DNA of 64,000 nt from positions 62,001-126,000 of the forward strand of contig JBGAIN010000003.1 of the NCBI GenBank assembly GCA_044225505.1, read 5' to 3'. The position numbers were made by a program, and so were the translations under genes. This DNA is from Limisphaerales bacterium (lineage in GTDB: Bacteria > Verrucomicrobiota > Verrucomicrobiia > Limisphaerales > SIBE01). Under the pieces are notes generated by a model. The model did no database searches. It was not told the DNA's origin and saw only the letters and a program-made list of their open reading frames with translations. Shown piece after piece: positions 1 to 64,000 of the stretch. Within the stretch, counting starts at the first letter, position 1. The number at the start of each line of letters is the position of its first letter.

Positions 1-1
1 G

Positions 2-958
2 CCCAGCAAGAATCGGCACGCCACGACTCTCGCTCTTCCCACGTCCAAGCCAGGCACGGCGGCGGAGTCGTGCGTGACCACAAGCGGTGACGTCTCGCAA
101 CCTTCTTCAGTCGCTCTTGATCCCATCCGTTTCTCCAAAAGGATGCGAGGCGACGCGGTCTTGGCACGTCGCGTCGCGAGTCAGATTCTCGCGGAAATGC
201 CTGGGCACATTCGATCACTGGAAACGGCCGTCAAGAACCACGACCAATCCGCGCTGGCCCAGAAAGCGCGCCAGGTCGCTGGCGCGGCATCGCTTCTCAG
301 CGCGGAGTGCCTGGCGGCGGCAGCTCAGGAACTGCTCAAGCTTGCTCAAAAAGCGCCTCCAGTAGACCCGACCGATGCGCTCAAACAGCTTGAATCTGCG
401 TGGGAAACAGTATTCCAACACCTGGAGGCGTTGACTGGTTTGCGCTCCGAACCCAATGTGCCGGGGCCGGACTCATCCCTCAGCGAGCAATCAGCGCGCA
501 ATTCTGTTAGCTCTCCGCAGCTAACGGATACGACCGACCCAGCCGCAGTAGCGCCTGCGAGCGCGACCTTGGGTCAGACGGGGAGTCTCTCTCCGAAAAA
601 CACAGAATCGGATGAGTCTGTTCCACAGATTCATAACTCTGCCGCGTTTCTTCAACGCGTCATGAACGATCGCCAGCTCGCGCAAACTCTCAGCGAGAAA
701 TTCCTCGCCGAGTTGCCTCAACAAATCTCCGAGATCAAACTTGCGATTGCGAGTGGAGACGCGGAGCGGATCACTCAATTGGCGCACCGTCTGCGCGGTT
801 CCTCTGGGCTCCTGGGCGGCGAGATACTGCAGAACTTGGCCAGCGAGATTGAAATGACCGGGAAGGCAGGGCGTGTAAAAAGCCTTGAAGGATATGTGCC
901 GTCGCTGGAAACCGCATCGGCAGCACTCCAAGAGCAGCTCCACAAGTTCTGTGGATAG
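2..958 (+). CDS. C-terminal part of a signalling protein with two tandem Hpt-like domains (probably a hybrid histidine kinase, 5' end outside the window)
   Basis: The frame has no stop from position 2. The second domain has the Hpt motif AHRLRGSSGLLG. The first domain (ARQVAGAASLLS) aligns with it but lacks the His. A Ser/Pro-rich linker separates them. Confidence 0.75.
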   Translation, partial: PSKNRHATTLALPTSKPGTAAESCVTTSGDVSQPSSVALDPIRFSKRMRGDAVLARRVASQILAEMPGHIRSLETAVKNHDQSALAQKARQVAGAASLLSAECLAAAAQELLKLAQKAPPVDPTDALKQLESAWETVFQHLEALTGLRSEPNVPGPDSSLSEQSARNSVSSPQLTDTTDPAAVAPASATLGQTGSLSPKNTESDESVPQIHNSAAFLQRVMNDRQLAQTLSEKFLAELPQQISEIKLAIASGDAERITQLAHRLRGSSGLLGGEILQNLASEIEMTGKAGRVKSLEGYVPSLETASAALQEQLHKFCG

Positions 959-1227
959 CCACGCGACGTGAGCTCAGCCAGGAATCTCATGGCAAGCCCC
1001 TCGTGGTCGGATCTGTCCGGCTTAGTTCTCGGTCGTGGTAGTGAGCTACCGCGTGGAAAAGCAACCCGGCCCAAGCCTCATTCACCAAATGACCTATTTT
1101 ACGCGATGGGGCTCAACTCCAGTGGTATGATGCCAAACCATCAGCCGTCATTCGCCGTTTTGTCGTGGCTTGCACCGTCGGGAACAACGAGTGTAGCCTG
1201 GGGAATCGCGCAAAACCCTAAAACGTC

Positions 1228-4200
1228 GTGAACGAACAAACTGCGGCGCTAAACGGTCCCTGCACATCTTCCAGTGAAGCGCGTCTCCGGTTGGCCATGA
1301 CGGACGCTGGAATTGGGACGTGGTATCGAGACTTGGTCACCCAGCAGCTGAGCTGGTCAGACGCGTGCCTAAGCCTGTTCGGCTTCCCGGTGGGAACGGA
1401 ATTGACTTACGCGAGGTTTTTGGACGCCTTGCATCCGGACGACCGAAGCCGGATCAATGAGACTGTCAAACGAGCGATCACCTCGCGCGAGCCTTACGAC
1501 GTGGAGTATCGCACGATTTGGCCAGACAGATCAGTCCACTGGGTCGCGGCGAAGGGGCGAGCTTGCTATTCTTCGGAAGGACATCCTCTCGTTTTTCAGG
1601 GGATCGCTCGAGACATCACCCGAGAGAGGCGGATGGACGACGTTCTGCGGGAAAAATCGCAACAACTCGAGCACAGCCTGAGTGAACTTCGGCTGGCTTT
1701 GACGTTTGGACGCTCCGGGACGTTCGATTTGGATATCAAGACCGGCGTGGGTGCAATGTCACCAGAAATGGAAGCCCTCTATGGCGTGGCGCCCGGTACT
1801 TTTAGTGGGACACTCTCCGAATGGGAATCGTGGATTGTTCCGGAAGACCTCGACATTGTGCGCGGAGCAATCGGCCAAACCCTGCGCGACGGCGAAGGTA
1901 TTTCCACATTTCGGATCCACCGACGCGATAACTATGAACTGCGCTGGATCGAGGCCCGGGCTCAGGTTTCCTATGACGATTCGGGCCGCCCCTTCCGTAT
2001 GATCGGTGTTCACATCGACATGACGGAACGGAAGCGAGCGGAAGAAGCGATGCAAGAGGCCAATTTGTTTAGTCAACACGTGATCAATAGCGTGGACGAA
2101 GGGATCGTGGTTTACGACCGCGAGTTAAGCTACAAAGTCTGGAACCCATTCATGGAGACGGTGACCGGCCTTCGGTCAAGCCAGGTCTTGGGCAGATCTG
2201 CCCTCCACGTTTTTCCCTTTCTGCGCGATACTGGGCTCCAGGCCAATTGGACCAAAGCATTAGCCGGTGAAGAGTCCTCCCCCGTAGAGTTCGAGTATGT
2301 GGTTCCCCAAACTGGACGTCGCGGCTGGGCTTCCGATAAAACCGGACCGTTCCGCAACACCCGAGGTGAAATCATCGGCGTCATTTCCGTGGTGTCTGAG
2401 ATCACCAAACAAAAGCAGGCCGAGAAGACGTTGCGCGAATCCCAAGCGCGGCTCGCCAAGATTTTTGAGGCGAACCCCGTCGGCATCAATATTTTCAGAA
2501 TCTCGGACAATCGCTCGGTCGACGTAAACGAGGCTTTCCTTCAGATCGTCGGGTATCGACGCGAGGAAGTGGTGGGACATTCCGCGCAAGAACTCGACCT
2601 TTTTGTTACTCCTCACCAGCACGATTCCTGGATGAGTCGAGTTCTCGAGGTCAAACCCATTCGGAATCAAGACGCACAAATTCGCCGAAAATCTGGCGAA
2701 ATCAGAGATGTGATGGCTTCGATCGACATCTTGGATTTTGGCGGCGAGTCGATGGGGTTGATCATCATGACCGATATTTCGGAACGGAAACGGGTGGAGG
2801 AAGCGCTCCGTCAGAGCGAGTCGCAACTGCAAACGGCTCAAGCGATCGCCCGCCTTGGAAGTTGGCACATCGATCTGCTTCACAATCGATTGACCTGGTC
2901 CACCGAGGTCGGCCGGATTTTTTCGCGGGCTGAACCTCCTGCGACCTATGCCGAGTTTTTGGATTGCGTTCACCCAGATGATCGCAACCGTTTGGAGCAA
3001 GCGTGGCACGCCACTCTAAAAGGCGCTCCATTGAATCTGGAGCATCGCGTTGTCGCCGCAGGGCAGACCAAGTGGGTCCACCAGCAAGCTGCTTTGGAAT
3101 TCGATTCCCAGGGGCTTCCGGCAGGCTGCCTCGGAACAGTCCAAGACATTACCGACCGCAAACAGTTAGAGGCTCAACTTCATCAAGCTCAGAAGCTCGA
3201 GGCTGTCGGTCAACTGGCTGGTGGCGTAGCGCACGACTTTAACAACATTCTAGCCGCCATCCTCATGCAACTGGGCCTGCTGCGAATGACCGCGAATCTC
3301 GACGAGCAAACCCAGACTGGACTCCAAGACTTAGAGACAGAAGCCCGGCGCGCAACCACTTTGACGCGGCAGTTGCTCATGTTTAGCAGGCGTTCAGTTC
3401 TGCAAGTTCGCACGCTCGACCTGAGCGATGTCATTGCGAACTTTCTCAAGATGCTCGGGCGCTTGATCGGAGAGGATATTCGGCTCGTCTTCGACAGTGC
3501 CAGCCATCTTCCTGCGATCGAAGCGGACGCTGGCATGATGGAGCAGGTGCTGATGAATTTAGTCGTAAATTCTCGCGACGCTATGCCACGAGGGGGTCGC
3601 ATCACGATCAGTACTACCGTTGTGAAAATCGCAGATTCCTCTCTCAGCGCGCATTCCCATTGTCGGCCAGGAACCTTCGTCTGTCTGTCCGTGGCAGACA
3701 CCGGAACTGGCATGGACGAGCCGACATTGAAGCGGATTTTCGAACCCTTTTTTACCTCCAAAGAACAAGGTAAAGGCACTGGTCTGGGATTAGCCACGGT
3801 TCACGGCATCGTGGCTCAGCATCAGGGTTGGATCGAAGTCAAAAGCCAGGTCGGCGAAGGCACGGTCTTTCGCATTTACCTTCCGGCCTCAGGAAAACCC
3901 ATATATCCAGGCGCCTTGGCCACTCCTGAGCCAATTCGACGAGGCCAGGAAACAATCCTATTAGTTGAGGACGAACCTAAGGTGAGGCGCTTGGTCGCAC
4001 GAACGTTGCGGGCGCTTGGGTACGGCGTCCATGAGGCAGCGAATGGCCAGGAAGCAATGGACCAATGGCAACAATATGGGTCTCAGGTGGACCTACTGTT
4101 TACGGACATGGTGATGCCAGAAGGAATGACAGGCCTGGAGTTGGTGGAGCGACTGCAAGCGCTCAAGAGCGGGTTGAAAGCGATAATCTCCAGCGGTTAC

Positions 4201-4320
4201 AGTGCGGAAATCGTTCAGACTAAGCTCTCCAATCGCACGGGCATCGTTTACCTGCCTAAACCCTACGAGACGAAAGTCCTGGCCGAGGTCGTGCGCGCTT
4301 GCCTCGACGGGAAAGGTTGA
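1228..4320 (+). CDS. Multi-PAS hybrid sensor histidine kinase with receiver domain
   Basis: About five PAS/PAC units (HPDDR...DIT), H-box VAHDFNNIL, N-box NLVVNSRDAM, DTGTGM and GTGLGL boxes, receiver ILLVEDE...TDMVMP...KP. Confidence 0.95.
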   Translation: MNEQTAALNGPCTSSSEARLRLAMTDAGIGTWYRDLVTQQLSWSDACLSLFGFPVGTELTYARFLDALHPDDRSRINETVKRAITSREPYDVEYRTIWPDRSVHWVAAKGRACYSSEGHPLVFQGIARDITRERRMDDVLREKSQQLEHSLSELRLALTFGRSGTFDLDIKTGVGAMSPEMEALYGVAPGTFSGTLSEWESWIVPEDLDIVRGAIGQTLRDGEGISTFRIHRRDNYELRWIEARAQVSYDDSGRPFRMIGVHIDMTERKRAEEAMQEANLFSQHVINSVDEGIVVYDRELSYKVWNPFMETVTGLRSSQVLGRSALHVFPFLRDTGLQANWTKALAGEESSPVEFEYVVPQTGRRGWASDKTGPFRNTRGEIIGVISVVSEITKQKQAEKTLRESQARLAKIFEANPVGINIFRISDNRSVDVNEAFLQIVGYRREEVVGHSAQELDLFVTPHQHDSWMSRVLEVKPIRNQDAQIRRKSGEIRDVMASIDILDFGGESMGLIIMTDISERKRVEEALRQSESQLQTAQAIARLGSWHIDLLHNRLTWSTEVGRIFSRAEPPATYAEFLDCVHPDDRNRLEQAWHATLKGAPLNLEHRVVAAGQTKWVHQQAALEFDSQGLPAGCLGTVQDITDRKQLEAQLHQAQKLEAVGQLAGGVAHDFNNILAAILMQLGLLRMTANLDEQTQTGLQDLETEARRATTLTRQLLMFSRRSVLQVRTLDLSDVIANFLKMLGRLIGEDIRLVFDSASHLPAIEADAGMMEQVLMNLVVNSRDAMPRGGRITISTTVVKIADSSLSAHSHCRPGTFVCLSVADTGTGMDEPTLKRIFEPFFTSKEQGKGTGLGLATVHGIVAQHQGWIEVKSQVGEGTVFRIYLPASGKPIYPGALATPEPIRRGQETILLVEDEPKVRRLVARTLRALGYGVHEAANGQEAMDQWQQYGSQVDLLFTDMVMPEGMTGLELVERLQALKSGLKAIISSGYSAEIVQTKLSNRTGIVYLPKPYETKVLAEVVRACLDGKG

Positions 4321-4429
4321 GGGACACTCCCTCGACCCAACTGCCTTTTGCACACAGTGCCAATCCAGCTGTCACAGTCGGCGTCGGTTTAGCGTGCGAG
4401 AGCGTGCACTCGATGTTAGCCTCGGGAAA

Positions 4430-4792
4430 ATGAACAACTCGATGGCACTCCGGATTGCAGCAGTGGCTGGCATGCTCGCGGTTGCGCTGGGCGCCTTTGG
4501 CGCCCACGGTCTCAAGGACGTTTTGACACGCCACGGCACGGCAGCGATTTGGGAAACGGCCGTCTTTTACCATTTCGTGCATAGCATTGTGCTACTCATT
4601 TTAGGCAGTCGGATGCCGCTTTTGAGGGGTGCCTGGGTCTGTTTCCTCGTCGGAATTTTCATATTCTCTGGATCCCTTTATCTGCTGGCGTTTACCGGTG
4701 TGCGCTGGCTCGGCGCGATCACGCCTGTGGGGGGCGTCAGTCTCATCTTAGGCTGGCTTTGGCTGGCAATCGCTCCTCCAACTCCGCGGTAG
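4430..4792 (+). CDS. DUF423 (YgdD/TMEM256-like) small membrane protein
   Basis: Motifs VALGAFGAHGL, YHFVH, FSGSLY and LGAITPVGG. Start moved to ATG 4430. Confidence 0.9.
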   Translation: MNNSMALRIAAVAGMLAVALGAFGAHGLKDVLTRHGTAAIWETAVFYHFVHSIVLLILGSRMPLLRGAWVCFLVGIFIFSGSLYLLAFTGVRWLGAITPVGGVSLILGWLWLAIAPPTPR

Positions 4793-5083
4793 GACTTTAC
4801 GCTCCTCGGCGTGTGCCAAGGTGGACTCGAGGTCACGGTTTGCGACCGGAACCGAAGCTAAACTCCCCCTCGCCTCCTCGGCCTTTGCCGCGCAACGCCA
4901 CTGGTGCACACGCCCTGCAGCGCCTAACAGCAGAAACCAAAGCATCATATTCCGCGGCTGTATCAAAACGCGTTCCAATGCGCTCATCATATAGTTGCAG
5001 CTGTATCCCATGGCTATATCCAAGCAGAGAGAACCCAAAAACTGGTAGCGATAGAACAACGCCGCTCCCACGTTCCACCACAA
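4748..5083 (-). pseudogene. 3' fragment of a polytopic membrane protein gene (resembles the C-terminus of an O-antigen ligase/polymerase family protein)
   Basis: Reads LWWNVGAALFYRYQFLGSLCLDIAMG...LERVLIQPRNMMLWFLLLGAAGRV, hydrophobic helices with no plausible 5' part. Family assignment is from recall only. Confidence 0.4.
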
Positions 5084-5471
5084 GGAGGTGTCCATGCGGT
5101 TTCCCGTGATCTCGACCGCCTGGCTCGAATTGAAGCGTTTGCCGTTCGCCTGGTGGCCCAGCGACTTGTTTCACAAAGCGAGCCGGCGCCCTCATTGGAT
5201 GATTCGCCGCACCGTGCTTCTCACGCATCCACGTTGTTATTTATCTTTCCGGCGCCCCTACGCCACGATGCTGGAAGAGATCAAGCAAAGCATCTCCAGC
5301 CGCCGCTTAGCCGTCCTGGTCACTCACTGGTAAGAGTTTTTTCGCGACCTCAAGCCTGATCTGTCGTTCATTGCCATCCTGCACGAACTGGCCGAATACC
5401 TCGCCGAATGCGAAGATATTCGCGTGATTACGTTTCGCGACGTCGCCGTTGGCCAAGTGCCGGTTAATTGA
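5082..5471 (+). pseudogene. 5'-truncated gene fragment with an internal stop (possibly polysaccharide deacetylase-like)
   Basis: The frame stays protein-like across TAA at 5331-5333: ...RRLAVLVTHW*EFFRDLKPDLSFIAILHELAEYLAECEDIRVITFRDVA... to TGA 5469-5471. Confidence 0.5.
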
Positions 5472-5698
5472 GCGTCCGGCCAGCGCCAAGTCTCCCGAAA
5501 ACGGGCCCGACCGAATTTGGCATCCATAACGTTGATAGATTAGCGGGCGATCGACCGAGCGGAGTTCCGAGAACCCAGCCGAAGATCGACCTGACAATTC
5601 TTTGTAACAAATCGCGAGCTCCTGGGTTAGGAAATTGGCTCCCAGGCAGCGGCGGGCTGGTGTTGAATCGATCGCAAGAGTTCTCGATGCTTATCCGG

Positions 5699-7288
5699 AT
5701 GAAACGATTTCTGTGGCTACTGGTGGGGTTGCTAACGTCCAACGGCCCACTGCTGGCTGCCATCGCCGAAGCGTCCGAGCGGAAACCGCCCGTCGGTGCC
5801 GACCTCTTCTCCGAGGCCTCCATTCCTCAACTGGAAATTGAGCTTTCCGAAGCGAACACCGAGCGCTTGCGTCAGCGCCCCCGCAGTTACGTCCTCGCCA
5901 CAATTCGTGAAGGGAACACGACCTATACGAACGTCTCGATCCGACTAAAAGGCGGACCTGGAAGTTCCCGCCCATTCGACGACAAGCCTGCGTTCACCGT
6001 CAATTTCGAACGGCAAGCGCCCGGACAACGCTTCCACGGACTCAAGAAGATCCACCTGAACAACTCCGTCCAGGACCACTCCTACCTCGGCGAGAAAATC
6101 AGCCGAGAACTCTTCGCCGCTGCCGGGGTCCCCGCACCGCGGGCTGGACATGCCTGGGTCGAGGTGAATGGGCGGAACCTTGGCTTCTACGTCTTGATCG
6201 AAGGGATTAACAAGCAGTTCCTGAAGCGTTATTTCTCGGACCCGACCGGAAACCTCTACGACGGCCATTCCCAATCCGAAGTCAATCGGCGCATGCGCAC
6301 GAACTCCGGCGAAAACCGCGAAGATCATTCCGGCCTGCGCGCCTTGGCAGCCGCCGCTCAAGAACCGGTGTTGGCCACGCGCTTGGCTGCTCTGGAAAAA
6401 GCCTTGGACGTCGATGAATTCCTCTCTTTCCTGGCCACCGAAATCATGCTCTGCCATTGGGACGGCTATGCGATGAACCGAAATAATTTCCGGGTTTATC
6501 ACGACCGCGACCGGAACCGTTGCGTGTTCATTCCCCAAGGGACAGACCAGGTGTTCCAGCGCCCCAACACGTCCATCTTCACTGGAATGGCAGGCTTAGT
6601 CGCAAAATCGGCGCTGGAAATCCCCGAACTCCGCGAACGGTATCGACAGCGCGCGAGCCAGTTACTGACCAATGTCTGGCAAATCGGCCCTTTGACAAAT
6701 CACATCTACGAAGTGGGCGCGAAGATTCGGGAGAGCATGGCCCTCCACGATTCGTCCACCGCTGCTTCCTATATGCCCCGGGTTACAGCTTTTAGCCGCC
6801 GCGTCCAACAGCGGGTCCGCATCCTGCAACGCGAGCTGGTGCTCCCAAGTGCAGAAGCGCGCTTTGACAATTCCGGACTTCTCTCGGTGACAGATTGGCA
6901 ACCTCAAACCGATCTTGGATCCGCCACGCTGACCAAGGAACCAGGTCCTCAACAAAGCGTGGCCCTCCACATCCGAGCTCAAGAGCCGTGTGCCGCGTCA
7001 TGGCGAAGCCGCGTCCAGCTCGAAAAAGGGCGGTATCGGTTCCACGGACGAATGCGTTGGCAAGGCGTCGAACTCGATCCGCAAGATCCGAAGGATGGAG
7101 TCGGCCTGCGGGTTTCTCGACGCAAGTTCGCTCGGGCCATTTCTGGCGATGCCCCCTGGACAACGGTTGCCTTTGATTTCGAAGTCACCGAAGACCGCGC
7201 GGATGTCGAGTTGGTTTGCGAATTGCGCGCCACGGCTGGCGACGCTTGGTTTGATCAAGGTTCTCTCCGTCTCATCCGCCAGGAATAA
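5699..7288 (+). CDS. cotH: Exported CotH kinase family protein with C-terminal beta-sandwich (CBM-like) domain
   Basis: Signal peptide MKRFLWLLVGLL. CotH motifs IRLKG, KIHLNN, LGFYVLIE, HWDGY..NRNNFRVY, FIPQGTDQVF. Confidence 0.85.
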   Translation: MKRFLWLLVGLLTSNGPLLAAIAEASERKPPVGADLFSEASIPQLEIELSEANTERLRQRPRSYVLATIREGNTTYTNVSIRLKGGPGSSRPFDDKPAFTVNFERQAPGQRFHGLKKIHLNNSVQDHSYLGEKISRELFAAAGVPAPRAGHAWVEVNGRNLGFYVLIEGINKQFLKRYFSDPTGNLYDGHSQSEVNRRMRTNSGENREDHSGLRALAAAAQEPVLATRLAALEKALDVDEFLSFLATEIMLCHWDGYAMNRNNFRVYHDRDRNRCVFIPQGTDQVFQRPNTSIFTGMAGLVAKSALEIPELRERYRQRASQLLTNVWQIGPLTNHIYEVGAKIRESMALHDSSTAASYMPRVTAFSRRVQQRVRILQRELVLPSAEARFDNSGLLSVTDWQPQTDLGSATLTKEPGPQQSVALHIRAQEPCAASWRSRVQLEKGRYRFHGRMRWQGVELDPQDPKDGVGLRVSRRKFARAISGDAPWTTVAFDFEVTEDRADVELVCELRATAGDAWFDQGSLRLIRQE

Positions 7289-7469
7289 GTCGGCCCCATC
7301 CCCCGTCGCTCATCTCACGAGGGACAGATACGCTTTCCCCCAACGGTTGCCCCTGCCCTGTGCACGACGGGCTTGGACAATCGCGCCAAATCCCGGTAAG
7401 CTGCTGCACGATGCGTCAAACCCCGCTGTTGAGAGTTTTGCCATTCAGGCCCAGGCTTAGGCCTTAAAG

Positions 7470-8273
7470 ATGTCTATGGGCGGTCTTTTCTACACCCTCG
7501 GACGCAGCGTGGGCTACGCGACCATTCCCGCAATTCGGAAGTCGAAATGGGTTTGGCAATCACTCACCGGCAACGAAGCGGAGTCGCTTCAATCCGAGCT
7601 TGAATTCGGCCGCGCCCTGGCCGCCGAACTGCGTCTCAAAACCGGCGTGAGCCATGATCCCTCTGACACCGCCTTGATTCAGGGAATTGTGAAACAGCTA
7701 AGCACCTGCGTTCGTAACAAACTCCGAACGTTCAAAGGGGAGGTCCAGCTCGATACAGCTCCCACCGCCTTGGCTTTGCCCGGCGGCTTTATTTTTGTCA
7801 GCACGGGACTCCTTGATTTCTGCAGCCGCAACCCGGACGAAATCGCGTTCGTAATTGGGCATGAGATGGGGCACATCGTCCGCGGACATGCCTTGCAACG
7901 GATGTTGGGCAGGATTGGAGCGGAAGGCCTTTCGTCCGTCCTGAGCCGTGGACTCCTCAATCCGGCGCTCCGTGAGACCGGTCTTAAGTGGCTGGAAAGC
8001 TCCCATTCCACGGACGCGGAACAGGAAGCCGATGAGTTCGGGATCCGGGTGCTGACTGCGGCAGGCTTTCACCCGAAGGGCGCCTTCCAACTCTTCACTC
8101 GCCTGGCGTTGCTTCGCGAGCAAGGGCAGCTCACCGCCAGCTACTTCGTCTCGCACCCGCCAGAATCAGAAAGGACAGCTCAACTGAAAGCTGTCCTCTC
8201 TTCGATAAACTCTGCTCTGGGTTCATCCAGAGCGGGCACCGGTTCGACACCAAGTGCTCCAGCGAGCCCTTGA
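7470..8273 (+). CDS. M48 family zinc metallopeptidase
   Basis: ALPGGFIFVSTGLL, HEMGH zinc motif, EQEADEFG, SHP...R. Confidence 0.9.
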   Translation: MSMGGLFYTLGRSVGYATIPAIRKSKWVWQSLTGNEAESLQSELEFGRALAAELRLKTGVSHDPSDTALIQGIVKQLSTCVRNKLRTFKGEVQLDTAPTALALPGGFIFVSTGLLDFCSRNPDEIAFVIGHEMGHIVRGHALQRMLGRIGAEGLSSVLSRGLLNPALRETGLKWLESSHSTDAEQEADEFGIRVLTAAGFHPKGAFQLFTRLALLREQGQLTASYFVSHPPESERTAQLKAVLSSINSALGSSRAGTGSTPSAPASP

Positions 8274-8294
8274 GTCGCAGATGAGACGCCTCGA

Positions 8295-8678
8295 TTAACG
8301 TCGTCCGCCACCGCCACCGCCGCGGTAACCACCACCGCCGCCGCCGCCGCCACCGCCGCGGTAACCGCCGCCGCCACCACCACCACCACCGCCACGGTAG
8401 CCGCCGCCGCCGCCACCACCGCCACGGTCCTCACGCGGACGAGCTTCATTGACGGTCAGCGCGCGGCCTTTGAATTCTTTACCGTTGAACATGGTAATGG
8501 CTTTGGCCATGTCTGCCTCGGTCGCCATTTCCACGAACCCAAACCCTCGGGAACGCCCGGTCGTACGATCCTGCATGATGTCGACCGAGTTAACGCTGCC
8601 CGCCTGCGCGAACAGATCCTGCAGGTCGTTCTCGATCACGTCGAAGGAGAGATTTCCCACGAATAGCTTTGTGCCCAT
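8295..8678 (-). CDS. RRM RNA-binding protein with glycine-rich tail
   Basis: RNP2 KLFVGNL, RNP1 RGFGFVEM, LTVNEARPRE, then poly-Gly/YR repeats. Confidence 0.95.
   Translation of the reverse strand: MGTKLFVGNLSFDVIENDLQDLFAQAGSVNSVDIMQDRTTGRSRGFGFVEMATEADMAKAITMFNGKEFKGRALTVNEARPREDRGGGGGGGGYRGGGGGGGGGGYRGGGGGGGGGGYRGGGGGGRR
8300..8424 (-). repeat. Coding tandem repeat (GGN)n-TAC-CGY, encoding three G(8-10)YR units
   Basis: CCG/CCA runs punctuated three times by CGGTA on the plus strand. Confidence 0.85.
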
Positions 8679-8807
8679 TTAGGAGCCTTTCTTGTGCTGT
8701 TTTACCTGGCTGACGATGATCGTTCCCAGTTTCGGGTTTCAAATTGAACTGCTCCAAAGAGCGCGAGGGACAATTTTCCGCATCACGACGCACGCTGAAA
8801 ACAGGAC

Positions 8808-8837
8808 ATTGTGAGTAGAACACTCTTCTACCGTCAA
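8808..8837 (-). promoter_or_regulatory. Putative sigma70 promoter of the RRM gene with a palindrome in the spacer
   Basis: Minus strand TTGACG-N18-CACAAT. The spacer contains GTAGAA-N5-TTCTAC (8815-8831). Confidence 0.45.
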
Positions 8838-8945
8838 TGGGAAGCAAAAATTCAAGGCCAGAAATCGCCTTTAACCACCAGTGTCCAGAGTATTTAGGAA
8901 GGCGGACACCAAGCCGCGGCGGCTCTGCCCAAGCGCAGGTGCATT

Positions 8946-9057
8946 CGGAGTTCCACCGTATTTAACAGGGAATTAACTTGTATCTCACACGGTATTAACA
9001 CGGATTGTATCCGTGTTATATCCGAGTTAAATCCCTGTTATCTCCGTGTTATATACG
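8946..9057. repeat. Inverted array of 11-bp tandem repeats (consensus CGGAWWTAACA) around a central hairpin
   Basis: Five left units and four inverted right units. The centre TAACACGGAT-tgt-ATCCGTGTTA is a perfect 10-bp stem. Confidence 0.8.
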
Positions 9058-9389
9058 AACCAAGGCAGAAGTTACCCTTCAACCACCTCCAATCATCACC
9101 CCTTCTAAAACGCCACGGCGCCGATTGATTCGGCCTTCTCCCAATATCCGCCCGCGAAACGAAGGCGTTCCCGAACTCAGCCTCGAAAGCCGCGGGCGGC
9201 TCCCATTGGGCAAATCAACCCCTTGACAATGAGCACTTTGGACATCGATCTGATTCCATCGCCGCTGCCACCGCCTGGGTTTCTAGTCAAGAAAGCGGCG
9301 CCTTTTATTCAGAACGCTTCCTGGTGCACACCACGAAAGAATTGAATGACAATCGCACGGGGAGGAGCCCGACCAAGTGGATAAGAAGA

Positions 9390-9464
9390 TGGTGCGCGAT
9401 AGAGGGTTCGAACCTCTGACCCCTTCCGTGTCAAGGAAGTGCTCTACCACTGAGCTAACCGCGC
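9390..9464 (-). tRNA. trnV: tRNA-Val (GAC)
   Basis: GCGCGGTTAGCTCAGTGGTAGAGCACTTCCTT-GAC-ACGGAAGGGGTCAGAGGTTCGAACCCTCTATCGCGCACCA forms a full cloverleaf with encoded CCA. Confidence 0.97.
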
Positions 9465-9585
9465 AAGAGACTAAATTGACGCCCAACCCTGCTGCGGCTT
9501 GAGCGTCATGCGGAGCAGGATCGGTGAAAATGCTACGCGCTGCAAGCGAGATTTTCAGGCCTTTACCTAGCAAGCAGGATCGCAC

Positions 9586-10443
9586 TCATTTCCTGGCTGT
9601 GGCGTGAACAAGGAGCCACTCGAGATCTCGGTTGTTCGGACTCAGGACTGATCCGTTGTTCGGCAGATTGCTCTTTCGAATCTTGGGCATCGTTCGAGGA
9701 TCGCTCCATTTCTTAATCTCCGAATGACCGTCGGCAAAGTTCACCGCGGCGGCCTGGCCATGGTAGCTGGCGGGCCAATTGATGAAGTAGAATTTCAACG
9801 GCTCGAGCGGTTGAATGCTGTCGGTTTGAAGAGTGAAAAAGGAGTTATTAATGCTGTCCTCGCGCTCATCGATCAACACCCAGGTTTTGCTAGGCCCAGG
9901 AGCCACCATGTCGGAGGTCTTTCGGAACACCTTATATGGAGATTGTCCGGGAATATAGCTACCCGCCGGTACCATGCTGCCCAAGCCGCTGACATACGTA
10001 TTCATGGACACGCTCCGCACGCGCGGGTAAACCCGACCATTGATTACCGCCGTGGAATGATCACCAGGGCATCGGTAGACCTTGCTGGACTGAAGGTAGG
10101 GAGCGAGGTGGCCCGTCGCGAGAAAAACTTCGTTTGTGTTGTCGGGATTATTCGGCTCCAACTGCAGATAACCTTGAACCCAAGTCTTGTTTGGGTCCCA
10201 GGCTGAGTCGTTCTCATTGGGCACCACGAAATCCCTGTTGTCGTCGGCATACATCGTCCAAGCCAAGCCCAGCTGTCTGAGATTGCTTAAGCAGGATATA
10301 CCCTGAGCCTTGAGCTTGGCGCGGCTCAACGCCGGCAGAAGCATCCCGGCTAGGATCGCGATGATGGCGATGACGACAAGGAGTTCAATCAATGTGAATC
10401 CTAACGCGACACTGGATTTCCGGTTCTCGGTCAATGAGTTCAT
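9586..10443 (-). CDS. Prepilin-type N-terminal cleavage/methylation protein with H-X9-DG motif
   Basis: [34 protein letters not shown]-terminal [14 protein letters not shown]. Confidence 0.93.
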
Positions 10444-13400
10444 GGCTTGATCGTCGCTATGCGGTCTTGGCGGTCCGTTTCGGAAGAGGCAGCCGCGTGC
10501 CAGACCCGAATTTCTTCCCGGCTCGCGGCGATGAGGCTGTTCCCATCCGCGCTGAAGGCGAGGCGTCGGACATCCCAGTCAAACGCCTTCAGACGCAACA
10601 ACTCCTCGCCGGTAGCGAGGTCCAGGATCGAGATGCCGCCCTCGAGAAAGCCGACCGCCATCCGGGTTTCATCCGGAGAAATCGCGACACGGCAGACATC
10701 GCCCGGCAGATCGGATAGCAAGCGCGACTGGTCACCTGTGTTGACGTCCCAGAAGCGCACGTCAATGCCCGCCGTAATAAGAGTCCTCGGGTGGTTAATA
10801 AATCCCAGGTCGGTGACTCGCTCCTGACGTCCTTGCAGTGTGTGCGAGTTCCCTGACGGATTTAGCGGCCAATAATGGGTCACACCGCCGAAAAGGCCGA
10901 CGGCCAGTGCCTGGTCATCCGGAGAAAACGCCATCGACATGCAGGCCCAGGTGTCGGCGCCAGGGAAGGAGTGGGTTTGTGTCCGAGAAGGCACATCCCA
11001 GACGAAATACTTGCCGAACCCCCCGAACGCCAAACGCCGGCCATCGGATGAAAACGCGATTCGAGAAAGCCCGACTTTCTCGACTTGTGCAAACGGTGTG
11101 ACCTGGCCATCGGCCGCCCGCCAGAGAACGACGTTCCCCGCTCCGTCGGCGAAGGCAGCCGTTTCCCCGTGCGCCGCGATGGCGGCGCAGTAGAAGCTCT
11201 TGATTGGCAACGGCACTTCGCCCGTGCTTTGGAGGCCGGGCAGTTGCCAGACGGTGAACGTGCCGTTGGTGAAAACGCCCAGCAGGGCTGTGTTGTCCGG
11301 CGACAGGCAGATCGCGGCGCCGCAGCCTCCGCAGAACTCCGCCATGCCGTGGGTGAACTGGACGAAATCGCGGGCGTCCGTTTTCGCATCGAGCGGAAAA
11401 AGTGCCACCGAACCGTCGGTCGCGCCGGCCAACAACTCTTGGTCAGAGACAAAGGCGACACATTCCGCGTTGCCTGAAGGAGTGCTCAGCCCTGCGAACC
11501 GTTCCAGTGCTGGAACTGAGAAGATCGAGATGCTCGGGCCGGTTGTAGCCGCCAAGCGCGCGCTGTCGGGAGAAAACGCAACCGAATAGCTCGCCGCAGT
11601 TAGGCCCTCACGAGCCGCGACTTCCAGTCGGGCGGGCAGGTCCCAAAGCCGCAACGAGCGATCCATCGAGACCGAGGCGAGCCAATGGCCGTCGGGCGAA
11701 ACAGCCAGCGCGTTCACGTTGCGCCGGTGGCCTTTCAATCGCCCAGCTTCACGCCACCGACTGGTATCCACCAGCACCAGCGTCCCCTCGAGATCTTCGC
11801 TGAACACGAGAGTGTGGCCGTCCGGTGTGAATACAATCCCCTGAGGATAGGTCCGATCCGTTTGCGCTGGGAAGCGGGCGATTTCCTGGCCCGTGGGAAG
11901 TTCACAGATCCGCAGGTGCTCAGGGTCACGTTGATCCACAAAAGCGAAGACCTTCGAATCGGGGGAAATCGCCACGGGACCCTCTCTGGCCCAGAGATGA
12001 GGGAATAAAGCGGCCGCTTCACGGCGGGCGGGCAGATCCCAAATGACGACGGGCTTCTTTCCCGGCATATGGTTCGGGGTGTGAGTCAGGCTGACCAGCC
12101 AGCGACCGTCGGGAGAAACCGCTGTGGCCGTCACGGGATCATCATGGCGCAACTCGCCGGTCTGCTTTCGGGACGGGAGATCATACAGTTTGACAACTCC
12201 GTCCAGCCCGGATGAGAAGGCACCCTGGCCGCCAGGCAGAAGCCCGACGGTGTAAGGGGAGTTGGTGTTGTGCTTGCCGAGCAGAGTGTGCGGACTTCCC
12301 TGGCTCTGCCGCCACAAGTAACGCCAATCCCAACCGCGCAAGTCAGGTTCACCACGTGCCAGCGGAGCATGGCGCTTGAGCAACCGCCGGGTGGTCGCGA
12401 GGTCGCCGTCGATTTCCGCTTGGTGAGCCAGACGCATGTCCGAGGCGTACTGAGTACGGCGGGCTTCGAGTTCCTTGGTCACGGCGGTTCGGCGTGCCTC
12501 ATTGAAGCGCATCGCCGTGATGGGCCCGCCGATTCCGAACGTGAACAGGAGAAGCAGGAGGAGGAGCAAGGAGGTCGCAAGTGCTGGCTTGCGTTTGCAC
12601 CAGTGCCAGGCGCGTTTCGTGCGCGAGATAGGATGTGCGAGAATCGGTTCACTGTTCAGAAAACGTTCGAGCTCATCGGCCAATGCTTGTGCGGTTTGGT
12701 ATCGGCGTGAGGGTTCTTTCTCGAGACACTTAAGGCAGATAGTTTCGAGATCGCGCGAGACGGCTGGGTTCAGCGCGCGTGGGGAAGGCGCTGGTGTTTC
12801 CACAACCTGCCGAAGCGTGTCGAGGGCGTGCTTACCTGCGAATGGCGCCTTGCCGGTAAGCAGTTCAAAAAGGATCGCGCCCAACCCGTAAACATCGGCG
12901 GCAACGGTAATATCGCGGTTGTCGCGCGCAGCTTGTTCCGGAGATGCGTACGCAGGACTGCCAAAAAACGCCCCCGTGCGCGTCAAGGCGCTGTCCTGAT
13001 CCACCACCCGGGCCAGGCCAAAGTCGCTGATGCAAGGCTCGCCCACATCGTCGAGGAGGACATTCCCGGGTTTCAGATCACGATGCAGCACGCCGCGTTG
13101 ATGTGCATGTTGCACCGCCAGCGCGAGTTTTCGGACGAGCGAGGCGATGGATCGGGAATCGAGGGCTGAGGATTTGGAACGGGCAATCACCTCCGCCAGT
13201 GAGCCACCGGACATGTATTTCACCGCCAGCCACGGTTGCCCCTGATGCTGGCCCGCGGAGTAGAGCGGCAGGATGTGTGGATGCTCCAGCCGCGCGACGG
13301 TCTGCGCTTCGCGCTGAAAGCGTTCAACCTCCGAAGCGGAAAGCATGTGGCCGGGCTGAAGGAGTTTGAGCGCAACGACACGCCCCGGACCCCGTTGCCG

Positions 13401-13721
13401 GGCACGGTAGACGATTCCAGCACCCCCGCGCCCTAACTCTTCCATCAGCTCGAACTCACCGAAAGTGGCTTCGGCACGGCGCGGTCTTGTAGCGGCTACA
13501 TCTTCAGGTGAACCTCCGATACGCGGTTCCGTCGCATCACACCATTCGACTGCCCCTCGGACCAGGCATGCTGGACAGAGCTGTCCGGTGGACTTGGGGT
13601 TGAACGCGACGCCGCACAGCGAGCATCGGTGCTCGCCTTCCGACCGCTTTAGGTCTTCAAGTCCTGCATTCGCTTGGTCGGTCGGTCGAGATTGTTCAGC
13701 ACGGACTTTCATCAGCGTCAT
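10440..13721 (-). CDS. Membrane-anchored Hanks-type Ser/Thr kinase with WD40 repeats
   Basis: N-terminal CxxC...[29 protein letters not shown], one TM helix, many WD40 repeats (AVSPDG, SLRLWD). Confidence 0.95.
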
Positions 13722-13881
13722 AAGGTTCTTGTAAAGCTGAAAGCCAAAGTTACTGGAAATTGCATCTTGGGGTTATGGTCCCGGCTCTGCCGAAGACCCC
13801 CTATCTTCGCCGACCATAGTCCGGGAGTCCTAATGGATTGAATTCCTGGCGCAACGTTCCGAAACGGCGACGCTTTGAAAC

Positions 13882-14619
13882 CTATCGGCTTAACACGAGC
13901 AGCAATTGCCGGAGCTCGGCGTCCACTTCCAAGGGATCCGCCACGCCTTCGGCAAGGGTCGCCCGCAGGATTTCCCCAAATCGTTTGCGCAGACGATGAA
14001 TGGCCACCTTGATCGCGGATTCGGACATTCCTGCTTGGACGGCGAGTTCCGCGTAGGTCGCGGACGCTCCTTGACCAAGCAGCACCGGCTTGAGCAGTTG
14101 GAACCGCCGGTCGTCACCGGCTTGTGCGGACTCTTGCCCGAGTCGATCCAAAGCGCGTCCGACCAGCGCCTCAGCCCATGAACGCTCGAATCTGGCCGCC
14201 GGTGTCTCGTCGGTGGCGGGTTCGAGCGCGTAGCGTTGCTCGGCATCGAGCGCATCAATCTCTACAAGTTTGGCGCCCGCACCGCGTTTGATGGCGGCGG
14301 CCTTGCGCCACTCGTTGGAGAGCCAATTCTGCAGAGTGCCCAACAGGAACGAGCGAAATCGTCCCGCTTCTGGCGTTGCTTTGGTAATTAGTTCGCGTTC
14401 GAGGAGGAAGGCAAAGAACCCTTGAGTCAAATCCTGGGAGTCCGTGGGATTGTGACCGAGACGCCTTAAGAAGGCGTAGACTGGATACCAACAACTCCGG
14501 CAAAGCTGTTCGAGCGCGCCTGCGCTTGCGGGTGAGCTGGCATCCCCTGCGGCCAGCACGATACTCCAATGGGTCGTGGCAAACACCCTTTGTTCCCTGC
14601 CGTCTTCCATGACCCGCAT
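13882..14619 (-). CDS. ECF-type RNA polymerase sigma factor (kinase-associated type)
   Basis: FATTHWSIV N-terminus, region 2 DSQDLTQGFF...RFRSFL, region 4 YAELA...IKVAIHRLRKR. Confidence 0.9.
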   Translation of the reverse strand: MRVMEDGREQRVFATTHWSIVLAAGDASSPASAGALEQLCRSCWYPVYAFLRRLGHNPTDSQDLTQGFFAFLLERELITKATPEAGRFRSFLLGTLQNWLSNEWRKAAAIKRGAGAKLVEIDALDAEQRYALEPATDETPAARFERSWAEALVGRALDRLGQESAQAGDDRRFQLLKPVLLGQGASATYAELAVQAGMSESAIKVAIHRLRKRFGEILRATLAEGVADPLEVDAELRQLLLVLSR

Positions 14620-14814
14620 GCTATCGGCCCAAGTCGGACAAGCAACGCCGTATTGACACGACGAGCGGACTTCCTTTGCACCATATCAACCGACACTTTT
14701 ACCATCCTGCAGGCAGGCTCTGTTTCGGTTTAACCGAAGTGTTTGTTCGGATAGGCGTATTCGCCCAATCCGCTCTGTCGGCTTACTGTCGTTACGTAGA
14801 ACGTATCAAAATCG

Positions 14815-15903
14815 ATGACTGAATCAATTTGGCTCTGGGTGGGATTTAACGCGTTCATTCTCGCGATGTTGGCGTTGGATCTCGGCGTGTTCCATCGCAA
14901 GACGCACGTTGTGTCGCTGCGGGAATCACTCACCTGGACGGGCGTCTGGGTAATGCTCGCGCTTATCTTTAACCTCGGCGTATGGCATTATTCCGGGTCG
15001 GCCAAGGCGGTGGAGTTCTTCACTGGTTACGTCATCGAAAAATCGCTCAGTGTGGACAACGTCTTCGTGTTCGCACTCTTATTCTCATACTTCGCAGTGC
15101 CCGTGAAGTACCAGCACAAAGTGTTGTTCTGGGGCATTCTCGGTGCGCTGATCATGCGCGCCGTCATGATCGCTGCGGGTGCCGCGCTCATCACGAGGTT
15201 TGCGTGGATCATCTACGTGTTTGGCGCGTTTCTCATCCTTACCGGCATCAAGATGATTTTGAAACGCGAGGAAGAGATCCATCCCGAACGGAACCCAATT
15301 GTCCGCGGGTTTAAGAAATTGATGCCGGTTACTCCGGACTATCGGGGCGACAAGTTCTTCGATCGCGAAAACGGCAAGCGTGTGGCAACGCCGTTGTTTG
15401 TCGTGCTGCTGTTGGTGGAATTCACAGACCTGATCTTCGCGGTGGATTCCATTCCAGCGATCTTTGCCATCACGAAAGACCCATTCATTGTTTATACGTC
15501 GAATGTGTTCGCCATCCTTGGCCTGCGCTCCCTCTACTTTGCATTGGCCGGCGTGATGCACAAATTTCACTACCTCAAGATCGGCTTGGGGGTGGTACTG
15601 TCGTTCGTCGGAGTGAAGATGATTCTTGCGCACACCGCTTGGAAGATTGACACGCTCATCTCGCTTGGAATCATCGTCACCATTCTCGCGACGAGCATGG
15701 TTTGGTCGTGGCTAAGACCGAAGCGTCCGGAACGAACGGAAGCCGAAAAAACAACTCGGCCGTCGTTGGAGTCAGAAACGTCAAAACCAATGAACACCAA
15801 CGGTTCCATAACTCAAGCTGTGCCCTCGGGTGCGCTCCGAGCAAGCGGACCGGACCTAAGCATGCGCCGCTCGCTGGAAATGAATCGGGAGATCACGAAG
15901 TGA
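14815..15903 (+). CDS. terC: TerC/Alx family membrane protein
   Basis: EKSLSVDNVFVF, DLIFAVDSIPA, TSNVFAILGLRSLYF. Confidence 0.95.
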   Translation: MTESIWLWVGFNAFILAMLALDLGVFHRKTHVVSLRESLTWTGVWVMLALIFNLGVWHYSGSAKAVEFFTGYVIEKSLSVDNVFVFALLFSYFAVPVKYQHKVLFWGILGALIMRAVMIAAGAALITRFAWIIYVFGAFLILTGIKMILKREEEIHPERNPIVRGFKKLMPVTPDYRGDKFFDRENGKRVATPLFVVLLLVEFTDLIFAVDSIPAIFAITKDPFIVYTSNVFAILGLRSLYFALAGVMHKFHYLKIGLGVVLSFVGVKMILAHTAWKIDTLISLGIIVTILATSMVWSWLRPKRPERTEAEKTTRPSLESETSKPMNTNGSITQAVPSGALRASGPDLSMRRSLEMNREITK

Positions 15904-16148
15904 AGAGACTCATCATCGCGCTCATCGGCGGCACAGTCCTCCTGGTCGGCGCGGCGCTACTAGTGTTGCCCGGACCAGGGGTGCTGATCATGGGAGCGGG
16001 CCTCGCGATCCTGGCAACGGAGTTTCTCTGGGCGCGCCGCGCGATGCGTCGGGCCAAGGGTGCTGCCGCCAGGATACGCCGCAGCTCGGGCATTCGGGAC
16101 TGGCTCCACAGGCGCCGCGGTGAGACGGCAAACCGACTGACTCCTTGA
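15900..16148 (+). CDS. PGPGW-family small membrane protein
   Basis: LLVLPGPGVLI...GLAILATEFLWARR. Its GTG start overlaps the terC stop (GTGA). Confidence 0.85.
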   Translation: MKRLIIALIGGTVLLVGAALLVLPGPGVLIMGAGLAILATEFLWARRAMRRAKGAAARIRRSSGIRDWLHRRRGETANRLTP

Positions 16149-16251
16149 GCCCAAGGACCACAGACCAATTCTGCCCAAGTGAAGGTATCTTTCAGGTGCG
16201 CTCCGTCGCGCTTCTTCCCTACTGGACCGACGCCGCGTTTGCCACAAGCGC

Positions 16252-18558
16252 TTACGGAGCGCGCACTTTGTACGCTGCGGAGACCGGCCCTGACCAGGGC
16301 GTCGACGTCCGCGGACCGCCGCTCTGCAGTTTCTGAAGATCACGTGCCCGTGCTATCACACGTGCATCCGTGGTCAGTCGGAGCGGGCCAGAGTAGAGAG
16401 TGGCATTGGAAGAGATGATTCCCTGAGGGCCGCGAGGGTCGGAACCGTCCAGGGTATAATAAAGCGCCGCGTTTGCCGGAACGGCAAATGTCAATGCAGT
16501 CCCTGGCGTAACCGAGTCCGCAAGCTTGGGGAGCCCAGGCCGGCTGACCAATTGTCCGTCGATGAAGTCCACGCGATTGCTCAGCCATTCTTTCATGTAA
16601 TCAACTTCCGTTTGATACGTGCCGCCACGGGGTTCCACCGCCCACCGCGCGGCCTCGCGAGGTTGCGCTTCCCGGAGTTCGCCAGCTAGCTGATCGATCA
16701 AGTTGTTTAAGTGTTGATTTGAAAACTGAGCCTGGCGCACCTCCTGCCAGCGATCCACCCAGTGCTGCCAAAAATCGGGATCACGGAAAAGGCGCGCCCA
16801 CCATGCGCCGGCAAAGAAGCGGCCGGTGTTCCATCGACGAGGATCATCGTCCCGTCCGTCGGTGGAACCAAGGGCACGATCATAATCCCAGTGCGGTCCG
16901 AAGGCTATTTTGCCGTTGCGCGGTTTGTAAAAGTAAGTGCTGAAATGAAAAGCGTCCACGTTGCCGCTGAGCACTTCCAGAATGTGGTAATCAATCCAGG
17001 AATCGACGTCGATGTACGCTGGATAGCCAACGCTTGGATCTTTCCAGTTCGCGCTGCGCAAGACGCGCTCGAACTCGGCAAAGTAATTCGCCACGTATTG
17101 CTTCTGCGCCGCTCGTTGTGGCAATTCAATGGCGCGTTCTTTCGGGTCGACATAGACAATCGACGTTAATCCGGTCCACAATCCGGATTCCCCCGGTCCC
17201 AAACGATCGATCTTAAAAAGGTATCCGCCGGTGATCTCGGGCAGCTTGACATCCGCGGGGCCCAACCGATCAATGTCGACGCGGTGCTTTCCAATCTTGA
17301 TCTTCTCTTCCAACACGTAGATCCCCTGGTATTGACGGGTGCTTATTGGACCCGATTTCCCCACAAAGAAAACTTCCAGGAACCGAGTGCGGGGGGAGTA
17401 ACGTCCCAGGTCTCGACTGAGTTGGTGGACAAATGGGTTGTGAATCATGACTGGCTCATACGCGTTGGGCCCATAGAGCACCCAGTCCGAATCCGGCGGC
17501 AATCCCAACAAGCCGTGGGATTGCTCCTGGTTCCATTCATCGACCAAGTTCATGACGAAGCTCGACTTTGGCATGTCTAAAGTACTCGAGCCGCGAATAT
17601 GGCAGCCCGCTCGACCGGCGAAACTCGGAGCGTTGGTTAGCGACGTCCGACCATCCATCGGCTCGAACAGAGATAGGTAAGCCAAGGCATCGCCCGCCAC
17701 ACGAGAGGGATCTTCTCCCAACGTATCCATGACCAGCACTGGCAGATTCGATGTGAACGTCTGCAACGAGGGGTGAAGCAGAAGATAAGTCTCACTCCGG
17801 GCTGGACCTGGCAGCAATCCCTCCGCGTAAGCACGCGCGCGGACATGGGCCGACTTACTGAGCGTCACGGACCTGGAGTAAATTGGAGATCGCGCATGGG
17901 GCAGACTGCCGTCCAACGTATAGTGGATAACCGCGTTTGAGGAAGGACAGGTCAGGTCGATCGGGACGCTTCCAATAAACGTCCCGCTCGCCTTTGAGAA
18001 TTCAACGGCTGGTGTGAATCCCGGGCCGTGAGTTGGATTCATCTTCCCTGGCGTAGGCCGGAAAAACCGCCCCGCCACGGCGGGTTCGCCAAGCACGCGG
18101 CCGTAGGAATTGTCCTGTTGTTGTTCGGGAAAATCTTTGAATTCAGAAACGACGTTGGTGCTGGAATCGACCAGAGCCAGGTATCCCCCTTGGCGATTGA
18201 GCTCAAAATTGGTATGTAAATGCAACGGATCAGTCCGGCGGTCTTTCCCGGAAGCGAAGACTAAGAGATACTTGTCTGACAGCACCATCACCTTCGGGAA
18301 ACGCCATTTCGTGAGGTTGGTGGGAGTGTCGGTCAAGAACCAGCCGACCAGGTTGACCGTCGCACGGCTTTGATTGGCAACTTCGATCCACCCGGACAGA
18401 TCGCCATCATCATCCTTCAAATTACTCGCATTCACAGCCAGGAACTCGGAAATGAATACGGGCGATGCAGCCTGCGCAACGGCGAGCTGCAGCGCGAAGC
18501 TCGCTACCGCCAGCGCACACTTAAATCCTCGGCCACCGTGGGTTCTGCTCATCGGCAA
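16252..18558 (-). CDS. cotH: Exported CotH kinase family protein with lamin-tail and Fn3/chitobiase-associated domains
   Basis: Signal peptide, LTD (VFISEFLAVN...GWIEVAN...FLTD...PTPG), YTLDGS twice, CotH motifs IRGSST, GNVD, GPHWDYD. Confidence 0.88.
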   Translation of the reverse strand: MPMSRTHGGRGFKCALAVASFALQLAVAQAASPVFISEFLAVNASNLKDDDGDLSGWIEVANQSRATVNLVGWFLTDTPTNLTKWRFPKVMVLSDKYLLVFASGKDRRTDPLHLHTNFELNRQGGYLALVDSSTNVVSEFKDFPEQQQDNSYGRVLGEPAVAGRFFRPTPGKMNPTHGPGFTPAVEFSKASGTFIGSVPIDLTCPSSNAVIHYTLDGSLPHARSPIYSRSVTLSKSAHVRARAYAEGLLPGPARSETYLLLHPSLQTFTSNLPVLVMDTLGEDPSRVAGDALAYLSLFEPMDGRTSLTNAPSFAGRAGCHIRGSSTLDMPKSSFVMNLVDEWNQEQSHGLLGLPPDSDWVLYGPNAYEPVMIHNPFVHQLSRDLGRYSPRTRFLEVFFVGKSGPISTRQYQGIYVLEEKIKIGKHRVDIDRLGPADVKLPEITGGYLFKIDRLGPGESGLWTGLTSIVYVDPKERAIELPQRAAQKQYVANYFAEFERVLRSANWKDPSVGYPAYIDVDSWIDYHILEVLSGNVDAFHFSTYFYKPRNGKIAFGPHWDYDRALGSTDGRDDDPRRWNTGRFFAGAWWARLFRDPDFWQHWVDRWQEVRQAQFSNQHLNNLIDQLAGELREAQPREAARWAVEPRGGTYQTEVDYMKEWLSNRVDFIDGQLVSRPGLPKLADSVTPGTALTFAVPANAALYYTLDGSDPRGPQGIISSNATLYSGPLRLTTDARVIARARDLQKLQSGGPRTSTPWSGPVSAAYKVRAP

Positions 18559-19054
18559 ACAGGGACGTGGTTCCGCTCCCCTTGAGGAACGCTCTCCCAG
18601 TCATACGATCGTGGAGGAGAATTGAAAAGCGCTTAAACTGGTGACATGCGTGACCCAAAGGGAAGACGTCGGTTCGGGGATTCGCCGACCTCAATTTCAG
18701 TTGGCGCCGTGATGGTGGATTTCGTGGTCTGCAGCTAGACTACCTTTGCTGTTAGAGAACTAAGAAGCTCAGACAGTCAAAGATGAAGGCGACTTCACGC
18801 AGCCGAAAGGCTCGACCAGAAGCCGCCTTCTTCGCTTCAGGTAGAATCGCATATTGATTTTGCCCTATCAGCGATGGGTTTTCGAAGCCTGCTGCATCCG
18901 GTTAATCCAATGAACTCGGTTGTGGTAATTGCTAAGTAGCTGTTACTTCGGCTGCGCCCAAAGTTCGGAACTCGGATACCAGATCAGCCCCTCATTCTGT
19001 GAGATCGGCGAGGCTGGTCGACGACGTGAGAGGAGCAAATGTCTCACACGACGC

Positions 19055-19067
19055 TGACAATTTGTCA
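19055..19067. promoter_or_regulatory. Perfect palindrome TGACAAtTTGTCA, possible transcription-factor site in a divergent promoter region
   Basis: Seen directly, next to GTGAGA-N10-TCTCAC (19026-19047). Confidence 0.35.
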
Positions 19068-19256
19068 ACAAATCATAAGGCATTCACTGTAAGTAGTTTA
19101 GACTTAAGATGGCGTCGGTTTGAAGTGCTTTTCTCCTAGGCTTGCCAGCCGGGAGCGGTGTCCTGAACGACGCCGATGGGCTTTTGGAGGCTCAGCCCAA
19201 AAGCGTTGACCGGTCCCGGGGCACTACGTTATCACCTTCCCTTTGCGAACCAAGCC

Positions 19257-21509
19257 GTGAAACAAATCGCCCAGTACCAAGACGGTAGAATCGAACTTCA
19301 AGAAGTGCCAACGCCGACCGCACCGCCGGGAGGCGTGCTCATTCGGGTGACACACTCCGTGATCAGTAGTGGCACCGAGAAGATGAAGGTCGCGCAGGCC
19401 AAGATGAACCTCATCCAGAAAGCGCGCGCCCGCCCGGACCAGGTCCGAAAAGTCATGGAAGTTGCCCGAAACCTGGGTTGGAAAGCAGCCTTGGAGAAAG
19501 TGCGCAACCGTTTGGAAAGCCCCAGCCCGATGGGCTATAGCGCCGCCGGCATCGTGGTCGCCGTAGACCCGTTGAACACGCGATTTCGAGTTGGGGATCG
19601 CGTTGCTTGCGGTGGGGCCGAATGCGCCTTTCACGCGGAGTATGTCGCGGTTCCCGACCTGCTGACGGCGGCCGTCCCGGACGCGGTGCCAAATTGGCAG
19701 GCAGCCTATACCACGTTGAGTTCGATTGCCTTGCAATCGGTTCGACAAACCGAGCCGCGCTTGGGAGACCGCGTGTTAGTTCTAGGACAAGGTCTGGTGG
19801 GCTTGTTGATCACGAATTTACTCCAGGTGAACGGAGCCCGTGTCATGGCGGTTGACCTGCTTCCGTCGCGGCGTTCGTTTTGCGAAGCGATGGGCGCGGA
19901 AAAGACGGTGATTCTCGGGCAGCAGAATTTGGCGGATGAAATACGCGCTTGGACCGACGGCATCGGCGTGGACTCTGTGATTCTGTGCACAGCGAGTGAG
20001 AGTAACACTCCCGTGGAACAGGCGGCGGACGCATTACGGGACCGAGGTCGAATCGTTGTGGTCGGGATTACCAAGGTGGATCTCCCGTGGCGCACGTTTA
20101 GCGAAAAAGAGATTGAGGTGCGTTATTCCCGCTCGTACGGCCCGGGTCGATATGACACCACTTACGAATGGGGTGGGAGCGATTATCCCATTGGCTACGT
20201 TCGGTGGACAGAGCAGCGCAATTTTGACGCTGTTCTCCACCTCATGTCGCAAGGACAGCTCCATCTGGAAAGCCTCACTACTCGGCGCGTGCCTCTGGCA
20301 GAGGCTCTCTCGATTTACCAGACTTTGGCGACAGATTCCAAAGACATTGGCATCGTCCTGGAATACCCAGCAGCCAAAGACGAAGGGTTCAAAACGCCGA
20401 CGCCGAAAGCCAAGCAGTCGGAAGCCCAAACGGCGATTACAGAAGACGGCCGGGTTTCGTCAAAGCCAACGTTTGAACGCGGACCCAACGCCAAACTTTC
20501 TCGTGGAGCTGGCCGCATCTCAGCGCCGGCCGGGCGGCTGGATGTCATTGGAGCGGGCAATTTCGCTCGGACGATGCTCCTGCCGCACCTGGTGGGGAAG
20601 CTGAAGTTTGGAACCATTGTTAACCAAACCGCGCTGAGCGCCCGGCATGTGCAAAGCAAGTTCGGTTTCGAGAATGCAGCGACGGATTCCGCCGAATTAA
20701 TTAAACGGGCAGACGCTTCCAGCGCGTTGATCATTGCGACTCGACATCACTTGCACGCGCCTGTCACTCGAGCGGCGTTGGAAAGGAACTCCCACATATT
20801 TGTCGAGAAGCCGCTCTGTCTATCAATGGAGGAGCTATGGGAAATTGACCGAGCCTATGAGCAAAGCCACGGCACGGTCCAGGTGGGATTCAATCGGCGG
20901 TTCGCCCCGGCTAGCGTTGCATTGAAGAAAGTGCTGGCGGCCAGTCCCGGACCAAAATCAGCCAGTTTCAGAATCAATGCAGGGAAACTTGATCCCAAAC
21001 ACTGGTATGCGAATTACGCCGAAAGCGGAGGGCGAGTTTTAGGAGAAGCGTGCCATTTTCTCGACTACTTTTGCTTTTTATTCAACGCGGATCCCGTCCG
21101 TGTCGTTGCTCAGACAACTTGGCCGACCGCCGGACGGCAGGCCTACCCTGACTGTGTCGCGGCGCAGGTCGAGTTTGCCGACGGGTCGACAGGACAGTTG
21201 ATTTACAGTGGCGAAGGCGACCCCAAATACCCGAAAGAAATGCTGACTGTGTACTCTGCCGGTGCCGTCTGTGAAATCTGTAACTACCAGGAATTGGTCA
21301 TTTACAGTGGTCGTCAGAAGAAAAAGCTCTCTTACAATTCCAAGGGACATGCAGAACAGATGGCAGCGTGGCACGAATTTCTGCGCGGCGGAAGTGATCA
21401 CCCTTTTCCGTATTTTGAGGCGCGTCGAAGCATGCTTTTGACCTTTGCAGTTCTGGCAGCCATCCAACAAGGGGGTATCGTGGAATTCAGCGCACGACTA
21501 CCGGCGTAA
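19257..21509 (+). CDS. Bi-domain oxidoreductase (Zn-ADH/MDR-like plus Gfo/Idh/MocA)
   Basis: SVISSGTE, GQGLVG, SRSYGPGRYD, RWTEQRN, then IGAGNF, FVEKP, GFNRRF, EACHFLD. Start moved to GTG 19257. Confidence 0.92.
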   Translation: MKQIAQYQDGRIELQEVPTPTAPPGGVLIRVTHSVISSGTEKMKVAQAKMNLIQKARARPDQVRKVMEVARNLGWKAALEKVRNRLESPSPMGYSAAGIVVAVDPLNTRFRVGDRVACGGAECAFHAEYVAVPDLLTAAVPDAVPNWQAAYTTLSSIALQSVRQTEPRLGDRVLVLGQGLVGLLITNLLQVNGARVMAVDLLPSRRSFCEAMGAEKTVILGQQNLADEIRAWTDGIGVDSVILCTASESNTPVEQAADALRDRGRIVVVGITKVDLPWRTFSEKEIEVRYSRSYGPGRYDTTYEWGGSDYPIGYVRWTEQRNFDAVLHLMSQGQLHLESLTTRRVPLAEALSIYQTLATDSKDIGIVLEYPAAKDEGFKTPTPKAKQSEAQTAITEDGRVSSKPTFERGPNAKLSRGAGRISAPAGRLDVIGAGNFARTMLLPHLVGKLKFGTIVNQTALSARHVQSKFGFENAATDSAELIKRADASSALIIATRHHLHAPVTRAALERNSHIFVEKPLCLSMEELWEIDRAYEQSHGTVQVGFNRRFAPASVALKKVLAASPGPKSASFRINAGKLDPKHWYANYAESGGRVLGEACHFLDYFCFLFNADPVRVVAQTTWPTAGRQAYPDCVAAQVEFADGSTGQLIYSGEGDPKYPKEMLTVYSAGAVCEICNYQELVIYSGRQKKKLSYNSKGHAEQMAAWHEFLRGGSDHPFPYFEARRSMLLTFAVLAAIQQGGIVEFSARLPA

Positions 21510-21640
21510 AGCCACTGCGTTGCGAGCAAACGACCTGGACTACTCAAACGCCCGTTGCTGGAGTGGTCCAAACAGATCTGTGCGAACGGATCTATGGAAG
21601 ATCGCGGTTGCCAATAAGACGATTTAGTCTAACTTTAGAC

Positions 21641-21844
21641 ATGGATTGGCAGCAACTGGCATCACTTCTCGTCGTGGCGGTTACGGCGGGGATGTTCTGC
21701 TGGGCGCAATGTCGCTCGCGCAAATCGCACCGTTGCTGCTCATCCGTCGGCGGTTGCTCTTCAACCGGGCAAGACAAGCCGCAGACCCTAGTCTTCCGCG
21801 GTCGCAAGGGAGAGCGCTCCCAAGTGATCTTCAAGGCGGGGTGA
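21641..21844 (+). CDS. Small Cys-rich membrane protein (FeoB-associated Cys-rich-like)
   Basis: MDWQQLASLLVVAVTAGMF TM segment followed by a basic, Cys-rich stretch (RCCSSVGGC). Confidence 0.6.
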   Translation: MDWQQLASLLVVAVTAGMFCWAQCRSRKSHRCCSSVGGCSSTGQDKPQTLVFRGRKGERSQVIFKAG

Positions 21845-21900
21845 GCGTTCTGCTTGCCTAAAACGTAAGAGCAATATAATTTCCGGCAGAGTTGATAGCC

Positions 21901-22284
21901 ATGTGCAAAGTGAGTTCCTCCCTGCATTTTGTGAAGAATCCTTCCCACACGAGTCAGGAGGGCAGCACCGAAACCTACTGGGTGCCAAACACCGACGTTT
22001 ATGTCAGTGAGAACGGGCTGGTCGTTAAGGTTGAACTCGCGGGAATGCGCCGAGAGGATTTGGAACTTGTCATTGAAGGCAACAAAGTCCGGATTGCAGG
22101 GTATCGCCCGGACGGCTGCCGGTCCGGCAACAAATGCAAGTTTTTGGTCATGGAGATTAACTATGGGGCATTCGAGACGGTGATCGAGTTGCCGAAAGGC
22201 TACGACCTAACTCAGGCGCGTGCTGCTTACCAGAACGGATTTCTGCGCATAGACGTTCCCGCGTCGGCTGAAGTTCAAGGATAA
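21901..22284 (+). CDS. Hsp20/alpha-crystallin small heat shock protein
   Basis: WVPNTDVY...VELAGM...EINYGAFE...AAYQNGFLRIDVP. Confidence 0.92.
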   Translation: MCKVSSSLHFVKNPSHTSQEGSTETYWVPNTDVYVSENGLVVKVELAGMRREDLELVIEGNKVRIAGYRPDGCRSGNKCKFLVMEINYGAFETVIELPKGYDLTQARAAYQNGFLRIDVPASAEVQG

Positions 22285-22367
22285 GGCCGTCGAATTTCTT
22301 CAGGGTTTCTGCATATTACGTGAACTTTTTGGGCGCCGGTAGCATCTAATGACTATCGAGCTGTAAC

Positions 22368-24773
22368 ATGACTTTGCCGGAAACCGAGTTCATCAATATT
22401 CTGGCTTCGACCGGTAGTGCTGGGGGAGAGAATCCCTCCACCAAGCCGGGCGGGAAATCGTTGCCAGAAGTCATGCCCGTCCTTGGCTTGTCGGATATCG
22501 TTGTCTTTCCAGGCATGGTCTCGCCGCTCCTGGTAGAATCCGCCCAAAGCATCAGGCTGATTGACGATGTGGTCGCGGGGGACCGATTTCTCGGACTGGT
22601 CTTGCAGCGCCGTCCCGAGGTAGAGAATCCTGCCCCCCAAGACCTTTGGGAACACGGATGTGCCGCTCGTGTGCTGAAGATGCTCAAGTTCCCAGACAAC
22701 ACAGTCCGGGTGTTAATCGAAGGTCTGCGCCGGTTCCGGGTCAAGGCATACGCATCGCAGGACCCTTACCTATGTGCGGAAATCGAGCTTCTCAAAGAGG
22801 TAAGTGACGAATCGTTGGAGATGACGGCGTTGGCGCGGAATGCTCATTCCCAATTTCAGGAGATAATCAATTTATCGCCCGCCATCTCAGACCAGGTCAA
22901 GGTCACCGCCCTAAATACAGAGCAACCAGGACGCCTCGCCGATCTGATCGCTGCTAACCTGAATTTGACTCTGGAAGAGAGGCAGCAACTCCTGGAGACA
23001 GTGATTGTCAAAGACCGGCTGACGAGACTCCTGCCGCTGCTGAACCGGGAAGTGGAAGTGCTCACGCTCGGATCGAAGATTCAGAAGGAAGTTGCCTCTT
23101 CCATGTCCAAGAGTCAGCGCGATTTTTTCCTTCGTGAGCAAATTCGGGCTATTCAGCGCGAACTGGGGGAAGGCGATCCAAATACGTCCGAGGCCAATTC
23201 CTTACGTGAGCAAATCGAAAAGAACAATCTGCCCGTTGAGATCAAGAAAGTTGCAATTAAAGAATGGGAACGATTACAGCAGATCCCATTTACTGCGGCG
23301 GAATATACAGTGTCCCGCAACTACCTGGATTGGCTGATCAATTTGCCCTGGGAAAGATCGACCGATGATCAGCTCGATCTTGAGGATGCGGCGCGTATTC
23401 TCGACGATCAACATTACGGTCTGAGCAAGATTAAGGAACGCCTGCTGGAGTTCCTGGCAGTGATCAAACTCAAGCAGAAGCTTAAAGGCCCAATACTGTG
23501 TCTCGTCGGACCGCCCGGAGTTGGCAAGACCTCTTTAGGTCAAAGCGTTGCCGATGCATTGGGGCGCAAATTCGCTCGGATCGCCCTCGGTGGCATGCGA
23601 GACGAAGCGGAGATTCGAGGTCACCGCCGCACCTATGTCAGCGCACTGCCCGGACGAATTCTGCAGACCCTTCGACGCGTTGAGAGCAATAACCCGGTCA
23701 TTCTGTTGGATGAAATCGACAAAGTCGGCTCCGACTTTCGCGGCGACCCAGCGTCCGCTTTGTTGGAGGTCCTGGATCCGCAACAGAATCGGACTTTTAC
23801 CGACAACTACCTGGAATTGCCTTTCGATCTGTCGCGGGTGCTCTTCATTACCACGGCGAACTGGCTCGATCCGATCCATCCGGCCCTGCGCGATCGTCTC
23901 GAAGTGATCGAGTTGCCAGGCTACACGCCAACGGAGAAGCTGCAAATCGCCCGGCGATACTTGGTGCCAAGGCAACTGGAAGAGCACGGTCTCAAACGAA
24001 AGATAGTCAAATTTCCGGATGCGACACTGCGTCGGCTGATTGAGGATTACACTCGTGAAGCGGGTGTGCGGCAATTGGAGCGCGAGATCGCGAGTCTAAC
24101 CCGCAAAGCCGCCCGGGCAGTGATTACCAGTAAAGAACTGAACCAGCCCCTGACCATCACCCCGGAATCGCTCACGGAGTATTTGGGCGCGATGCGCTTC
24201 CAATCAGAGACCGCGGAGCAGATCACCGAACGGGGCATTGCCATTGGTTTGGGATGGACCCCTGTCGGTGGCGAGATCCTGTTCATCGAGGCGACGCGAA
24301 TGCCAGGGAGAGGAAAGCTCATCTTGACGGGTTCTCTGGGTGAGGTCATGAAGGAAAGCGCTCAGACCGCCCTGAGTTTCCTGCGAAGCCAGTCCAAACA
24401 ACTCCGGATCGAACTCGCAGACTACGATCACTACGACATCCACATCCACGTGCCTGCGGGAGCTACTCCCAAAGACGGGCCTAGCGCGGGAACAGCGATT
24501 GTGGCGGCATTAGCCTCCTTGTTCACGCAACGGCGCGTTCAATCCGATGTCGCTATGACAGGAGAAATCAGCCTCCGTGGCCGGATCCTGCCCGTTGGCG
24601 GCATTAAAGAGAAGATCCTCGCGGCTTCGCGCGCCAAGCTAAAACGAGTCGTGTTACCTGAACGGAACCGCAAAGATTGGGATGAGGTCCCCGCGGAAGT
24701 CCGACAGCGCACGAAGGCTTATTTTGTGCAACACATCTCCGAACTGTTGCCCCTGGTCTTGAGCTCACGCTAA
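22368..24773 (+). CDS. lon: ATP-dependent protease La (Lon)
   Basis: LON N domain, Walker A GPPGVGKT, LLDEIDK, catalytic PKDGPSAG and GGIKEK. Confidence 0.98.
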   Translation: MTLPETEFINILASTGSAGGENPSTKPGGKSLPEVMPVLGLSDIVVFPGMVSPLLVESAQSIRLIDDVVAGDRFLGLVLQRRPEVENPAPQDLWEHGCAARVLKMLKFPDNTVRVLIEGLRRFRVKAYASQDPYLCAEIELLKEVSDESLEMTALARNAHSQFQEIINLSPAISDQVKVTALNTEQPGRLADLIAANLNLTLEERQQLLETVIVKDRLTRLLPLLNREVEVLTLGSKIQKEVASSMSKSQRDFFLREQIRAIQRELGEGDPNTSEANSLREQIEKNNLPVEIKKVAIKEWERLQQIPFTAAEYTVSRNYLDWLINLPWERSTDDQLDLEDAARILDDQHYGLSKIKERLLEFLAVIKLKQKLKGPILCLVGPPGVGKTSLGQSVADALGRKFARIALGGMRDEAEIRGHRRTYVSALPGRILQTLRRVESNNPVILLDEIDKVGSDFRGDPASALLEVLDPQQNRTFTDNYLELPFDLSRVLFITTANWLDPIHPALRDRLEVIELPGYTPTEKLQIARRYLVPRQLEEHGLKRKIVKFPDATLRRLIEDYTREAGVRQLEREIASLTRKAARAVITSKELNQPLTITPESLTEYLGAMRFQSETAEQITERGIAIGLGWTPVGGEILFIEATRMPGRGKLILTGSLGEVMKESAQTALSFLRSQSKQLRIELADYDHYDIHIHVPAGATPKDGPSAGTAIVAALASLFTQRRVQSDVAMTGEISLRGRILPVGGIKEKILAASRAKLKRVVLPERNRKDWDEVPAEVRQRTKAYFVQHISELLPLVLSSR

Positions 24774-24794
24774 AACTTGCGTGTCTTCACACCT

Positions 24795-25610
24795 ATGAAA
24801 CTGCAGCGTATGCCCTTGCTTGGCTCNNNNNNNNNNNNNNNNNNNNNNNGTCAGGCTATGCCCGCCTTTCTCATCTCCCTGACACTGACCGCCGCGGCGG
24901 CCGTGAGTTCACCCGCTAGCGGACCCATGGCTGTCGATCGTGAAGCCGTCGCGTTTGTGTCGGATCTTCTCTTGCAAAGGCCGGGGAAAGAAATCGCCAT
25001 TGACGGCGTCTTTCACATTCGGACGAGCGAGGGCCGTCGTCGCGAAATCCCGGTAAACTACATGATCCGGCTCAATGAGAACGCGTGGCAGAGCATCTAT
25101 GCGACGAAAAGGACCGACGCGCTCGGTCCGGAACAGCTTGTCGTCACGCACGAAGCACGTGAGCCAAATCGATATCTGCTCCGTCAGATCAGCCCGGACG
25201 GCACGCGCACCAATACGCTGATGATCAATGGCTCTGAGGCGGCTGTCTCTCTAGCCAGTTCCGATTTCTGGCTGTCCGATCTTGGTTTGGAATTCCTGCA
25301 CTGGCCGGAACAGCGATTTGTGCGCGATGCCAAGATTACCATGAAGTATGGCCGCCCGTTAAAAGTCATTGAGAGTGTCAACCCGCGTCCTTCAGCGGGA
25401 ACCTATTCCCGAGTTGTTTCATGGATTGACTCGGAGCTCGGTAGTCTCGTGCGCGCGGAGGCCTATGATCTCGAGGGGAAACGCTTCAAAGTGTTCGAGT
25501 TGAAAAGCTTCAAGAAAGTGAACGGGCGTTGGCAGGTGAAAGATATGGAAATCCGCAACGAAAAAACCGACTCCCGGACACGCCTGGAGTTCAATCTCGA
25601 GGTGCAGTAG
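24795..25610 (+). CDS. Outer-membrane lipoprotein-sorting (LolA-like) protein
   Basis: SDFWLSDL, YSRVVSWID...AEAYD..GK, MEIRN...SRTRL. The 5' end is uncertain because of the N gap. Confidence 0.75.
   Translation: MKLQRMPLLGXXXXXXXXXQAMPAFLISLTLTAAAAVSSPASGPMAVDREAVAFVSDLLLQRPGKEIAIDGVFHIRTSEGRRREIPVNYMIRLNENAWQSIYATKRTDALGPEQLVVTHEAREPNRYLLRQISPDGTRTNTLMINGSEAAVSLASSDFWLSDLGLEFLHWPEQRFVRDAKITMKYGRPLKVIESVNPRPSAGTYSRVVSWIDSELGSLVRAEAYDLEGKRFKVFELKSFKKVNGRWQVKDMEIRNEKTDSRTRLEFNLEVQ
24827..24849. other. Assembly gap (run of N)
   Basis: Seen directly. Confidence 0.98.
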
Positions 25611-25913
25611 ATCAACTCCAGCGTGCCCGGCGCGTTAATCCGATAACTGATCCAACTTTCTAAGGGGCGCTTGCTCCTCTGGTGCTTTTTTCTGTGGTAC
25701 AGAGTCGTCTTGATCCGCTACTTCGACCGAAATCCATGGCTTTGGCGGACCTCACTTGGATTGCGCCTGATCATTGAGTTTGGTCTTTTGCCTGGAAAGC
25801 TGTGGACACTCGTTATTCCGCAGTTGAGGCGGCACGCCAACTCCAGGGCGAAACATCTCGAAGCTTGCTAGGCCTCAGGTGCTGCAGCCTGAAGCTCGAA
25901 GAAACCGCCAGGC

Positions 25914-26444
25914 CTATTTTATCGCCACCGAAATCACGCTCGGCGCAGATGTTAGGGGTTGTCCTTGGGGTGCCGTATACCGAACCAAAACCGAAATCTT
26001 GTTCTGCACCGGCTTATCATCCCCCCATAGCGGAGCGAGCTGGTAGCCCGTCCCGATCGATGTTTGAATCTCAAAAGCCTTAAGCTCGGAAGCAGAGTAG
26101 TGCCAGGTGTGCCGCGGCTCGGGAGGAACCGGATGGGTGATTCCCGGAACACCGTCGTACATCAAAACATCCAACGATCCGGCCACAATCGGGACCGGCT
26201 TGGGATTCCTTCGACTGCTGGCGTAGACTTTGATCACAAAGCCGTCCACACCGGGGACTTGATCTAGGTTCAACGCCACGGGAATAGCCAATAAGTTGAG
26301 CTCGTCGATGGGACCGTTACCCGCGTCCGCCAGGGGCCGCGGGTCTCTGTCCGGATGATCCGAAACGCAACCGACCCAGGCGCCTGCAGCCACCAAGGCA
26401 AGGATTAAACCTATCCATCTTCGTGGAAAGTCCATGCGCGGCAT
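25914..26444 (-). CDS. Putative lipoprotein, last gene of the T2SS cluster
   Basis: Basic N-terminus, hydrophobic helix, WVG|C lipobox-like site. Starts 12 bp after the secretin stop. Confidence 0.7.
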   Translation of the reverse strand: MPRMDFPRRWIGLILALVAAGAWVGCVSDHPDRDPRPLADAGNGPIDELNLLAIPVALNLDQVPGVDGFVIKVYASSRRNPKPVPIVAGSLDVLMYDGVPGITHPVPPEPRHTWHYSASELKAFEIQTSIGTGYQLAPLWGDDKPVQNKISVLVRYTAPQGQPLTSAPSVISVAIK

Positions 26445-26456
26445 AATGGTCTAGCT

Positions 26457-29400
26457 CTAATGCCGAGTCTTCTTCTTGGAAGGAGCTGTCGTGGATTTCT
26501 GCAGCCCATTGGGATAGAGCGGCTCGAGAAGCCGATCGCGGAAATCGTCTCGCTGGATCTGGTCGCGAATCGACGATCGTTCGAGCTGTTGACGTGTCAT
26601 TTCATCCAGGCCCTCGACTCGGCCAGGCTCAGTTCCCATTAACAGCACTTGAGGTGTGAGAAGAATCAGTAGTTCTTTGCGGTTCGTGACTTTCGTCTTG
26701 CTGCGAAACAGGACGCCTAGACCCGGAATGTCCCCCAAGTAAGGGACCTTTTTAATTCGATTGTCCTCGATGGTTTCGATCAATCCGCCGATCAGGATCG
26801 ATTGCCCGCTCTGCACGCTGACTGAGGTGCTGGCGCGACGTTCGTTAATAATCGGCATATTCACCGTCGACCCATCCGCACCGGATGGGATGGCAACGCT
26901 GGAACTGGTCAGGGCGCTGTTGGTGGTGCTGATTTCCATCCGGACTGCGCCGTCGGCTCCGATCCGTGGCGTGACCTGTAGATTCACTCCGACATTCTGG
27001 TAGTCAATCGCGTTCACAATACCCCCTTGAGGCGTGACGCTGCTGTTGCTGACCAAGGGAACCCGCTGACCAATATTGATCGTCGCCGGCTTGTTGTCGG
27101 CGGTGAGAATCTGCGGTCGGCTCAAGATTTCGAGGCGGCCGTCATTCTGCAAGGCGCGAATCAGAAAACCGTAGTCACTCCCGGTCACAGCGGCCGAAAA
27201 ACCGCCGAAACTCTTGAGATCGCCAGGCACGCCGAACGCCGTTCCGCTTGCGAGTTTGGCGTTCTCGACCATCTTGCTGACATTCCATTCCACACCGAGA
27301 TCCCGCGTGGAATCGAGCGTTACTTCGGCGAGTAGCACTTGAATTAGCACTTGGGGACGTGGTTGATCCAAGCTGACAATCAATTCTTTGACCTGAGCAA
27401 AATAGCGAGGACTCGCTGAGAGAAGCAAAGTATTGCTGTTCGTTTCCGCAACGATAGCGACTTCCCGTTCGAGCATACGTTGGGCCGTGCCAACGGCATC
27501 TTGGCCGAGCACTTGGGTAATGCGCTGCCGATCTTGGTCGAGAAATGTGCGAACGGCCGTGGCGATGTCCAAGGCTTGGGCGTTCTTCAACCGGTAGACT
27601 TCCGACTTACGCTCCTGCGCTTCGCTCGAATCAAGGGCTTGAATTATTTCCGAAACCAGTGCCACGTAGTGCTCCGTTCCACCCACCAGCAAACTGTTCG
27701 TGCGCTGATCTACCGTGACATGAAGAGCACCTTGTTCGTCCGTGCCCACCGTCGCCGAACCGACCTCCACCTCCTCGTGTGCCTCGGGGCCATCGTCCAG
27801 CGTGTTTTGTGGTGAGGCTTTTTCTTTAACCAGCGTGTATTGAATGGCTCGCTGCGAGCTGGCAACGCCGCCGGGCTGCAAACGAAATAGAGTCATGAGC
27901 AGATCCGACATGAGGCGCGCGTCGGCATTGATCAGGGTGAAGACTTTAATCTTCGCCTGTTGCGGTGAGCTGGAATCGAGCCGACTGATGATCTGCTCGA
28001 GAAGATTCATGTAGTCCACCGGAGCCGATACCACGAGCGCGTTCATGCGCACATCCGGAGTGATCAGCACACCCTCTTTAAGCGCCGAGGCGACAATTTC
28101 CCTGCCGTCCGTCGCACGCGCGATGAACTGCAGCAGTGACGCAGTGTTGGGACTCTGGTCGTTGAGCGCAACAGGCTTTGTGTTCAGCGCCTGGTTCAAT
28201 ATACTCGAGACCGAATCGGCGCGCGCATGTTGCAACGGAAAAATGCGCACTTCCGAGACTCGCCCCACTTGGTCCGTATCCAGTTTCTTGACCAAGTCCG
28301 CGATGCGCTTGAGGTCGCTTTCACCGGCGGACACGACGATGGCGTTCATGCGTTCATCTGGCGTCACGGTCACGGGAAATGCGCCACCTGGTCCGCCCTC
28401 ACGATAGAGCCCTTGCACGACCTGCGCGACACGACGCGCGTCCGCTTTGGCCATGGGAAAGACCTGCACGGTGACCCCCATCTGCGCCTGATCACTATCC
28501 AAGCGTTCAATGAGGGATGCCACCATGCTCATATCGTCGATGGAAGCGCCTACGATCAACGCATTCACCCAGGAGTCTGCCACCACGGAAATCGGTTCCG
28601 GAGGCTCACCCTTAATCCGAGACGGCCGGTTGGCGAAAAGACGCTGGAGCGTGCTTTGAAGTTTGGCCGCGGTTACTTGCTTGAGAACGAAAACGCGAAA
28701 ATTCATCCGCGCTTGGATGTCCTCGCCGTCCAACTGCTCGATCATTCGATCGATGACGTCGAAGCTCTCTTTGCCACCGGTGATCAACAAGGCGTTGACG
28801 CGATCATCGGCCACGACTGTCACAGGAATGGATCGTTCCGCTGCGGTTCCTCCAGCTTCGCTCGCGCGACGGGCGCGGAAGAATTGTTCGAGAACTGTTG
28901 CCAGACTGCTGGCCCGCGCGTGCTTGAGCGGATAGACACGAATATTTCCGCCCTGCACGAAGTCCTTGGTATCCATCTGGCGAATGACCTCTTTGATCAC
29001 CATTAGGTTTTCAGGGCTCGCCGAGACGACGAGCGTGTTACTGCGCGGGTCGACGGTAATCGCCATGGCTTCACGAGGCGCGTCACCGCGTGCTCCCCCC
29101 GAACCGGGACGATATAACCCTTGCTGAATCAGGGACCGCAGCATGTTGGCCACGCGTTGGGCATCGGCGTATTGCAGGGTGAAGGCTTGAACAACTCCTT
29201 CGTTCACAGCAGGTTCAACATCGATCTTTTGCAGCAAGCCGACAATCAACTCCAGGTTCTCGCGACTCGCGGAAATGATGAGGGAATTGTTCAGACTGTC
29301 CGGTTCCACTTTGATTTGATCCTGAGGAGACGGCGGCTGGCCAGGCACCGTCCGACTACGCAATCGGGCGGCGAAGATGTTTTCCAGAGTAGACGCAACG

Positions 29401-32400
29401 GTGGTCGAATTGTTGTGTCGCAGCCCCAGAACGGTCAGGACCATGGAAGGATCGTCCAAATGCTGGTCCAACCTCGAAACTAATTCGTCGATCGTTTGGT
29501 TGTCGTCAACCCCAGCGGCCACGAGCAAGCTATTACTCCGCGGATCCGCAACGATGACCGGACGGTTGCGCTGGGTGTCTGGTGACCGCGCCGCTTGATA
29601 CCGCTGGTTGAACAAGTTTATTAAGGAAGCAGACATCGATCGCGCATCTGCGTAAGCCAGCGGAATTAGCCGAATCCGGCCGCTCAAGGCGGGAGGAGCG
29701 GCGTCTAGTTCGCGGGCGAGCGACTCAACAAGCTCAAAGCTGTCATTAGAGCCCGCGACCAAGAGGCTGTTACTCCGGGTCTCGGGAATCACCAAAACCC
29801 GTAGGGCCTCAGCTTGCTGGCGTCCAAGGGCGGCTTTCTGAGTAACTCTCGCATCGAGCAATCGCTGCAACGAACCGGAGACGGCACCGGCATCGGCGTT
29901 TTGTAACGGGATTATCCGGACGTCTCGCAATTCCAATGGCAAGACTCGGTCCAACTGCGCCATTAGACCGTCGATAAACGCGAACGCTTTCTGGTTACCC
30001 GCAACGATGAGCGATTGGGTCCGATCGTCGACCGTTATATTGGGGATATCTTCGGTTCGCAATTGCGATGCCCGAGGCCCGCTATGGAGGTCCATAATTA
30101 TTTTTTGAACGACGGCCGGGTCGGCGTGTTCCAGGGCATAGACGCGGACATTGGCCATGCCCGATGCGGAAGGAATGTCCAATTGATTGATGACAGCCTC
30201 GATCAACGGCAAATTATCACTCCGGGCCGCAACGATCATCACGTTGGTGGTATCGTCTGCCTGGATGACGAGCGCGGATCGGGATTTCGGCTGCTCCGTC
30301 ACCGGTGCCTTCTCATCAGGCAGGACCGCTCGCAGCCGAGTGACTTGAGTGGCAAGTCCTTCTGTCCCGGGAACCGAGGGCCCCTCGGCGAACACAGATT
30401 GGAGCAACGGAGCCAAACGCCTCGCCGAAGCATGTTTGAGCTTAAAGAGTTTCACCTCCGTGATGAAACGATCCACCTTGCGATCGAGATCGTTGATCAC
30501 CTTTTGGGCCAAGTCGAGAGATTCTCTCTGGCCGCTTAGGATCACTGAGTTCGAGCGTTCGTCGATCGCAATATTCAGTGGGTTGACCAACGCCTTGCCG
30601 GTCGTGCCCTCCGGCTCGGCTCGCCCTACGGGTCCGTTGGCCAATCGTTGTCCTTGAGAAAAGACCGTGTTCAGCGTCTGCGAAACCGTGGCAGCGTCGG
30701 CAAACTGCAAATGGACCAGTTTAATGCTCACTCCCTCAGCCACGGGAACGCTATCCATCATTTCCACCACCGCGGCCAACGCCTTGAGATTGTCCGGGGT
30801 GGAAGAAAGGACGAGGCGGTTTCCGCCGCCCTGACCGCCACCAACCGGGTCACCCATCACCCGAATGGGTTTGGTCAAATCGAGGACGACCTCTTTGCCC
30901 TCGTCGTTCTTGATCCGAAGAAGGCGAATCTGCTCCTGCAACTCTCGCGCTTCTGTGGTAGCCTCTCCTTGAGCCCCAGGTTTGAGCATCGTCTGAATTA
31001 CCGTTGCCAACTGGGATGCGTTCGCCTTCTTTAACGACACGACCAAGACCTGAGCTTCGGAGTACGAGGCTGGGGTATCGAGCGAATGAATCATCCCTTC
31101 CACTTGCTTCAACACTGCGTCTCTGGCGACAACAAACAAGCCATGCGCACGAGGGTCCGGAGTAACGCTCAGGGGTTCGCCCGGACGAATAATGTTCAGC
31201 TGCGCCACCATTTGCTGGACGAGGGGTGCCACTTTCTGAGGCGGGGCGTTCGTCAGCGAGACGACCCGGAATTCCAATTGAGAGCTAACACCCGCGACAT
31301 CGAGCTGTTTGATCAGCGATTCCATGAGCGTAAAGTCTGTTGGCTTGGCTCGGACGATCACGCTTCGGGTCCGTGGTTCCGCGACCGCCGTCACCTTGGG
31401 GGTTTGCGTGAGAACACGGATTTCGCCAGGGCGCTGCATTTGTTGCTGCTGTTGCTGCAACTGCTGCTGCTGCTGTAGTTGCAGCTGCTCCGGGCGGAAG
31501 AGATCGCTAAGGGTTCTCGCCATTACGACAGGATCCGCCTCTTTTAGAGGGAATACGCGAAACTCAGCGTCACTGCTGACGTAAGAGAAAGAGAGCTCGG
31601 AGAGGATATGATCAATCTGATCCAACTCGTGGGTCGGTCCGGAAAGAATGAGCGCATTGGCCGTCTTGTCGACCGCCACGACCACCTCTGGGAGCGAATC
31701 CTCGGCCGGCGCTTTGTTTTCCGGCGCGCTGTCTTGCGCCGAAGGCTGCAACGTTCCTGACCGGTTTGGACTTGGAACCGTGGAGCTCCTGGTTTTATCG
31801 GGTTTAGCCGCCGCTTCGATCTTTTCCACGACTCGAATCAGTCCCGTGGACATTTGTGGGTAAATATTCTGGAGCATGCGGGCCATCTGTTCGACGGGGA
31901 CCCGGTCCAGAGGACGCAACCGCACTTGGATGCTGGTGTCTTTACTGGATTCGTCCAGGCGGGCGATCAGGTCTTGGACTTGGATAATATCGGCATGTTT
32001 TCCGATAACCGTGATCGAGTTATTGAAGATGTCCGAGTCAATCACGGGCTTATCCCCTTCCGACCGTCCGGCGAAGACGGCATCCAACTTTGACGCCACA
32101 TCAAAGGCCTTGGCGTTGCGCAGCCAAACAAACTGCACGTCACGCTCCGCGCGATCGGGGACCTTGTCCAGGGTACTCAAAAGTTGCTCGACGACTTTGA
32201 AGTGGGCTTGGGTTCCAGACATCACAAGGCTATTGGACCGTTCATCGACCGACACGGACGGTTGGATTAAACGTGCGGGGGTGCCCGCGCCGGCAGTCAA
32301 GGAAGCCCTAAGACGTTGCTGGCCTCGAGTAATATTTTGCAGCAATTGTTGAATCACGGTCGAGATTTCATGCGCATTGCCGTTTTCCAACTTGTAAATG

Positions 32401-35400
32401 CGCACTTTAATTTCGTCGTCCTCGCTTTCTTGATCCAGGTCCCGAATCACTTGCATGACATCTTGAACCGCGTCGGATGGACCATTCACGAGGACGCTAT
32501 TTGGACCGATCACCGGAGTGACCGTGACCCGTTGGAGTCGAGTTTGTGGGCCCTTCGAAGCGATCGTCTTGCTAACGGCATCGGCAACGTTCTCCGCGTG
32601 AGCCTTCTTGAGTCGGACCGTTTGTATGACAGTACGACTGTCGACTTCATCGCGATCAAGGGTTTGGATTATTTTCTCGGCCAAGGCCAGTTTCTCCGGC
32701 GGGCCCTGTACGACGACTGCATTTAATGAACGCGCTGGAGCAACCCGGACGGTCTTGGCATCGGCGATTGGCATCAATCCGACGCCCGGACGCCACTGCA
32801 TGCGTCGTTGCCGCGGCTGGCCCGGTTGCGGAGCATCTCCGTCCGTTAACATTGATTGCAGCACCTCCGCAATCTGCGCTGGTTCACCGTTCTGAAGCTT
32901 GAACGTGCGAATCTCGCTCGCGACACGTGCCGTATTCTTTAGCTCCTCAATCAGTTTATCGATTTGGACAAATTGTTCTTTGGTAGCCGCGACCATGAGG
33001 ACATTGGCCGCTGCGTCGGCTTCGAAACGCGGAGCCAATCCCGAAGGGACCGACTGTCCTGCCTTCTCCGAAAAGAGCCGGGCCAGCGTGGGGGCCAGGT
33101 CAGTCGCATTGCCCTCGGGCATTTGGTAGGTGCGAAGCTCCACTTTACCGAGGGATTCCTCACCATCCAAAGCCTTAACGAGTTGCTCGACGCGCTCGAG
33201 GAGAGGAGCTGTGGCTTCCAATACGACGGTCCGATCGTCGCCCGAGGCACTGACTGCCAATCGCAAGCTTGGATCCTGGCTCGAGACTTGCCGGCCAAAC
33301 AGCTGGGAAATCATCGCCGCCACGGAAGTGGCAGAATTGCGCTGCAAGCTGAGCACTCGCATCTGGCGCCCTGTCCCCTCGGCGACTTCCTGCAACTGGC
33401 TGACGATCCCCTCGATGAGTTTCATGTGCGATTCGCCCGCCGCGATAATCAGCCGGCTGCTAATGTCATCGCCCATAATGATCGCGTCCGCAGGACTCGT
33501 CTTGGCTTTCCCTTTCAGTTGATCTTGATAGAGCTGTTTGACGCGCGTCGCCAATTCGCTAGCCAAGCCCGATTTGAGCGCGAGGACTCGCATTTGCCGC
33601 GGCTCTTTCGCGAGCATGGCATCCATCTGTTCCACAATGACAGCGGCAGACTGCAAGTCTTGCGGAGCTCCCGAAACGATGAGCAGATTATTCTGGAGAT
33701 CGCTCCCGACACTTACTCTCGGGGTGCTGCGCCCGTTGGCTCCAATCTGCACGAGTGCCGTCGACAGGATGGTCGCCACTTGCGGCGCCTCCGCAGACTT
33801 CAACTTGAAGACTCGAGTTCGGCCAGTCTGCGCTTCGGTCTTGTCGATCTTCTGAATGATCTCGTCGATGATATGGAGATCGTTGGTGGTGGCCGAGACG
33901 ATGAGCCGATTCGCGTTGGCGTCGGGCAAGAGCAAAGCCTGACTCGACGGCGGCGTCGGGTGAGCTTTCATCGCTTCCTGATAAAGCGCCTTGACCGTGA
34001 TCGCCAATTCTGGCGCGGCCGTTGAAGTGAGCTCGTAGACTCGGGTCTCACGCGCATCGAGAACCATGGCGCTGGTCATGAGTTGGGTCACAATCCCCTC
34101 AATGAGATTCAACTGTTTCTCCGTTCCGGCCAGGATCAGCTGGTTGCTAGTACTATCATCGAGCATGAGGACGTCACTGGTGCTCAGCTCGGGTTGGGCT
34201 TTCACCTGGTCGTCGTAGAGGGCTCGGACTTTAGTCAGGATCTCCGCCACCTTTCCGGAGGTGATCGGCAACACTTTCATGCGCCGCTCCGGCTGCCCGC
34301 CTAAGGTGGAATCCAATTGGTCAATAATAACTGAGACACCTTGGAGTTCCTTCGGATCGCCCGCAGCGATGATCGTGCGTGATTTTGGGTCCACGCTCAC
34401 GCTCACTCGCTTGCGCGGTCTGCCGTAAGCATCGTAGCTGACCAACGCATTCGAGAGGATCTCCGCCACCTTGTCCGGTTCGGCCGATTTCACTTTAAAG
34501 ACGCGAACAGACGCGCTTTGAGCGCTGACCTTATCCAGCTTCTTGATGATATCTTCCACCAACGCCAACTCATGAGTCACCGCGGTGACGATCAATCGGT
34601 TCGCACTGGCGTCTGGCAGGATCGCCGTATCCTCCAGCCGAACATTCGGCCGGTTTTTGGCTTGTTCCTGGTACAAGGAACGCACTGTAACGGCGAGTTC
34701 CATCGCCGTGGCGGTGGTGAGATCGTAAATTCGAGTCTCGCGTGCGGCCAAGTCCGTGTTTCCCGCACGCAACTGTTGAACGATGGCCTCGATCTCAGAG
34801 AGGTGATTCGTTCGCGCTGTGACAATGAAGCGCGCGTTGCGGCTGTCCGCTACGATTTGAGCGTCTGCAGGATCGCCAACCGAGCGATCGCGCCAATGTT
34901 CACGGTAAAGCTGCTGAACAAGGGGCAGCAACCGCTGCATCTCGTCGGTCTGGCCTATCTCGATCAATTTCGTCTCGCGCGGTCCCTTTTGCACTTGAGC
35001 GGACTGGAGATCCGTAGCGATCTGCTCGACTAGCGCCAATTGCGCTTCGCTTCCGGCGAGGATGAGTTGGTTGCCCGGGGTATCCTCCAGCATGAGCACG
35101 TCCGTCGCGGCCAAGTCGGGTTTGCTCGCAAGCTGATCATTATAGAGCTGGCGAATCTTCGGCATCATGTCAGCTACCTTGGCCTGTTTCAGCGTCAGCA
35201 CTTTGATCTTACGTTCGGCTTGCTGTCCGAGCGCGTTGTCGAGTTGCTCAATGATAATCGCCGCATTCTGCAGCGATTGCAGTTCCTTGGGGTCCCCTGC
35301 AACAATGATACTGCGAGTTTTGGCATCCGAAGTGACGCCCACCCTGCGTCGGGCGCGGCCATAAGAGTCGTAGCTGGTGAGGGCGTTTCCAAGAACCTCA

Positions 35401-38400
35401 AGCACTTTCGTTGGGTCCGCGTATTTGAGTTTGAACACTCGCACTGTCCCGCTCTGCGCGCTCACCTTATCGAGCTTCTGAATGATCGCTTCCACCGCCG
35501 CCACTTCTTCGCTTTCACCGCTGACAATGAGACGATTTGAGGCACTGTCAGGTAAAATAAGAATATCAGGTGTTACGGTCCCAAGTCGGCTTCGGGCTTC
35601 GTCCTGGTAGAGGGTTCGAACCGTATTGGCTAACTCCCCTGCGCTCGCTGTAGTCAGTTCGAAAATGCGGCTCTCTCGAGCTCCCGCGTGAGGTTTACCC
35701 GAGGTCAACTGATTCAGAATGACTTCGATTTGCTTAATGTGGTCGGGCTTGCCGGTGACCATGAGACGCCCAGAGCGGGCGTCACCAAGAATCTGCGCGT
35801 CGGCCGGATCCGAGTCGCCTTTTTCTTTCCATTGTTCCTGGTAAAGTTGTTGAACGAGCGGGACTAACCGTTGAACATCTTCCGCGCGCCCCACGTCGAA
35901 GGCACGCGTTTCTCGCACCTGAGCAGTACTGCTGATCATCGTATCGACGATCTGGTGGACTGCAGCCCCTTGATCTTTTGTGCCATACACCAACAATCGC
36001 GTTCCTGTGCTATCCGGGTAAATGGAAGCGGGTTTCACGACTTTGCCCTGGTTTTGTTCTCCGTAAATGCGCCGGACAGTGGGAAGGATCTTCTGGGCAC
36101 TCGCTGTTTTGAGTTCCACGGTCTGGAGTTCTCGAGCGCCTTGGTCCGGTTTGGCATCGAGCGTGGCGATGACTGTCTCGACTTGAGAAATCATTGAAGC
36201 AGGTGCCAGAACGATCAATCGCTTGCCTGACGGTTCGGGTGTGATCGTGACCACGGCTGCTACATTGCGATTCGCGTTCTGGGCGGTGAACACTCTCATC
36301 GCTGTCGCCGCTAGCCCTTCGGCATCATCAGTCGCGACATCGATGACTTTCAAACTTCGCCCCTTCTCCACGCCCTCGCCGTCCAAGCGTTCGATGATGG
36401 CTTGAGCGTCTTGAAGGTCCACCCGCGATCCAGAGACGATGAGGCTGTTCGACTTTTCATCGGCCGATACGGAGACTAAACGAATTGGCCGATTCCGCGC
36501 ATCGAACCGCACCATAGCGTTGGATACAACCGACACCATCGTCGACGCATCCGCGAACGCGAGTTTGAAGACCCGCGCCATTCCCGCGGTTTCTGGAACC
36601 TGATCAAGCTGTTCGACAAGGCTGGCCACCGTTTTCAGCTCATCTTTACTGCCGGTCACAATGAGCCGATTCCCAGTAGCATCCGGCACAATTTTCGTCT
36701 GTGGCTTATAGTCAGGGCCGCGCTGGTCACGGATCATTTCCGTGAACAGGCTTGTGACCATCGGCGCGACGGTGTTGGCTTCGGCCGACTTCAGCTCGAT
36801 CAGGCGAAGTTCCCGCGGAGAGACGTCGGACTGGGTGTCGAGCTGCTGGATAATTTGAGCGGCGGCCTCGACGGCTGCGGACTCGCCTGTGATCACTAAC
36901 GAGTTGCTGCGCGTGTCAACCAGAACTTTCACTTGTTGGGCCTGAGCGCTAAGACTCTTTTCCACTAACCCGGCCAGATCAGCCGCGACGGCCGCCTTCA
37001 ATCGAATGACCCGCGTTTCGTCTTTTGTCCCTTTTCGTCCCTCGGGGTCGAGTTGACGAATAATCGACTCAACGCGCGCGATCTCCTTGTCCGAGCCGCT
37101 GACCATGATACGATTGTTCTTTGTTTCCGCGAGGAGTGCGGCCGGACCGCCAGCGGGTTCAGGTTGGCCTTTGAGCTGCTCCTGGTAGAGCTGCTGAACC
37201 AGGGGCGTCATTTCCGCGGCGTTGCGACTAAATAATTCCACTCCTTTGAATTGCCGCGACGTCGCGGAAACCGATGCGGAATCGAGACGCTGCAAGAGGT
37301 CGGTGACACGCACTAAATCCTGCGGCGTCGCCAGCACGATAATCTGCTTCCCAGATGCATCGGGAATCAGCTTCGGTGCCGACTGAGGATTAGCTTGCCC
37401 TTCCCCGAGCTGGCTCATCAACTGCGACGTGAGCGCGATCAGGTCACTGGCGGATTTGCTCTGCACGGGGATCACTCGCATTTCCCGCTGGCCTTTTTCA
37501 GGACCAACGTCGATGGCTTCGACAACTTGGGCGATCTCCTTGAACTGGCTCTCCGTCGCTGTGACCAACAGCCGATTATTGTTGGAATCCGGTAGAATCA
37601 ACGGTTTCGCGAGATCCTCAAAACGCTTGTCGTTCATTCGTTCCGCAACCAAGTTGGTGATGCTGGAGATCGCCGAGTCGACGCGTAAATGCTTGAGTGC
37701 CACCATTTGGAGCGAGCGTAATTGAGGCTGGGCCTTCTCCGTCTTAAGCTGCTTGATAATCTCCTCGATTTTCCGGAGATGCTCTTCACTAGCCGTGACG
37801 ATGAGCCGACCCGTTTCCGCATCAGCAAGGATCTTGGCGTGGGCCGTTTGCCCACCCACGCTGTCGCTGATCTGACTACGGTAAATCTGTTCGATGAGGG
37901 GCTGCAGTCGTTTGGCTTCCGCGATCGTGCCGACGTCAATGAGTTTCGTCTGCTGCGGTGCAGGAAATGCCGAGCCGTTTTCGAGCTGGCTAATAATGTC
38001 AAGAGCCGTTTGGACGTCGCCGGGTGATCCAGTCACAACGACACTCTGGCTGCTCGGCTCCACCGTTACGTTCGCGGTTGAAATCTTGCTGCCCCCTGGA
38101 ATCCGTTTGCTCAGTGCATCTGAGAGGATCTTGCCGAGGCTCGCAGCGTCCGAGTTCCGTGGCCGGAATACTTTTGTCACTTGAATGCTCTGTGACCGGA
38201 GGGAGCCGCTTCCCGTGCCGTGAACGGGTTTGTCGACTTTGTTGATGAGGGTTTCGATCGCGTCTAACTGCCCGAGAATCGGGGCGGCCACGATTAAGCG
38301 GTTCTGCGCGGAGTCCACAATCAGTCGAGCCTTGGTAGCAGCCGCTGCGGCGGTATCGTTAGGGGCCGCCACGCCTGGCACAGCTTGCCGGATCATCTGC

Positions 38401-39431
38401 GCGAGATCCTCCGCCTTGGTATCCTGAGGGAAATAGATCCGCACGTCACCCGCCCCGGCGCCATCCTTATCTTCAAATTTGGAAATCAGTTCCTCGGCCA
38501 ACCCGATGCGCTCGCGCGGGCCGAACAAGACTAACGTTCGGGAAGCATCGTCATAGACAGCGGTGACGTATTCGTTGGGATCTGGAGGAAGAGTATCCAA
38601 TTGCTTGGTCTGCTGATTGAATTGGGTCCGCTTCGGCGCTGTGGTTGCCCCAAAAGTCCGATTGATCAAATCCGAGACGACCGCCCCGGAGGCGTGCAGC
38701 AACGTGAATGACTTCATTTGGCGTTCCGCCACGGTCTGGCTGTCGATCATGGTCAGGAGACTGCGCACGCGCTGAATATTCGCCAGCCGGTCCGTAACAA
38801 TCAGCCCTCGGCCGCGGGACAAGGGTGCCACAGAACCAGCGTTCGATAGCATCGACGTCACTCCGTCCGCAGCCTCCTTGGCGTCCAGGTTCTTGAGATC
38901 CAGAACGACGGTCACGATTTCGCCAGGACGCACATCCCCCGTTTTTTCGAGGCCTCGCAGGATCCTGACGGGCATTTGTGGAATCTGCTTTAGCGGCACG
39001 AGACGCAGGTAGTGATCTGATTCGATGAGGGTCATATCCTTCATCGAAAGCATCAGATTGAGAGTATCGAGCGCTTCCTGATAGGTGTAAGGGTTTGGAT
39101 CGTTGAAGCTAACGGTTCCTTGGAGATTGGTATCGGCGACCAGAGGCTTATTGGCCATCTGGGCAAAGCGCTCTAGCATATCGGCATAGGGGATTCCTTC
39201 GAATTGAAAGCGAATGTTGCGCACGGTGCTGGAGGCGTTTAGCGCACTAGCACTGGCGGTCGAATTCTCGGCCTCCTTCACCGAAGAAGACAGCACTGCG
39301 GAATTCGTGGTCGACGCCGCCAATGCAGATGCACTGGCATTGGGTTGGGCCGAACTTGGGACTTCGGCGCAAAAACCCAACCTTGCCGCCATACAACCTG
39401 CCAGGACCAAGGTAACTTTGATTCTATTCAT
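26457..39431 (-). CDS. gspD: Giant secretin (GspD-like), 4324 aa: N0, about 47 Secretin_N (NolW-like) repeats, C-terminal secretin domain
   Basis: N0 (IRFQFEGIPY...GTVSF). Repeated R.F.L..A.A...V..D.RSNSLIV.G...I.QLD units. Secretin domain PQVLIQVLLAEV, LSRPQILTADNKPATINIG, ILIGGLI, KVPYLGDIPGLGVLF, ELLILLTPQV. Confidence 0.93.
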   Translation of the reverse strand: MNRIKVTLVLAGCMAARLGFCAEVPSSAQPNASASALAASTTNSAVLSSSVKEAENSTASASALNASSTVRNIRFQFEGIPYADMLERFAQMANKPLVADTNLQGTVSFNDPNPYTYQEALDTLNLMLSMKDMTLIESDHYLRLVPLKQIPQMPVRILRGLEKTGDVRPGEIVTVVLDLKNLDAKEAADGVTSMLSNAGSVAPLSRGRGLIVTDRLANIQRVRSLLTMIDSQTVAERQMKSFTLLHASGAVVSDLINRTFGATTAPKRTQFNQQTKQLDTLPPDPNEYVTAVYDDASRTLVLFGPRERIGLAEELISKFEDKDGAGAGDVRIYFPQDTKAEDLAQMIRQAVPGVAAPNDTAAAAATKARLIVDSAQNRLIVAAPILGQLDAIETLINKVDKPVHGTGSGSLRSQSIQVTKVFRPRNSDAASLGKILSDALSKRIPGGSKISTANVTVEPSSQSVVVTGSPGDVQTALDIISQLENGSAFPAPQQTKLIDVGTIAEAKRLQPLIEQIYRSQISDSVGGQTAHAKILADAETGRLIVTASEEHLRKIEEIIKQLKTEKAQPQLRSLQMVALKHLRVDSAISSITNLVAERMNDKRFEDLAKPLILPDSNNNRLLVTATESQFKEIAQVVEAIDVGPEKGQREMRVIPVQSKSASDLIALTSQLMSQLGEGQANPQSAPKLIPDASGKQIIVLATPQDLVRVTDLLQRLDSASVSATSRQFKGVELFSRNAAEMTPLVQQLYQEQLKGQPEPAGGPAALLAETKNNRIMVSGSDKEIARVESIIRQLDPEGRKGTKDETRVIRLKAAVAADLAGLVEKSLSAQAQQVKVLVDTRSNSLVITGESAAVEAAAQIIQQLDTQSDVSPRELRLIELKSAEANTVAPMVTSLFTEMIRDQRGPDYKPQTKIVPDATGNRLIVTGSKDELKTVASLVEQLDQVPETAGMARVFKLAFADASTMVSVVSNAMVRFDARNRPIRLVSVSADEKSNSLIVSGSRVDLQDAQAIIERLDGEGVEKGRSLKVIDVATDDAEGLAATAMRVFTAQNANRNVAAVVTITPEPSGKRLIVLAPASMISQVETVIATLDAKPDQGARELQTVELKTASAQKILPTVRRIYGEQNQGKVVKPASIYPDSTGTRLLVYGTKDQGAAVHQIVDTMISSTAQVRETRAFDVGRAEDVQRLVPLVQQLYQEQWKEKGDSDPADAQILGDARSGRLMVTGKPDHIKQIEVILNQLTSGKPHAGARESRIFELTTASAGELANTVRTLYQDEARSRLGTVTPDILILPDSASNRLIVSGESEEVAAVEAIIQKLDKVSAQSGTVRVFKLKYADPTKVLEVLGNALTSYDSYGRARRRVGVTSDAKTRSIIVAGDPKELQSLQNAAIIIEQLDNALGQQAERKIKVLTLKQAKVADMMPKIRQLYNDQLASKPDLAATDVLMLEDTPGNQLILAGSEAQLALVEQIATDLQSAQVQKGPRETKLIEIGQTDEMQRLLPLVQQLYREHWRDRSVGDPADAQIVADSRNARFIVTARTNHLSEIEAIVQQLRAGNTDLAARETRIYDLTTATAMELAVTVRSLYQEQAKNRPNVRLEDTAILPDASANRLIVTAVTHELALVEDIIKKLDKVSAQSASVRVFKVKSAEPDKVAEILSNALVSYDAYGRPRKRVSVSVDPKSRTIIAAGDPKELQGVSVIIDQLDSTLGGQPERRMKVLPITSGKVAEILTKVRALYDDQVKAQPELSTSDVLMLDDSTSNQLILAGTEKQLNLIEGIVTQLMTSAMVLDARETRVYELTSTAAPELAITVKALYQEAMKAHPTPPSSQALLLPDANANRLIVSATTNDLHIIDEIIQKIDKTEAQTGRTRVFKLKSAEAPQVATILSTALVQIGANGRSTPRVSVGSDLQNNLLIVSGAPQDLQSAAVIVEQMDAMLAKEPRQMRVLALKSGLASELATRVKQLYQDQLKGKAKTSPADAIIMGDDISSRLIIAAGESHMKLIEGIVSQLQEVAEGTGRQMRVLSLQRNSATSVAAMISQLFGRQVSSQDPSLRLAVSASGDDRTVVLEATAPLLERVEQLVKALDGEESLGKVELRTYQMPEGNATDLAPTLARLFSEKAGQSVPSGLAPRFEADAAANVLMVAATKEQFVQIDKLIEELKNTARVASEIRTFKLQNGEPAQIAEVLQSMLTDGDAPQPGQPRQRRMQWRPGVGLMPIADAKTVRVAPARSLNAVVVQGPPEKLALAEKIIQTLDRDEVDSRTVIQTVRLKKAHAENVADAVSKTIASKGPQTRLQRVTVTPVIGPNSVLVNGPSDAVQDVMQVIRDLDQESEDDEIKVRIYKLENGNAHEISTVIQQLLQNITRGQQRLRASLTAGAGTPARLIQPSVSVDERSNSLVMSGTQAHFKVVEQLLSTLDKVPDRAERDVQFVWLRNAKAFDVASKLDAVFAGRSEGDKPVIDSDIFNNSITVIGKHADIIQVQDLIARLDESSKDTSIQVRLRPLDRVPVEQMARMLQNIYPQMSTGLIRVVEKIEAAAKPDKTRSSTVPSPNRSGTLQPSAQDSAPENKAPAEDSLPEVVVAVDKTANALILSGPTHELDQIDHILSELSFSYVSSDAEFRVFPLKEADPVVMARTLSDLFRPEQLQLQQQQQLQQQQQQMQRPGEIRVLTQTPKVTAVAEPRTRSVIVRAKPTDFTLMESLIKQLDVAGVSSQLEFRVVSLTNAPPQKVAPLVQQMVAQLNIIRPGEPLSVTPDPRAHGLFVVARDAVLKQVEGMIHSLDTPASYSEAQVLVVSLKKANASQLATVIQTMLKPGAQGEATTEARELQEQIRLLRIKNDEGKEVVLDLTKPIRVMGDPVGGGQGGGNRLVLSSTPDNLKALAAVVEMMDSVPVAEGVSIKLVHLQFADAATVSQTLNTVFSQGQRLANGPVGRAEPEGTTGKALVNPLNIAIDERSNSVILSGQRESLDLAQKVINDLDRKVDRFITEVKLFKLKHASARRLAPLLQSVFAEGPSVPGTEGLATQVTRLRAVLPDEKAPVTEQPKSRSALVIQADDTTNVMIVAARSDNLPLIEAVINQLDIPSASGMANVRVYALEHADPAVVQKIIMDLHSGPRASQLRTEDIPNITVDDRTQSLIVAGNQKAFAFIDGLMAQLDRVLPLELRDVRIIPLQNADAGAVSGSLQRLLDARVTQKAALGRQQAEALRVLVIPETRSNSLLVAGSNDSFELVESLARELDAAPPALSGRIRLIPLAYADARSMSASLINLFNQRYQAARSPDTQRNRPVIVADPRSNSLLVAAGVDDNQTIDELVSRLDQHLDDPSMVLTVLGLRHNNSTTVASTLENIFAARLRSRTVPGQPPSPQDQIKVEPDSLNNSLIISASRENLELIVGLLQKIDVEPAVNEGVVQAFTLQYADAQRVANMLRSLIQQGLYRPGSGGARGDAPREAMAITVDPRSNTLVVSASPENLMVIKEVIRQMDTKDFVQGGNIRVYPLKHARASSLATVLEQFFRARRASEAGGTAAERSIPVTVVADDRVNALLITGGKESFDVIDRMIEQLDGEDIQARMNFRVFVLKQVTAAKLQSTLQRLFANRPSRIKGEPPEPISVVADSWVNALIVGASIDDMSMVASLIERLDSDQAQMGVTVQVFPMAKADARRVAQVVQGLYREGGPGGAFPVTVTPDERMNAIVVSAGESDLKRIADLVKKLDTDQVGRVSEVRIFPLQHARADSVSSILNQALNTKPVALNDQSPNTASLLQFIARATDGREIVASALKEGVLITPDVRMNALVVSAPVDYMNLLEQIISRLDSSSPQQAKIKVFTLINADARLMSDLLMTLFRLQPGGVASSQRAIQYTLVKEKASPQNTLDDGPEAHEEVEVGSATVGTDEQGALHVTVDQRTNSLLVGGTEHYVALVSEIIQALDSSEAQERKSEVYRLKNAQALDIATAVRTFLDQDRQRITQVLGQDAVGTAQRMLEREVAIVAETNSNTLLLSASPRYFAQVKELIVSLDQPRPQVLIQVLLAEVTLDSTRDLGVEWNVSKMVENAKLASGTAFGVPGDLKSFGGFSAAVTGSDYGFLIRALQNDGRLEILSRPQILTADNKPATINIGQRVPLVSNSSVTPQGGIVNAIDYQNVGVNLQVTPRIGADGAVRMEISTTNSALTSSSVAIPSGADGSTVNMPIINERRASTSVSVQSGQSILIGGLIETIEDNRIKKVPYLGDIPGLGVLFRSKTKVTNRKELLILLTPQVLLMGTEPGRVEGLDEMTRQQLERSSIRDQIQRDDFRDRLLEPLYPNGLQKSTTAPSKKKTRH

Positions 39432-39484
39432 GACGATCGATTCTCAGGCTCACTTAATTCAGACGGTCAAACTGCTGCTTTAAA

Positions 39485-40495
39485 TCACATTTTTCTGGCG
39501 CCGGCTCCGGCATCGAGCTTCGGAGTTAGGTCCGGCAGTTCGTTCGCCGCCAAACGCCGCTTGTCAGCCAGGGTCTGGCCCCGCTCCACGGCCCAGTACT
39601 CATCACCCACCTTCAAGATCAGCCGGCTGAAAGATTTCAACCCTTCATTTCCAGGCATCGGCATCGGACGATAGTCCACCATCGCAATGGTGCCATCTCC
39701 GAGTTTGTCCCCCAGCTTGTAACGCACGGTTTGCTGATGCGTAATATCCCGAATGTGCACTTCCGGCTGTCCTCCCCATTCAGAAAGCGAAACTACTCGT
39801 AGACTTGCGGGTCCAGCCGGCTCGGATGGATTCTCGGATCCGGGAACTGGTCTGTCAGCGGGCCGCTTGATATAAGGCCGCAGCAGATCGCGCGCAGCAA
39901 TGCCATCCAATAGATGGCGCTCCGGTCCATCCAAGTTGGCTTTGACCGGCAGATCGATCGGATCGACTAGGGGAGCAGGATCCACGACCAATGTGAGAAA
40001 GCGAAAGCCCACTCGGACCTGCCCGGGAAGCTCGCTCGCGGAGACAGAAAGGTTTTCGATACGGTGGAGATATGGCGAATTCTGCAGGAGGAACATCAGG
40101 TTGACCACACCGGTCAATTTGCCTTGTCCCTGGATGCTCCACCCGATTTCGCTAGCCCCTCGCAACCGGCGCGGTCCAACGGGCATTCGGCTGAAATCGA
40201 TTTCGGTCAGGCCGCTGATCAGAATCTGTTTGGTAAGCATTTCGCCAGATTTGGCGCTGGCCTGGTCGATCTGGTCCGAGAATGTGCGTTGGGTCAGACG
40301 CTTCACATTCTCTTCCGCCGCAAAGTAAGCGCGGCGCTCCGCCTTTACCTTGTCGAGTTTCTCGCGCAGGGCCGCGTTCCGCTTATCGATTTCCCGAAGC
40401 GGCTTCAACATCACAGCTCGAATGCCGAATACCGCGACGAACAGCCCCAAGATGCTCCCCACAACCACCAACAGCTTTTTCTCGCGTGCGTTCAC
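39485..40495 (-). CDS. GspM/PilO-like inner-membrane platform protein with additional C-terminal domain (possibly GspC-like)
   Basis: MNAREKKLL plus TM plus coiled coil plus ferredoxin-like stretch (LHRIENLSV). Then RDLLRPY, a Pro linker and a beta domain (VRYKLGDKL). Confidence 0.65.
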   Translation of the reverse strand: MNAREKKLLVVVGSILGLFVAVFGIRAVMLKPLREIDKRNAALREKLDKVKAERRAYFAAEENVKRLTQRTFSDQIDQASAKSGEMLTKQILISGLTEIDFSRMPVGPRRLRGASEIGWSIQGQGKLTGVVNLMFLLQNSPYLHRIENLSVSASELPGQVRVGFRFLTLVVDPAPLVDPIDLPVKANLDGPERHLLDGIAARDLLRPYIKRPADRPVPGSENPSEPAGPASLRVVSLSEWGGQPEVHIRDITHQQTVRYKLGDKLGDGTIAMVDYRPMPMPGNEGLKSFSRLILKVGDEYWAVERGQTLADKRRLAANELPDLTPKLDAGAGARKM

Positions 40496-42246
40496 GAGCG
40501 ACCTCCAGGGGTGCCTGGTTTCCGTTTCGGGTCGAGCGATCCATCATCAGCAGGGCGCGCTGGCGTTTGGACCTTGCCTAGATCCACCTTCATCTTGGCC
40601 GGGACGATCAATTCCACCGTGGATCGGAAGTTATAGCCGTGCCGATCGCTGCCAGGGGTGATGGCTAAGGGTTTAACTTCGTAGCCCGCCGCCCGAAGTT
40701 GTCGATCGAGATTGGCGAGAATCTCGCCGCTCCGCGCCTGAACGGCCAAATGGATATTACCTTGTCCACTCACCGAGATCGAGGTCAGGTAAAGGTCTTC
40801 GCTCCCTGGCAGAACGGCGCTGAGGTAAGCGTATTGCTCGAGCCAATTGCGTCCATCCTTCGACCAGTTCTGCAGCGTTGCCGCCTGCTGCTGCATGCGC
40901 CGAAAGATCGGAACTTTCTTTTCGTTGTCCGCAAGTTCTTTCTGCAATTCGCGGCTGACGGCCAGCCGTTTATGAATAAAGTGGCTTCGAGTGGCCATGA
41001 GGGCGATGAACGCCACCAACCCCAGAGTCGCAAAGGCCAATGTTCGAATCCGTTTCGTATTCCGCTGCACGGCCGGCCGTTTTGGACTTAGGAAATCAAA
41101 CGGCAACCCGGTGGTATCGTTGATCCCAAGCGCCAGTCCGAGTGCGCCAATCGAACCCGCTACGTGCTGACGACCGCCAGAAGGCAGGTCCACGCCACGG
41201 GGTTCCGGCAAAAGTTCGCAGGTCAGATTGAGTCTTCGCTGCAAGACCTCCAGCAATCGGGTTTCTTGTCCCGTGGCTCCCGCGATCACCACTCGGCTGA
41301 CCGGTCGGTCTCGTTCGGTTCCATTGTAACTATGCAGACTCCGGACAACTTCGATGGTCGTGAGCTCGACGGCATCCGGTTCGACCACCGAACCCAAGGC
41401 ACGAGTGGCCGCTGCGCTAGAGTCCGGAGCCGCGTCCCCGGGTTTTGTAGCATTCGGCTCGTTTTGAATGGCTTGCAGTCGAGCCCCGCGGCTGAAACGC
41501 AGCACCCCCCCAGCCACGATGTCAATCCCAACCTCGTCCGGGCGGACGGAAACCAAAGCCACCGCTCCTGCGTCCGGAGCGATTCCGCAAGCGTCAACCC
41601 AACGCGCATGCGCCTGAGATAGCCAACCCAGCGCCACGAGCTTGACCTTCGCCGCCGCCGCAATCTGGGTAAACAGATCAACCGTCTCTTGCCGGACAGC
41701 AGCAACGAGAACTTCGACCTTCGGGGCACTCGCCGCCCCATCCGAACTCTCGTTTGCGCCGGGCGCTCCGTTTCCCGTCCCGCGCCCCTCCGACCGCTGG
41801 CCCCGGTTTACCACCTGAAAATCGATGACCGCTTCGTCCAGACGGAAAGGCAATTCCTTACCGATCTGCAAATGGACGATCGACGCCATTTCGCGCACAT
41901 CTGTGATGTCAGGGAGTGTGAGCGTACGCAACACGACCAACTGCCGGGGAATTCCCATCACGACTTGCGATGGTTTCAAGCGAAGATCGTCAAGAACTGC
42001 CGCGGCGGCTTTACCCAATGCTTCCGGATTAGGAGCTGCGCCCGGATTATCTAGATCAAGTTGGCCCACTTCGATTCGGGTGATCGCGGTGGCACTGCCC
42101 CGAGGTGCGCTTTGCACAATACGCAGCGTCTGACCTTCGATGTCCAATGCCGTGATTGGACCAGGCCGGCGGACGTTCTGCTGCCGCCGAAACCCAAAGT
42201 TCAGGGCTTTGCGAGATGGGGCCGTGATCGCTGGGGCTTCAGGCAT
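40492..42246 (-). CDS. GspL-like PilM-PilN fusion protein
   Basis: Actin-like start ITALDIEG, VLRTLTLP, LPF..DEAVIDF, FDFLSP, one TM, coiled coil, PilN-like LYLTSISV. Confidence 0.75.
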   Translation of the reverse strand: MPEAPAITAPSRKALNFGFRRQQNVRRPGPITALDIEGQTLRIVQSAPRGSATAITRIEVGQLDLDNPGAAPNPEALGKAAAAVLDDLRLKPSQVVMGIPRQLVVLRTLTLPDITDVREMASIVHLQIGKELPFRLDEAVIDFQVVNRGQRSEGRGTGNGAPGANESSDGAASAPKVEVLVAAVRQETVDLFTQIAAAAKVKLVALGWLSQAHARWVDACGIAPDAGAVALVSVRPDEVGIDIVAGGVLRFSRGARLQAIQNEPNATKPGDAAPDSSAAATRALGSVVEPDAVELTTIEVVRSLHSYNGTERDRPVSRVVIAGATGQETRLLEVLQRRLNLTCELLPEPRGVDLPSGGRQHVAGSIGALGLALGINDTTGLPFDFLSPKRPAVQRNTKRIRTLAFATLGLVAFIALMATRSHFIHKRLAVSRELQKELADNEKKVPIFRRMQQQAATLQNWSKDGRNWLEQYAYLSAVLPGSEDLYLTSISVSGQGNIHLAVQARSGEILANLDRQLRAAGYEVKPLAITPGSDRHGYNFRSTVELIVPAKMKVDLGKVQTPARPADDGSLDPKRKPGTPGGRS

Positions 42247-43891
42247 GCTTAAATTCCTGTCTTAGAGTTCTGGACCGGTTCCCGCGTGATGCCTTGAGTG
42301 GATTTCCGAGTGGCGCGCGAAGGCTCGACGAGGTTGCGCCCGAGGCGGCCCGTTCGCGGACCGGCTGGGAGAATCTCGTCGTGCCGATCGCTTCGAACCG
42401 ACGGTTCTGCCCCGCCCCAGTGCGGCTGGAAGCACTGAGCTTTTCGGAGGAACCGATTTCCGACTCTGTATTCGAATCGATCCGAAAGGGCAAACCCAAG
42501 CGCGTGATGTCGCGCAGGTAAATAATGGCAGGCTGCTGCCCTGCCACATCGAAAATGGTTTCGAGCACGCGGTAACGTCCTGAAGGAACCCCGTAGCCGA
42601 CCACATGGCAATGAAACTGGAAGGCGCGCGCCGTTACGTAAGGACTCAATTTCTTGAACTGGCTGCTATCGACCAATCCTTCTTGGTACAGCCAAGCCGA
42701 GGTCTGACGCTGCTCCGGTCTGAGATTGCGCCGGGCGGCCACAAAGGAATCGGCCAAAGCCTCGTCCATTCCCGGAAGCGTCTTGAGCACAGCGGCGGAA
42801 GCCGTGTTGACATTGATCAACCCGGGCTGGCGCAACTCGCTCTGAGTCGTGTAATGGTCGAGAACGAGCGGCAGTTGCTCCTTGCCGACACCCGATTCGA
42901 GTTCGACCTCTTTCCCTTCCTCATTCTTGAATTTCCCTTTGGCTTCAAGGAGGTCGGCAGGTTGCTCGACTTTGACCTGATGGCGCTGCATGGCTTCAAG
43001 ATACGTGACGAGCGCCGGCGGGATCTCGTAGGTCCCCATTTTGGACGAGCCTTTTGACTCCGGCGTGGGTTCATTGAGATTGACGCGCGGGGCCTTGTTG
43101 TTGTCCTGGTTGAGATCGTACGATTTGACCGTCAAGTAGGGGCGCACTCCGCAGTCGAGCTTTCCATCTTTGTTATCAGGAGGAAACTGCGCGTCGGCGT
43201 CGTCTTCATTTGCGTCCAAAAGGAAGTTCCAATTGGCATCCTCGCCATACAACAGGGCGGGCGTAAAGCCGCGGACGAGAAGCAACTCATCGAGCGTGGC
43301 GAGTGGGCCATTGGCAATTCGGTAAGGAGTGGGAAGGGCGCTGTAATACTCCTGTTCGGCACCTTCCGGTCGGGGCGTGTCGTCGCTATCCAGAAAATCG
43401 AGCAAGCCTTCCACCAAATAGGGAGTCATCCGTGGCAGCTTTTCGAGCATCTCAGCCGTCGCCTCATTCAGATTGAGCTTGCTGGCTTCATCGGTAAGCC
43501 CAAATCGCACTTCATCGCGGTCCGCTTCATTCCGACTGTAGACCGAGTAGTACCAGCGGTCTGATCCTTCATCCACAACCAATCGATTCCGAAGCAGGGT
43601 TGGATTATCCTGCCAATCGAGCGACCCAGCCGGACTGTTCGCTGCCAGTTGCATGGCTTGATAGACGCCGCTCATAGCGGCCGACCAGGCCTGCTCCGTC
43701 CCAGCCCCTGCGACCATGGCCGTTTCTTCCGCATGCAGCCGGAAGAGGAGGCTGACGACAACCATCGAAGCCAGCATCACGACAATCAGGACGGCCACCA
43801 GCACAAAACCGGACTGCTTCCGCTGTTTCAAAGATCGTCCACCGACGAACGCTTGCCTCCCACCGGTGAAATGGTTTGGGCGTAAAATCAT
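42239..43891 (-). CDS. gspK: Type II secretion minor pseudopilin GspK
   Basis: G|FVLVAVL without Glu5, DEASKLNLN, GAEQEYY, ELLLVRGF, INVNTAS...LPG. Confidence 0.9.
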   Translation of the reverse strand: MILRPNHFTGGRQAFVGGRSLKQRKQSGFVLVAVLIVVMLASMVVVSLLFRLHAEETAMVAGAGTEQAWSAAMSGVYQAMQLAANSPAGSLDWQDNPTLLRNRLVVDEGSDRWYYSVYSRNEADRDEVRFGLTDEASKLNLNEATAEMLEKLPRMTPYLVEGLLDFLDSDDTPRPEGAEQEYYSALPTPYRIANGPLATLDELLLVRGFTPALLYGEDANWNFLLDANEDDADAQFPPDNKDGKLDCGVRPYLTVKSYDLNQDNNKAPRVNLNEPTPESKGSSKMGTYEIPPALVTYLEAMQRHQVKVEQPADLLEAKGKFKNEEGKEVELESGVGKEQLPLVLDHYTTQSELRQPGLINVNTASAAVLKTLPGMDEALADSFVAARRNLRPEQRQTSAWLYQEGLVDSSQFKKLSPYVTARAFQFHCHVVGYGVPSGRYRVLETIFDVAGQQPAIIYLRDITRLGLPFRIDSNTESEIGSSEKLSASSRTGAGQNRRFEAIGTTRFSQPVRERAASGATSSSLRAPLGNPLKASRGNRSRTLRQEFKHA

Positions 43892-44649
43892 AAGGCGTCC
43901 CCCGATTCGGAGGAACGATCCGCAGCTTCACGCCCGCTACGCCTGGATTGGCTGGAAGTTTCCCGGGCAATATAGATGACCCGGCGAAAAACCTCCGCTT
44001 CGTACTCGTGCATGTCCGCCCCGACTGGGAGCGGCTCGGCGCCCAATTGCACTTCGACGCTGACCGGCGACCCAGGCGCAGACCAGCGGTCCAGCCAGTT
44101 CGTTCCGCTCCAATAGCGGAATTGCAGGAATCGGATCTCCGGCAGGACGGTCGGCAAATTCGCCGCGGAAACGGAGTTGGTACCTTCATCTTCCGTTGCC
44201 GCCCGGGCCTCGACGAGGCTGACAACGGGCTCTTCCGTCCGGACAAGCCCCGTGATGTTCGTGCCGTCGTCGCTTTCCAAACGGTACTGAATCCGTTTTA
44301 GGTCTGTCACGGGGGCCGCCGAGCGGCCAAGCGTGCCGCCTATCCAGCTGGCAAAGGACGGCACATCGGCCTTGAGGAATTGCAGTGAGTTGGATCGTCC
44401 GACGAATCCGGCGCCGGCGTAGGATTCGAGCTGAATCGTTCGCAATTCGCTTGTGATGCGGTCCATCACGAGGCGCGCCGCGGCAAGTCGTTCGGTTTCC
44501 TGAATCGCTTCGCTGCGGAGGTTGGTAGCCTGCTGATAGAAATAAAGGAGCACGACGAGAATGCCCAAGGCGATGACAATCGCGAGCACAACCTCCACCA
44601 GCGTGAACGCTCGAGTGCGTTTGCGAGTGGTAGAGTGAGGCAGGTGCAT
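43888..44649 (-). CDS. Minor pseudopilin, GspJ-like
   Basis: A|FTLVEVVLA, LQFRYW...W..W, and position before gspK. Confidence 0.8.
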   Translation of the reverse strand: MHLPHSTTRKRTRAFTLVEVVLAIVIALGILVVLLYFYQQATNLRSEAIQETERLAAARLVMDRITSELRTIQLESYAGAGFVGRSNSLQFLKADVPSFASWIGGTLGRSAAPVTDLKRIQYRLESDDGTNITGLVRTEEPVVSLVEARAATEDEGTNSVSAANLPTVLPEIRFLQFRYWSGTNWLDRWSAPGSPVSVEVQLGAEPLPVGADMHEYEAEVFRRVIYIARETSSQSRRSGREAADRSSESGDAL

Positions 44650-44663
44650 AAACTCGTGATTCG

Positions 44664-45131
44664 CTAGCGCGTTGGGCTCTCTTTGGAGAGAGGCGCTGCG
44701 GAACCTTCCTCGGTACGCAAGCTCTGGGTCATTCGGTAGATCAATCCCGACGGAGCATGGCGAATAATGACTTCGACCTGTCGCAACGGCGAAGCATCAT
44801 CCTCGCCCGGTGCTTGGGGCGCCACGGAGACTTCCCAAGTCCAGCCGTCGATCGGAGGTTCGAACGGTTGCGGTCCGCTCAGCGTCCACGTCTTGACGCC
44901 CATTTGCAGTTCGGACATGACGGTGACTGCCAAATCTGCAGCATGAGTGTTAGCCCGCAGGCGCTCGACACTATCCAAGGACGAACTTAAACCTCCGGAA
45001 AGGACGGCCGCGGCGCCGACAAAAAGGACTAACGCCAAAACGACTTCGAGCAGAACCGCTCCTGACCGGCCTGTCGAAGGCGGCCAGAAGTCGCAATGGC
45101 TAACCCGGTTCTTTCTCAACGCTAGGCACAT
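44664..45131 (-). CDS. Minor pseudopilin, GspI-like
   Basis: G|AVLLEVVLALVLF (Glu5), WTWEVSV, LRQVEVII. Start moved to ATG 45131. Confidence 0.75.
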   Translation of the reverse strand: MCLALRKNRVSHCDFWPPSTGRSGAVLLEVVLALVLFVGAAAVLSGGLSSSLDSVERLRANTHAADLAVTVMSELQMGVKTWTLSGPQPFEPPIDGWTWEVSVAPQAPGEDDASPLRQVEVIIRHAPSGLIYRMTQSLRTEEGSAAPLSKESPTR

Positions 45132-45165
45132 GTGCTGAGACAGCTCGGCGAATGCGGCCGGGCCG

Positions 45166-45993
45166 CTACTCGCTGTAGTCCACCGTGTTGGTTTCTCCAA
45201 CAGTGGCTCGGAAAGCGGTCGGCACCGAACGGGAAGACGAAGCCGGAGGACGGGTGCTGATCGGGCGCGGCGTTGCATCCAAATCGGTGGCTGGGTCGCG
45301 CGTGATTGTGCCGCGACGCCCACCAAACGAGCGATCGAGCGACCCGGGTTCCGTGATGCTGTCTTCGAAATCAAGGGACGTCAGCCGTTGATGAGAGATC
45401 GACCCGGTCATGCCGATCAAACGGACGGACATGCGCTGCTCCTCGTCCGGGGTGCGCGCAGCGACGATGATTTCGGCCGAGTCACTCGAGCCGTCGGGGT
45501 AAAACGTAATCGGTCCCATCGGCTTCCCTGCGGGTATATCGCTAATTTCGATCGATTCATCAGGCAGTTCTTGAGGGGCAGGCCCGCAATTGCTGGGCTC
45601 AAGGAGTTTGACGGACTCCACCTGCACGAGGTCGTTCACTTCTTGAACATGCCACTGCGCTTCGCAGAGGTCCGTGAACGAGCCAGGCTGACGCAACGGA
45701 TCTGGCTCCCAAGTCGCCCGAACTTCGCCGGTCGTTGCGGCGGTGGTGTTGGTCAACTCGGGACCAAAAACCAGCTGCACTTTGCGTCCGGAATTGGCCG
45801 CTTGCGCGCGCGCGAAGCGCATGAGCGTTTCGAGGCGCGTCGTTCCTTCTTCCAGTTGGTTGCCTCGGAGCAGATTGGTGAAGTTGAACACCATGGCGCT
45901 GGCCAGTGCGAGCACCAGCGTGACCACCAGCAGCAGTTCAATGAGAGTGAACCCTCGCTGGCGCCATCGCGCATATGGTCGGTGCAATCGCAT
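45166..45993 (-). CDS. Minor pseudopilin, GspH/FimT-like
   Basis: [26 protein letters not shown]. Confidence 0.85.
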   Translation of the reverse strand: MRLHRPYARWRQRGFTLIELLLVVTLVLALASAMVFNFTNLLRGNQLEEGTTRLETLMRFARAQAANSGRKVQLVFGPELTNTTAATTGEVRATWEPDPLRQPGSFTDLCEAQWHVQEVNDLVQVESVKLLEPSNCGPAPQELPDESIEISDIPAGKPMGPITFYPDGSSDSAEIIVAARTPDEEQRMSVRLIGMTGSISHQRLTSLDFEDSITEPGSLDRSFGGRRGTITRDPATDLDATPRPISTRPPASSSRSVPTAFRATVGETNTVDYSE

Positions 45994-46009
45994 CCCTAAA
46001 TCACCTGAA

Positions 46010-46549
46010 CTATTGCTGGTCCGTTCCGATCGGAGTTTCGGTCGCTTTATCCCCGTCCGGCATCAACTTGATATCGTCGTCCGTGTCGGATTGGCCGTCC
46101 GGTCCCACAGAATACAATTTGTAAGGAGGCCCAGTCTTCTTATCGTCTGGCGAGGCGGACATCGTTGTTTTATCGAGGGCTTCGTAGCGCAACGTATGTC
46201 CCCAGGGGTCTTCGAGGCGTGTGCCCGGCTTCAGATATGGGCCCTGCCACTTTTCGCCCAGGCGCTGATTTTCATAATTCGGCTTGGTGACCAAGGCATT
46301 TAATCCACCATCTTGCTCGGTGGGATAACGGCCGATATTCAAGCGATACGTATCCAAGGCGGTAGCGACCTGACTGATGAGCAACTTCGTGGTGTTTTTC
46401 TCCGCTCCTTCTTGCTGAGGCAACAGGAAGACCACCAGCGCCGATGCCAGCAGCAATAGGATCACGATCACCAAAAGAATTTCAATGAGGGTAAACCCAG
46501 AGCGGAGTCCTCGGTTCTGTCGCCCAACAGCAGGATTACGAATCGTCAT
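46010..46549 (-). CDS. gspG: Major pseudopilin GspG
   Basis: G|FTLIEILLV, ALDTYRL..GRYPT..GL.AL, WQGPYL, DPWG, SVGPDG...DDDI. Start moved to ATG 46549. Confidence 0.93.
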   Translation of the reverse strand: MTIRNPAVGRQNRGLRSGFTLIEILLVIVILLLLASALVVFLLPQQEGAEKNTTKLLISQVATALDTYRLNIGRYPTEQDGGLNALVTKPNYENQRLGEKWQGPYLKPGTRLEDPWGHTLRYEALDKTTMSASPDDKKTGPPYKLYSVGPDGQSDTDDDIKLMPDGDKATETPIGTDQQ

Positions 46550-46765
46550 AATATGTTTCGGTTCAAGCAAACACGTTTGTAATGGACGTGAGCCAGCCGT
46601 AATAAATTCAACTCCAAAGCTCACCTCATGGTTCCGTCTTGAAACAAGACAGAATGTCCAGAACCCGGACTGGGCACTCTCACGAGCTCGAGCCCAAACT
46701 AAACGGCATAGACTCCTGGCGACCAAATACCGCAACGGGCGGGCCACTTCTGCCCCGAGCAACCA

Positions 46766-47977
46766 CTAGTGTTTGCCCAAAGAGCTTGCCATTGTAAAGA
46801 TCGGAAGCAGCAAGCCCAAGGCCAAGAACCCAATTCCCGCTGCCACCACGCACAAAATCACCGGTTCGACCAACCGCACCGCTTGATCGACCTGCCGATT
46901 CGTCCGCCGCTCCACCGTTTCCGCGATCTGCAACAGCACCTTGTCCAACTTGTTCGATTCCTCGGCGACCATGATCATCGCCAGAATCTGTTCTGGGAAA
47001 AAGCCCCCCGCCGCGAGTGGACCAGACAGGCGCTTACCTTCGCGGACACTCTCGGTCGCTTCGGCGATCCGTTCCGCGAGCAAAGAGGACCCGGTCGCAC
47101 CTTCACTGATCTTCAAGGCCTGGAGCATCGGCACTCCATTCGCCAGCATCGTGCCTAGAATACGGCAGAAACGGGTGATCGCTAACATTTGAAAGGCCGT
47201 CCCCACCACTGGAATTTTCAAACGCCACCGTTCCAAGCGCCGGCGATTCGCTTCGCTCTTGAGTCCGGACCAAATCACGCCGCCGACGCCGGCCAATGCA
47301 AACGGAATTAAATACCAGAACTTCCGCACCGCCTGGCTCATCCCGAACAGGATCTCGGTGGGAAGCGGCTTTTGCGAACTTCCATTCAAAAGCGGCTCGA
47401 AACGCGGCACAAAGAACACCAACGCGGCAATCATCACTCCGGAGCCCAGCAGCGTCAGCAGCATTGGATAGATCATCGCGCCCAAAACTTTTCCGCGCAG
47501 ATCGTCCAGGCGCTCCAGGAATAGCGAAAGGCTGCTGAGCACCTGTTCGAGAAATGCCGCGCGTTCGCCCGCTTGCACCATCGTGGTGTGCAACGGCGGA
47601 AACACGAGTGGGAAACCGCGCAATGCGTCTGTCAATGTTTTGCCGTCCGCAACATCGGCCCGGACCTGCTTCAGTATTTCCACCAGCCGGGGATTGACCG
47701 TGGAGCGAATCAAAGAGTCTAACGCTCGCAACAACGGCACTCCCGACCCGATCAGGTCGGCCAGTTGCGAATACATCATCCCGACATCCCGGCTCCGCAC
47801 CCGCCCACGCAGCAGCCCTTTCTTGCCTTTCGTGGCACTTTGACGCCCCGCCACCGCGATCGGGAAAAGCCGCTTGTCCTCTAACAAACGCAGAACGGCC
47901 GCCTCGCTTTCGGCTTCTAAAACGCCGGCCACTTTTTGACCGGATTCATCGCGCGCTGTGTATTGAAAGGTCGTCAT
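46766..47977 (-). CDS. gspF: Type II secretion inner membrane protein GspF/PilC
   Basis: FQYTARD..G, SGVPLLRAL, AMIYP, GVPMLQAL, LVEP...LLPIF. Confidence 0.95.
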   Translation of the reverse strand: MTTFQYTARDESGQKVAGVLEAESEAAVLRLLEDKRLFPIAVAGRQSATKGKKGLLRGRVRSRDVGMMYSQLADLIGSGVPLLRALDSLIRSTVNPRLVEILKQVRADVADGKTLTDALRGFPLVFPPLHTTMVQAGERAAFLEQVLSSLSLFLERLDDLRGKVLGAMIYPMLLTLLGSGVMIAALVFFVPRFEPLLNGSSQKPLPTEILFGMSQAVRKFWYLIPFALAGVGGVIWSGLKSEANRRRLERWRLKIPVVGTAFQMLAITRFCRILGTMLANGVPMLQALKISEGATGSSLLAERIAEATESVREGKRLSGPLAAGGFFPEQILAMIMVAEESNKLDKVLLQIAETVERRTNRQVDQAVRLVEPVILCVVAAGIGFLALGLLLPIFTMASSLGKH

Positions 47978-47987
47978 CAGCGGCTAA

Positions 47988-49658
47988 TTAGAGCGCGGTG
48001 CAAGTCAGAACTTCGTCAATGGTCGTGGCTCCCTGGCGCACTTTCACCCAGCCATCTTCGCGCAAAAGTCTCAATCCGGTGTGGCGTCCCGCCGCCACGA
48101 TCTCAGGCAAAGGCGCGCGCACCATGATCTTTTCCGCGATGACATCGTTCATGAGCAGCAGTTCATAGAGGCCCAAGCGACCCCGGAACCCGGTCTTTCG
48201 GCAATGCTCGCATCCCGTGCCCCGATAGAGTTTGTCCGTGGGCTGAAGCTGAAAGTCCGGCGGAACTTTTTCCGTCTCCGGCGACGCTTCCGTTTTGCAT
48301 TTGGGACAAATCTTGCGCACCAGACGCTGGGCCATCGATCCGATCAACGTGCTGCTGACCAGGTACGGTTCCACTCCCATGTCGATGAGCCGCATCGGCG
48401 CTGACGCGGCGTCGTTCGTATGCAACGTCGAGAGGACCAAGTGGCCCGTGAGCGACGCTTGAATGGCGGCACGCGCGGTTTCCAAGTCCCGGATTTCACC
48501 AATCATGACAACGTCCGGGTCATGACGAAGAATGGCGCGCAACCCGCGCTCAAATGTCATTCCCACATTCGAATCGACCGGAATCTGATTGACGCCGTGC
48601 AAATGGTATTCGACCGGATCCTCGACGGTCAGCACTTTGATTCCAGGTCCAACGATCGCATTGAGCGCGGCGTAGAGAGTCGTTGTTTTCCCACTGCCGG
48701 TCGGTCCCGTCACGAGAATGATGCCGTGCGGGTGATCGATCAAACTCTTGAACCGTTCATGCGTCACATTGTCCATGCCCAGTTGCTGCAACGTGAAAAG
48801 CACGTTCGCTTTGTCCAACAGACGCATTACGATCCCCTCTCCAAAGAGCATCGGAATGACGCTCACGCGCACGTCAATTTGGCGCCCTCCCACTTGGAAC
48901 TTAATGCGTCCGTCCTGCGGCACGCGACGTTCCGCAATGTTCAGATTCGCCAGGATCTTGACACGGCTGATGATCGCCGCTTGAAACCGGTGCATTTGCG
49001 GAGGAATGGAAGCCTCCTGCAATACACCGTCGATGCGATAGCGAATGGAAAGATTGTGTTCGTAGGGCTCGATATGAATGTCACTCGCGCGTTCGTTCAC
49101 CGCTTCGAGAATGATCTCATTGACCAGCTTGATGACGCTCGCTTCCTGCGCCATCTCGAGCAGGTCTTCGCTGCTCTCCCCCGTGACCACAGCCGCTTCC
49201 GGCCCCTCGCCCCCGACCATCTCGTCCAGGGTATCGCCTCCCAAGCCGAAATGGGTTTTGATGACCTTTTCGATCTCATCCTTCACCGCGAGCACCGGCT
49301 GAATGCTCAACCCGGTCAGCAAGCGCAAGTCATCGAACGCGTACAGGTCGAACGCGTCGCTCGTGGCAACATTCAGATACCCATTCGTTCGAGAGATTGG
49401 AACCAGCCGTTTCCGGTAAACGATCTTCGCCGGCAACGCTTTTAGAATTTCGGCATCAATGGAAATGTCTTCGAGGCTGACCAGCGGCAAATGCAGCTCA
49501 TTCGCCATCAATTCCAAGACCTGACGTTCGGTGAGAAATCCCAATTGCACGACCGCCCGGTCCAAACGCAATCCTTCCGACTGCTGTAAGGCGAGCGCCT
49601 CGTTTAACTGAGGCTGTGTCAACAACCCTTTCTGCAGCAATAACTTCGTCAATGTCAT
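47988..49658 (-). CDS. gspE: Type II secretion ATPase GspE/PilB
   Basis: ASDIHIEP, GPTGSGKTT, EDPVEY, LRHDPD, GHLVLSTLH, tetracysteine CPKC/CEHC. Start moved to ATG 49658. Confidence 0.96.
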   Translation of the reverse strand: MTLTKLLLQKGLLTQPQLNEALALQQSEGLRLDRAVVQLGFLTERQVLELMANELHLPLVSLEDISIDAEILKALPAKIVYRKRLVPISRTNGYLNVATSDAFDLYAFDDLRLLTGLSIQPVLAVKDEIEKVIKTHFGLGGDTLDEMVGGEGPEAAVVTGESSEDLLEMAQEASVIKLVNEIILEAVNERASDIHIEPYEHNLSIRYRIDGVLQEASIPPQMHRFQAAIISRVKILANLNIAERRVPQDGRIKFQVGGRQIDVRVSVIPMLFGEGIVMRLLDKANVLFTLQQLGMDNVTHERFKSLIDHPHGIILVTGPTGSGKTTTLYAALNAIVGPGIKVLTVEDPVEYHLHGVNQIPVDSNVGMTFERGLRAILRHDPDVVMIGEIRDLETARAAIQASLTGHLVLSTLHTNDAASAPMRLIDMGVEPYLVSSTLIGSMAQRLVRKICPKCKTEASPETEKVPPDFQLQPTDKLYRGTGCEHCRKTGFRGRLGLYELLLMNDVIAEKIMVRAPLPEIVAAGRHTGLRLLREDGWVKVRQGATTIDEVLTCTAL

Positions 49659-49898
49659 CGACAATCTGAGGGAGACTGGATCCAGCCGCCATTCCATTAG
49701 ACTCGGACGCTGTCCAGGGCATTCGATCAGACTTGCGCAGCAGGGAATGGACCAAGCCCCCCGGGATAGTTTGCGAACAGAGAGCGCAGCCCGGCAAGCG
49801 CTATTATCTCGGCCAAAACGCCGGACCTGACAGGCCCACGGCGCGGCGAGGAATAACCCCATGACTTAGAAACCCACTTTGGCCGAAATCGGCTTCAC

Positions 49899-50094
49899 CC
49901 CGCTCGGTCGCCGCGCTCCAGCGACGTTCAGGTCTCGGTGAAGCATCCTTTAGCCCTCGATCGCGGATTGATCGAGAAACAAGCCTAACCGTTATCCGAC
50001 CGCAGCCCGACCAAAACCTGATCGAACCCAGACCGTCGCTGAACGGTCCCCCATCGAGACCTGATCGAGACCTGATCGAACCCAGAGCGGATGG
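49899..50094. repeat. Inverted array of 10-11-bp tandem repeats (consensus GATCGARMCCW) around a central hairpin
   Basis: Right arm includes CATCGAGACCT GATCGAGACCT GATCGAACCCA. Left arm includes inverted AGGTCTCGGTG and AGCCCTCGATC. Centre CTCGATC-N7-GATCGAG. Confidence 0.7.
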
Positions 50095-50168
50095 TCGAAG
50101 CACAAATCGGAGGATGATTCCCCTCGGGGCGGACAACGAAACCGTACGTGACCCATTGAGGTTGCCGA

Positions 50169-52637
50169 TCAACCAGCCCCTGATGTCCTTTTGGCTTCTT
50201 TGGCAGGCTGAGCGAGGCCTAAGTTCGGATCGCAGAGGCTCTCCTGGCCCGTTTCGATTCTGCCGGCGTAGCGTATGGCGAAATCCGGCGCGCCCGAGAC
50301 GCGCAGCGCCAAGTCGTACCATCCGTGACTCGCCGCAAAGCTGGACTCGATCGTGGTCGCGGCATTTGAACTACCCGCAGGCCCCAATGTAACCGTTTGG
50401 ACTGGAGCTCCATAGCTAAGGTCTTGCAACCCTACCGCCAGGGCGGATGGCCCGACGTTCTTGAGGCGCAGAAGCGCACCGGGCCGGCCGGGGACAGGCG
50501 AAAGGACGGAGTCCAAAGCCACCTCCAGCCCGGGATCCGCTGCGGAGCCTTTAAACTCACGGAAGAACCCATTGGGTCCATGGACACACAGATGATACTT
50601 TCCGCCGTCGAAATCGGCCAGAGCCCACTGGTCGGTCAGAAGTTCCCCGGCAGCGACGGCATAAGCCCAGGTGCGGCCCCGCGCGAAGTTGCCGTGCGGC
50701 TTGCCCGGGGGTCGAATCGGAGCAGGCGTGTAGACATGGAACGGAGCGCCAGCTGAACGAGTTCCAAACTGCTTTTGCCCGGCTAAAAAGCGGATCGAGA
50801 ACGCTTTGCGATCGGGATTGAGTGAGCCATCGACGGACAATTCATAGGGGAGTGCGCAGGACGGGCGCAGGCCAGGCTCCTGTTTGGCCAGGAGCTCGGA
50901 GGCTCTCGGCTCGCCCCGGACCTGGCGGATCTCATTTGGCGTGAACTCTTTGTAACCAGTAGGCACGCCCTTGAACTTCGCCTGGTGAATCGATGGCGCG
51001 AATGAATTCCAGTCCACAGCCTGGGGTGCTTCGATCTTTTCGCCCTGATACGGACGAAAGGCGGCGCTCAGGTCGCCGCAGACGGCCCGTCGCCAAGCGC
51101 TGATGTTTTCTTCGCGGATCGGTTTGCCCGTTTTGTGCGTCAGGATGGTCTCGAGCAATTGCACGATGGACGTGTGATCGAAGACTTGGGAACAGACATA
51201 GCCGCCCCGGCTCCAAGGAGAGGCGACCAGCAACGGCACGCGAAACCCAAGCCCGATCGGACCGGTCCGGCCTTCAGCTCCAAGCGAATTCTCCTGGTCT
51301 GCGGTCACTTGCTCGGTGGCGGTATCGAGGGCGGCCGAAGCTTTGCCCGTTTCCGGTCTCTCCGGGTGAGGGGCAACAAAGGGGGGAACATGGTCGAAAT
51401 AACCGTCGTTTTCGTCGTAACAGAGGACAAAGATCGTCTTTTTCCAAACGTCGGGGTTGTGCGTCAGGATATCGATCACTTCGGAGACATACCAGGCGCC
51501 GAACCATGGCGCGCCCGGGTGATCCGAAAAGTTCTCCGGCGCCACAATCCACGAGACGGTCGGCAGTTTCCCTTCGCGAACGTCCTGGCGGAACTGGTGA
51601 AGCACATCGCCTTTAGGAACCTTCATTTGGCGGGGCGTCGCGCCGTCCTTGTAGGAAAGGACCGTGAGCGCGTGATAATTCGGATCGCCACGGTTGGTGG
51701 TAAAGGCGCGCCGATGCAGTTGCTGCTCGCGGGGCGAAAGCTTGGCGAAAGCGGCTTCATTCCATTGTTTTGGCTCGGCGCGGCCTTGCTCCGCCAGGAA
51801 ACGCTGGTGCGCGGCCGAAAAGCGAACGTGGTACTGAGTAAACCACTCGAGGGGATTGTCGGTGAAATTGGCCAGCCACGCATCACCCTCGCCTTCCAAG
51901 CCGGTTGGCAAGCTCAGTTCGTTCTGGTAAACGCGCCAATCAACGCCAGCCTCTTCCAAACGTTCGGGGAAGGTCTTCCAGCTGGCTTCGGAGCCATAAT
52001 CGACATCCGAGTTACGCACGTTGGCTTTAGCCCGGATGGAAGGGCGATCGCGAATCGTGCCGCTCCAAAGGTAGAGGCGATTGGGAGTGGTGCCAGTGAG
52101 GGAGGAACAGAAGTTTTGATCGCAAATGGTGAACGCGTCGGCCAATGCGTAATAAAAGGGAAGATCTTCGCGACTGTAGTAGCCAAGGGTTAACGGCATG
52201 TCCGCATAGGCGGCATTGCCCGAGCGCTTGGCGTCCAACCACCCATCATGCCTGCCTTGATTGCGAGCATCCACCTGGTCGGGCCATGTGTGGGGGAGAG
52301 AACTCATCCAGGTTGCCCGAGTGTCTTTGATGTTGAGCCGGAATGGCGCAAAGGTCTTTCCAGCCGCGTTGCTCTGCAGCCAGACCGGATTCCCATTCGG
52401 CAACGTCACGGCCCGCGGATCATTAAACCCGCGCACCCCTCGGAGAGTCCCGAAGGTATGATCGAACGATCGATTCTCTTGCATGAGGATCACGACATGC
52501 TCGGCGTCAAGGTAAGAGCTGCCTTGCGGGGGATCGATCGCGAGGGCGCGCTGAATCGATGCCGACCAGGTGGCGGATAAACTTCCTCCGGCGGCCAAAA
52601 GCGCTGCTTTTTTAAGGAAATCGCGTCGCGTGTCCAT
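50169..52637 (-). CDS. Phosphocholine-specific phospholipase C (PlcN/PlcH family), Tat-exported
   Basis: MDTRRDFLKKA Tat motif, MQENRSFDH, TTPNR, YDENDGYFDHVPP, DHTS, DUF756-like C-terminus (HGPNGFFR; HGWYD). Start moved to ATG 52637. Confidence 0.93.
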   Translation of the reverse strand: MDTRRDFLKKAALLAAGGSLSATWSASIQRALAIDPPQGSSYLDAEHVVILMQENRSFDHTFGTLRGVRGFNDPRAVTLPNGNPVWLQSNAAGKTFAPFRLNIKDTRATWMSSLPHTWPDQVDARNQGRHDGWLDAKRSGNAAYADMPLTLGYYSREDLPFYYALADAFTICDQNFCSSLTGTTPNRLYLWSGTIRDRPSIRAKANVRNSDVDYGSEASWKTFPERLEEAGVDWRVYQNELSLPTGLEGEGDAWLANFTDNPLEWFTQYHVRFSAAHQRFLAEQGRAEPKQWNEAAFAKLSPREQQLHRRAFTTNRGDPNYHALTVLSYKDGATPRQMKVPKGDVLHQFRQDVREGKLPTVSWIVAPENFSDHPGAPWFGAWYVSEVIDILTHNPDVWKKTIFVLCYDENDGYFDHVPPFVAPHPERPETGKASAALDTATEQVTADQENSLGAEGRTGPIGLGFRVPLLVASPWSRGGYVCSQVFDHTSIVQLLETILTHKTGKPIREENISAWRRAVCGDLSAAFRPYQGEKIEAPQAVDWNSFAPSIHQAKFKGVPTGYKEFTPNEIRQVRGEPRASELLAKQEPGLRPSCALPYELSVDGSLNPDRKAFSIRFLAGQKQFGTRSAGAPFHVYTPAPIRPPGKPHGNFARGRTWAYAVAAGELLTDQWALADFDGGKYHLCVHGPNGFFREFKGSAADPGLEVALDSVLSPVPGRPGALLRLKNVGPSALAVGLQDLSYGAPVQTVTLGPAGSSNAATTIESSFAASHGWYDLALRVSGAPDFAIRYAGRIETGQESLCDPNLGLAQPAKEAKRTSGAG

Positions 52638-52823
52638 AGCCTCTAGGTTGTTGGTGAACTGGAGGGCAGTCTGGCGAATGAGAACGCCGTTGGCGAGGCG
52701 TTTGTGGCACGGCCGCCTGTCCAACAGCCCTCGCCGTGAAACACTCGATAAGGCGGCGATGCCGCGCCTTGCCCAGTTGGCGAGTCGACAGCGACGAAAC
52801 GAGGTTCGAGACGCGAGCGCCGA

Positions 52824-53567
52824 TCAACGGGCCGGGGTCATGGGCGGACGTTGGGTCAGATAGTCCAATAATGCTTCCATCTGGGGATCGGTAAGCGGTC
52901 CGCCAAAGCGTTTGGCGAACGCTGGCATCCACGTGCCCGCCTTTCCACGACGCATCCAATTCTCCCAGTAGGCCCGGCCTTTTTCACCACGCCCGGGCAA
53001 CGCCGGCACCATCTCAGCACGAACCTCCGCTTCATGGCACGTTCCGCAAAGAGTCCCAAATTGCAAGGCCGGAGCCTTGCCGGCGGCAGGATGCAAATGG
53101 CACTTGGCGCAGTCCCCTTTGAAAACCGCCTGACGGTCTGCAAACGCAGCGTGTTGGTTGCGTTCCCGCGGGGTGGGCTCGGGCATATTGATTTGCAGCG
53201 ACAAGCGGTTGGTCCCAGCTGCAGTCTCGATCGCAATGGTTTGTTTAAAGGATTCCCAACGATCGCGAAGATCAACGTTGACGCGCAGGGGCGCAGACTG
53301 CTCCGCTCCGATGCGCCAGGGCAAGCCGGACGGCAAGACGGGGACCGTGCATTCGCAGGTGGGGCGGACTGCGGTGAGGACGACTTCAGCCCCGGAGGGA
53401 TTGGCCATTTGAAACGCGAAAGACGCGTTCGTTTCGCCGAACCGCACGTTATACTCCTGGGACACCGTATCCCAAATCAGGGGCGCGCCTGTTGAGGGCG
53501 GCTCCCCGGCAAGAGTCGGCGCCAAACTCAAGGCCAGAATTGCCAGCTGAGCCGAAAGCCATTTCAT
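52824..53567 (-). CDS. Exported DUF1573 Ig-like domain protein with di-heme c-type cytochrome
   Basis: Signal peptide, PTCECT, CAKCH, CGTCH, distal WMPAF...GGPLT. Confidence 0.8.
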   Translation of the reverse strand: MKWLSAQLAILALSLAPTLAGEPPSTGAPLIWDTVSQEYNVRFGETNASFAFQMANPSGAEVVLTAVRPTCECTVPVLPSGLPWRIGAEQSAPLRVNVDLRDRWESFKQTIAIETAAGTNRLSLQINMPEPTPRERNQHAAFADRQAVFKGDCAKCHLHPAAGKAPALQFGTLCGTCHEAEVRAEMVPALPGRGEKGRAYWENWMRRGKAGTWMPAFAKRFGGPLTDPQMEALLDYLTQRPPMTPAR

Positions 53568-53786
53568 GAATGCGGTGGGACGCTAGGGCAGCGGAGACAC
53601 TCTGACGAGCGTAATCCTTGCGCTGAGAAATAGGCTGCCGACCAGCGCATCCTTTAAAAACTTTTGTTGCGGATTCGGGACGGATTCTGCGCATGAATGA
53701 CTGGAACACGCGAGTTCAGCCAGGCCGATGATCGAATTCCAACGTAGAGGGTTGGGGGCGGTCGGCTTGGGTAACTCGTTATCGGG

Positions 53787-53850
53787 ACCCGCGCTGGAGA
53801 GGTCTGTGTGCTGTTCACTCAGGCCATTATGGGAACACTCCAGCGCGGGT
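53787..53850. repeat. 13-bp perfect inverted repeat ACCCGCGCTGGAG / CTCCAGCGCGGGT with a 38-nt spacer
   Basis: Seen directly, just downstream of the PIG-L gene. Possible terminator or mRNA-stabilising stem. Confidence 0.55.
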
Positions 53851-53886
53851 TAGTTTTTACAGCCGCCCGGGTCTGGCGCACGTCCC

Positions 53887-54678
53887 TCACAGCCCAGGGA
53901 GGAAGAGTGCCGTCGCAGGTCGATCCACGTGAAAAAACGCCTCCGCCGCGGAGGCTCCGGACTCGCGTCCACGGAATTCAGTGATCGGCCCATGGTGCTC
54001 CCGCCAAATCGCCTCCCCTTGCTGACTTTGATGCGCTAAAAGAGCCGATTTCTTTTTGTCCAGCACGCTCGTGACGTCAACGTAGGTATTCGGGACGAAA
54101 CCCATGGATTGGCTTCCCGTATTGACTTCAAAAAGATAGAGCTGGGGCTTGGGATCGAGGGCCAGGTAACTTCGGATGGTCAAAAGACTGGCGACCTGGT
54201 GGTCCATGTGGGTATCGATCGGCCAATGGGTGAAAAGCACGTCCGGAACTGTCGTGATCAACAATTTACGAAACTGTTCGATCCGATCTGCGGTTAACTC
54301 AGTCGCGCCGTCGATCTGTCCCCCGAAAAGTGGGATGGCTCCCATGATCCGGCAGGCCGCTTCGCATTCCGCACTTCGGATTCGACCGGCTTCGTCCAGG
54401 AGTTTCCCAGGAATGCCCCGCTCGCCGCGCGTTAAGTAAACCACGGTGACCCTGTGGCCCAAGGCAGCGTAGAGCGCCAGGGTGCCAGCGCATCCAGATT
54501 CGGGATCATCCGGATGCCCTCCCACGCAGACCACGCTCAGTCGGCGTCCCCTTCCGTCCGTGGCGGGCGGCGCACTGGCGGCGCGCGCGGCCGTCGTCAT
54601 TGGAAGCGCGGCGGCAACAGCAGCCACGCCGATAGAATGTTTCATGAACCGCCGCCGGGAGAGTGTGGAATCAGGCAT
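53887..54678 (-). CDS. PIG-L/LmbE family deacetylase, Tat-exported
   Basis: SRRRFMK Tat motif, GHPDD, TRGE.G, HMDH. Start moved to ATG 54678. Confidence 0.92.
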   Translation of the reverse strand: MPDSTLSRRRFMKHSIGVAAVAAALPMTTAARAASAPPATDGRGRRLSVVCVGGHPDDPESGCAGTLALYAALGHRVTVVYLTRGERGIPGKLLDEAGRIRSAECEAACRIMGAIPLFGGQIDGATELTADRIEQFRKLLITTVPDVLFTHWPIDTHMDHQVASLLTIRSYLALDPKPQLYLFEVNTGSQSMGFVPNTYVDVTSVLDKKKSALLAHQSQQGEAIWREHHGPITEFRGRESGASAAEAFFHVDRPATALFLPGL

Positions 54679-54754
54679 GCGACAGTTCTGCCCGTGTTCT
54701 TGAAGAGCGTCAATCTGCGAGACGCCCAGCAGTATCAAGGGCCGGTGCCGCCGG

Positions 54755-56122
54755 TCAGACAGCGGCGTCCAACCCGCGCATCGTCCCGGTGGACGAAGCG
54801 AATTTATCCGTTTCCAAACCTAAGCGTTGCAGCATGGAGACGAAGAGATTCGGGAGCGGATAATTGCGGTTGGTATCAAACCCAAGGTGCTGACCGTGCT
54901 TAAATCCACCGCCCGCAAAAAGAGTGGGCAAGTTTGTCGTCACGTGCGTGTTGGCGTTGCCCAAGTTCGATCCATACAGAATCATCGTTCGGTCCAGGAG
55001 TGAGTCTCCATCCTCACGGACCGATTTCAGTTGGCCAAACAATTCCTTCAACAGCTTCATGTGCCACAAATCTATGGCTTTTAGCTGAGCGATCTTGGCC
55101 TCGGATTTGCCATGGTGCGAAAGGTTGTGATAGCCATCCGTAGTCTTGACTTCACCGAATTCGATCGCCGGCGAATTAACGCTGTCCAAAAGCAACGCGA
55201 TCGAGCGGGAAGAATCGGTCTCAAACGCCAACCGCGCGATGTCGTACATCAACTGCACCTTGTCCATATACGCGCGAGGGCTTTCCGGATCCAAGGGCAC
55301 GGGCGCGCTCACCGTCGGTTTGGGTTTGTTCTCCCACTCCCGCGACATCGCCATGCGCTGCTCCAAATCGCGAACGCTGGTGAAATACTGGTCCAGCCGG
55401 TCCCGATCGTGCGTTCCGAGATCGCGCTGCATTTCTTTGGCTTGCCCTGCCACGGCGTCGAGAATGCTCTCGCCTAACTGCAATCGGCGCACCTGGTTCT
55501 CGGTCTCCTCCGCCGTGCCGCGCAAGAAAAGCTTGCGGAAGACGTCAGCCGCTTTCTCTTCGCAAGGAATGAGCACGCCGGAACTGGTCCAGGACAGGCT
55601 CCTTTGCCCGCGTTGAACATTCACTCCCAACGTCAGCGATGGAAAGCGAGTTAAGTGCCCGATCCGTTCGGCAATGTATTGGTCGAGCGAGATGGTGTTG
55701 CGGAAACTGCCTCGGCCCGGATGTGGCGCCGCCGTCAAAAAACAATTGTCCGCGGGATGCCCGCCATCCACGTCCGGATGAGACACACCACTGAAGACAG
55801 TGAATTCGTTGCGGTGCTCTTGCAGCACTTCCAAATACGGGGAAGGCGCGTAATCGCGACCCGCCTGGCTCGGAAAGAATTGATCCGGCAGCAACCCTAG
55901 GTTGTTGCAGATGGCAAGCACGCGACGGGGTTTGCCGTCAGCTACCGGGCTAGCCGCCTGGTCCGCGCGACGAACCAATCCCGCGAACGCCGGCTGCATG
56001 GCCTCAAGCATCGGCAGCGCCAGCACGATTCCCGCACCCCGCAGAAAGCGCCGGCGAGAGATCGGCGTCCGGGTGGAGACAAACGGGGCCGGACATGACG
56101 GGTTGAGGGAAAGTGGCTGCAT
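54755..56122 (-). CDS. DUF1552 (HXXSHH) domain protein
   Basis: ISRRRFLRG...[31 protein letters not shown]-like tail. Confidence 0.92.
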
Positions 56123-56136
56123 TTCAAGTCCTCCGT

Positions 56137-58710
56137 TTACTTGTTCAGGAACAGGTCGCTTTGCACCAACTGGTGAATCAACGTGCGCACACCATAGCCG
56201 TTTGATCGCGCTCCGGCGAGCATTTTCGCGATGGCCGCGCGATCTGAGAAACGAATCGGCGCCCCCGTCGCATAGACCGCAAGTTGTTGCACGAGATTAC
56301 GCGCCAATTGTTCCTCCTCTTGCACGAAACATTGTTTGAGCTGGCGGACATCCGCGAAAGGGCGCCCGTCTGGCAACTCGCCACTTGGATCAACCCGCGG
56401 CCCGAGGTTAAAATGGAACTTATTACCGTTGTGTCCAATACCCTGCACCGGCTCGCCCTCTCCCACAGATCGATAACGATCGCGCCATGCGCCCATGACA
56501 TCGAAGCTTTCCAAGGCGAATCCGGCCGGATCAATATGACGGTGGCACGCTTGACACGATTCCTGAGCGCGATGTTTGGCGAGTTGCTCCCGTATCGTGG
56601 TCGCACCACGAATATCCGGATCGACCGCCGCGACCGCCGCGGGTGGCGGCGCAGGCGGTTTCCCGATCAGTCGCGTCATGATCCATACCCCCCGTTTCAC
56701 GGGAGAGGTCGAAGTCCCATTCGCAGTCACTTTCAAAACGCTCCCCTGCGTGAGTAAACCGCCCCGAATACTATTCGGCTCCAAGGGCACCACACGCAGC
56801 GCGACCCCGTCCACACCGGGGATCCCATAGTGCGTTGCCAACCTTTCGTTAAGGACGGCAAAATCTGACTGGATCAGATGGGTCACCCCAAGGTCGCGCC
56901 GAATTAAGACGTCAAAGAAACCTTGAGACTCCGCAATCATCGATTCCGCCAGTAGGTCGTCGAGTTGATAATCCGGGTAGAGCTCTTCGTCCGGAGCCGT
57001 TCCAGCAATCATACGAAGATCCAGCCAGTAATCGAGGAACGCTTCGACAAAACGCGCCGAGCGCGGATCGTCCAGCAATCGATCGGTTTCTTTCCTCAAA
57101 ACGGAGGGGTCCTGCAATTCCTCACGACTTGCTCGTTGGCGAAGCATCTCGTCCGGACAAGAATTCCAAAGGAAATACGAAAGCCGCTCGGCTACCGCCC
57201 AGCCATCCAACCGACCGGGCTTCCCTTGAAAGTAAAGGAAACCAGGAGAACAGAGCACCCCCGTGTAGCCCGCAACCATAGATTCCCCAAAACTGTATCC
57301 GTTGGTCAATGAACGCTCCACGATCGTCCAAAACCGTAATTCCTCACCTTCTCGCACCGGACGGCGATACGCCCTTTCCATGAAATGCCGCAACAACGGT
57401 CTGCCGTCGTTCTCCGGATTCTCCGAATCGATCATCACGCCCCCTGGACTGCGACGCACGATCCCAGCGCGATTCGTGGTCATGATCGGTGGTCGGTTGG
57501 TGATGGCCAGATTGCCAAAGAGCAACTGATGACTGGCCGGAGGCCATTGCTCGATCTGTGGCCCCTCCACTTCCATCCAGCTAAAGGCTAACGCTGGCAT
57601 CCCTTCCGGCGTGGCTAACGGGTTCTTATGGTCCGGCGGGCGCGAACGAAAGAACCGAGCCGCGTCCGGCCGGATGGTCTCACCCGCCAAAAGCCAAACC
57701 TCAAGCTCTCGAACGGTCGGCTCTGGCGTAAAGTCGAAGCTGCCGAGTTTGCGGAGACTCCGCGGCGGTATCTCAGCATAGATCGTGACCGGTTCGCTGC
57801 GCCGACCGACCGACGTTTCCGTGAACTTCGGCCCCATCCACACCGAGTAGCCCGAGAAGCGCAACCGATATTTGCCAGCGAACGGTGCCCGGAATCCGCC
57901 AAACCGTATTTCTGTCGGTTCGTAAGTGCTGACCACAACAGCCATCGCTTCCTTGGCGCGACGATCCGGGTCGACGGTCTTTGGCATCCGCGGCCTTTCT
58001 TGAGCCATTAAGTCGCGCTGTAATTCGACACCGACAAGCGGGAAAGTCCGGCGGTTCAAGGGACCTTCCAACTTGATTTTATCGAAAAACTCGTGCTCTT
58101 CCCAAGTATGATACCGCGTGGTCTTGAGCTCGGGCCGTTCGACTTGTGGAGCGATCGCTTGCTTTAATCCAAACTCCGCCGCGGCCAGGTATCGAGCCAT
58201 CTGGACATGCGAGACATCGAGCGCTTCTCCGATCTTGTTGAACCCAAAGGCCTCTCTGTCCTCAGGGAGGAACGCTTTGACTTCGAGATACGGCAACGAG
58301 AGCAACTCGCGCAGAGTTTCCTCGTACTCATACCGGTTAAGCCGACGTTTGGTGGCCCGCCCCTCTACGCCAATCTGCGCTTCATCCGCATCCACGAGGG
58401 CTTTGGCGAGCGAATTGGTGAATCCGCTCAGCTCACCAGGATCGGGACGGGGCTTTTTCGGAGGCGGCATCTCACCGTTGGCCACCCGGTCGTGGACTTT
58501 AATCCATGCGTCAAAAACGTCGCGGTCGTGAAGGTCGGACGAGAGTGCCTCTAGATCTAAACCGCCTTTTTTCGTATCGGAGTCGTGACACTCAAAACAG
58601 TGTTTTTCGAGGAAGGGCCTGGTCTCTCCAGGAGCACCGAGCCCCGGCAGCGCCCAGAGCACGCTCAGAGTCACACTTAAGGTCCAGCTATAAAGCCTCG
58701 AACGGGTCAC
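56137..58710 (-). CDS. DUF1592/DUF1588-family protein with planctomycete-type cytochrome c
   Basis: CFECH...[48 protein letters not shown]. The start is uncertain (GTG 58710 chosen). Confidence 0.92.
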
Positions 58711-58796
58711 AATTGTCTTCGAACGGCATTGTAACCCGAAGGGCCTCGCTTTCAAACACCTCTTTTCACCACACGTCGTTAACCGAGTCCTAAAGG

Positions 58797-59753
58797 TCAG
58801 TCGCGCGCATCGCCTGACGAGCTCAGAGCGAACCGCGTCGCCCCTGCTCGCGCTTCCCACAAGTCAAACTCGGGTTCCTGGCCATGAACCGATAGTCCGC
58901 CTTCATAAATCGGTGCTCCCGCTCCTTTCAAGGCTGCAGTCACCGACGGGCTCACGCGTGCCACGCGCACGAAGATCTCTTGAGCGAGCTTCTCATCCGG
59001 AATATACCGAAGCGCGACTGGCTTACCCGAAAAGTAAAGCGGCAAAACACTGGTTAAAGCACCCAACTCAGGAGCGGTTTGCAGACGTAAACTGTAATTC
59101 GAATAGCGAGCCCCGAGACTCGCTGTGTAAGGAACCAACAGCGGCGCTGCTTCCGAGGACGGTTGCCAATAAAGCTCCCGTGATCCAACCCCATCATCTT
59201 GACTCGCGACGATAAGCCCCCGGCCTGCTTGAACGAGTCGCAGAATTTCCGAAGCGTTATAGTGAATGCGAATGACGGGCCGGTCGTTCGTTCGGGATAA
59301 CCATTCGGCCGCTAACGCCTCCTCGCGCGACGGGTTGGACTGGGGCTCGCCTGCGAGAACTCGAGCGATCCGCGGGACCGCTTCCGGCACTTTAGGGATG
59401 GCCTTCGCGACGGACCTTACGGGCTCGGATACGGACCGTTCTGCTGGCTGTTCAGCCACTTCCGCCTGCGGCGCACCAGCCTCCCTCTTCTCCAAGCGGG
59501 AAGGCGCGGGGGCGACAATCGACGGCAGCTCTTTCGCCGGTGGCCGTGGAGGGACTAGATCCACTCGCGGCCGCGCCGCAACGGTGACTGGTGGAGCATG
59601 AACCGGCAACGGTTGCGCCATCGACGCCATTGGCGAAGGAAGTGTTCCTTTGCGAACCCCATGCCAGTAGCACGCCACCGCTGCCAATATGACCAGCACG
59701 GCCGCAAAGCCCGCGAGCAAGGCACGTCTTTGAATCTGTGAAAGAGTCATCAT
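58797..59753 (-). CDS. Membrane-anchored protein with Pro/Ala-rich linker and unknown C-terminal domain (TonB/TolA-like architecture)
   Basis: One N-terminal TM and about 110 aa of Pro/Ala/Glu-rich linker. ATGA overlap with the upstream exbD-like gene. Confidence 0.6.
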   Translation of the reverse strand: MMTLSQIQRRALLAGFAAVLVILAAVACYWHGVRKGTLPSPMASMAQPLPVHAPPVTVAARPRVDLVPPRPPAKELPSIVAPAPSRLEKREAGAPQAEVAEQPAERSVSEPVRSVAKAIPKVPEAVPRIARVLAGEPQSNPSREEALAAEWLSRTNDRPVIRIHYNASEILRLVQAGRGLIVASQDDGVGSRELYWQPSSEAAPLLVPYTASLGARYSNYSLRLQTAPELGALTSVLPLYFSGKPVALRYIPDEKLAQEIFVRVARVSPSVTAALKGAGAPIYEGGLSVHGQEPEFDLWEARAGATRFALSSSGDARD

Positions 59754-60169
59754 TGCGGCACGGTATCGATGCGAACCAAGTTCGTTGCCAAGGCGGTCTG
59801 CACGGCGAGCAGCGCTTGATGTAAATCCGTCGCGAGCGTCTTCGGTGGAAAGCGGAGCACAACAATCGCGGCTTGCCCGGGATGGCTCGCTCGCCATGCA
59901 TGTGCCATTTCGGAAGCACTCACTCCCACCCCAGGCGAATTCTCGGAGGCCGGAAGGAATTTGCCATCGGCACCCATTGCAACGTCCAAATCTGGCGTGG
60001 TCCCCTCCGACTGCAGCGAAGCCGCGCGACTCTGGCCGCGGGCCTGAGTGTCCGCTGCCGATCGTGTTCCGATCAGCATCAAGACGATCAGCGTCAGCGC
60101 CAGCGCGAAGTCGGACAATGTCCGCACCACCGCCACCGGTTCCTGATCTTCCTCTTCAAACGGCAGCAT
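59750..60169 (-). CDS. ExbD/TolR-like protein
   Basis: Acidic N-terminus, TM TLSDFALALTLIVLML with the conserved-position Asp, C-terminal IVVLRF...LHQALLAVQ alpha/beta domain. Confidence 0.65.
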   Translation of the reverse strand: MLPFEEEDQEPVAVVRTLSDFALALTLIVLMLIGTRSAADTQARGQSRAASLQSEGTTPDLDVAMGADGKFLPASENSPGVGVSASEMAHAWRASHPGQAAIVVLRFPPKTLATDLHQALLAVQTALATNLVRIDTVPQ

Positions 60170-60821
60170 GTGCCTCCTTATGCCGAAAGTTCAAACCAAC
60201 CTTAGCCACGTGCCGGATTGGCACTTCGCCCGCATCGAGTGTTGCGTCGGCTTCTTGGCGAGCCGGGCTTAGCAGGGTTTCGGTATCTTCTGCCGTCCAA
60301 AGGCGCAAGCGGGTCAATCGCGATAGATTCCAGAGCGCCAACGCGCAACCCACCGCGGCCACGCAGGTCGCAAGGCACCCCGTCCCAACTGAACCAATCA
60401 GCAGTTCCGGTCTGCCATGATGAGCAAAGTCGGTGGCGGCTGCGACCAAAGCCAACAGGGTGGCGATCAGCCCCATTAAGGTGCTCAGATCCCGTGTGAG
60501 AGCCATGCGCGTGCGCAAGGGCACAAACAACGATGCCTCGGCCAAATCAATCTTGCGCTGCAGCATTGTATTGCTTTCCACCCCCGGCCGTTCCAGGGCC
60601 ACACCAGCAATTCGAGCCGCTGGATGCACCTGAGCTTTAGTGCCGCCATCGTTAGGGGCTCTGCCTCGCAGCGCCTTGGATTCCCGTTTTAGAGCTCGGG
60701 ATAGTAGCGAGATCAGGCAGGCATCTCGAATCGCAATCCACAGCACCAGAGCAACCAATCCGTAAGACAGAAGATGCAGATAGCTCTGGCGCAGTAATGG
60801 CTCCAACAGAGTGAAGTTCAT
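60156..60821 (-). CDS. MotA/TolQ/ExbB-like proton channel protein (divergent)
   Basis: Three TMs. STLMGLIATLLAL and VGTGCLATCVAA match the PLLGLLGTV and GISEALIAT helices. Confidence 0.7.
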   Translation of the reverse strand: MNFTLLEPLLRQSYLHLLSYGLVALVLWIAIRDACLISLLSRALKRESKALRGRAPNDGGTKAQVHPAARIAGVALERPGVESNTMLQRKIDLAEASLFVPLRTRMALTRDLSTLMGLIATLLALVAAATDFAHHGRPELLIGSVGTGCLATCVAAVGCALALWNLSRLTRLRLWTAEDTETLLSPARQEADATLDAGEVPIRHVAKVGLNFRHKEAHAAV

Positions 60822-60835
60822 AGCTCAGGCAAATG

Positions 60836-60861
60836 AAAAAGGCGTGCTATGTGGGCACGTT
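60836..60861 (-). terminator. Weak intrinsic terminator-like hairpin within the operon
   Basis: Minus strand CGTGC-ccacata-GCACG-cc-TTTTT. Confidence 0.3.
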
Positions 60862-60868
60862 TCGATCC

Positions 60869-61300
60869 TTAGTGCTTTGCGCCTGGATCGAGCCGCGCGT
60901 CGAGTTCATCCACCGCACTGCGGAGTTTACGCAAGGCCTCGCGGATCGAAGCCTCGGACGGCGACGTTTCTTTGGCCTTGAAGGGCGGAGAGGCCACGAT
61001 GGACTTGACTGGTTCCATTTTCGGGACTGCCACCGAACTGGACGGACCCTTTGTTCCCGACGCTTCCGCTCGAGAAGTGGCGACCAACGACTCCATCTGC
61101 GCGCGCAAGGCTCGTGCGTGAGCTTCGGCATCCAAACCCCGTGAAGCTTCTTCGCCAATCTGCTGCACCAAGGTCGCCCGATCGGCAATTTCTTCCTGGG
61201 TCAGCGGAAGCGCCGTCGCAACGGGTGCTGAGGCTTTCGGTTCTGCGGCCCAGAGAGCCGGGGCCAGAGCGAGCAGGGCAAGGGAATATTGTCGTTTCAT
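60869..61300 (-). CDS. Exported helical hypothetical protein
   Basis: Signal peptide MKRQYSLALLALAPALWA, with two helical segments separated by a Ser/Pro linker. Confidence 0.7.
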   Translation of the reverse strand: MKRQYSLALLALAPALWAAEPKASAPVATALPLTQEEIADRATLVQQIGEEASRGLDAEAHARALRAQMESLVATSRAEASGTKGPSSSVAVPKMEPVKSIVASPPFKAKETSPSEASIREALRKLRSAVDELDARLDPGAKH

Positions 61301-61307
61301 AGGTTCG

Positions 61308-61517
61308 CTAAATAGGTTTGTTCTTCTTTTCGGCGGTTTGCTGGCAGCGTCGGAGTGTTTCGGTCAAATGCTCCGCGTTCTGCAAGATCTCCCGGTTCAC
61401 CTGCGCTGGCACCCGGTCGACGCGCTGGGGAGCTTCATGATGCGGCTTAACGTGGCGTCGGTTAATTATTCCGATCACGATAAAGGTTAGGATAAAAAGC
61501 AGTTTGAAGGCTTTCAT
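61308..61517 (-). CDS. Small single-TM hypothetical protein
   Basis: MKAFKLLFILTFIVIGII. ATGA overlap with the upstream gene. Confidence 0.65.
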   Translation of the reverse strand: MKAFKLLFILTFIVIGIINRRHVKPHHEAPQRVDRVPAQVNREILQNAEHLTETLRRCQQTAEKKNKPI

Positions 61518-62656
61518 GGGAGCTCAGATTGGTTCGCGGTGAATTCAGCTTTGCTTTCGCGACTGAGTCCGATCAAACGCAGCAGTCGATTCCACAACCC
61601 GTTGGAGGCTGGTTTCGCATCTGGGGACGGCGCTGGATTAAAAATGGGCGCCAGATCGTCTGGCAATGATTCGAACGTCTTGGCCAGAACATCATCGATC
61701 TGGCCGAGCTCTGTCTGCAATTCGGCGGCCGCCTTGGACTCCAAGTCAAATCGCTGATTGACGTCGATGAGATGCGCCACTCGTCCCACACTGCCGCCCA
61801 CGGTTTGAAACGAGGCTCCGTGCAAGCGGTAGGCCGCGGCCAGGTCAGCGAAATCCCGTTGCCGCGTCGTAAACTGATCCGCCATCGATTTGAGTTTCGT
61901 CAACGCCGCCTCGTTGGCGTTGGATTCCATGCGGAGGAATCGCTCAGCGAGATCGGCCGCACCGTAAAGCTGCAGAAGTTGGCTAATGCGCCGGCGCTCC
62001 GCTCCACTGATGGATACGTCGTTGGTCACTCCGCGCTCGGTGAGAGAACGGTGGAGTTCTCGCAGTTCACTCAGTCCGGTGCTCTTGGCACTGCCGTACT
62101 CATCCCGGGCTCGCGCTGCCTTGGTCGATTCCCCACCTAAGAGCTCCGCCTGCCGAATGCACTGGGTCGCCAATTCCGCGCAGGTGCGAGCGACAGATTC
62201 GGCTTCGATGGCAATCTTCTCGCTTTCGGTGGCCCCGATGCCAGCGACGACGGCCTCCCGATGGAGCAGCTCCATCGCGCTCCCAGCGCTCGGGTCGCGT
62301 TTATACGCGGCCACGGCTTCCGCCAAAGGATCCGCCTGCGCCGCAATCGCCGCCAATCGCTTCTGAACCTTCTCACGCGATCGTTGGATGGCATTTAGCG
62401 CCGTCTCCGTGGATCGAGGCGCGGGCGTAGAAACGAGGTCACTCACCTGGTCCCGATTACGCGGTAGAGCGGCCGAAACCGGGATCGTCACGGCAAGGGC
62501 GCCGAGGAAGAGGAGAGCAGTGACGAGGGCTGCGCACGTCGCGGACCGGGAAACTGCGGGCGGGCTGAGTATGCGAGTTTCCGGCGGCTGACAACCTTCG
62601 GGCTGCAGCACCGAACCGTGCGGTTCACGACAAGACAGGCGGCATAGATTGTCCAT
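61514..62656 (-). CDS. Membrane-anchored or exported coiled-coil hypothetical protein
   Basis: Hydrophobic segment AALVTALLFLGALAVTIPVSA followed by about 280 aa of Ala/Glu-rich helical sequence. The start is uncertain. Confidence 0.7.
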   Translation of the reverse strand: MDNLCRLSCREPHGSVLQPEGCQPPETRILSPPAVSRSATCAALVTALLFLGALAVTIPVSAALPRNRDQVSDLVSTPAPRSTETALNAIQRSREKVQKRLAAIAAQADPLAEAVAAYKRDPSAGSAMELLHREAVVAGIGATESEKIAIEAESVARTCAELATQCIRQAELLGGESTKAARARDEYGSAKSTGLSELRELHRSLTERGVTNDVSISGAERRRISQLLQLYGAADLAERFLRMESNANEAALTKLKSMADQFTTRQRDFADLAAAYRLHGASFQTVGGSVGRVAHLIDVNQRFDLESKAAAELQTELGQIDDVLAKTFESLPDDLAPIFNPAPSPDAKPASNGLWNRLLRLIGLSRESKAEFTANQSELP

Positions 62657-62799
62657 ATGTCCGCATACTTAGTCCACATAGTACAACATGTCAACTGTCA
62701 TAGACTATATTCCGTTTGGCACAATATTTTGTCCGCAGTCTCAATTAGTTGGTTAATTGTCGTTGACAGCGTCGTGTTTTTCCTCGTACCCAATAGTCT

Positions 62800-63948
62800 A
62801 TGTCGGCCGAGCAAATCCCGGGAGGTAACAAAAAATCAGAAGGGTTAACCGAACTAGCTAAACTCTTAGAAAGCGCTTTGGAGCGGCACGGGGCCTCCGC
62901 TCGGGCCATCGCGCAACGAGCTGGGATTGGGGCGAGTCACCTCAGTAAGGTGTTGAAGGCACAGCGGACCCTGCGTCGAGCCAAGTTAATGATATTGTGT
63001 GACTTGCTCGGCTTGGATCGGGAGAAAGTGCTTCGTCTAGCGGGGTTAAAGACGATGGATCGGCCCAACCTGGATCTAGGGAGAGTCACTCTGTTGCGGT
63101 CGATGGAGAGGTTTACCCTAAACGTCGTGGTCTCCGCTCGCGCCTACGACGCTGCATTATTCATGTGGATGTGCGGTCAGCAGCCTTTAAGCGAAGTCGG
63201 CGTTGACTGTCGACTGTGCCGGGCGGAATGGGGTGCGATTCCGGCAGAGGTCGCTAGCTATACCTACAGTGTCGGATTGCATAGCGATCGACCGGACTTG
63301 TTTCGATTAATCCGTTGGAGCCAGTTTACGTTAGACCGAGGACACGCGTTAATAGGAAGAGGCCACGAGGGTGGGACCGGCAGCGCCGGAATCGAAGCGT
63401 TGCGTCATCGCGCTCGCGGAGAAGGACGTCGGCTACTTGTCATTGCGTCCGATGATTCACTCGTCGAGCTCGCGCAGTCCTGTTTCGGGCTGAGGGAGGC
63501 GTTTGAGTTCCGGATGATCTCCAACCCCGATGTAGCTTTGGACAGCTTTCAATCGGGAGCGGGAGATCTTTTCCTCGGAGGATTCGCGCAACGATTTGCG
63601 CTCCGAGGTGGCGAGTTTCACGAGATCGTCGGACACAGTCAGGAGTATCCGCACTTTTATGCCATGCATTCCCTGATTTGCTCGCAACGGATGGCGGAGG
63701 AGAAACGAGCCTTGCTGCATGCCATCGACGCGCTTTGGTATGACACCGCCCGGCGTCTCTATACGGAGCCCGAGTATCGCACCTTGGTGTTCCAAGAGAT
63801 TGGCGACTTGCTCGAACGTCAGGCGATTGAAAAGCACGCGTTAACCCTGGAAGGCTTTCAATTACTTTTTAGTCCGGAGGGCGCAAGATACGCCGTCTTC
63901 GGACAAACACCGGCGCAGCTTTGGGAAGAAGCACAACGGTCCCGGTGA
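62800..63948 (+). CDS. XRE-type HTH regulator fused to a substrate-binding-protein-like domain
   Basis: SARAIAQRAGIGASHLSKV...LCDLLGL HTH. C-terminal ALDSFQSGAGDLFLGG resembles type 2 periplasmic-binding folds. No signal peptide. Confidence 0.65.
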   Translation: MSAEQIPGGNKKSEGLTELAKLLESALERHGASARAIAQRAGIGASHLSKVLKAQRTLRRAKLMILCDLLGLDREKVLRLAGLKTMDRPNLDLGRVTLLRSMERFTLNVVVSARAYDAALFMWMCGQQPLSEVGVDCRLCRAEWGAIPAEVASYTYSVGLHSDRPDLFRLIRWSQFTLDRGHALIGRGHEGGTGSAGIEALRHRARGEGRRLLVIASDDSLVELAQSCFGLREAFEFRMISNPDVALDSFQSGAGDLFLGGFAQRFALRGGEFHEIVGHSQEYPHFYAMHSLICSQRMAEEKRALLHAIDALWYDTARRLYTEPEYRTLVFQEIGDLLERQAIEKHALTLEGFQLLFSPEGARYAVFGQTPAQLWEEAQRSR

Positions 63949-64000
63949 AAGGCTCGCCCGGTCGGGTGCCGGAACAAGTGTTGACTCTCTTTCCCGTGCC

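Follow-up and report, generated by a model that had tools for sequence, protein, structure and literature searches.

A giant type II secretion secretin with 47 tandem N domains, conserved among relatives of a Limisphaerales bacterium: a possible very long channel across the periplasm

Results

Gene organization of the locus

The analyzed window comprises 64,000 nucleotides of contig JBGAIN010000003.1 of a Limisphaerales bacterium, and all coordinates refer to this stretch. The genes of an operon were identified in the order GspE-F-G-H-I-J-K-L-M-D, in which the gene of a giant secretin (P0001) is the last; a conserved gene for a lipoprotein comes next:

47988-49862, minus strand, GspE ATPase (PF00437, 453 bits)
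46766-47977, minus strand, GspF platform protein (PF00482, 172.5 bits)
46010-46762, minus strand, GspG pseudopilin (TIGR01710, 99 bits, over the cut-off of 88.85)
45166-45993, minus strand, GspH pseudopilin (weaker profile match)
44664-45374, minus strand, GspI pseudopilin (weaker profile match)
43888-44649, minus strand, GspJ pseudopilin (weaker profile match)
42239-43891, minus strand, GspK pseudopilin, 550 aa (weaker profile match)
40492..42246, minus strand, GspL-like protein with a PilM-type actin-like N-domain, 584 aa (PF11104, 46.5 bits; TIGR01175 pilM, 1.7e-15)
39485..40495, minus strand, P0123, bitopic protein of 336 aa (AF2 model, pLDDT 79)
26457..39431, minus strand, giant secretin gene P0001 (single open frame)
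25914..26444, minus strand, 176-aa protein with a lipoprotein-type signal (WVGC), read from the sequence, 12 nt downstream of the secretin gene

The operon is a complete type II secretion system (T2SS) of a Verrucomicrobiota bacterium. The assignments of GspI, GspJ and GspM by Pfam and NCBIfam are weak. The gene order was kept in four of the five relatives examined, one of them cut by a contig end. The phospholipase C encoded upstream of GspE could have been a dedicated substrate, but this was dropped as a conserved feature, as no homologue was found past GspE in the two relatives whose retrieved DNA reached that far.

Domain architecture of P0001

The uninterrupted 13-kb frame encoding 4324 aa, which a first-pass annotation of this DNA had described, was recovered without any stop codon, and the longest ORF in the other five frames across the same interval is 353 aa. 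The following parts of P0001 were distinguished:

39366..39431, minus strand, signal peptide, residues about 1-22 (by eye from the sequence)
minus strand, S/A-rich linker after the signal peptide, to about residue 70 (read from the sequence)
38928..39218, minus strand, N0-like domain, residues about 72-168 (PF21305 under its cut-off, and an HMM of the region)
27366..38927, minus strand, 47 tandem Secretin_N domains R1-R47, residues 169-4022 (Pfam and a self-derived HMM)
26643..27155, minus strand, secretin pore domain, residues 4093-4263 (PF00263)
minus strand, C-terminal tail of about 60 aa after the pore domain (from the sequence)

By eye, the signal peptide displays a basic N-terminus, a run of hydrophobic residues and, kept in the orthologue consensus, a site of AxA-like type. 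Cys13 within an LAGC motif was considered as a lipobox and rejected, as this consensus has no conserved Cys there. The N0 profile PF21305 matched residues 85-140 with 22 bits (E 1.4e-4), under its cut-off of 27 bits; the same profile is precomputed on several orthologues, and in 103 of 150 representative relatives an N0-region HMM gave a match close to the N-terminus.

The Secretin_N profile PF03958 scored 1202 bits on P0001 with 40 separately significant stretches. An HMM iterated from the protein's own repeats found 47 copies at E<0.01 (worst 4.2e-8), in agreement with the 47 repeats counted earlier by hand; this HMM serves as a copy counter and is no independent test of the family, which is assigned from Pfam and the fold. 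The repeat periods range from 69 to 121 aa. The pore domain matched PF00263 with 163.7 bits against a cut-off of 27.5, covering profile positions 1-168 of 169, and it lies inside the range (about 27360-26640) in which a secretin domain of normal size had been proposed.

Against the GspD model TIGR02517 (NCBIfam), P0001 scored 1273 bits compared with a cut-off of 351, an equivalog-level match whose total is inflated by the repeats; the best stretch comprises residues 3811-4263 and profile positions 147-590 of 600. TIGR02516 (T3SS) and TIGR02515 (PilQ) are also above their cut-offs, likewise through the repeats. Among solved structures, those of T2SS GspD come nearest in sequence to the last 450 aa (5wq7, 6.9e-43; 6hcg, 9.7e-43), whereas matches to PilQ reach 7e-27 or worse and those to T3SS secretins 1e-18. 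P0001 is not a PilQ-type secretin: its pore is nearer to GspD and its operon carries the GspG-K pseudopilins. Taken together, P0001 is almost certainly a genuine giant T2SS secretin.

With canonical GspD/PulD/XcpQ (5wq7, 6hcg, 5wln, 5zdh; matches of 6.9e-43 to 1.4e-35), P0001 shares the GspD-type pore, the Secretin_N fold, a putative N0-like region at the N-terminus and a gene position at the end of a GspE-M operon. It departs from the canonical count of N0 plus three N domains in about 650-750 aa, and this departure makes it a variant: 47 domains take the place of the three N1-N3 domains, and its 4324 aa compare with 624-657 aa for solved GspD chains. An average length of 555 ± 151 aa for the surveyed secretin family is given in a table of PMC4827864.

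Fold of the repeats

An AF2 model of R37-R41, calculated with a 19-row alignment, displays five beta-alpha-beta-beta-alpha domains (pLDDT 73) connected by linkers of 8-10 aa, with an inter-domain geometry that is unreliable (pTM 0.45). The top Foldseek matches of the repeat model are all N domains of T2SS secretins with a probability of 1.0, the first of them from Deinococcus radiodurans GspD DR_0774 (8co1). In VIA comparisons with secretin N domains, Z ranged from 9.9 to 10.4 and the rmsd from 1.7 to 1.9 Å; for XcpQ N3 these values were 10.4 and 1.9 Å over 67 aa, and the superposition on XcpQ N0-N1-N2 gave a Z of 10.8 with 170 aligned residues. The repeats of P0001 are thus predicted to fold as secretin N domains, and their earlier designation as Secretin_N-type is upheld by both the PF03958 score and the fold match. 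An uncontrolled four-copy complex prediction of R37-R39, run with an alignment, yielded 0.10 and 0.00 against a mark of 0.42 and counts neither for nor against an assembly.

Inner-membrane and accessory proteins

The layout of P0123 comprises a TM helix, a long helix, a GspM/PilO-like domain, a linker of about 55 aa and a GspC-HR/PilP-like beta domain. Residues 79-172 superimpose on PilO (Z 13.8, rmsd 1.9 Å) and on EpsM (Z 9.2). Residues 229-306 resemble the GspC HR domain from the complex of GspC with GspD N0 (3oss_C; Z 6.8, rmsd 2.1 Å, 61 residues aligned of a 65-residue chain), a middling score of a kind that, as the tool warns, can reflect a common arrangement. The protein has 633 homologues, with no Pfam domain among the 120 listed, and a homologue is located upstream of the giant secretin gene in four of the five relatives examined. 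Pfam and NCBIfam searches found no separate GspC gene here; judged from the structural model, P0123 appears to unite a GspM/PilO domain and a GspC-HR-like domain in one chain. It is a plausible candidate for the inner-membrane dock of N0.

No Pfam or NCBIfam match was obtained for the 176-aa lipoprotein. In four of the five relatives examined, the giant secretin gene is immediately followed by a gene for a homologue, and the protein is a candidate pilotin or accessory.

Gene integrity and distribution in relatives

Contigs from two other studies covered all 30 bins of 25501-40500 in pieces of 7.5-8.9 kb and were collinear with this stretch, showing neither indels nor joints. Among the 33 strain differences listed inside the gene, which are part of a set with 27 further ones in the 15-kb stretch, 29 are synonymous and the remaining four conservative. 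On these comparisons, the gene is intact and under purifying selection. A misassembly, named as an alternative in the first-pass annotation, is very unlikely because the independent contigs are collinear without indels and the orthologues are of the same size.

The orthologues have lengths of 3,590-5,121 aa and identities of 39-82%, and the repeat number is 38-56 among 120 listed homologues. The N-terminal 401 aa of P0001 were matched in 37 of 151 genomes sampled from the host's order, and frames of 3,597-5,155 aa account for 25 of the 39 places that matched. With this query no orthologue was found in the other 114 genomes, and the long-secretin design is therefore no general requirement of the lineage's envelope. 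Of the cluster representatives nearest to the C-terminus of P0001, 103 of 150 look full-length (2,349-5,532 aa). A phylum-wide PF00263 search matched 395 of 401 genomes; in the best 150 of about 1,950 matches, which give no length distribution of secretins, P0001 alone exceeds 1,339 aa.

Eight matching pieces were obtained from metatranscriptome run X20. Four of 163-219 nt lie inside the giant secretin gene and one of 244 nt in the GspM-like gene, and these pieces may stem from DNA carry-over. Three pieces of 21-32 nt in a poly-Q tract (31450-31481) had long unlike ends and were taken as spurious.

Central cassette region

Comparison of the repeats with each other and alignment of the homologues delimited one region of variable copy number:

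32613..36116, minus strand, cassette region R13-R27, residues 1106-2273

Inside this region a four-domain super-repeat was identified (R14-17 / R18-21 / R22-24). The best repeat partners were R14-R18, R15-R19, R16-R20 and R17-R21, with scores of 188-235 compared with a background of about 60, and the super-repeat of four recurring domain types is evident only in R5-R24. R19-R21 were aligned in only 13-15% of 47 homologues and R26-R27 in 38%, and homologues carry inserts of 309-536 aa in the cassette region. R1-R15 and R28-R47 have an occupancy of about 1.0 and identities of 0.47-0.76 across relatives. In this alignment, about 35 repeats are kept position for position, and the copy number is variable only in the central region R13-R27.

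Other secretins of the genome and the envelope

The same genome encodes five other secretin-domain genes of normal size, among them a second T2SS-type GspD (N0 plus three N domains) and two PilM-linked secretins. The cell must therefore also accommodate machines of ordinary length that span the envelope, and with a canonical GspD among the five, the periplasm cannot be uniformly wider than 100 nm. Of the interpretation offered in the first-pass annotation, the identity as a secretin with about 47 N domains stands, and the gene is intact and conserved; the axially stacked tube of more than 100 nm, suited to an enlarged PVC periplasm, is conjectural. Passages of PMC2647929 report a paryphoplasm compartment in Ellin514 (verrucomicrobial subdivision 3), a cell plan that would favour a long conduit; this strain may be no close relative of the present genome, and those passages contain no periplasm width.

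Discussion

A conserved giant secretin and a possible long conduit

The giant secretin design is conserved and unstudied, and a very long channel may result from it that links the inner and outer membranes. A literature search confined largely to open-access papers returned no paper on secretins of this size. In textbooks, secretins span the envelope as channels with three to six tiers in the periplasm, and the periplasm width of PVC bacteria has long been debated.

By analogy, P0001 subunits would form roughly a 15-mer, as in all solved secretins (the solved GspD entries contain 15 chains each), and each N domain would represent one ring tier stacked along the channel axis, so that 47 N domains and N0 would add up to about 48 tiers. 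Scaling from Thermus PilQ, with about 3-4 nm for each tier, would give a conduit of about 150-200 nm when fully extended, and it would probably be flexible. Its N0 end would dock on the inner-membrane platform via the GspC-HR-like domain of P0123, and the downstream lipoprotein may assist its pore, which would lie in the outer membrane. Such a machine would convey T2SS substrates and the pseudopilus through regions in which the periplasm far exceeds the width known from model bacteria, with the central cassette region tuning the length between species (38-56 repeats). We lean slightly towards this overall explanation, a GspD of a complete T2SS with a stacked conduit. The axial stacking into a long conduit, taken by itself and argued by analogy, is close to an even question and perhaps a shade under it. 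A single conduit of about 150-200 nm and 48 tiers, whose length evolution could adjust through the four-domain cassette region, as with a ruler, to PVC bacteria with outer-membrane protrusions or with a periplasm that is enlarged or widened locally, is a tentative proposal that we regard as somewhat doubtful.

PilQ of Thermus thermophilus (757 aa, six stacked rings N0-N5, 350 Å) is a precedent for extra N rings that lengthen a channel to match a wide periplasm. It is a type IV pilus and DNA-uptake machine, whereas P0001 belongs to a T2SS, and its six tiers compare with about 48 predicted for P0001, about eight times as many. D. radiodurans DR_0774 is described in passages of PMC10828601 as pentadecameric, with a height of about 350 Å that matches the thick envelope; with N0-N3, a flange domain and a modelled chain of about 740 aa, it lacks the long tandem array of P0001. 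Single repeats of P0001 resemble ring-forming N domains, and the lengths of both Thermus PilQ and Deinococcus GspD match the envelope thickness of their own hosts.

Several points count against this explanation: the AF2 inter-domain geometry is unreliable, secretins of normal size coexist in the genome, the N0 score is under the Pfam cut-off, the GspC-HR match is middling, the query found no orthologue in 114 of the 151 genomes of the order, and a straight tube of 150-200 nm would take up much of the width of a typical bacterium.

Alternative arrangements of the repeats

The repeats could also act as an elastic tether or spacer, in which only the pore-proximal domains form rings and most of the 47 are beads on a string that link the pore to the inner-membrane platform as the periplasm width changes, or that thread or bind the cell wall, without a closed tube. 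The short and regular linkers, the low inter-domain confidence of the AF2 model and the copy number, which changes from species to species in steps of whole cassettes as it should in a spacer, are consistent with such a role. Many solved maps of GspD show little order in N0-N2, suggesting weak distal rings. However, the position-specific identity of about 35 repeats represents more constraint than a passive spacer needs, and the N domains of characterized secretins all sit in rings according to passages of PMC5745081, and we consider the tether unlikely.

A compact or multi-layered assembly appears more improbable still. Here the chain would zig-zag with several consecutive domains, for example a four-domain unit, in each tier, giving a thick-walled or wide cage of about 40-60 nm as opposed to a tube of 150 nm or more; the cage option had also been raised in the first-pass annotation. 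The four recurring domain types of the central super-repeat and the coexistence of normal-length secretins in the genome would suit this packing, but the super-repeat is evident only in R5-R24 and could stem from duplication history alone, and linkers of 8-10 aa match axially stacked N domains. We know of no secretin with a zig-zag packing of several domains per tier.

A further reading, in which the long frame yields no single functional protein because it is misassembled, decaying or translated into a precursor cleaved to an ordinary-size secretin, is highly improbable. In its favour, the RNA is limited to four short contigs in the gene and one in the GspM-like gene from one possibly DNA-containing run; the collinear contigs without indels, the synonymous or conservative strain differences and the full length kept in many genomes down to 39% identity argue against it, and processing would leave the conservation of all N-terminal repeats unexplained.

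Implications and distant loci

If the stacked conduit is true, its length of about 150-200 nm would make it by far the longest trans-periplasmic protein channel known, and type II secretion and the pseudopilus would work over at least five times the distance of model organisms. A conserved family with about 40-55 tiers would challenge ideas on the reach of the pseudopilus 'piston', on substrate entry and on the periplasm width of PVC bacteria. The family would represent a ruler laid down in the genome that tomograms can be checked against, and the natural series of 38-56 repeats offers material for relating machine length to envelope dimensions.

A search of genome contigs with the whole protein led to a secretin of Duganella and to a contig of a Phycisphaerales MAG, both of them distant. 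The MAG contig displays the same gene order of GspK, a PilM-like protein, an unknown protein and a multi-Secretin_N ORF of at least 1,936 aa, whose product is only 23% identical to P0001.

Domain content and fold of the giant secretin

The giant secretin P0001 is encoded by a frame of 4324 codons without a stop, and none of the other frames of this span is longer than 353 aa. The features of the locus are the following.

26457..39431 (-): P0001, giant secretin; pore domain at residues 4093-4263 (Pfam, full domain, 163.7 bits against a cut-off of 27.5)
12 nt downstream of the giant secretin gene: 176-aa protein with a lipoprotein-type signal, no family match
39485..40495 (-), upstream of the giant secretin gene: P0123, 336 aa, no family match
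Upstream of the giant secretin gene (-): GspL-like protein with a PilM-type domain, 584 aa
Upstream of the giant secretin gene (-): GspE, GspF, GspG, GspH, I, J and K

Besides the pore domain, 40 separately significant Secretin_N stretches (total 1202 bits) were identified in P0001 using Pfam, so that its description in the first-pass annotation as a secretin with a tandem Secretin_N array is correct. The N0 model matched residues 85-140 weakly (22 bits, under the 27-bit cut-off; Pfam). An HMM built iteratively from P0001's own repeats yielded 47 copies (E<0.01, residues 169-4022), the same number that had been counted by hand. Repeat periods lie between 69 and 121 aa; loop insertions within a domain account for the long ones. 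Repeat R31 carries a P/S/A-rich insertion of ~45 aa, and R32 a poly-Q tract, LQLQQQQQLQQQQQQMQ (window 31434-31484, minus strand, residues ~2650-2666).

P0001 is a T2SS secretin. It scored 1273 bits against the GspD equivalog (cut-off 351; NCBIfam); the T3SS and PilQ models likewise exceeded their cut-offs because the repeats inflate the scores. In a sequence search with the last 450 aa, solved GspD 15-mers were closest (5wq7, 6.9e-43; 6hcg, 9.7e-43), followed by PilQ (7e-27) and T3SS secretins (1e-18). Repeats R37-R41 were modelled with AlphaFold2 using 18 orthologue rows, giving five beta-alpha-beta-beta-alpha domains joined by linkers of 8-10 residues (mean pLDDT 73); since the pTM was 0.45, the placement of the domains relative to each other cannot be relied on. 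The best Foldseek matches of the repeat model were all T2SS secretin N-domain structures (probability 1.0). Using VIA-align, one repeat aligned with XcpQ N3 (Z 10.4, rmsd 1.9 Å, 67 residues) and three repeats with XcpQ N0-N1-N2 (Z 10.8, rmsd 4.7 Å, 170 residues).

Integrity of the gene

DNA nearly identical to the locus is present in sequencing runs of several studies. Contigs from three DNA runs of two studies other than the possible source, compared over window 25501-40500, spanned all 30 bins in collinear pieces of 7.5-8.9 kb. No indels or joints were found in them over this stretch, which speaks against the misassembly considered in the first-pass annotation. The 33 in-gene strain differences listed comprise 29 synonymous changes and 4 conservative replacements, with 27 more differences in the same 15-kb stretch outside this listing. 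The predominance of synonymous differences indicates that purifying selection acts along the whole gene. Within the gene, a metatranscriptome run contributed no more than four short pieces; further RNA matches at the poly-Q tract were spurious, consisting of short matches from unrelated RNA contigs.

Relatives and anatomy of the repeat array

A homologue search limited to proteins of 2,378-7,567 aa (E<=1e-10) retrieved 367 proteins. The 120 listed are 3,590-5,121 aa long and 39-82% identical to P0001, and carry 38-56 repeats each (median 43, self-derived HMM). Their named sources are Verrucomicrobiota, Pedosphaera or Limisphaerales MAGs and one labelled Methylomirabilota, and their database annotation goes no further than GspD or 'secretin N-terminal domain-containing protein'. 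The first 401 aa of P0001 were searched in a sample of 151 genomes of the window's order and were matched in 37 of them, representing 26 of 107 genera; open frames of 3,597-5,155 aa hold 25 of the 39 matched places, shorter frames being counted regardless of contig ends. The last 450 aa were also searched against 1.84 billion cluster representatives: among the best 150 proteins, a ranking that favours many-repeat proteins because repeats add score, 103 begin with M and carry the N0-like region close to the N-terminal end; the lengths of these 103 span 2,349-5,532 aa. In another PVC phylum, a Phycisphaerales MAG contig (118-11533, plus strand) encodes, in this order, a GspK of 862 aa, a PilM-like protein of 534 aa, an unknown protein of 390 aa and, cut short by the contig end, a multi-Secretin_N ORF that measures at least 1,936 aa and contains at least 11 Secretin_N stretches. 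The giant secretin locus has the same layout; the Phycisphaerales protein is only 23% identical to P0001.

Most repeats of P0001 are old and mutually distinct (pairwise scores ~60-100). A four-domain super-repeat, R14-17 / R18-21 / R22-24, reaches pairwise scores of 188-235, with older copies at R5, R10 and R11. When 47 full-length homologues were aligned to P0001, R1-R15 and R28-R47 showed an occupancy of 0.96-1.0; R19-R21 were aligned in only 13-15% of the homologues and R26-R27 in 38%, and homologues carried inserts of 309-536 aa within the central region. Mean identity was 0.47-0.76 for all units over the homologues aligned there. These patterns show a stable, position-specific architecture whose central region varies in length by whole cassettes.

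No account of secretins this large turned up in full-text literature searches. In the table of a survey covering outer-membrane pore families, the secretin family measures 555 +/- 151 aa (PMC4827864), and six rings are called exceptional in a passage on Thermus thermophilus PilQ (PMC5745081). With its predicted tiers, the giant secretin would have about eight times more than the largest characterised secretin. The family is large and diverse and appears not to have been studied previously; since databases already label its members GspD, it is a variant of GspD rather than a new kind.

Operon neighbours

GspG exceeded its equivalog cut-off. Four of five relatives examined share the order of the upstream Gsp genes, one of them ending at a contig end, while the remaining relative has GspE and GspF downstream instead. 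A homologue of the lipoprotein directly follows the secretin in four of the five.

P0123 has 633 homologues, and none of the 120 listed carries a Pfam domain. Its model (pLDDT 79) shows a membrane helix and then a long helix; the stretch 79-172 superimposes on PilO (Z 13.8, rmsd 1.9 Å), EpsM/GspM (Z 9.2) and PulM (Z 8.7) and leads into a low-confidence linker of ~55 residues. After it comes a beta domain (residues 229-306) whose match to the GspC HR of the ETEC GspC-GspD N0 complex has a middling Z of 6.8 (rmsd 2.1 Å, 61 aligned residues of the 65-residue chain). Family searches found no separate GspC among the operon genes. With moderate confidence, the model suggests that P0123 is a GspM-GspC(HR) fusion providing the N0 dock on the inner-membrane platform.

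The GspG ORF (window 46010-46762, minus strand) is 250 aa as listed, with its prepilin cleavage/methylation motif at residues 87-109, and the alignment with relatives begins only near residue 66; probably translation starts further along the ORF, or the leader is of unusual length. Directly upstream of GspE, window 50169-52724 (minus strand) encodes an 851-aa protein of the phospholipase C / phosphoesterase family (PF04185 + PF05506), which the T2SS may secrete. In the two relatives whose DNA was compared beyond GspE, the compared stretch contained no homologue of it. Window 54755-58860 (minus strand) encodes a 907-aa PSCyt/PSD-domain protein (DUF1592, 1588, 1585, 1587, 1595) and then a 455-aa DUF1552 protein; such pairs are characteristic of Planctomycetes and Verrucomicrobia.

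Proposed mechanism and length

We propose that P0001 oligomerises with ~15 subunits, each N domain forming one ring tier, that its N0 docks on the HR-like domain of P0123 and that the downstream lipoprotein is pilotin-like. At ~3-4 nm per tier, our own estimate scaled from the 350-Å figure of the six-ring Thermus PilQ with the shares of pore and rings taken from general background, 48 tiers would make a conduit of ~150-200 nm if extended. The array may instead form a compact multi-layer cage, as the four-domain unit suggests, or an elastic tether without closed rings, and the functional form may also be a processed product.

The paryphoplasm is regarded in later literature as an enlarged periplasm. 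Such a compartment has been described for Ellin514 of verrucomicrobial subdivision 3, which may not be close to this genome (PMC2647929). Two characterised long secretins, Thermus PilQ and Deinococcus radiodurans GspD, fit their envelopes (PMC5745081, PMC10828601).

Other secretins of the genome

Five further secretin-domain genes, all of ordinary size, occur in the 9.0-Mb assembly, and two of them adjoin PilM genes. Ordinary-length machines must therefore also span the envelope, which argues against a uniformly very wide periplasm and favours a specialised role of the giant secretin or its spanning of a local widening.

One of the five, a T2SS-type secretin downstream of a GspK-like gene, is split over two ORFs (L003, G000:C303, 6656-8470 and 8400-9659, plus strand) of 604 aa (N0 and three Secretin_N) and 419 aa (pore), which overlap by 71 nt in different frames. 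It looks like a canonical-size GspD; the two-ORF arrangement may reflect a frameshift or an assembly error, or it may be natural. A 939-aa secretin with N-terminal TPR repeats (L006, G000:C78, 8901-11720, minus strand) shares its gene cluster with a PilM-domain protein of 635 aa; several large proteins without family match are also encoded there. An odd fusion of 636 aa (L007, G000:C246, 8880-10790, minus strand) joins a BlaR1-type M56 peptidase domain to part of a secretin domain, which scores 35.7 bits and covers profile positions 7-123 of 169.
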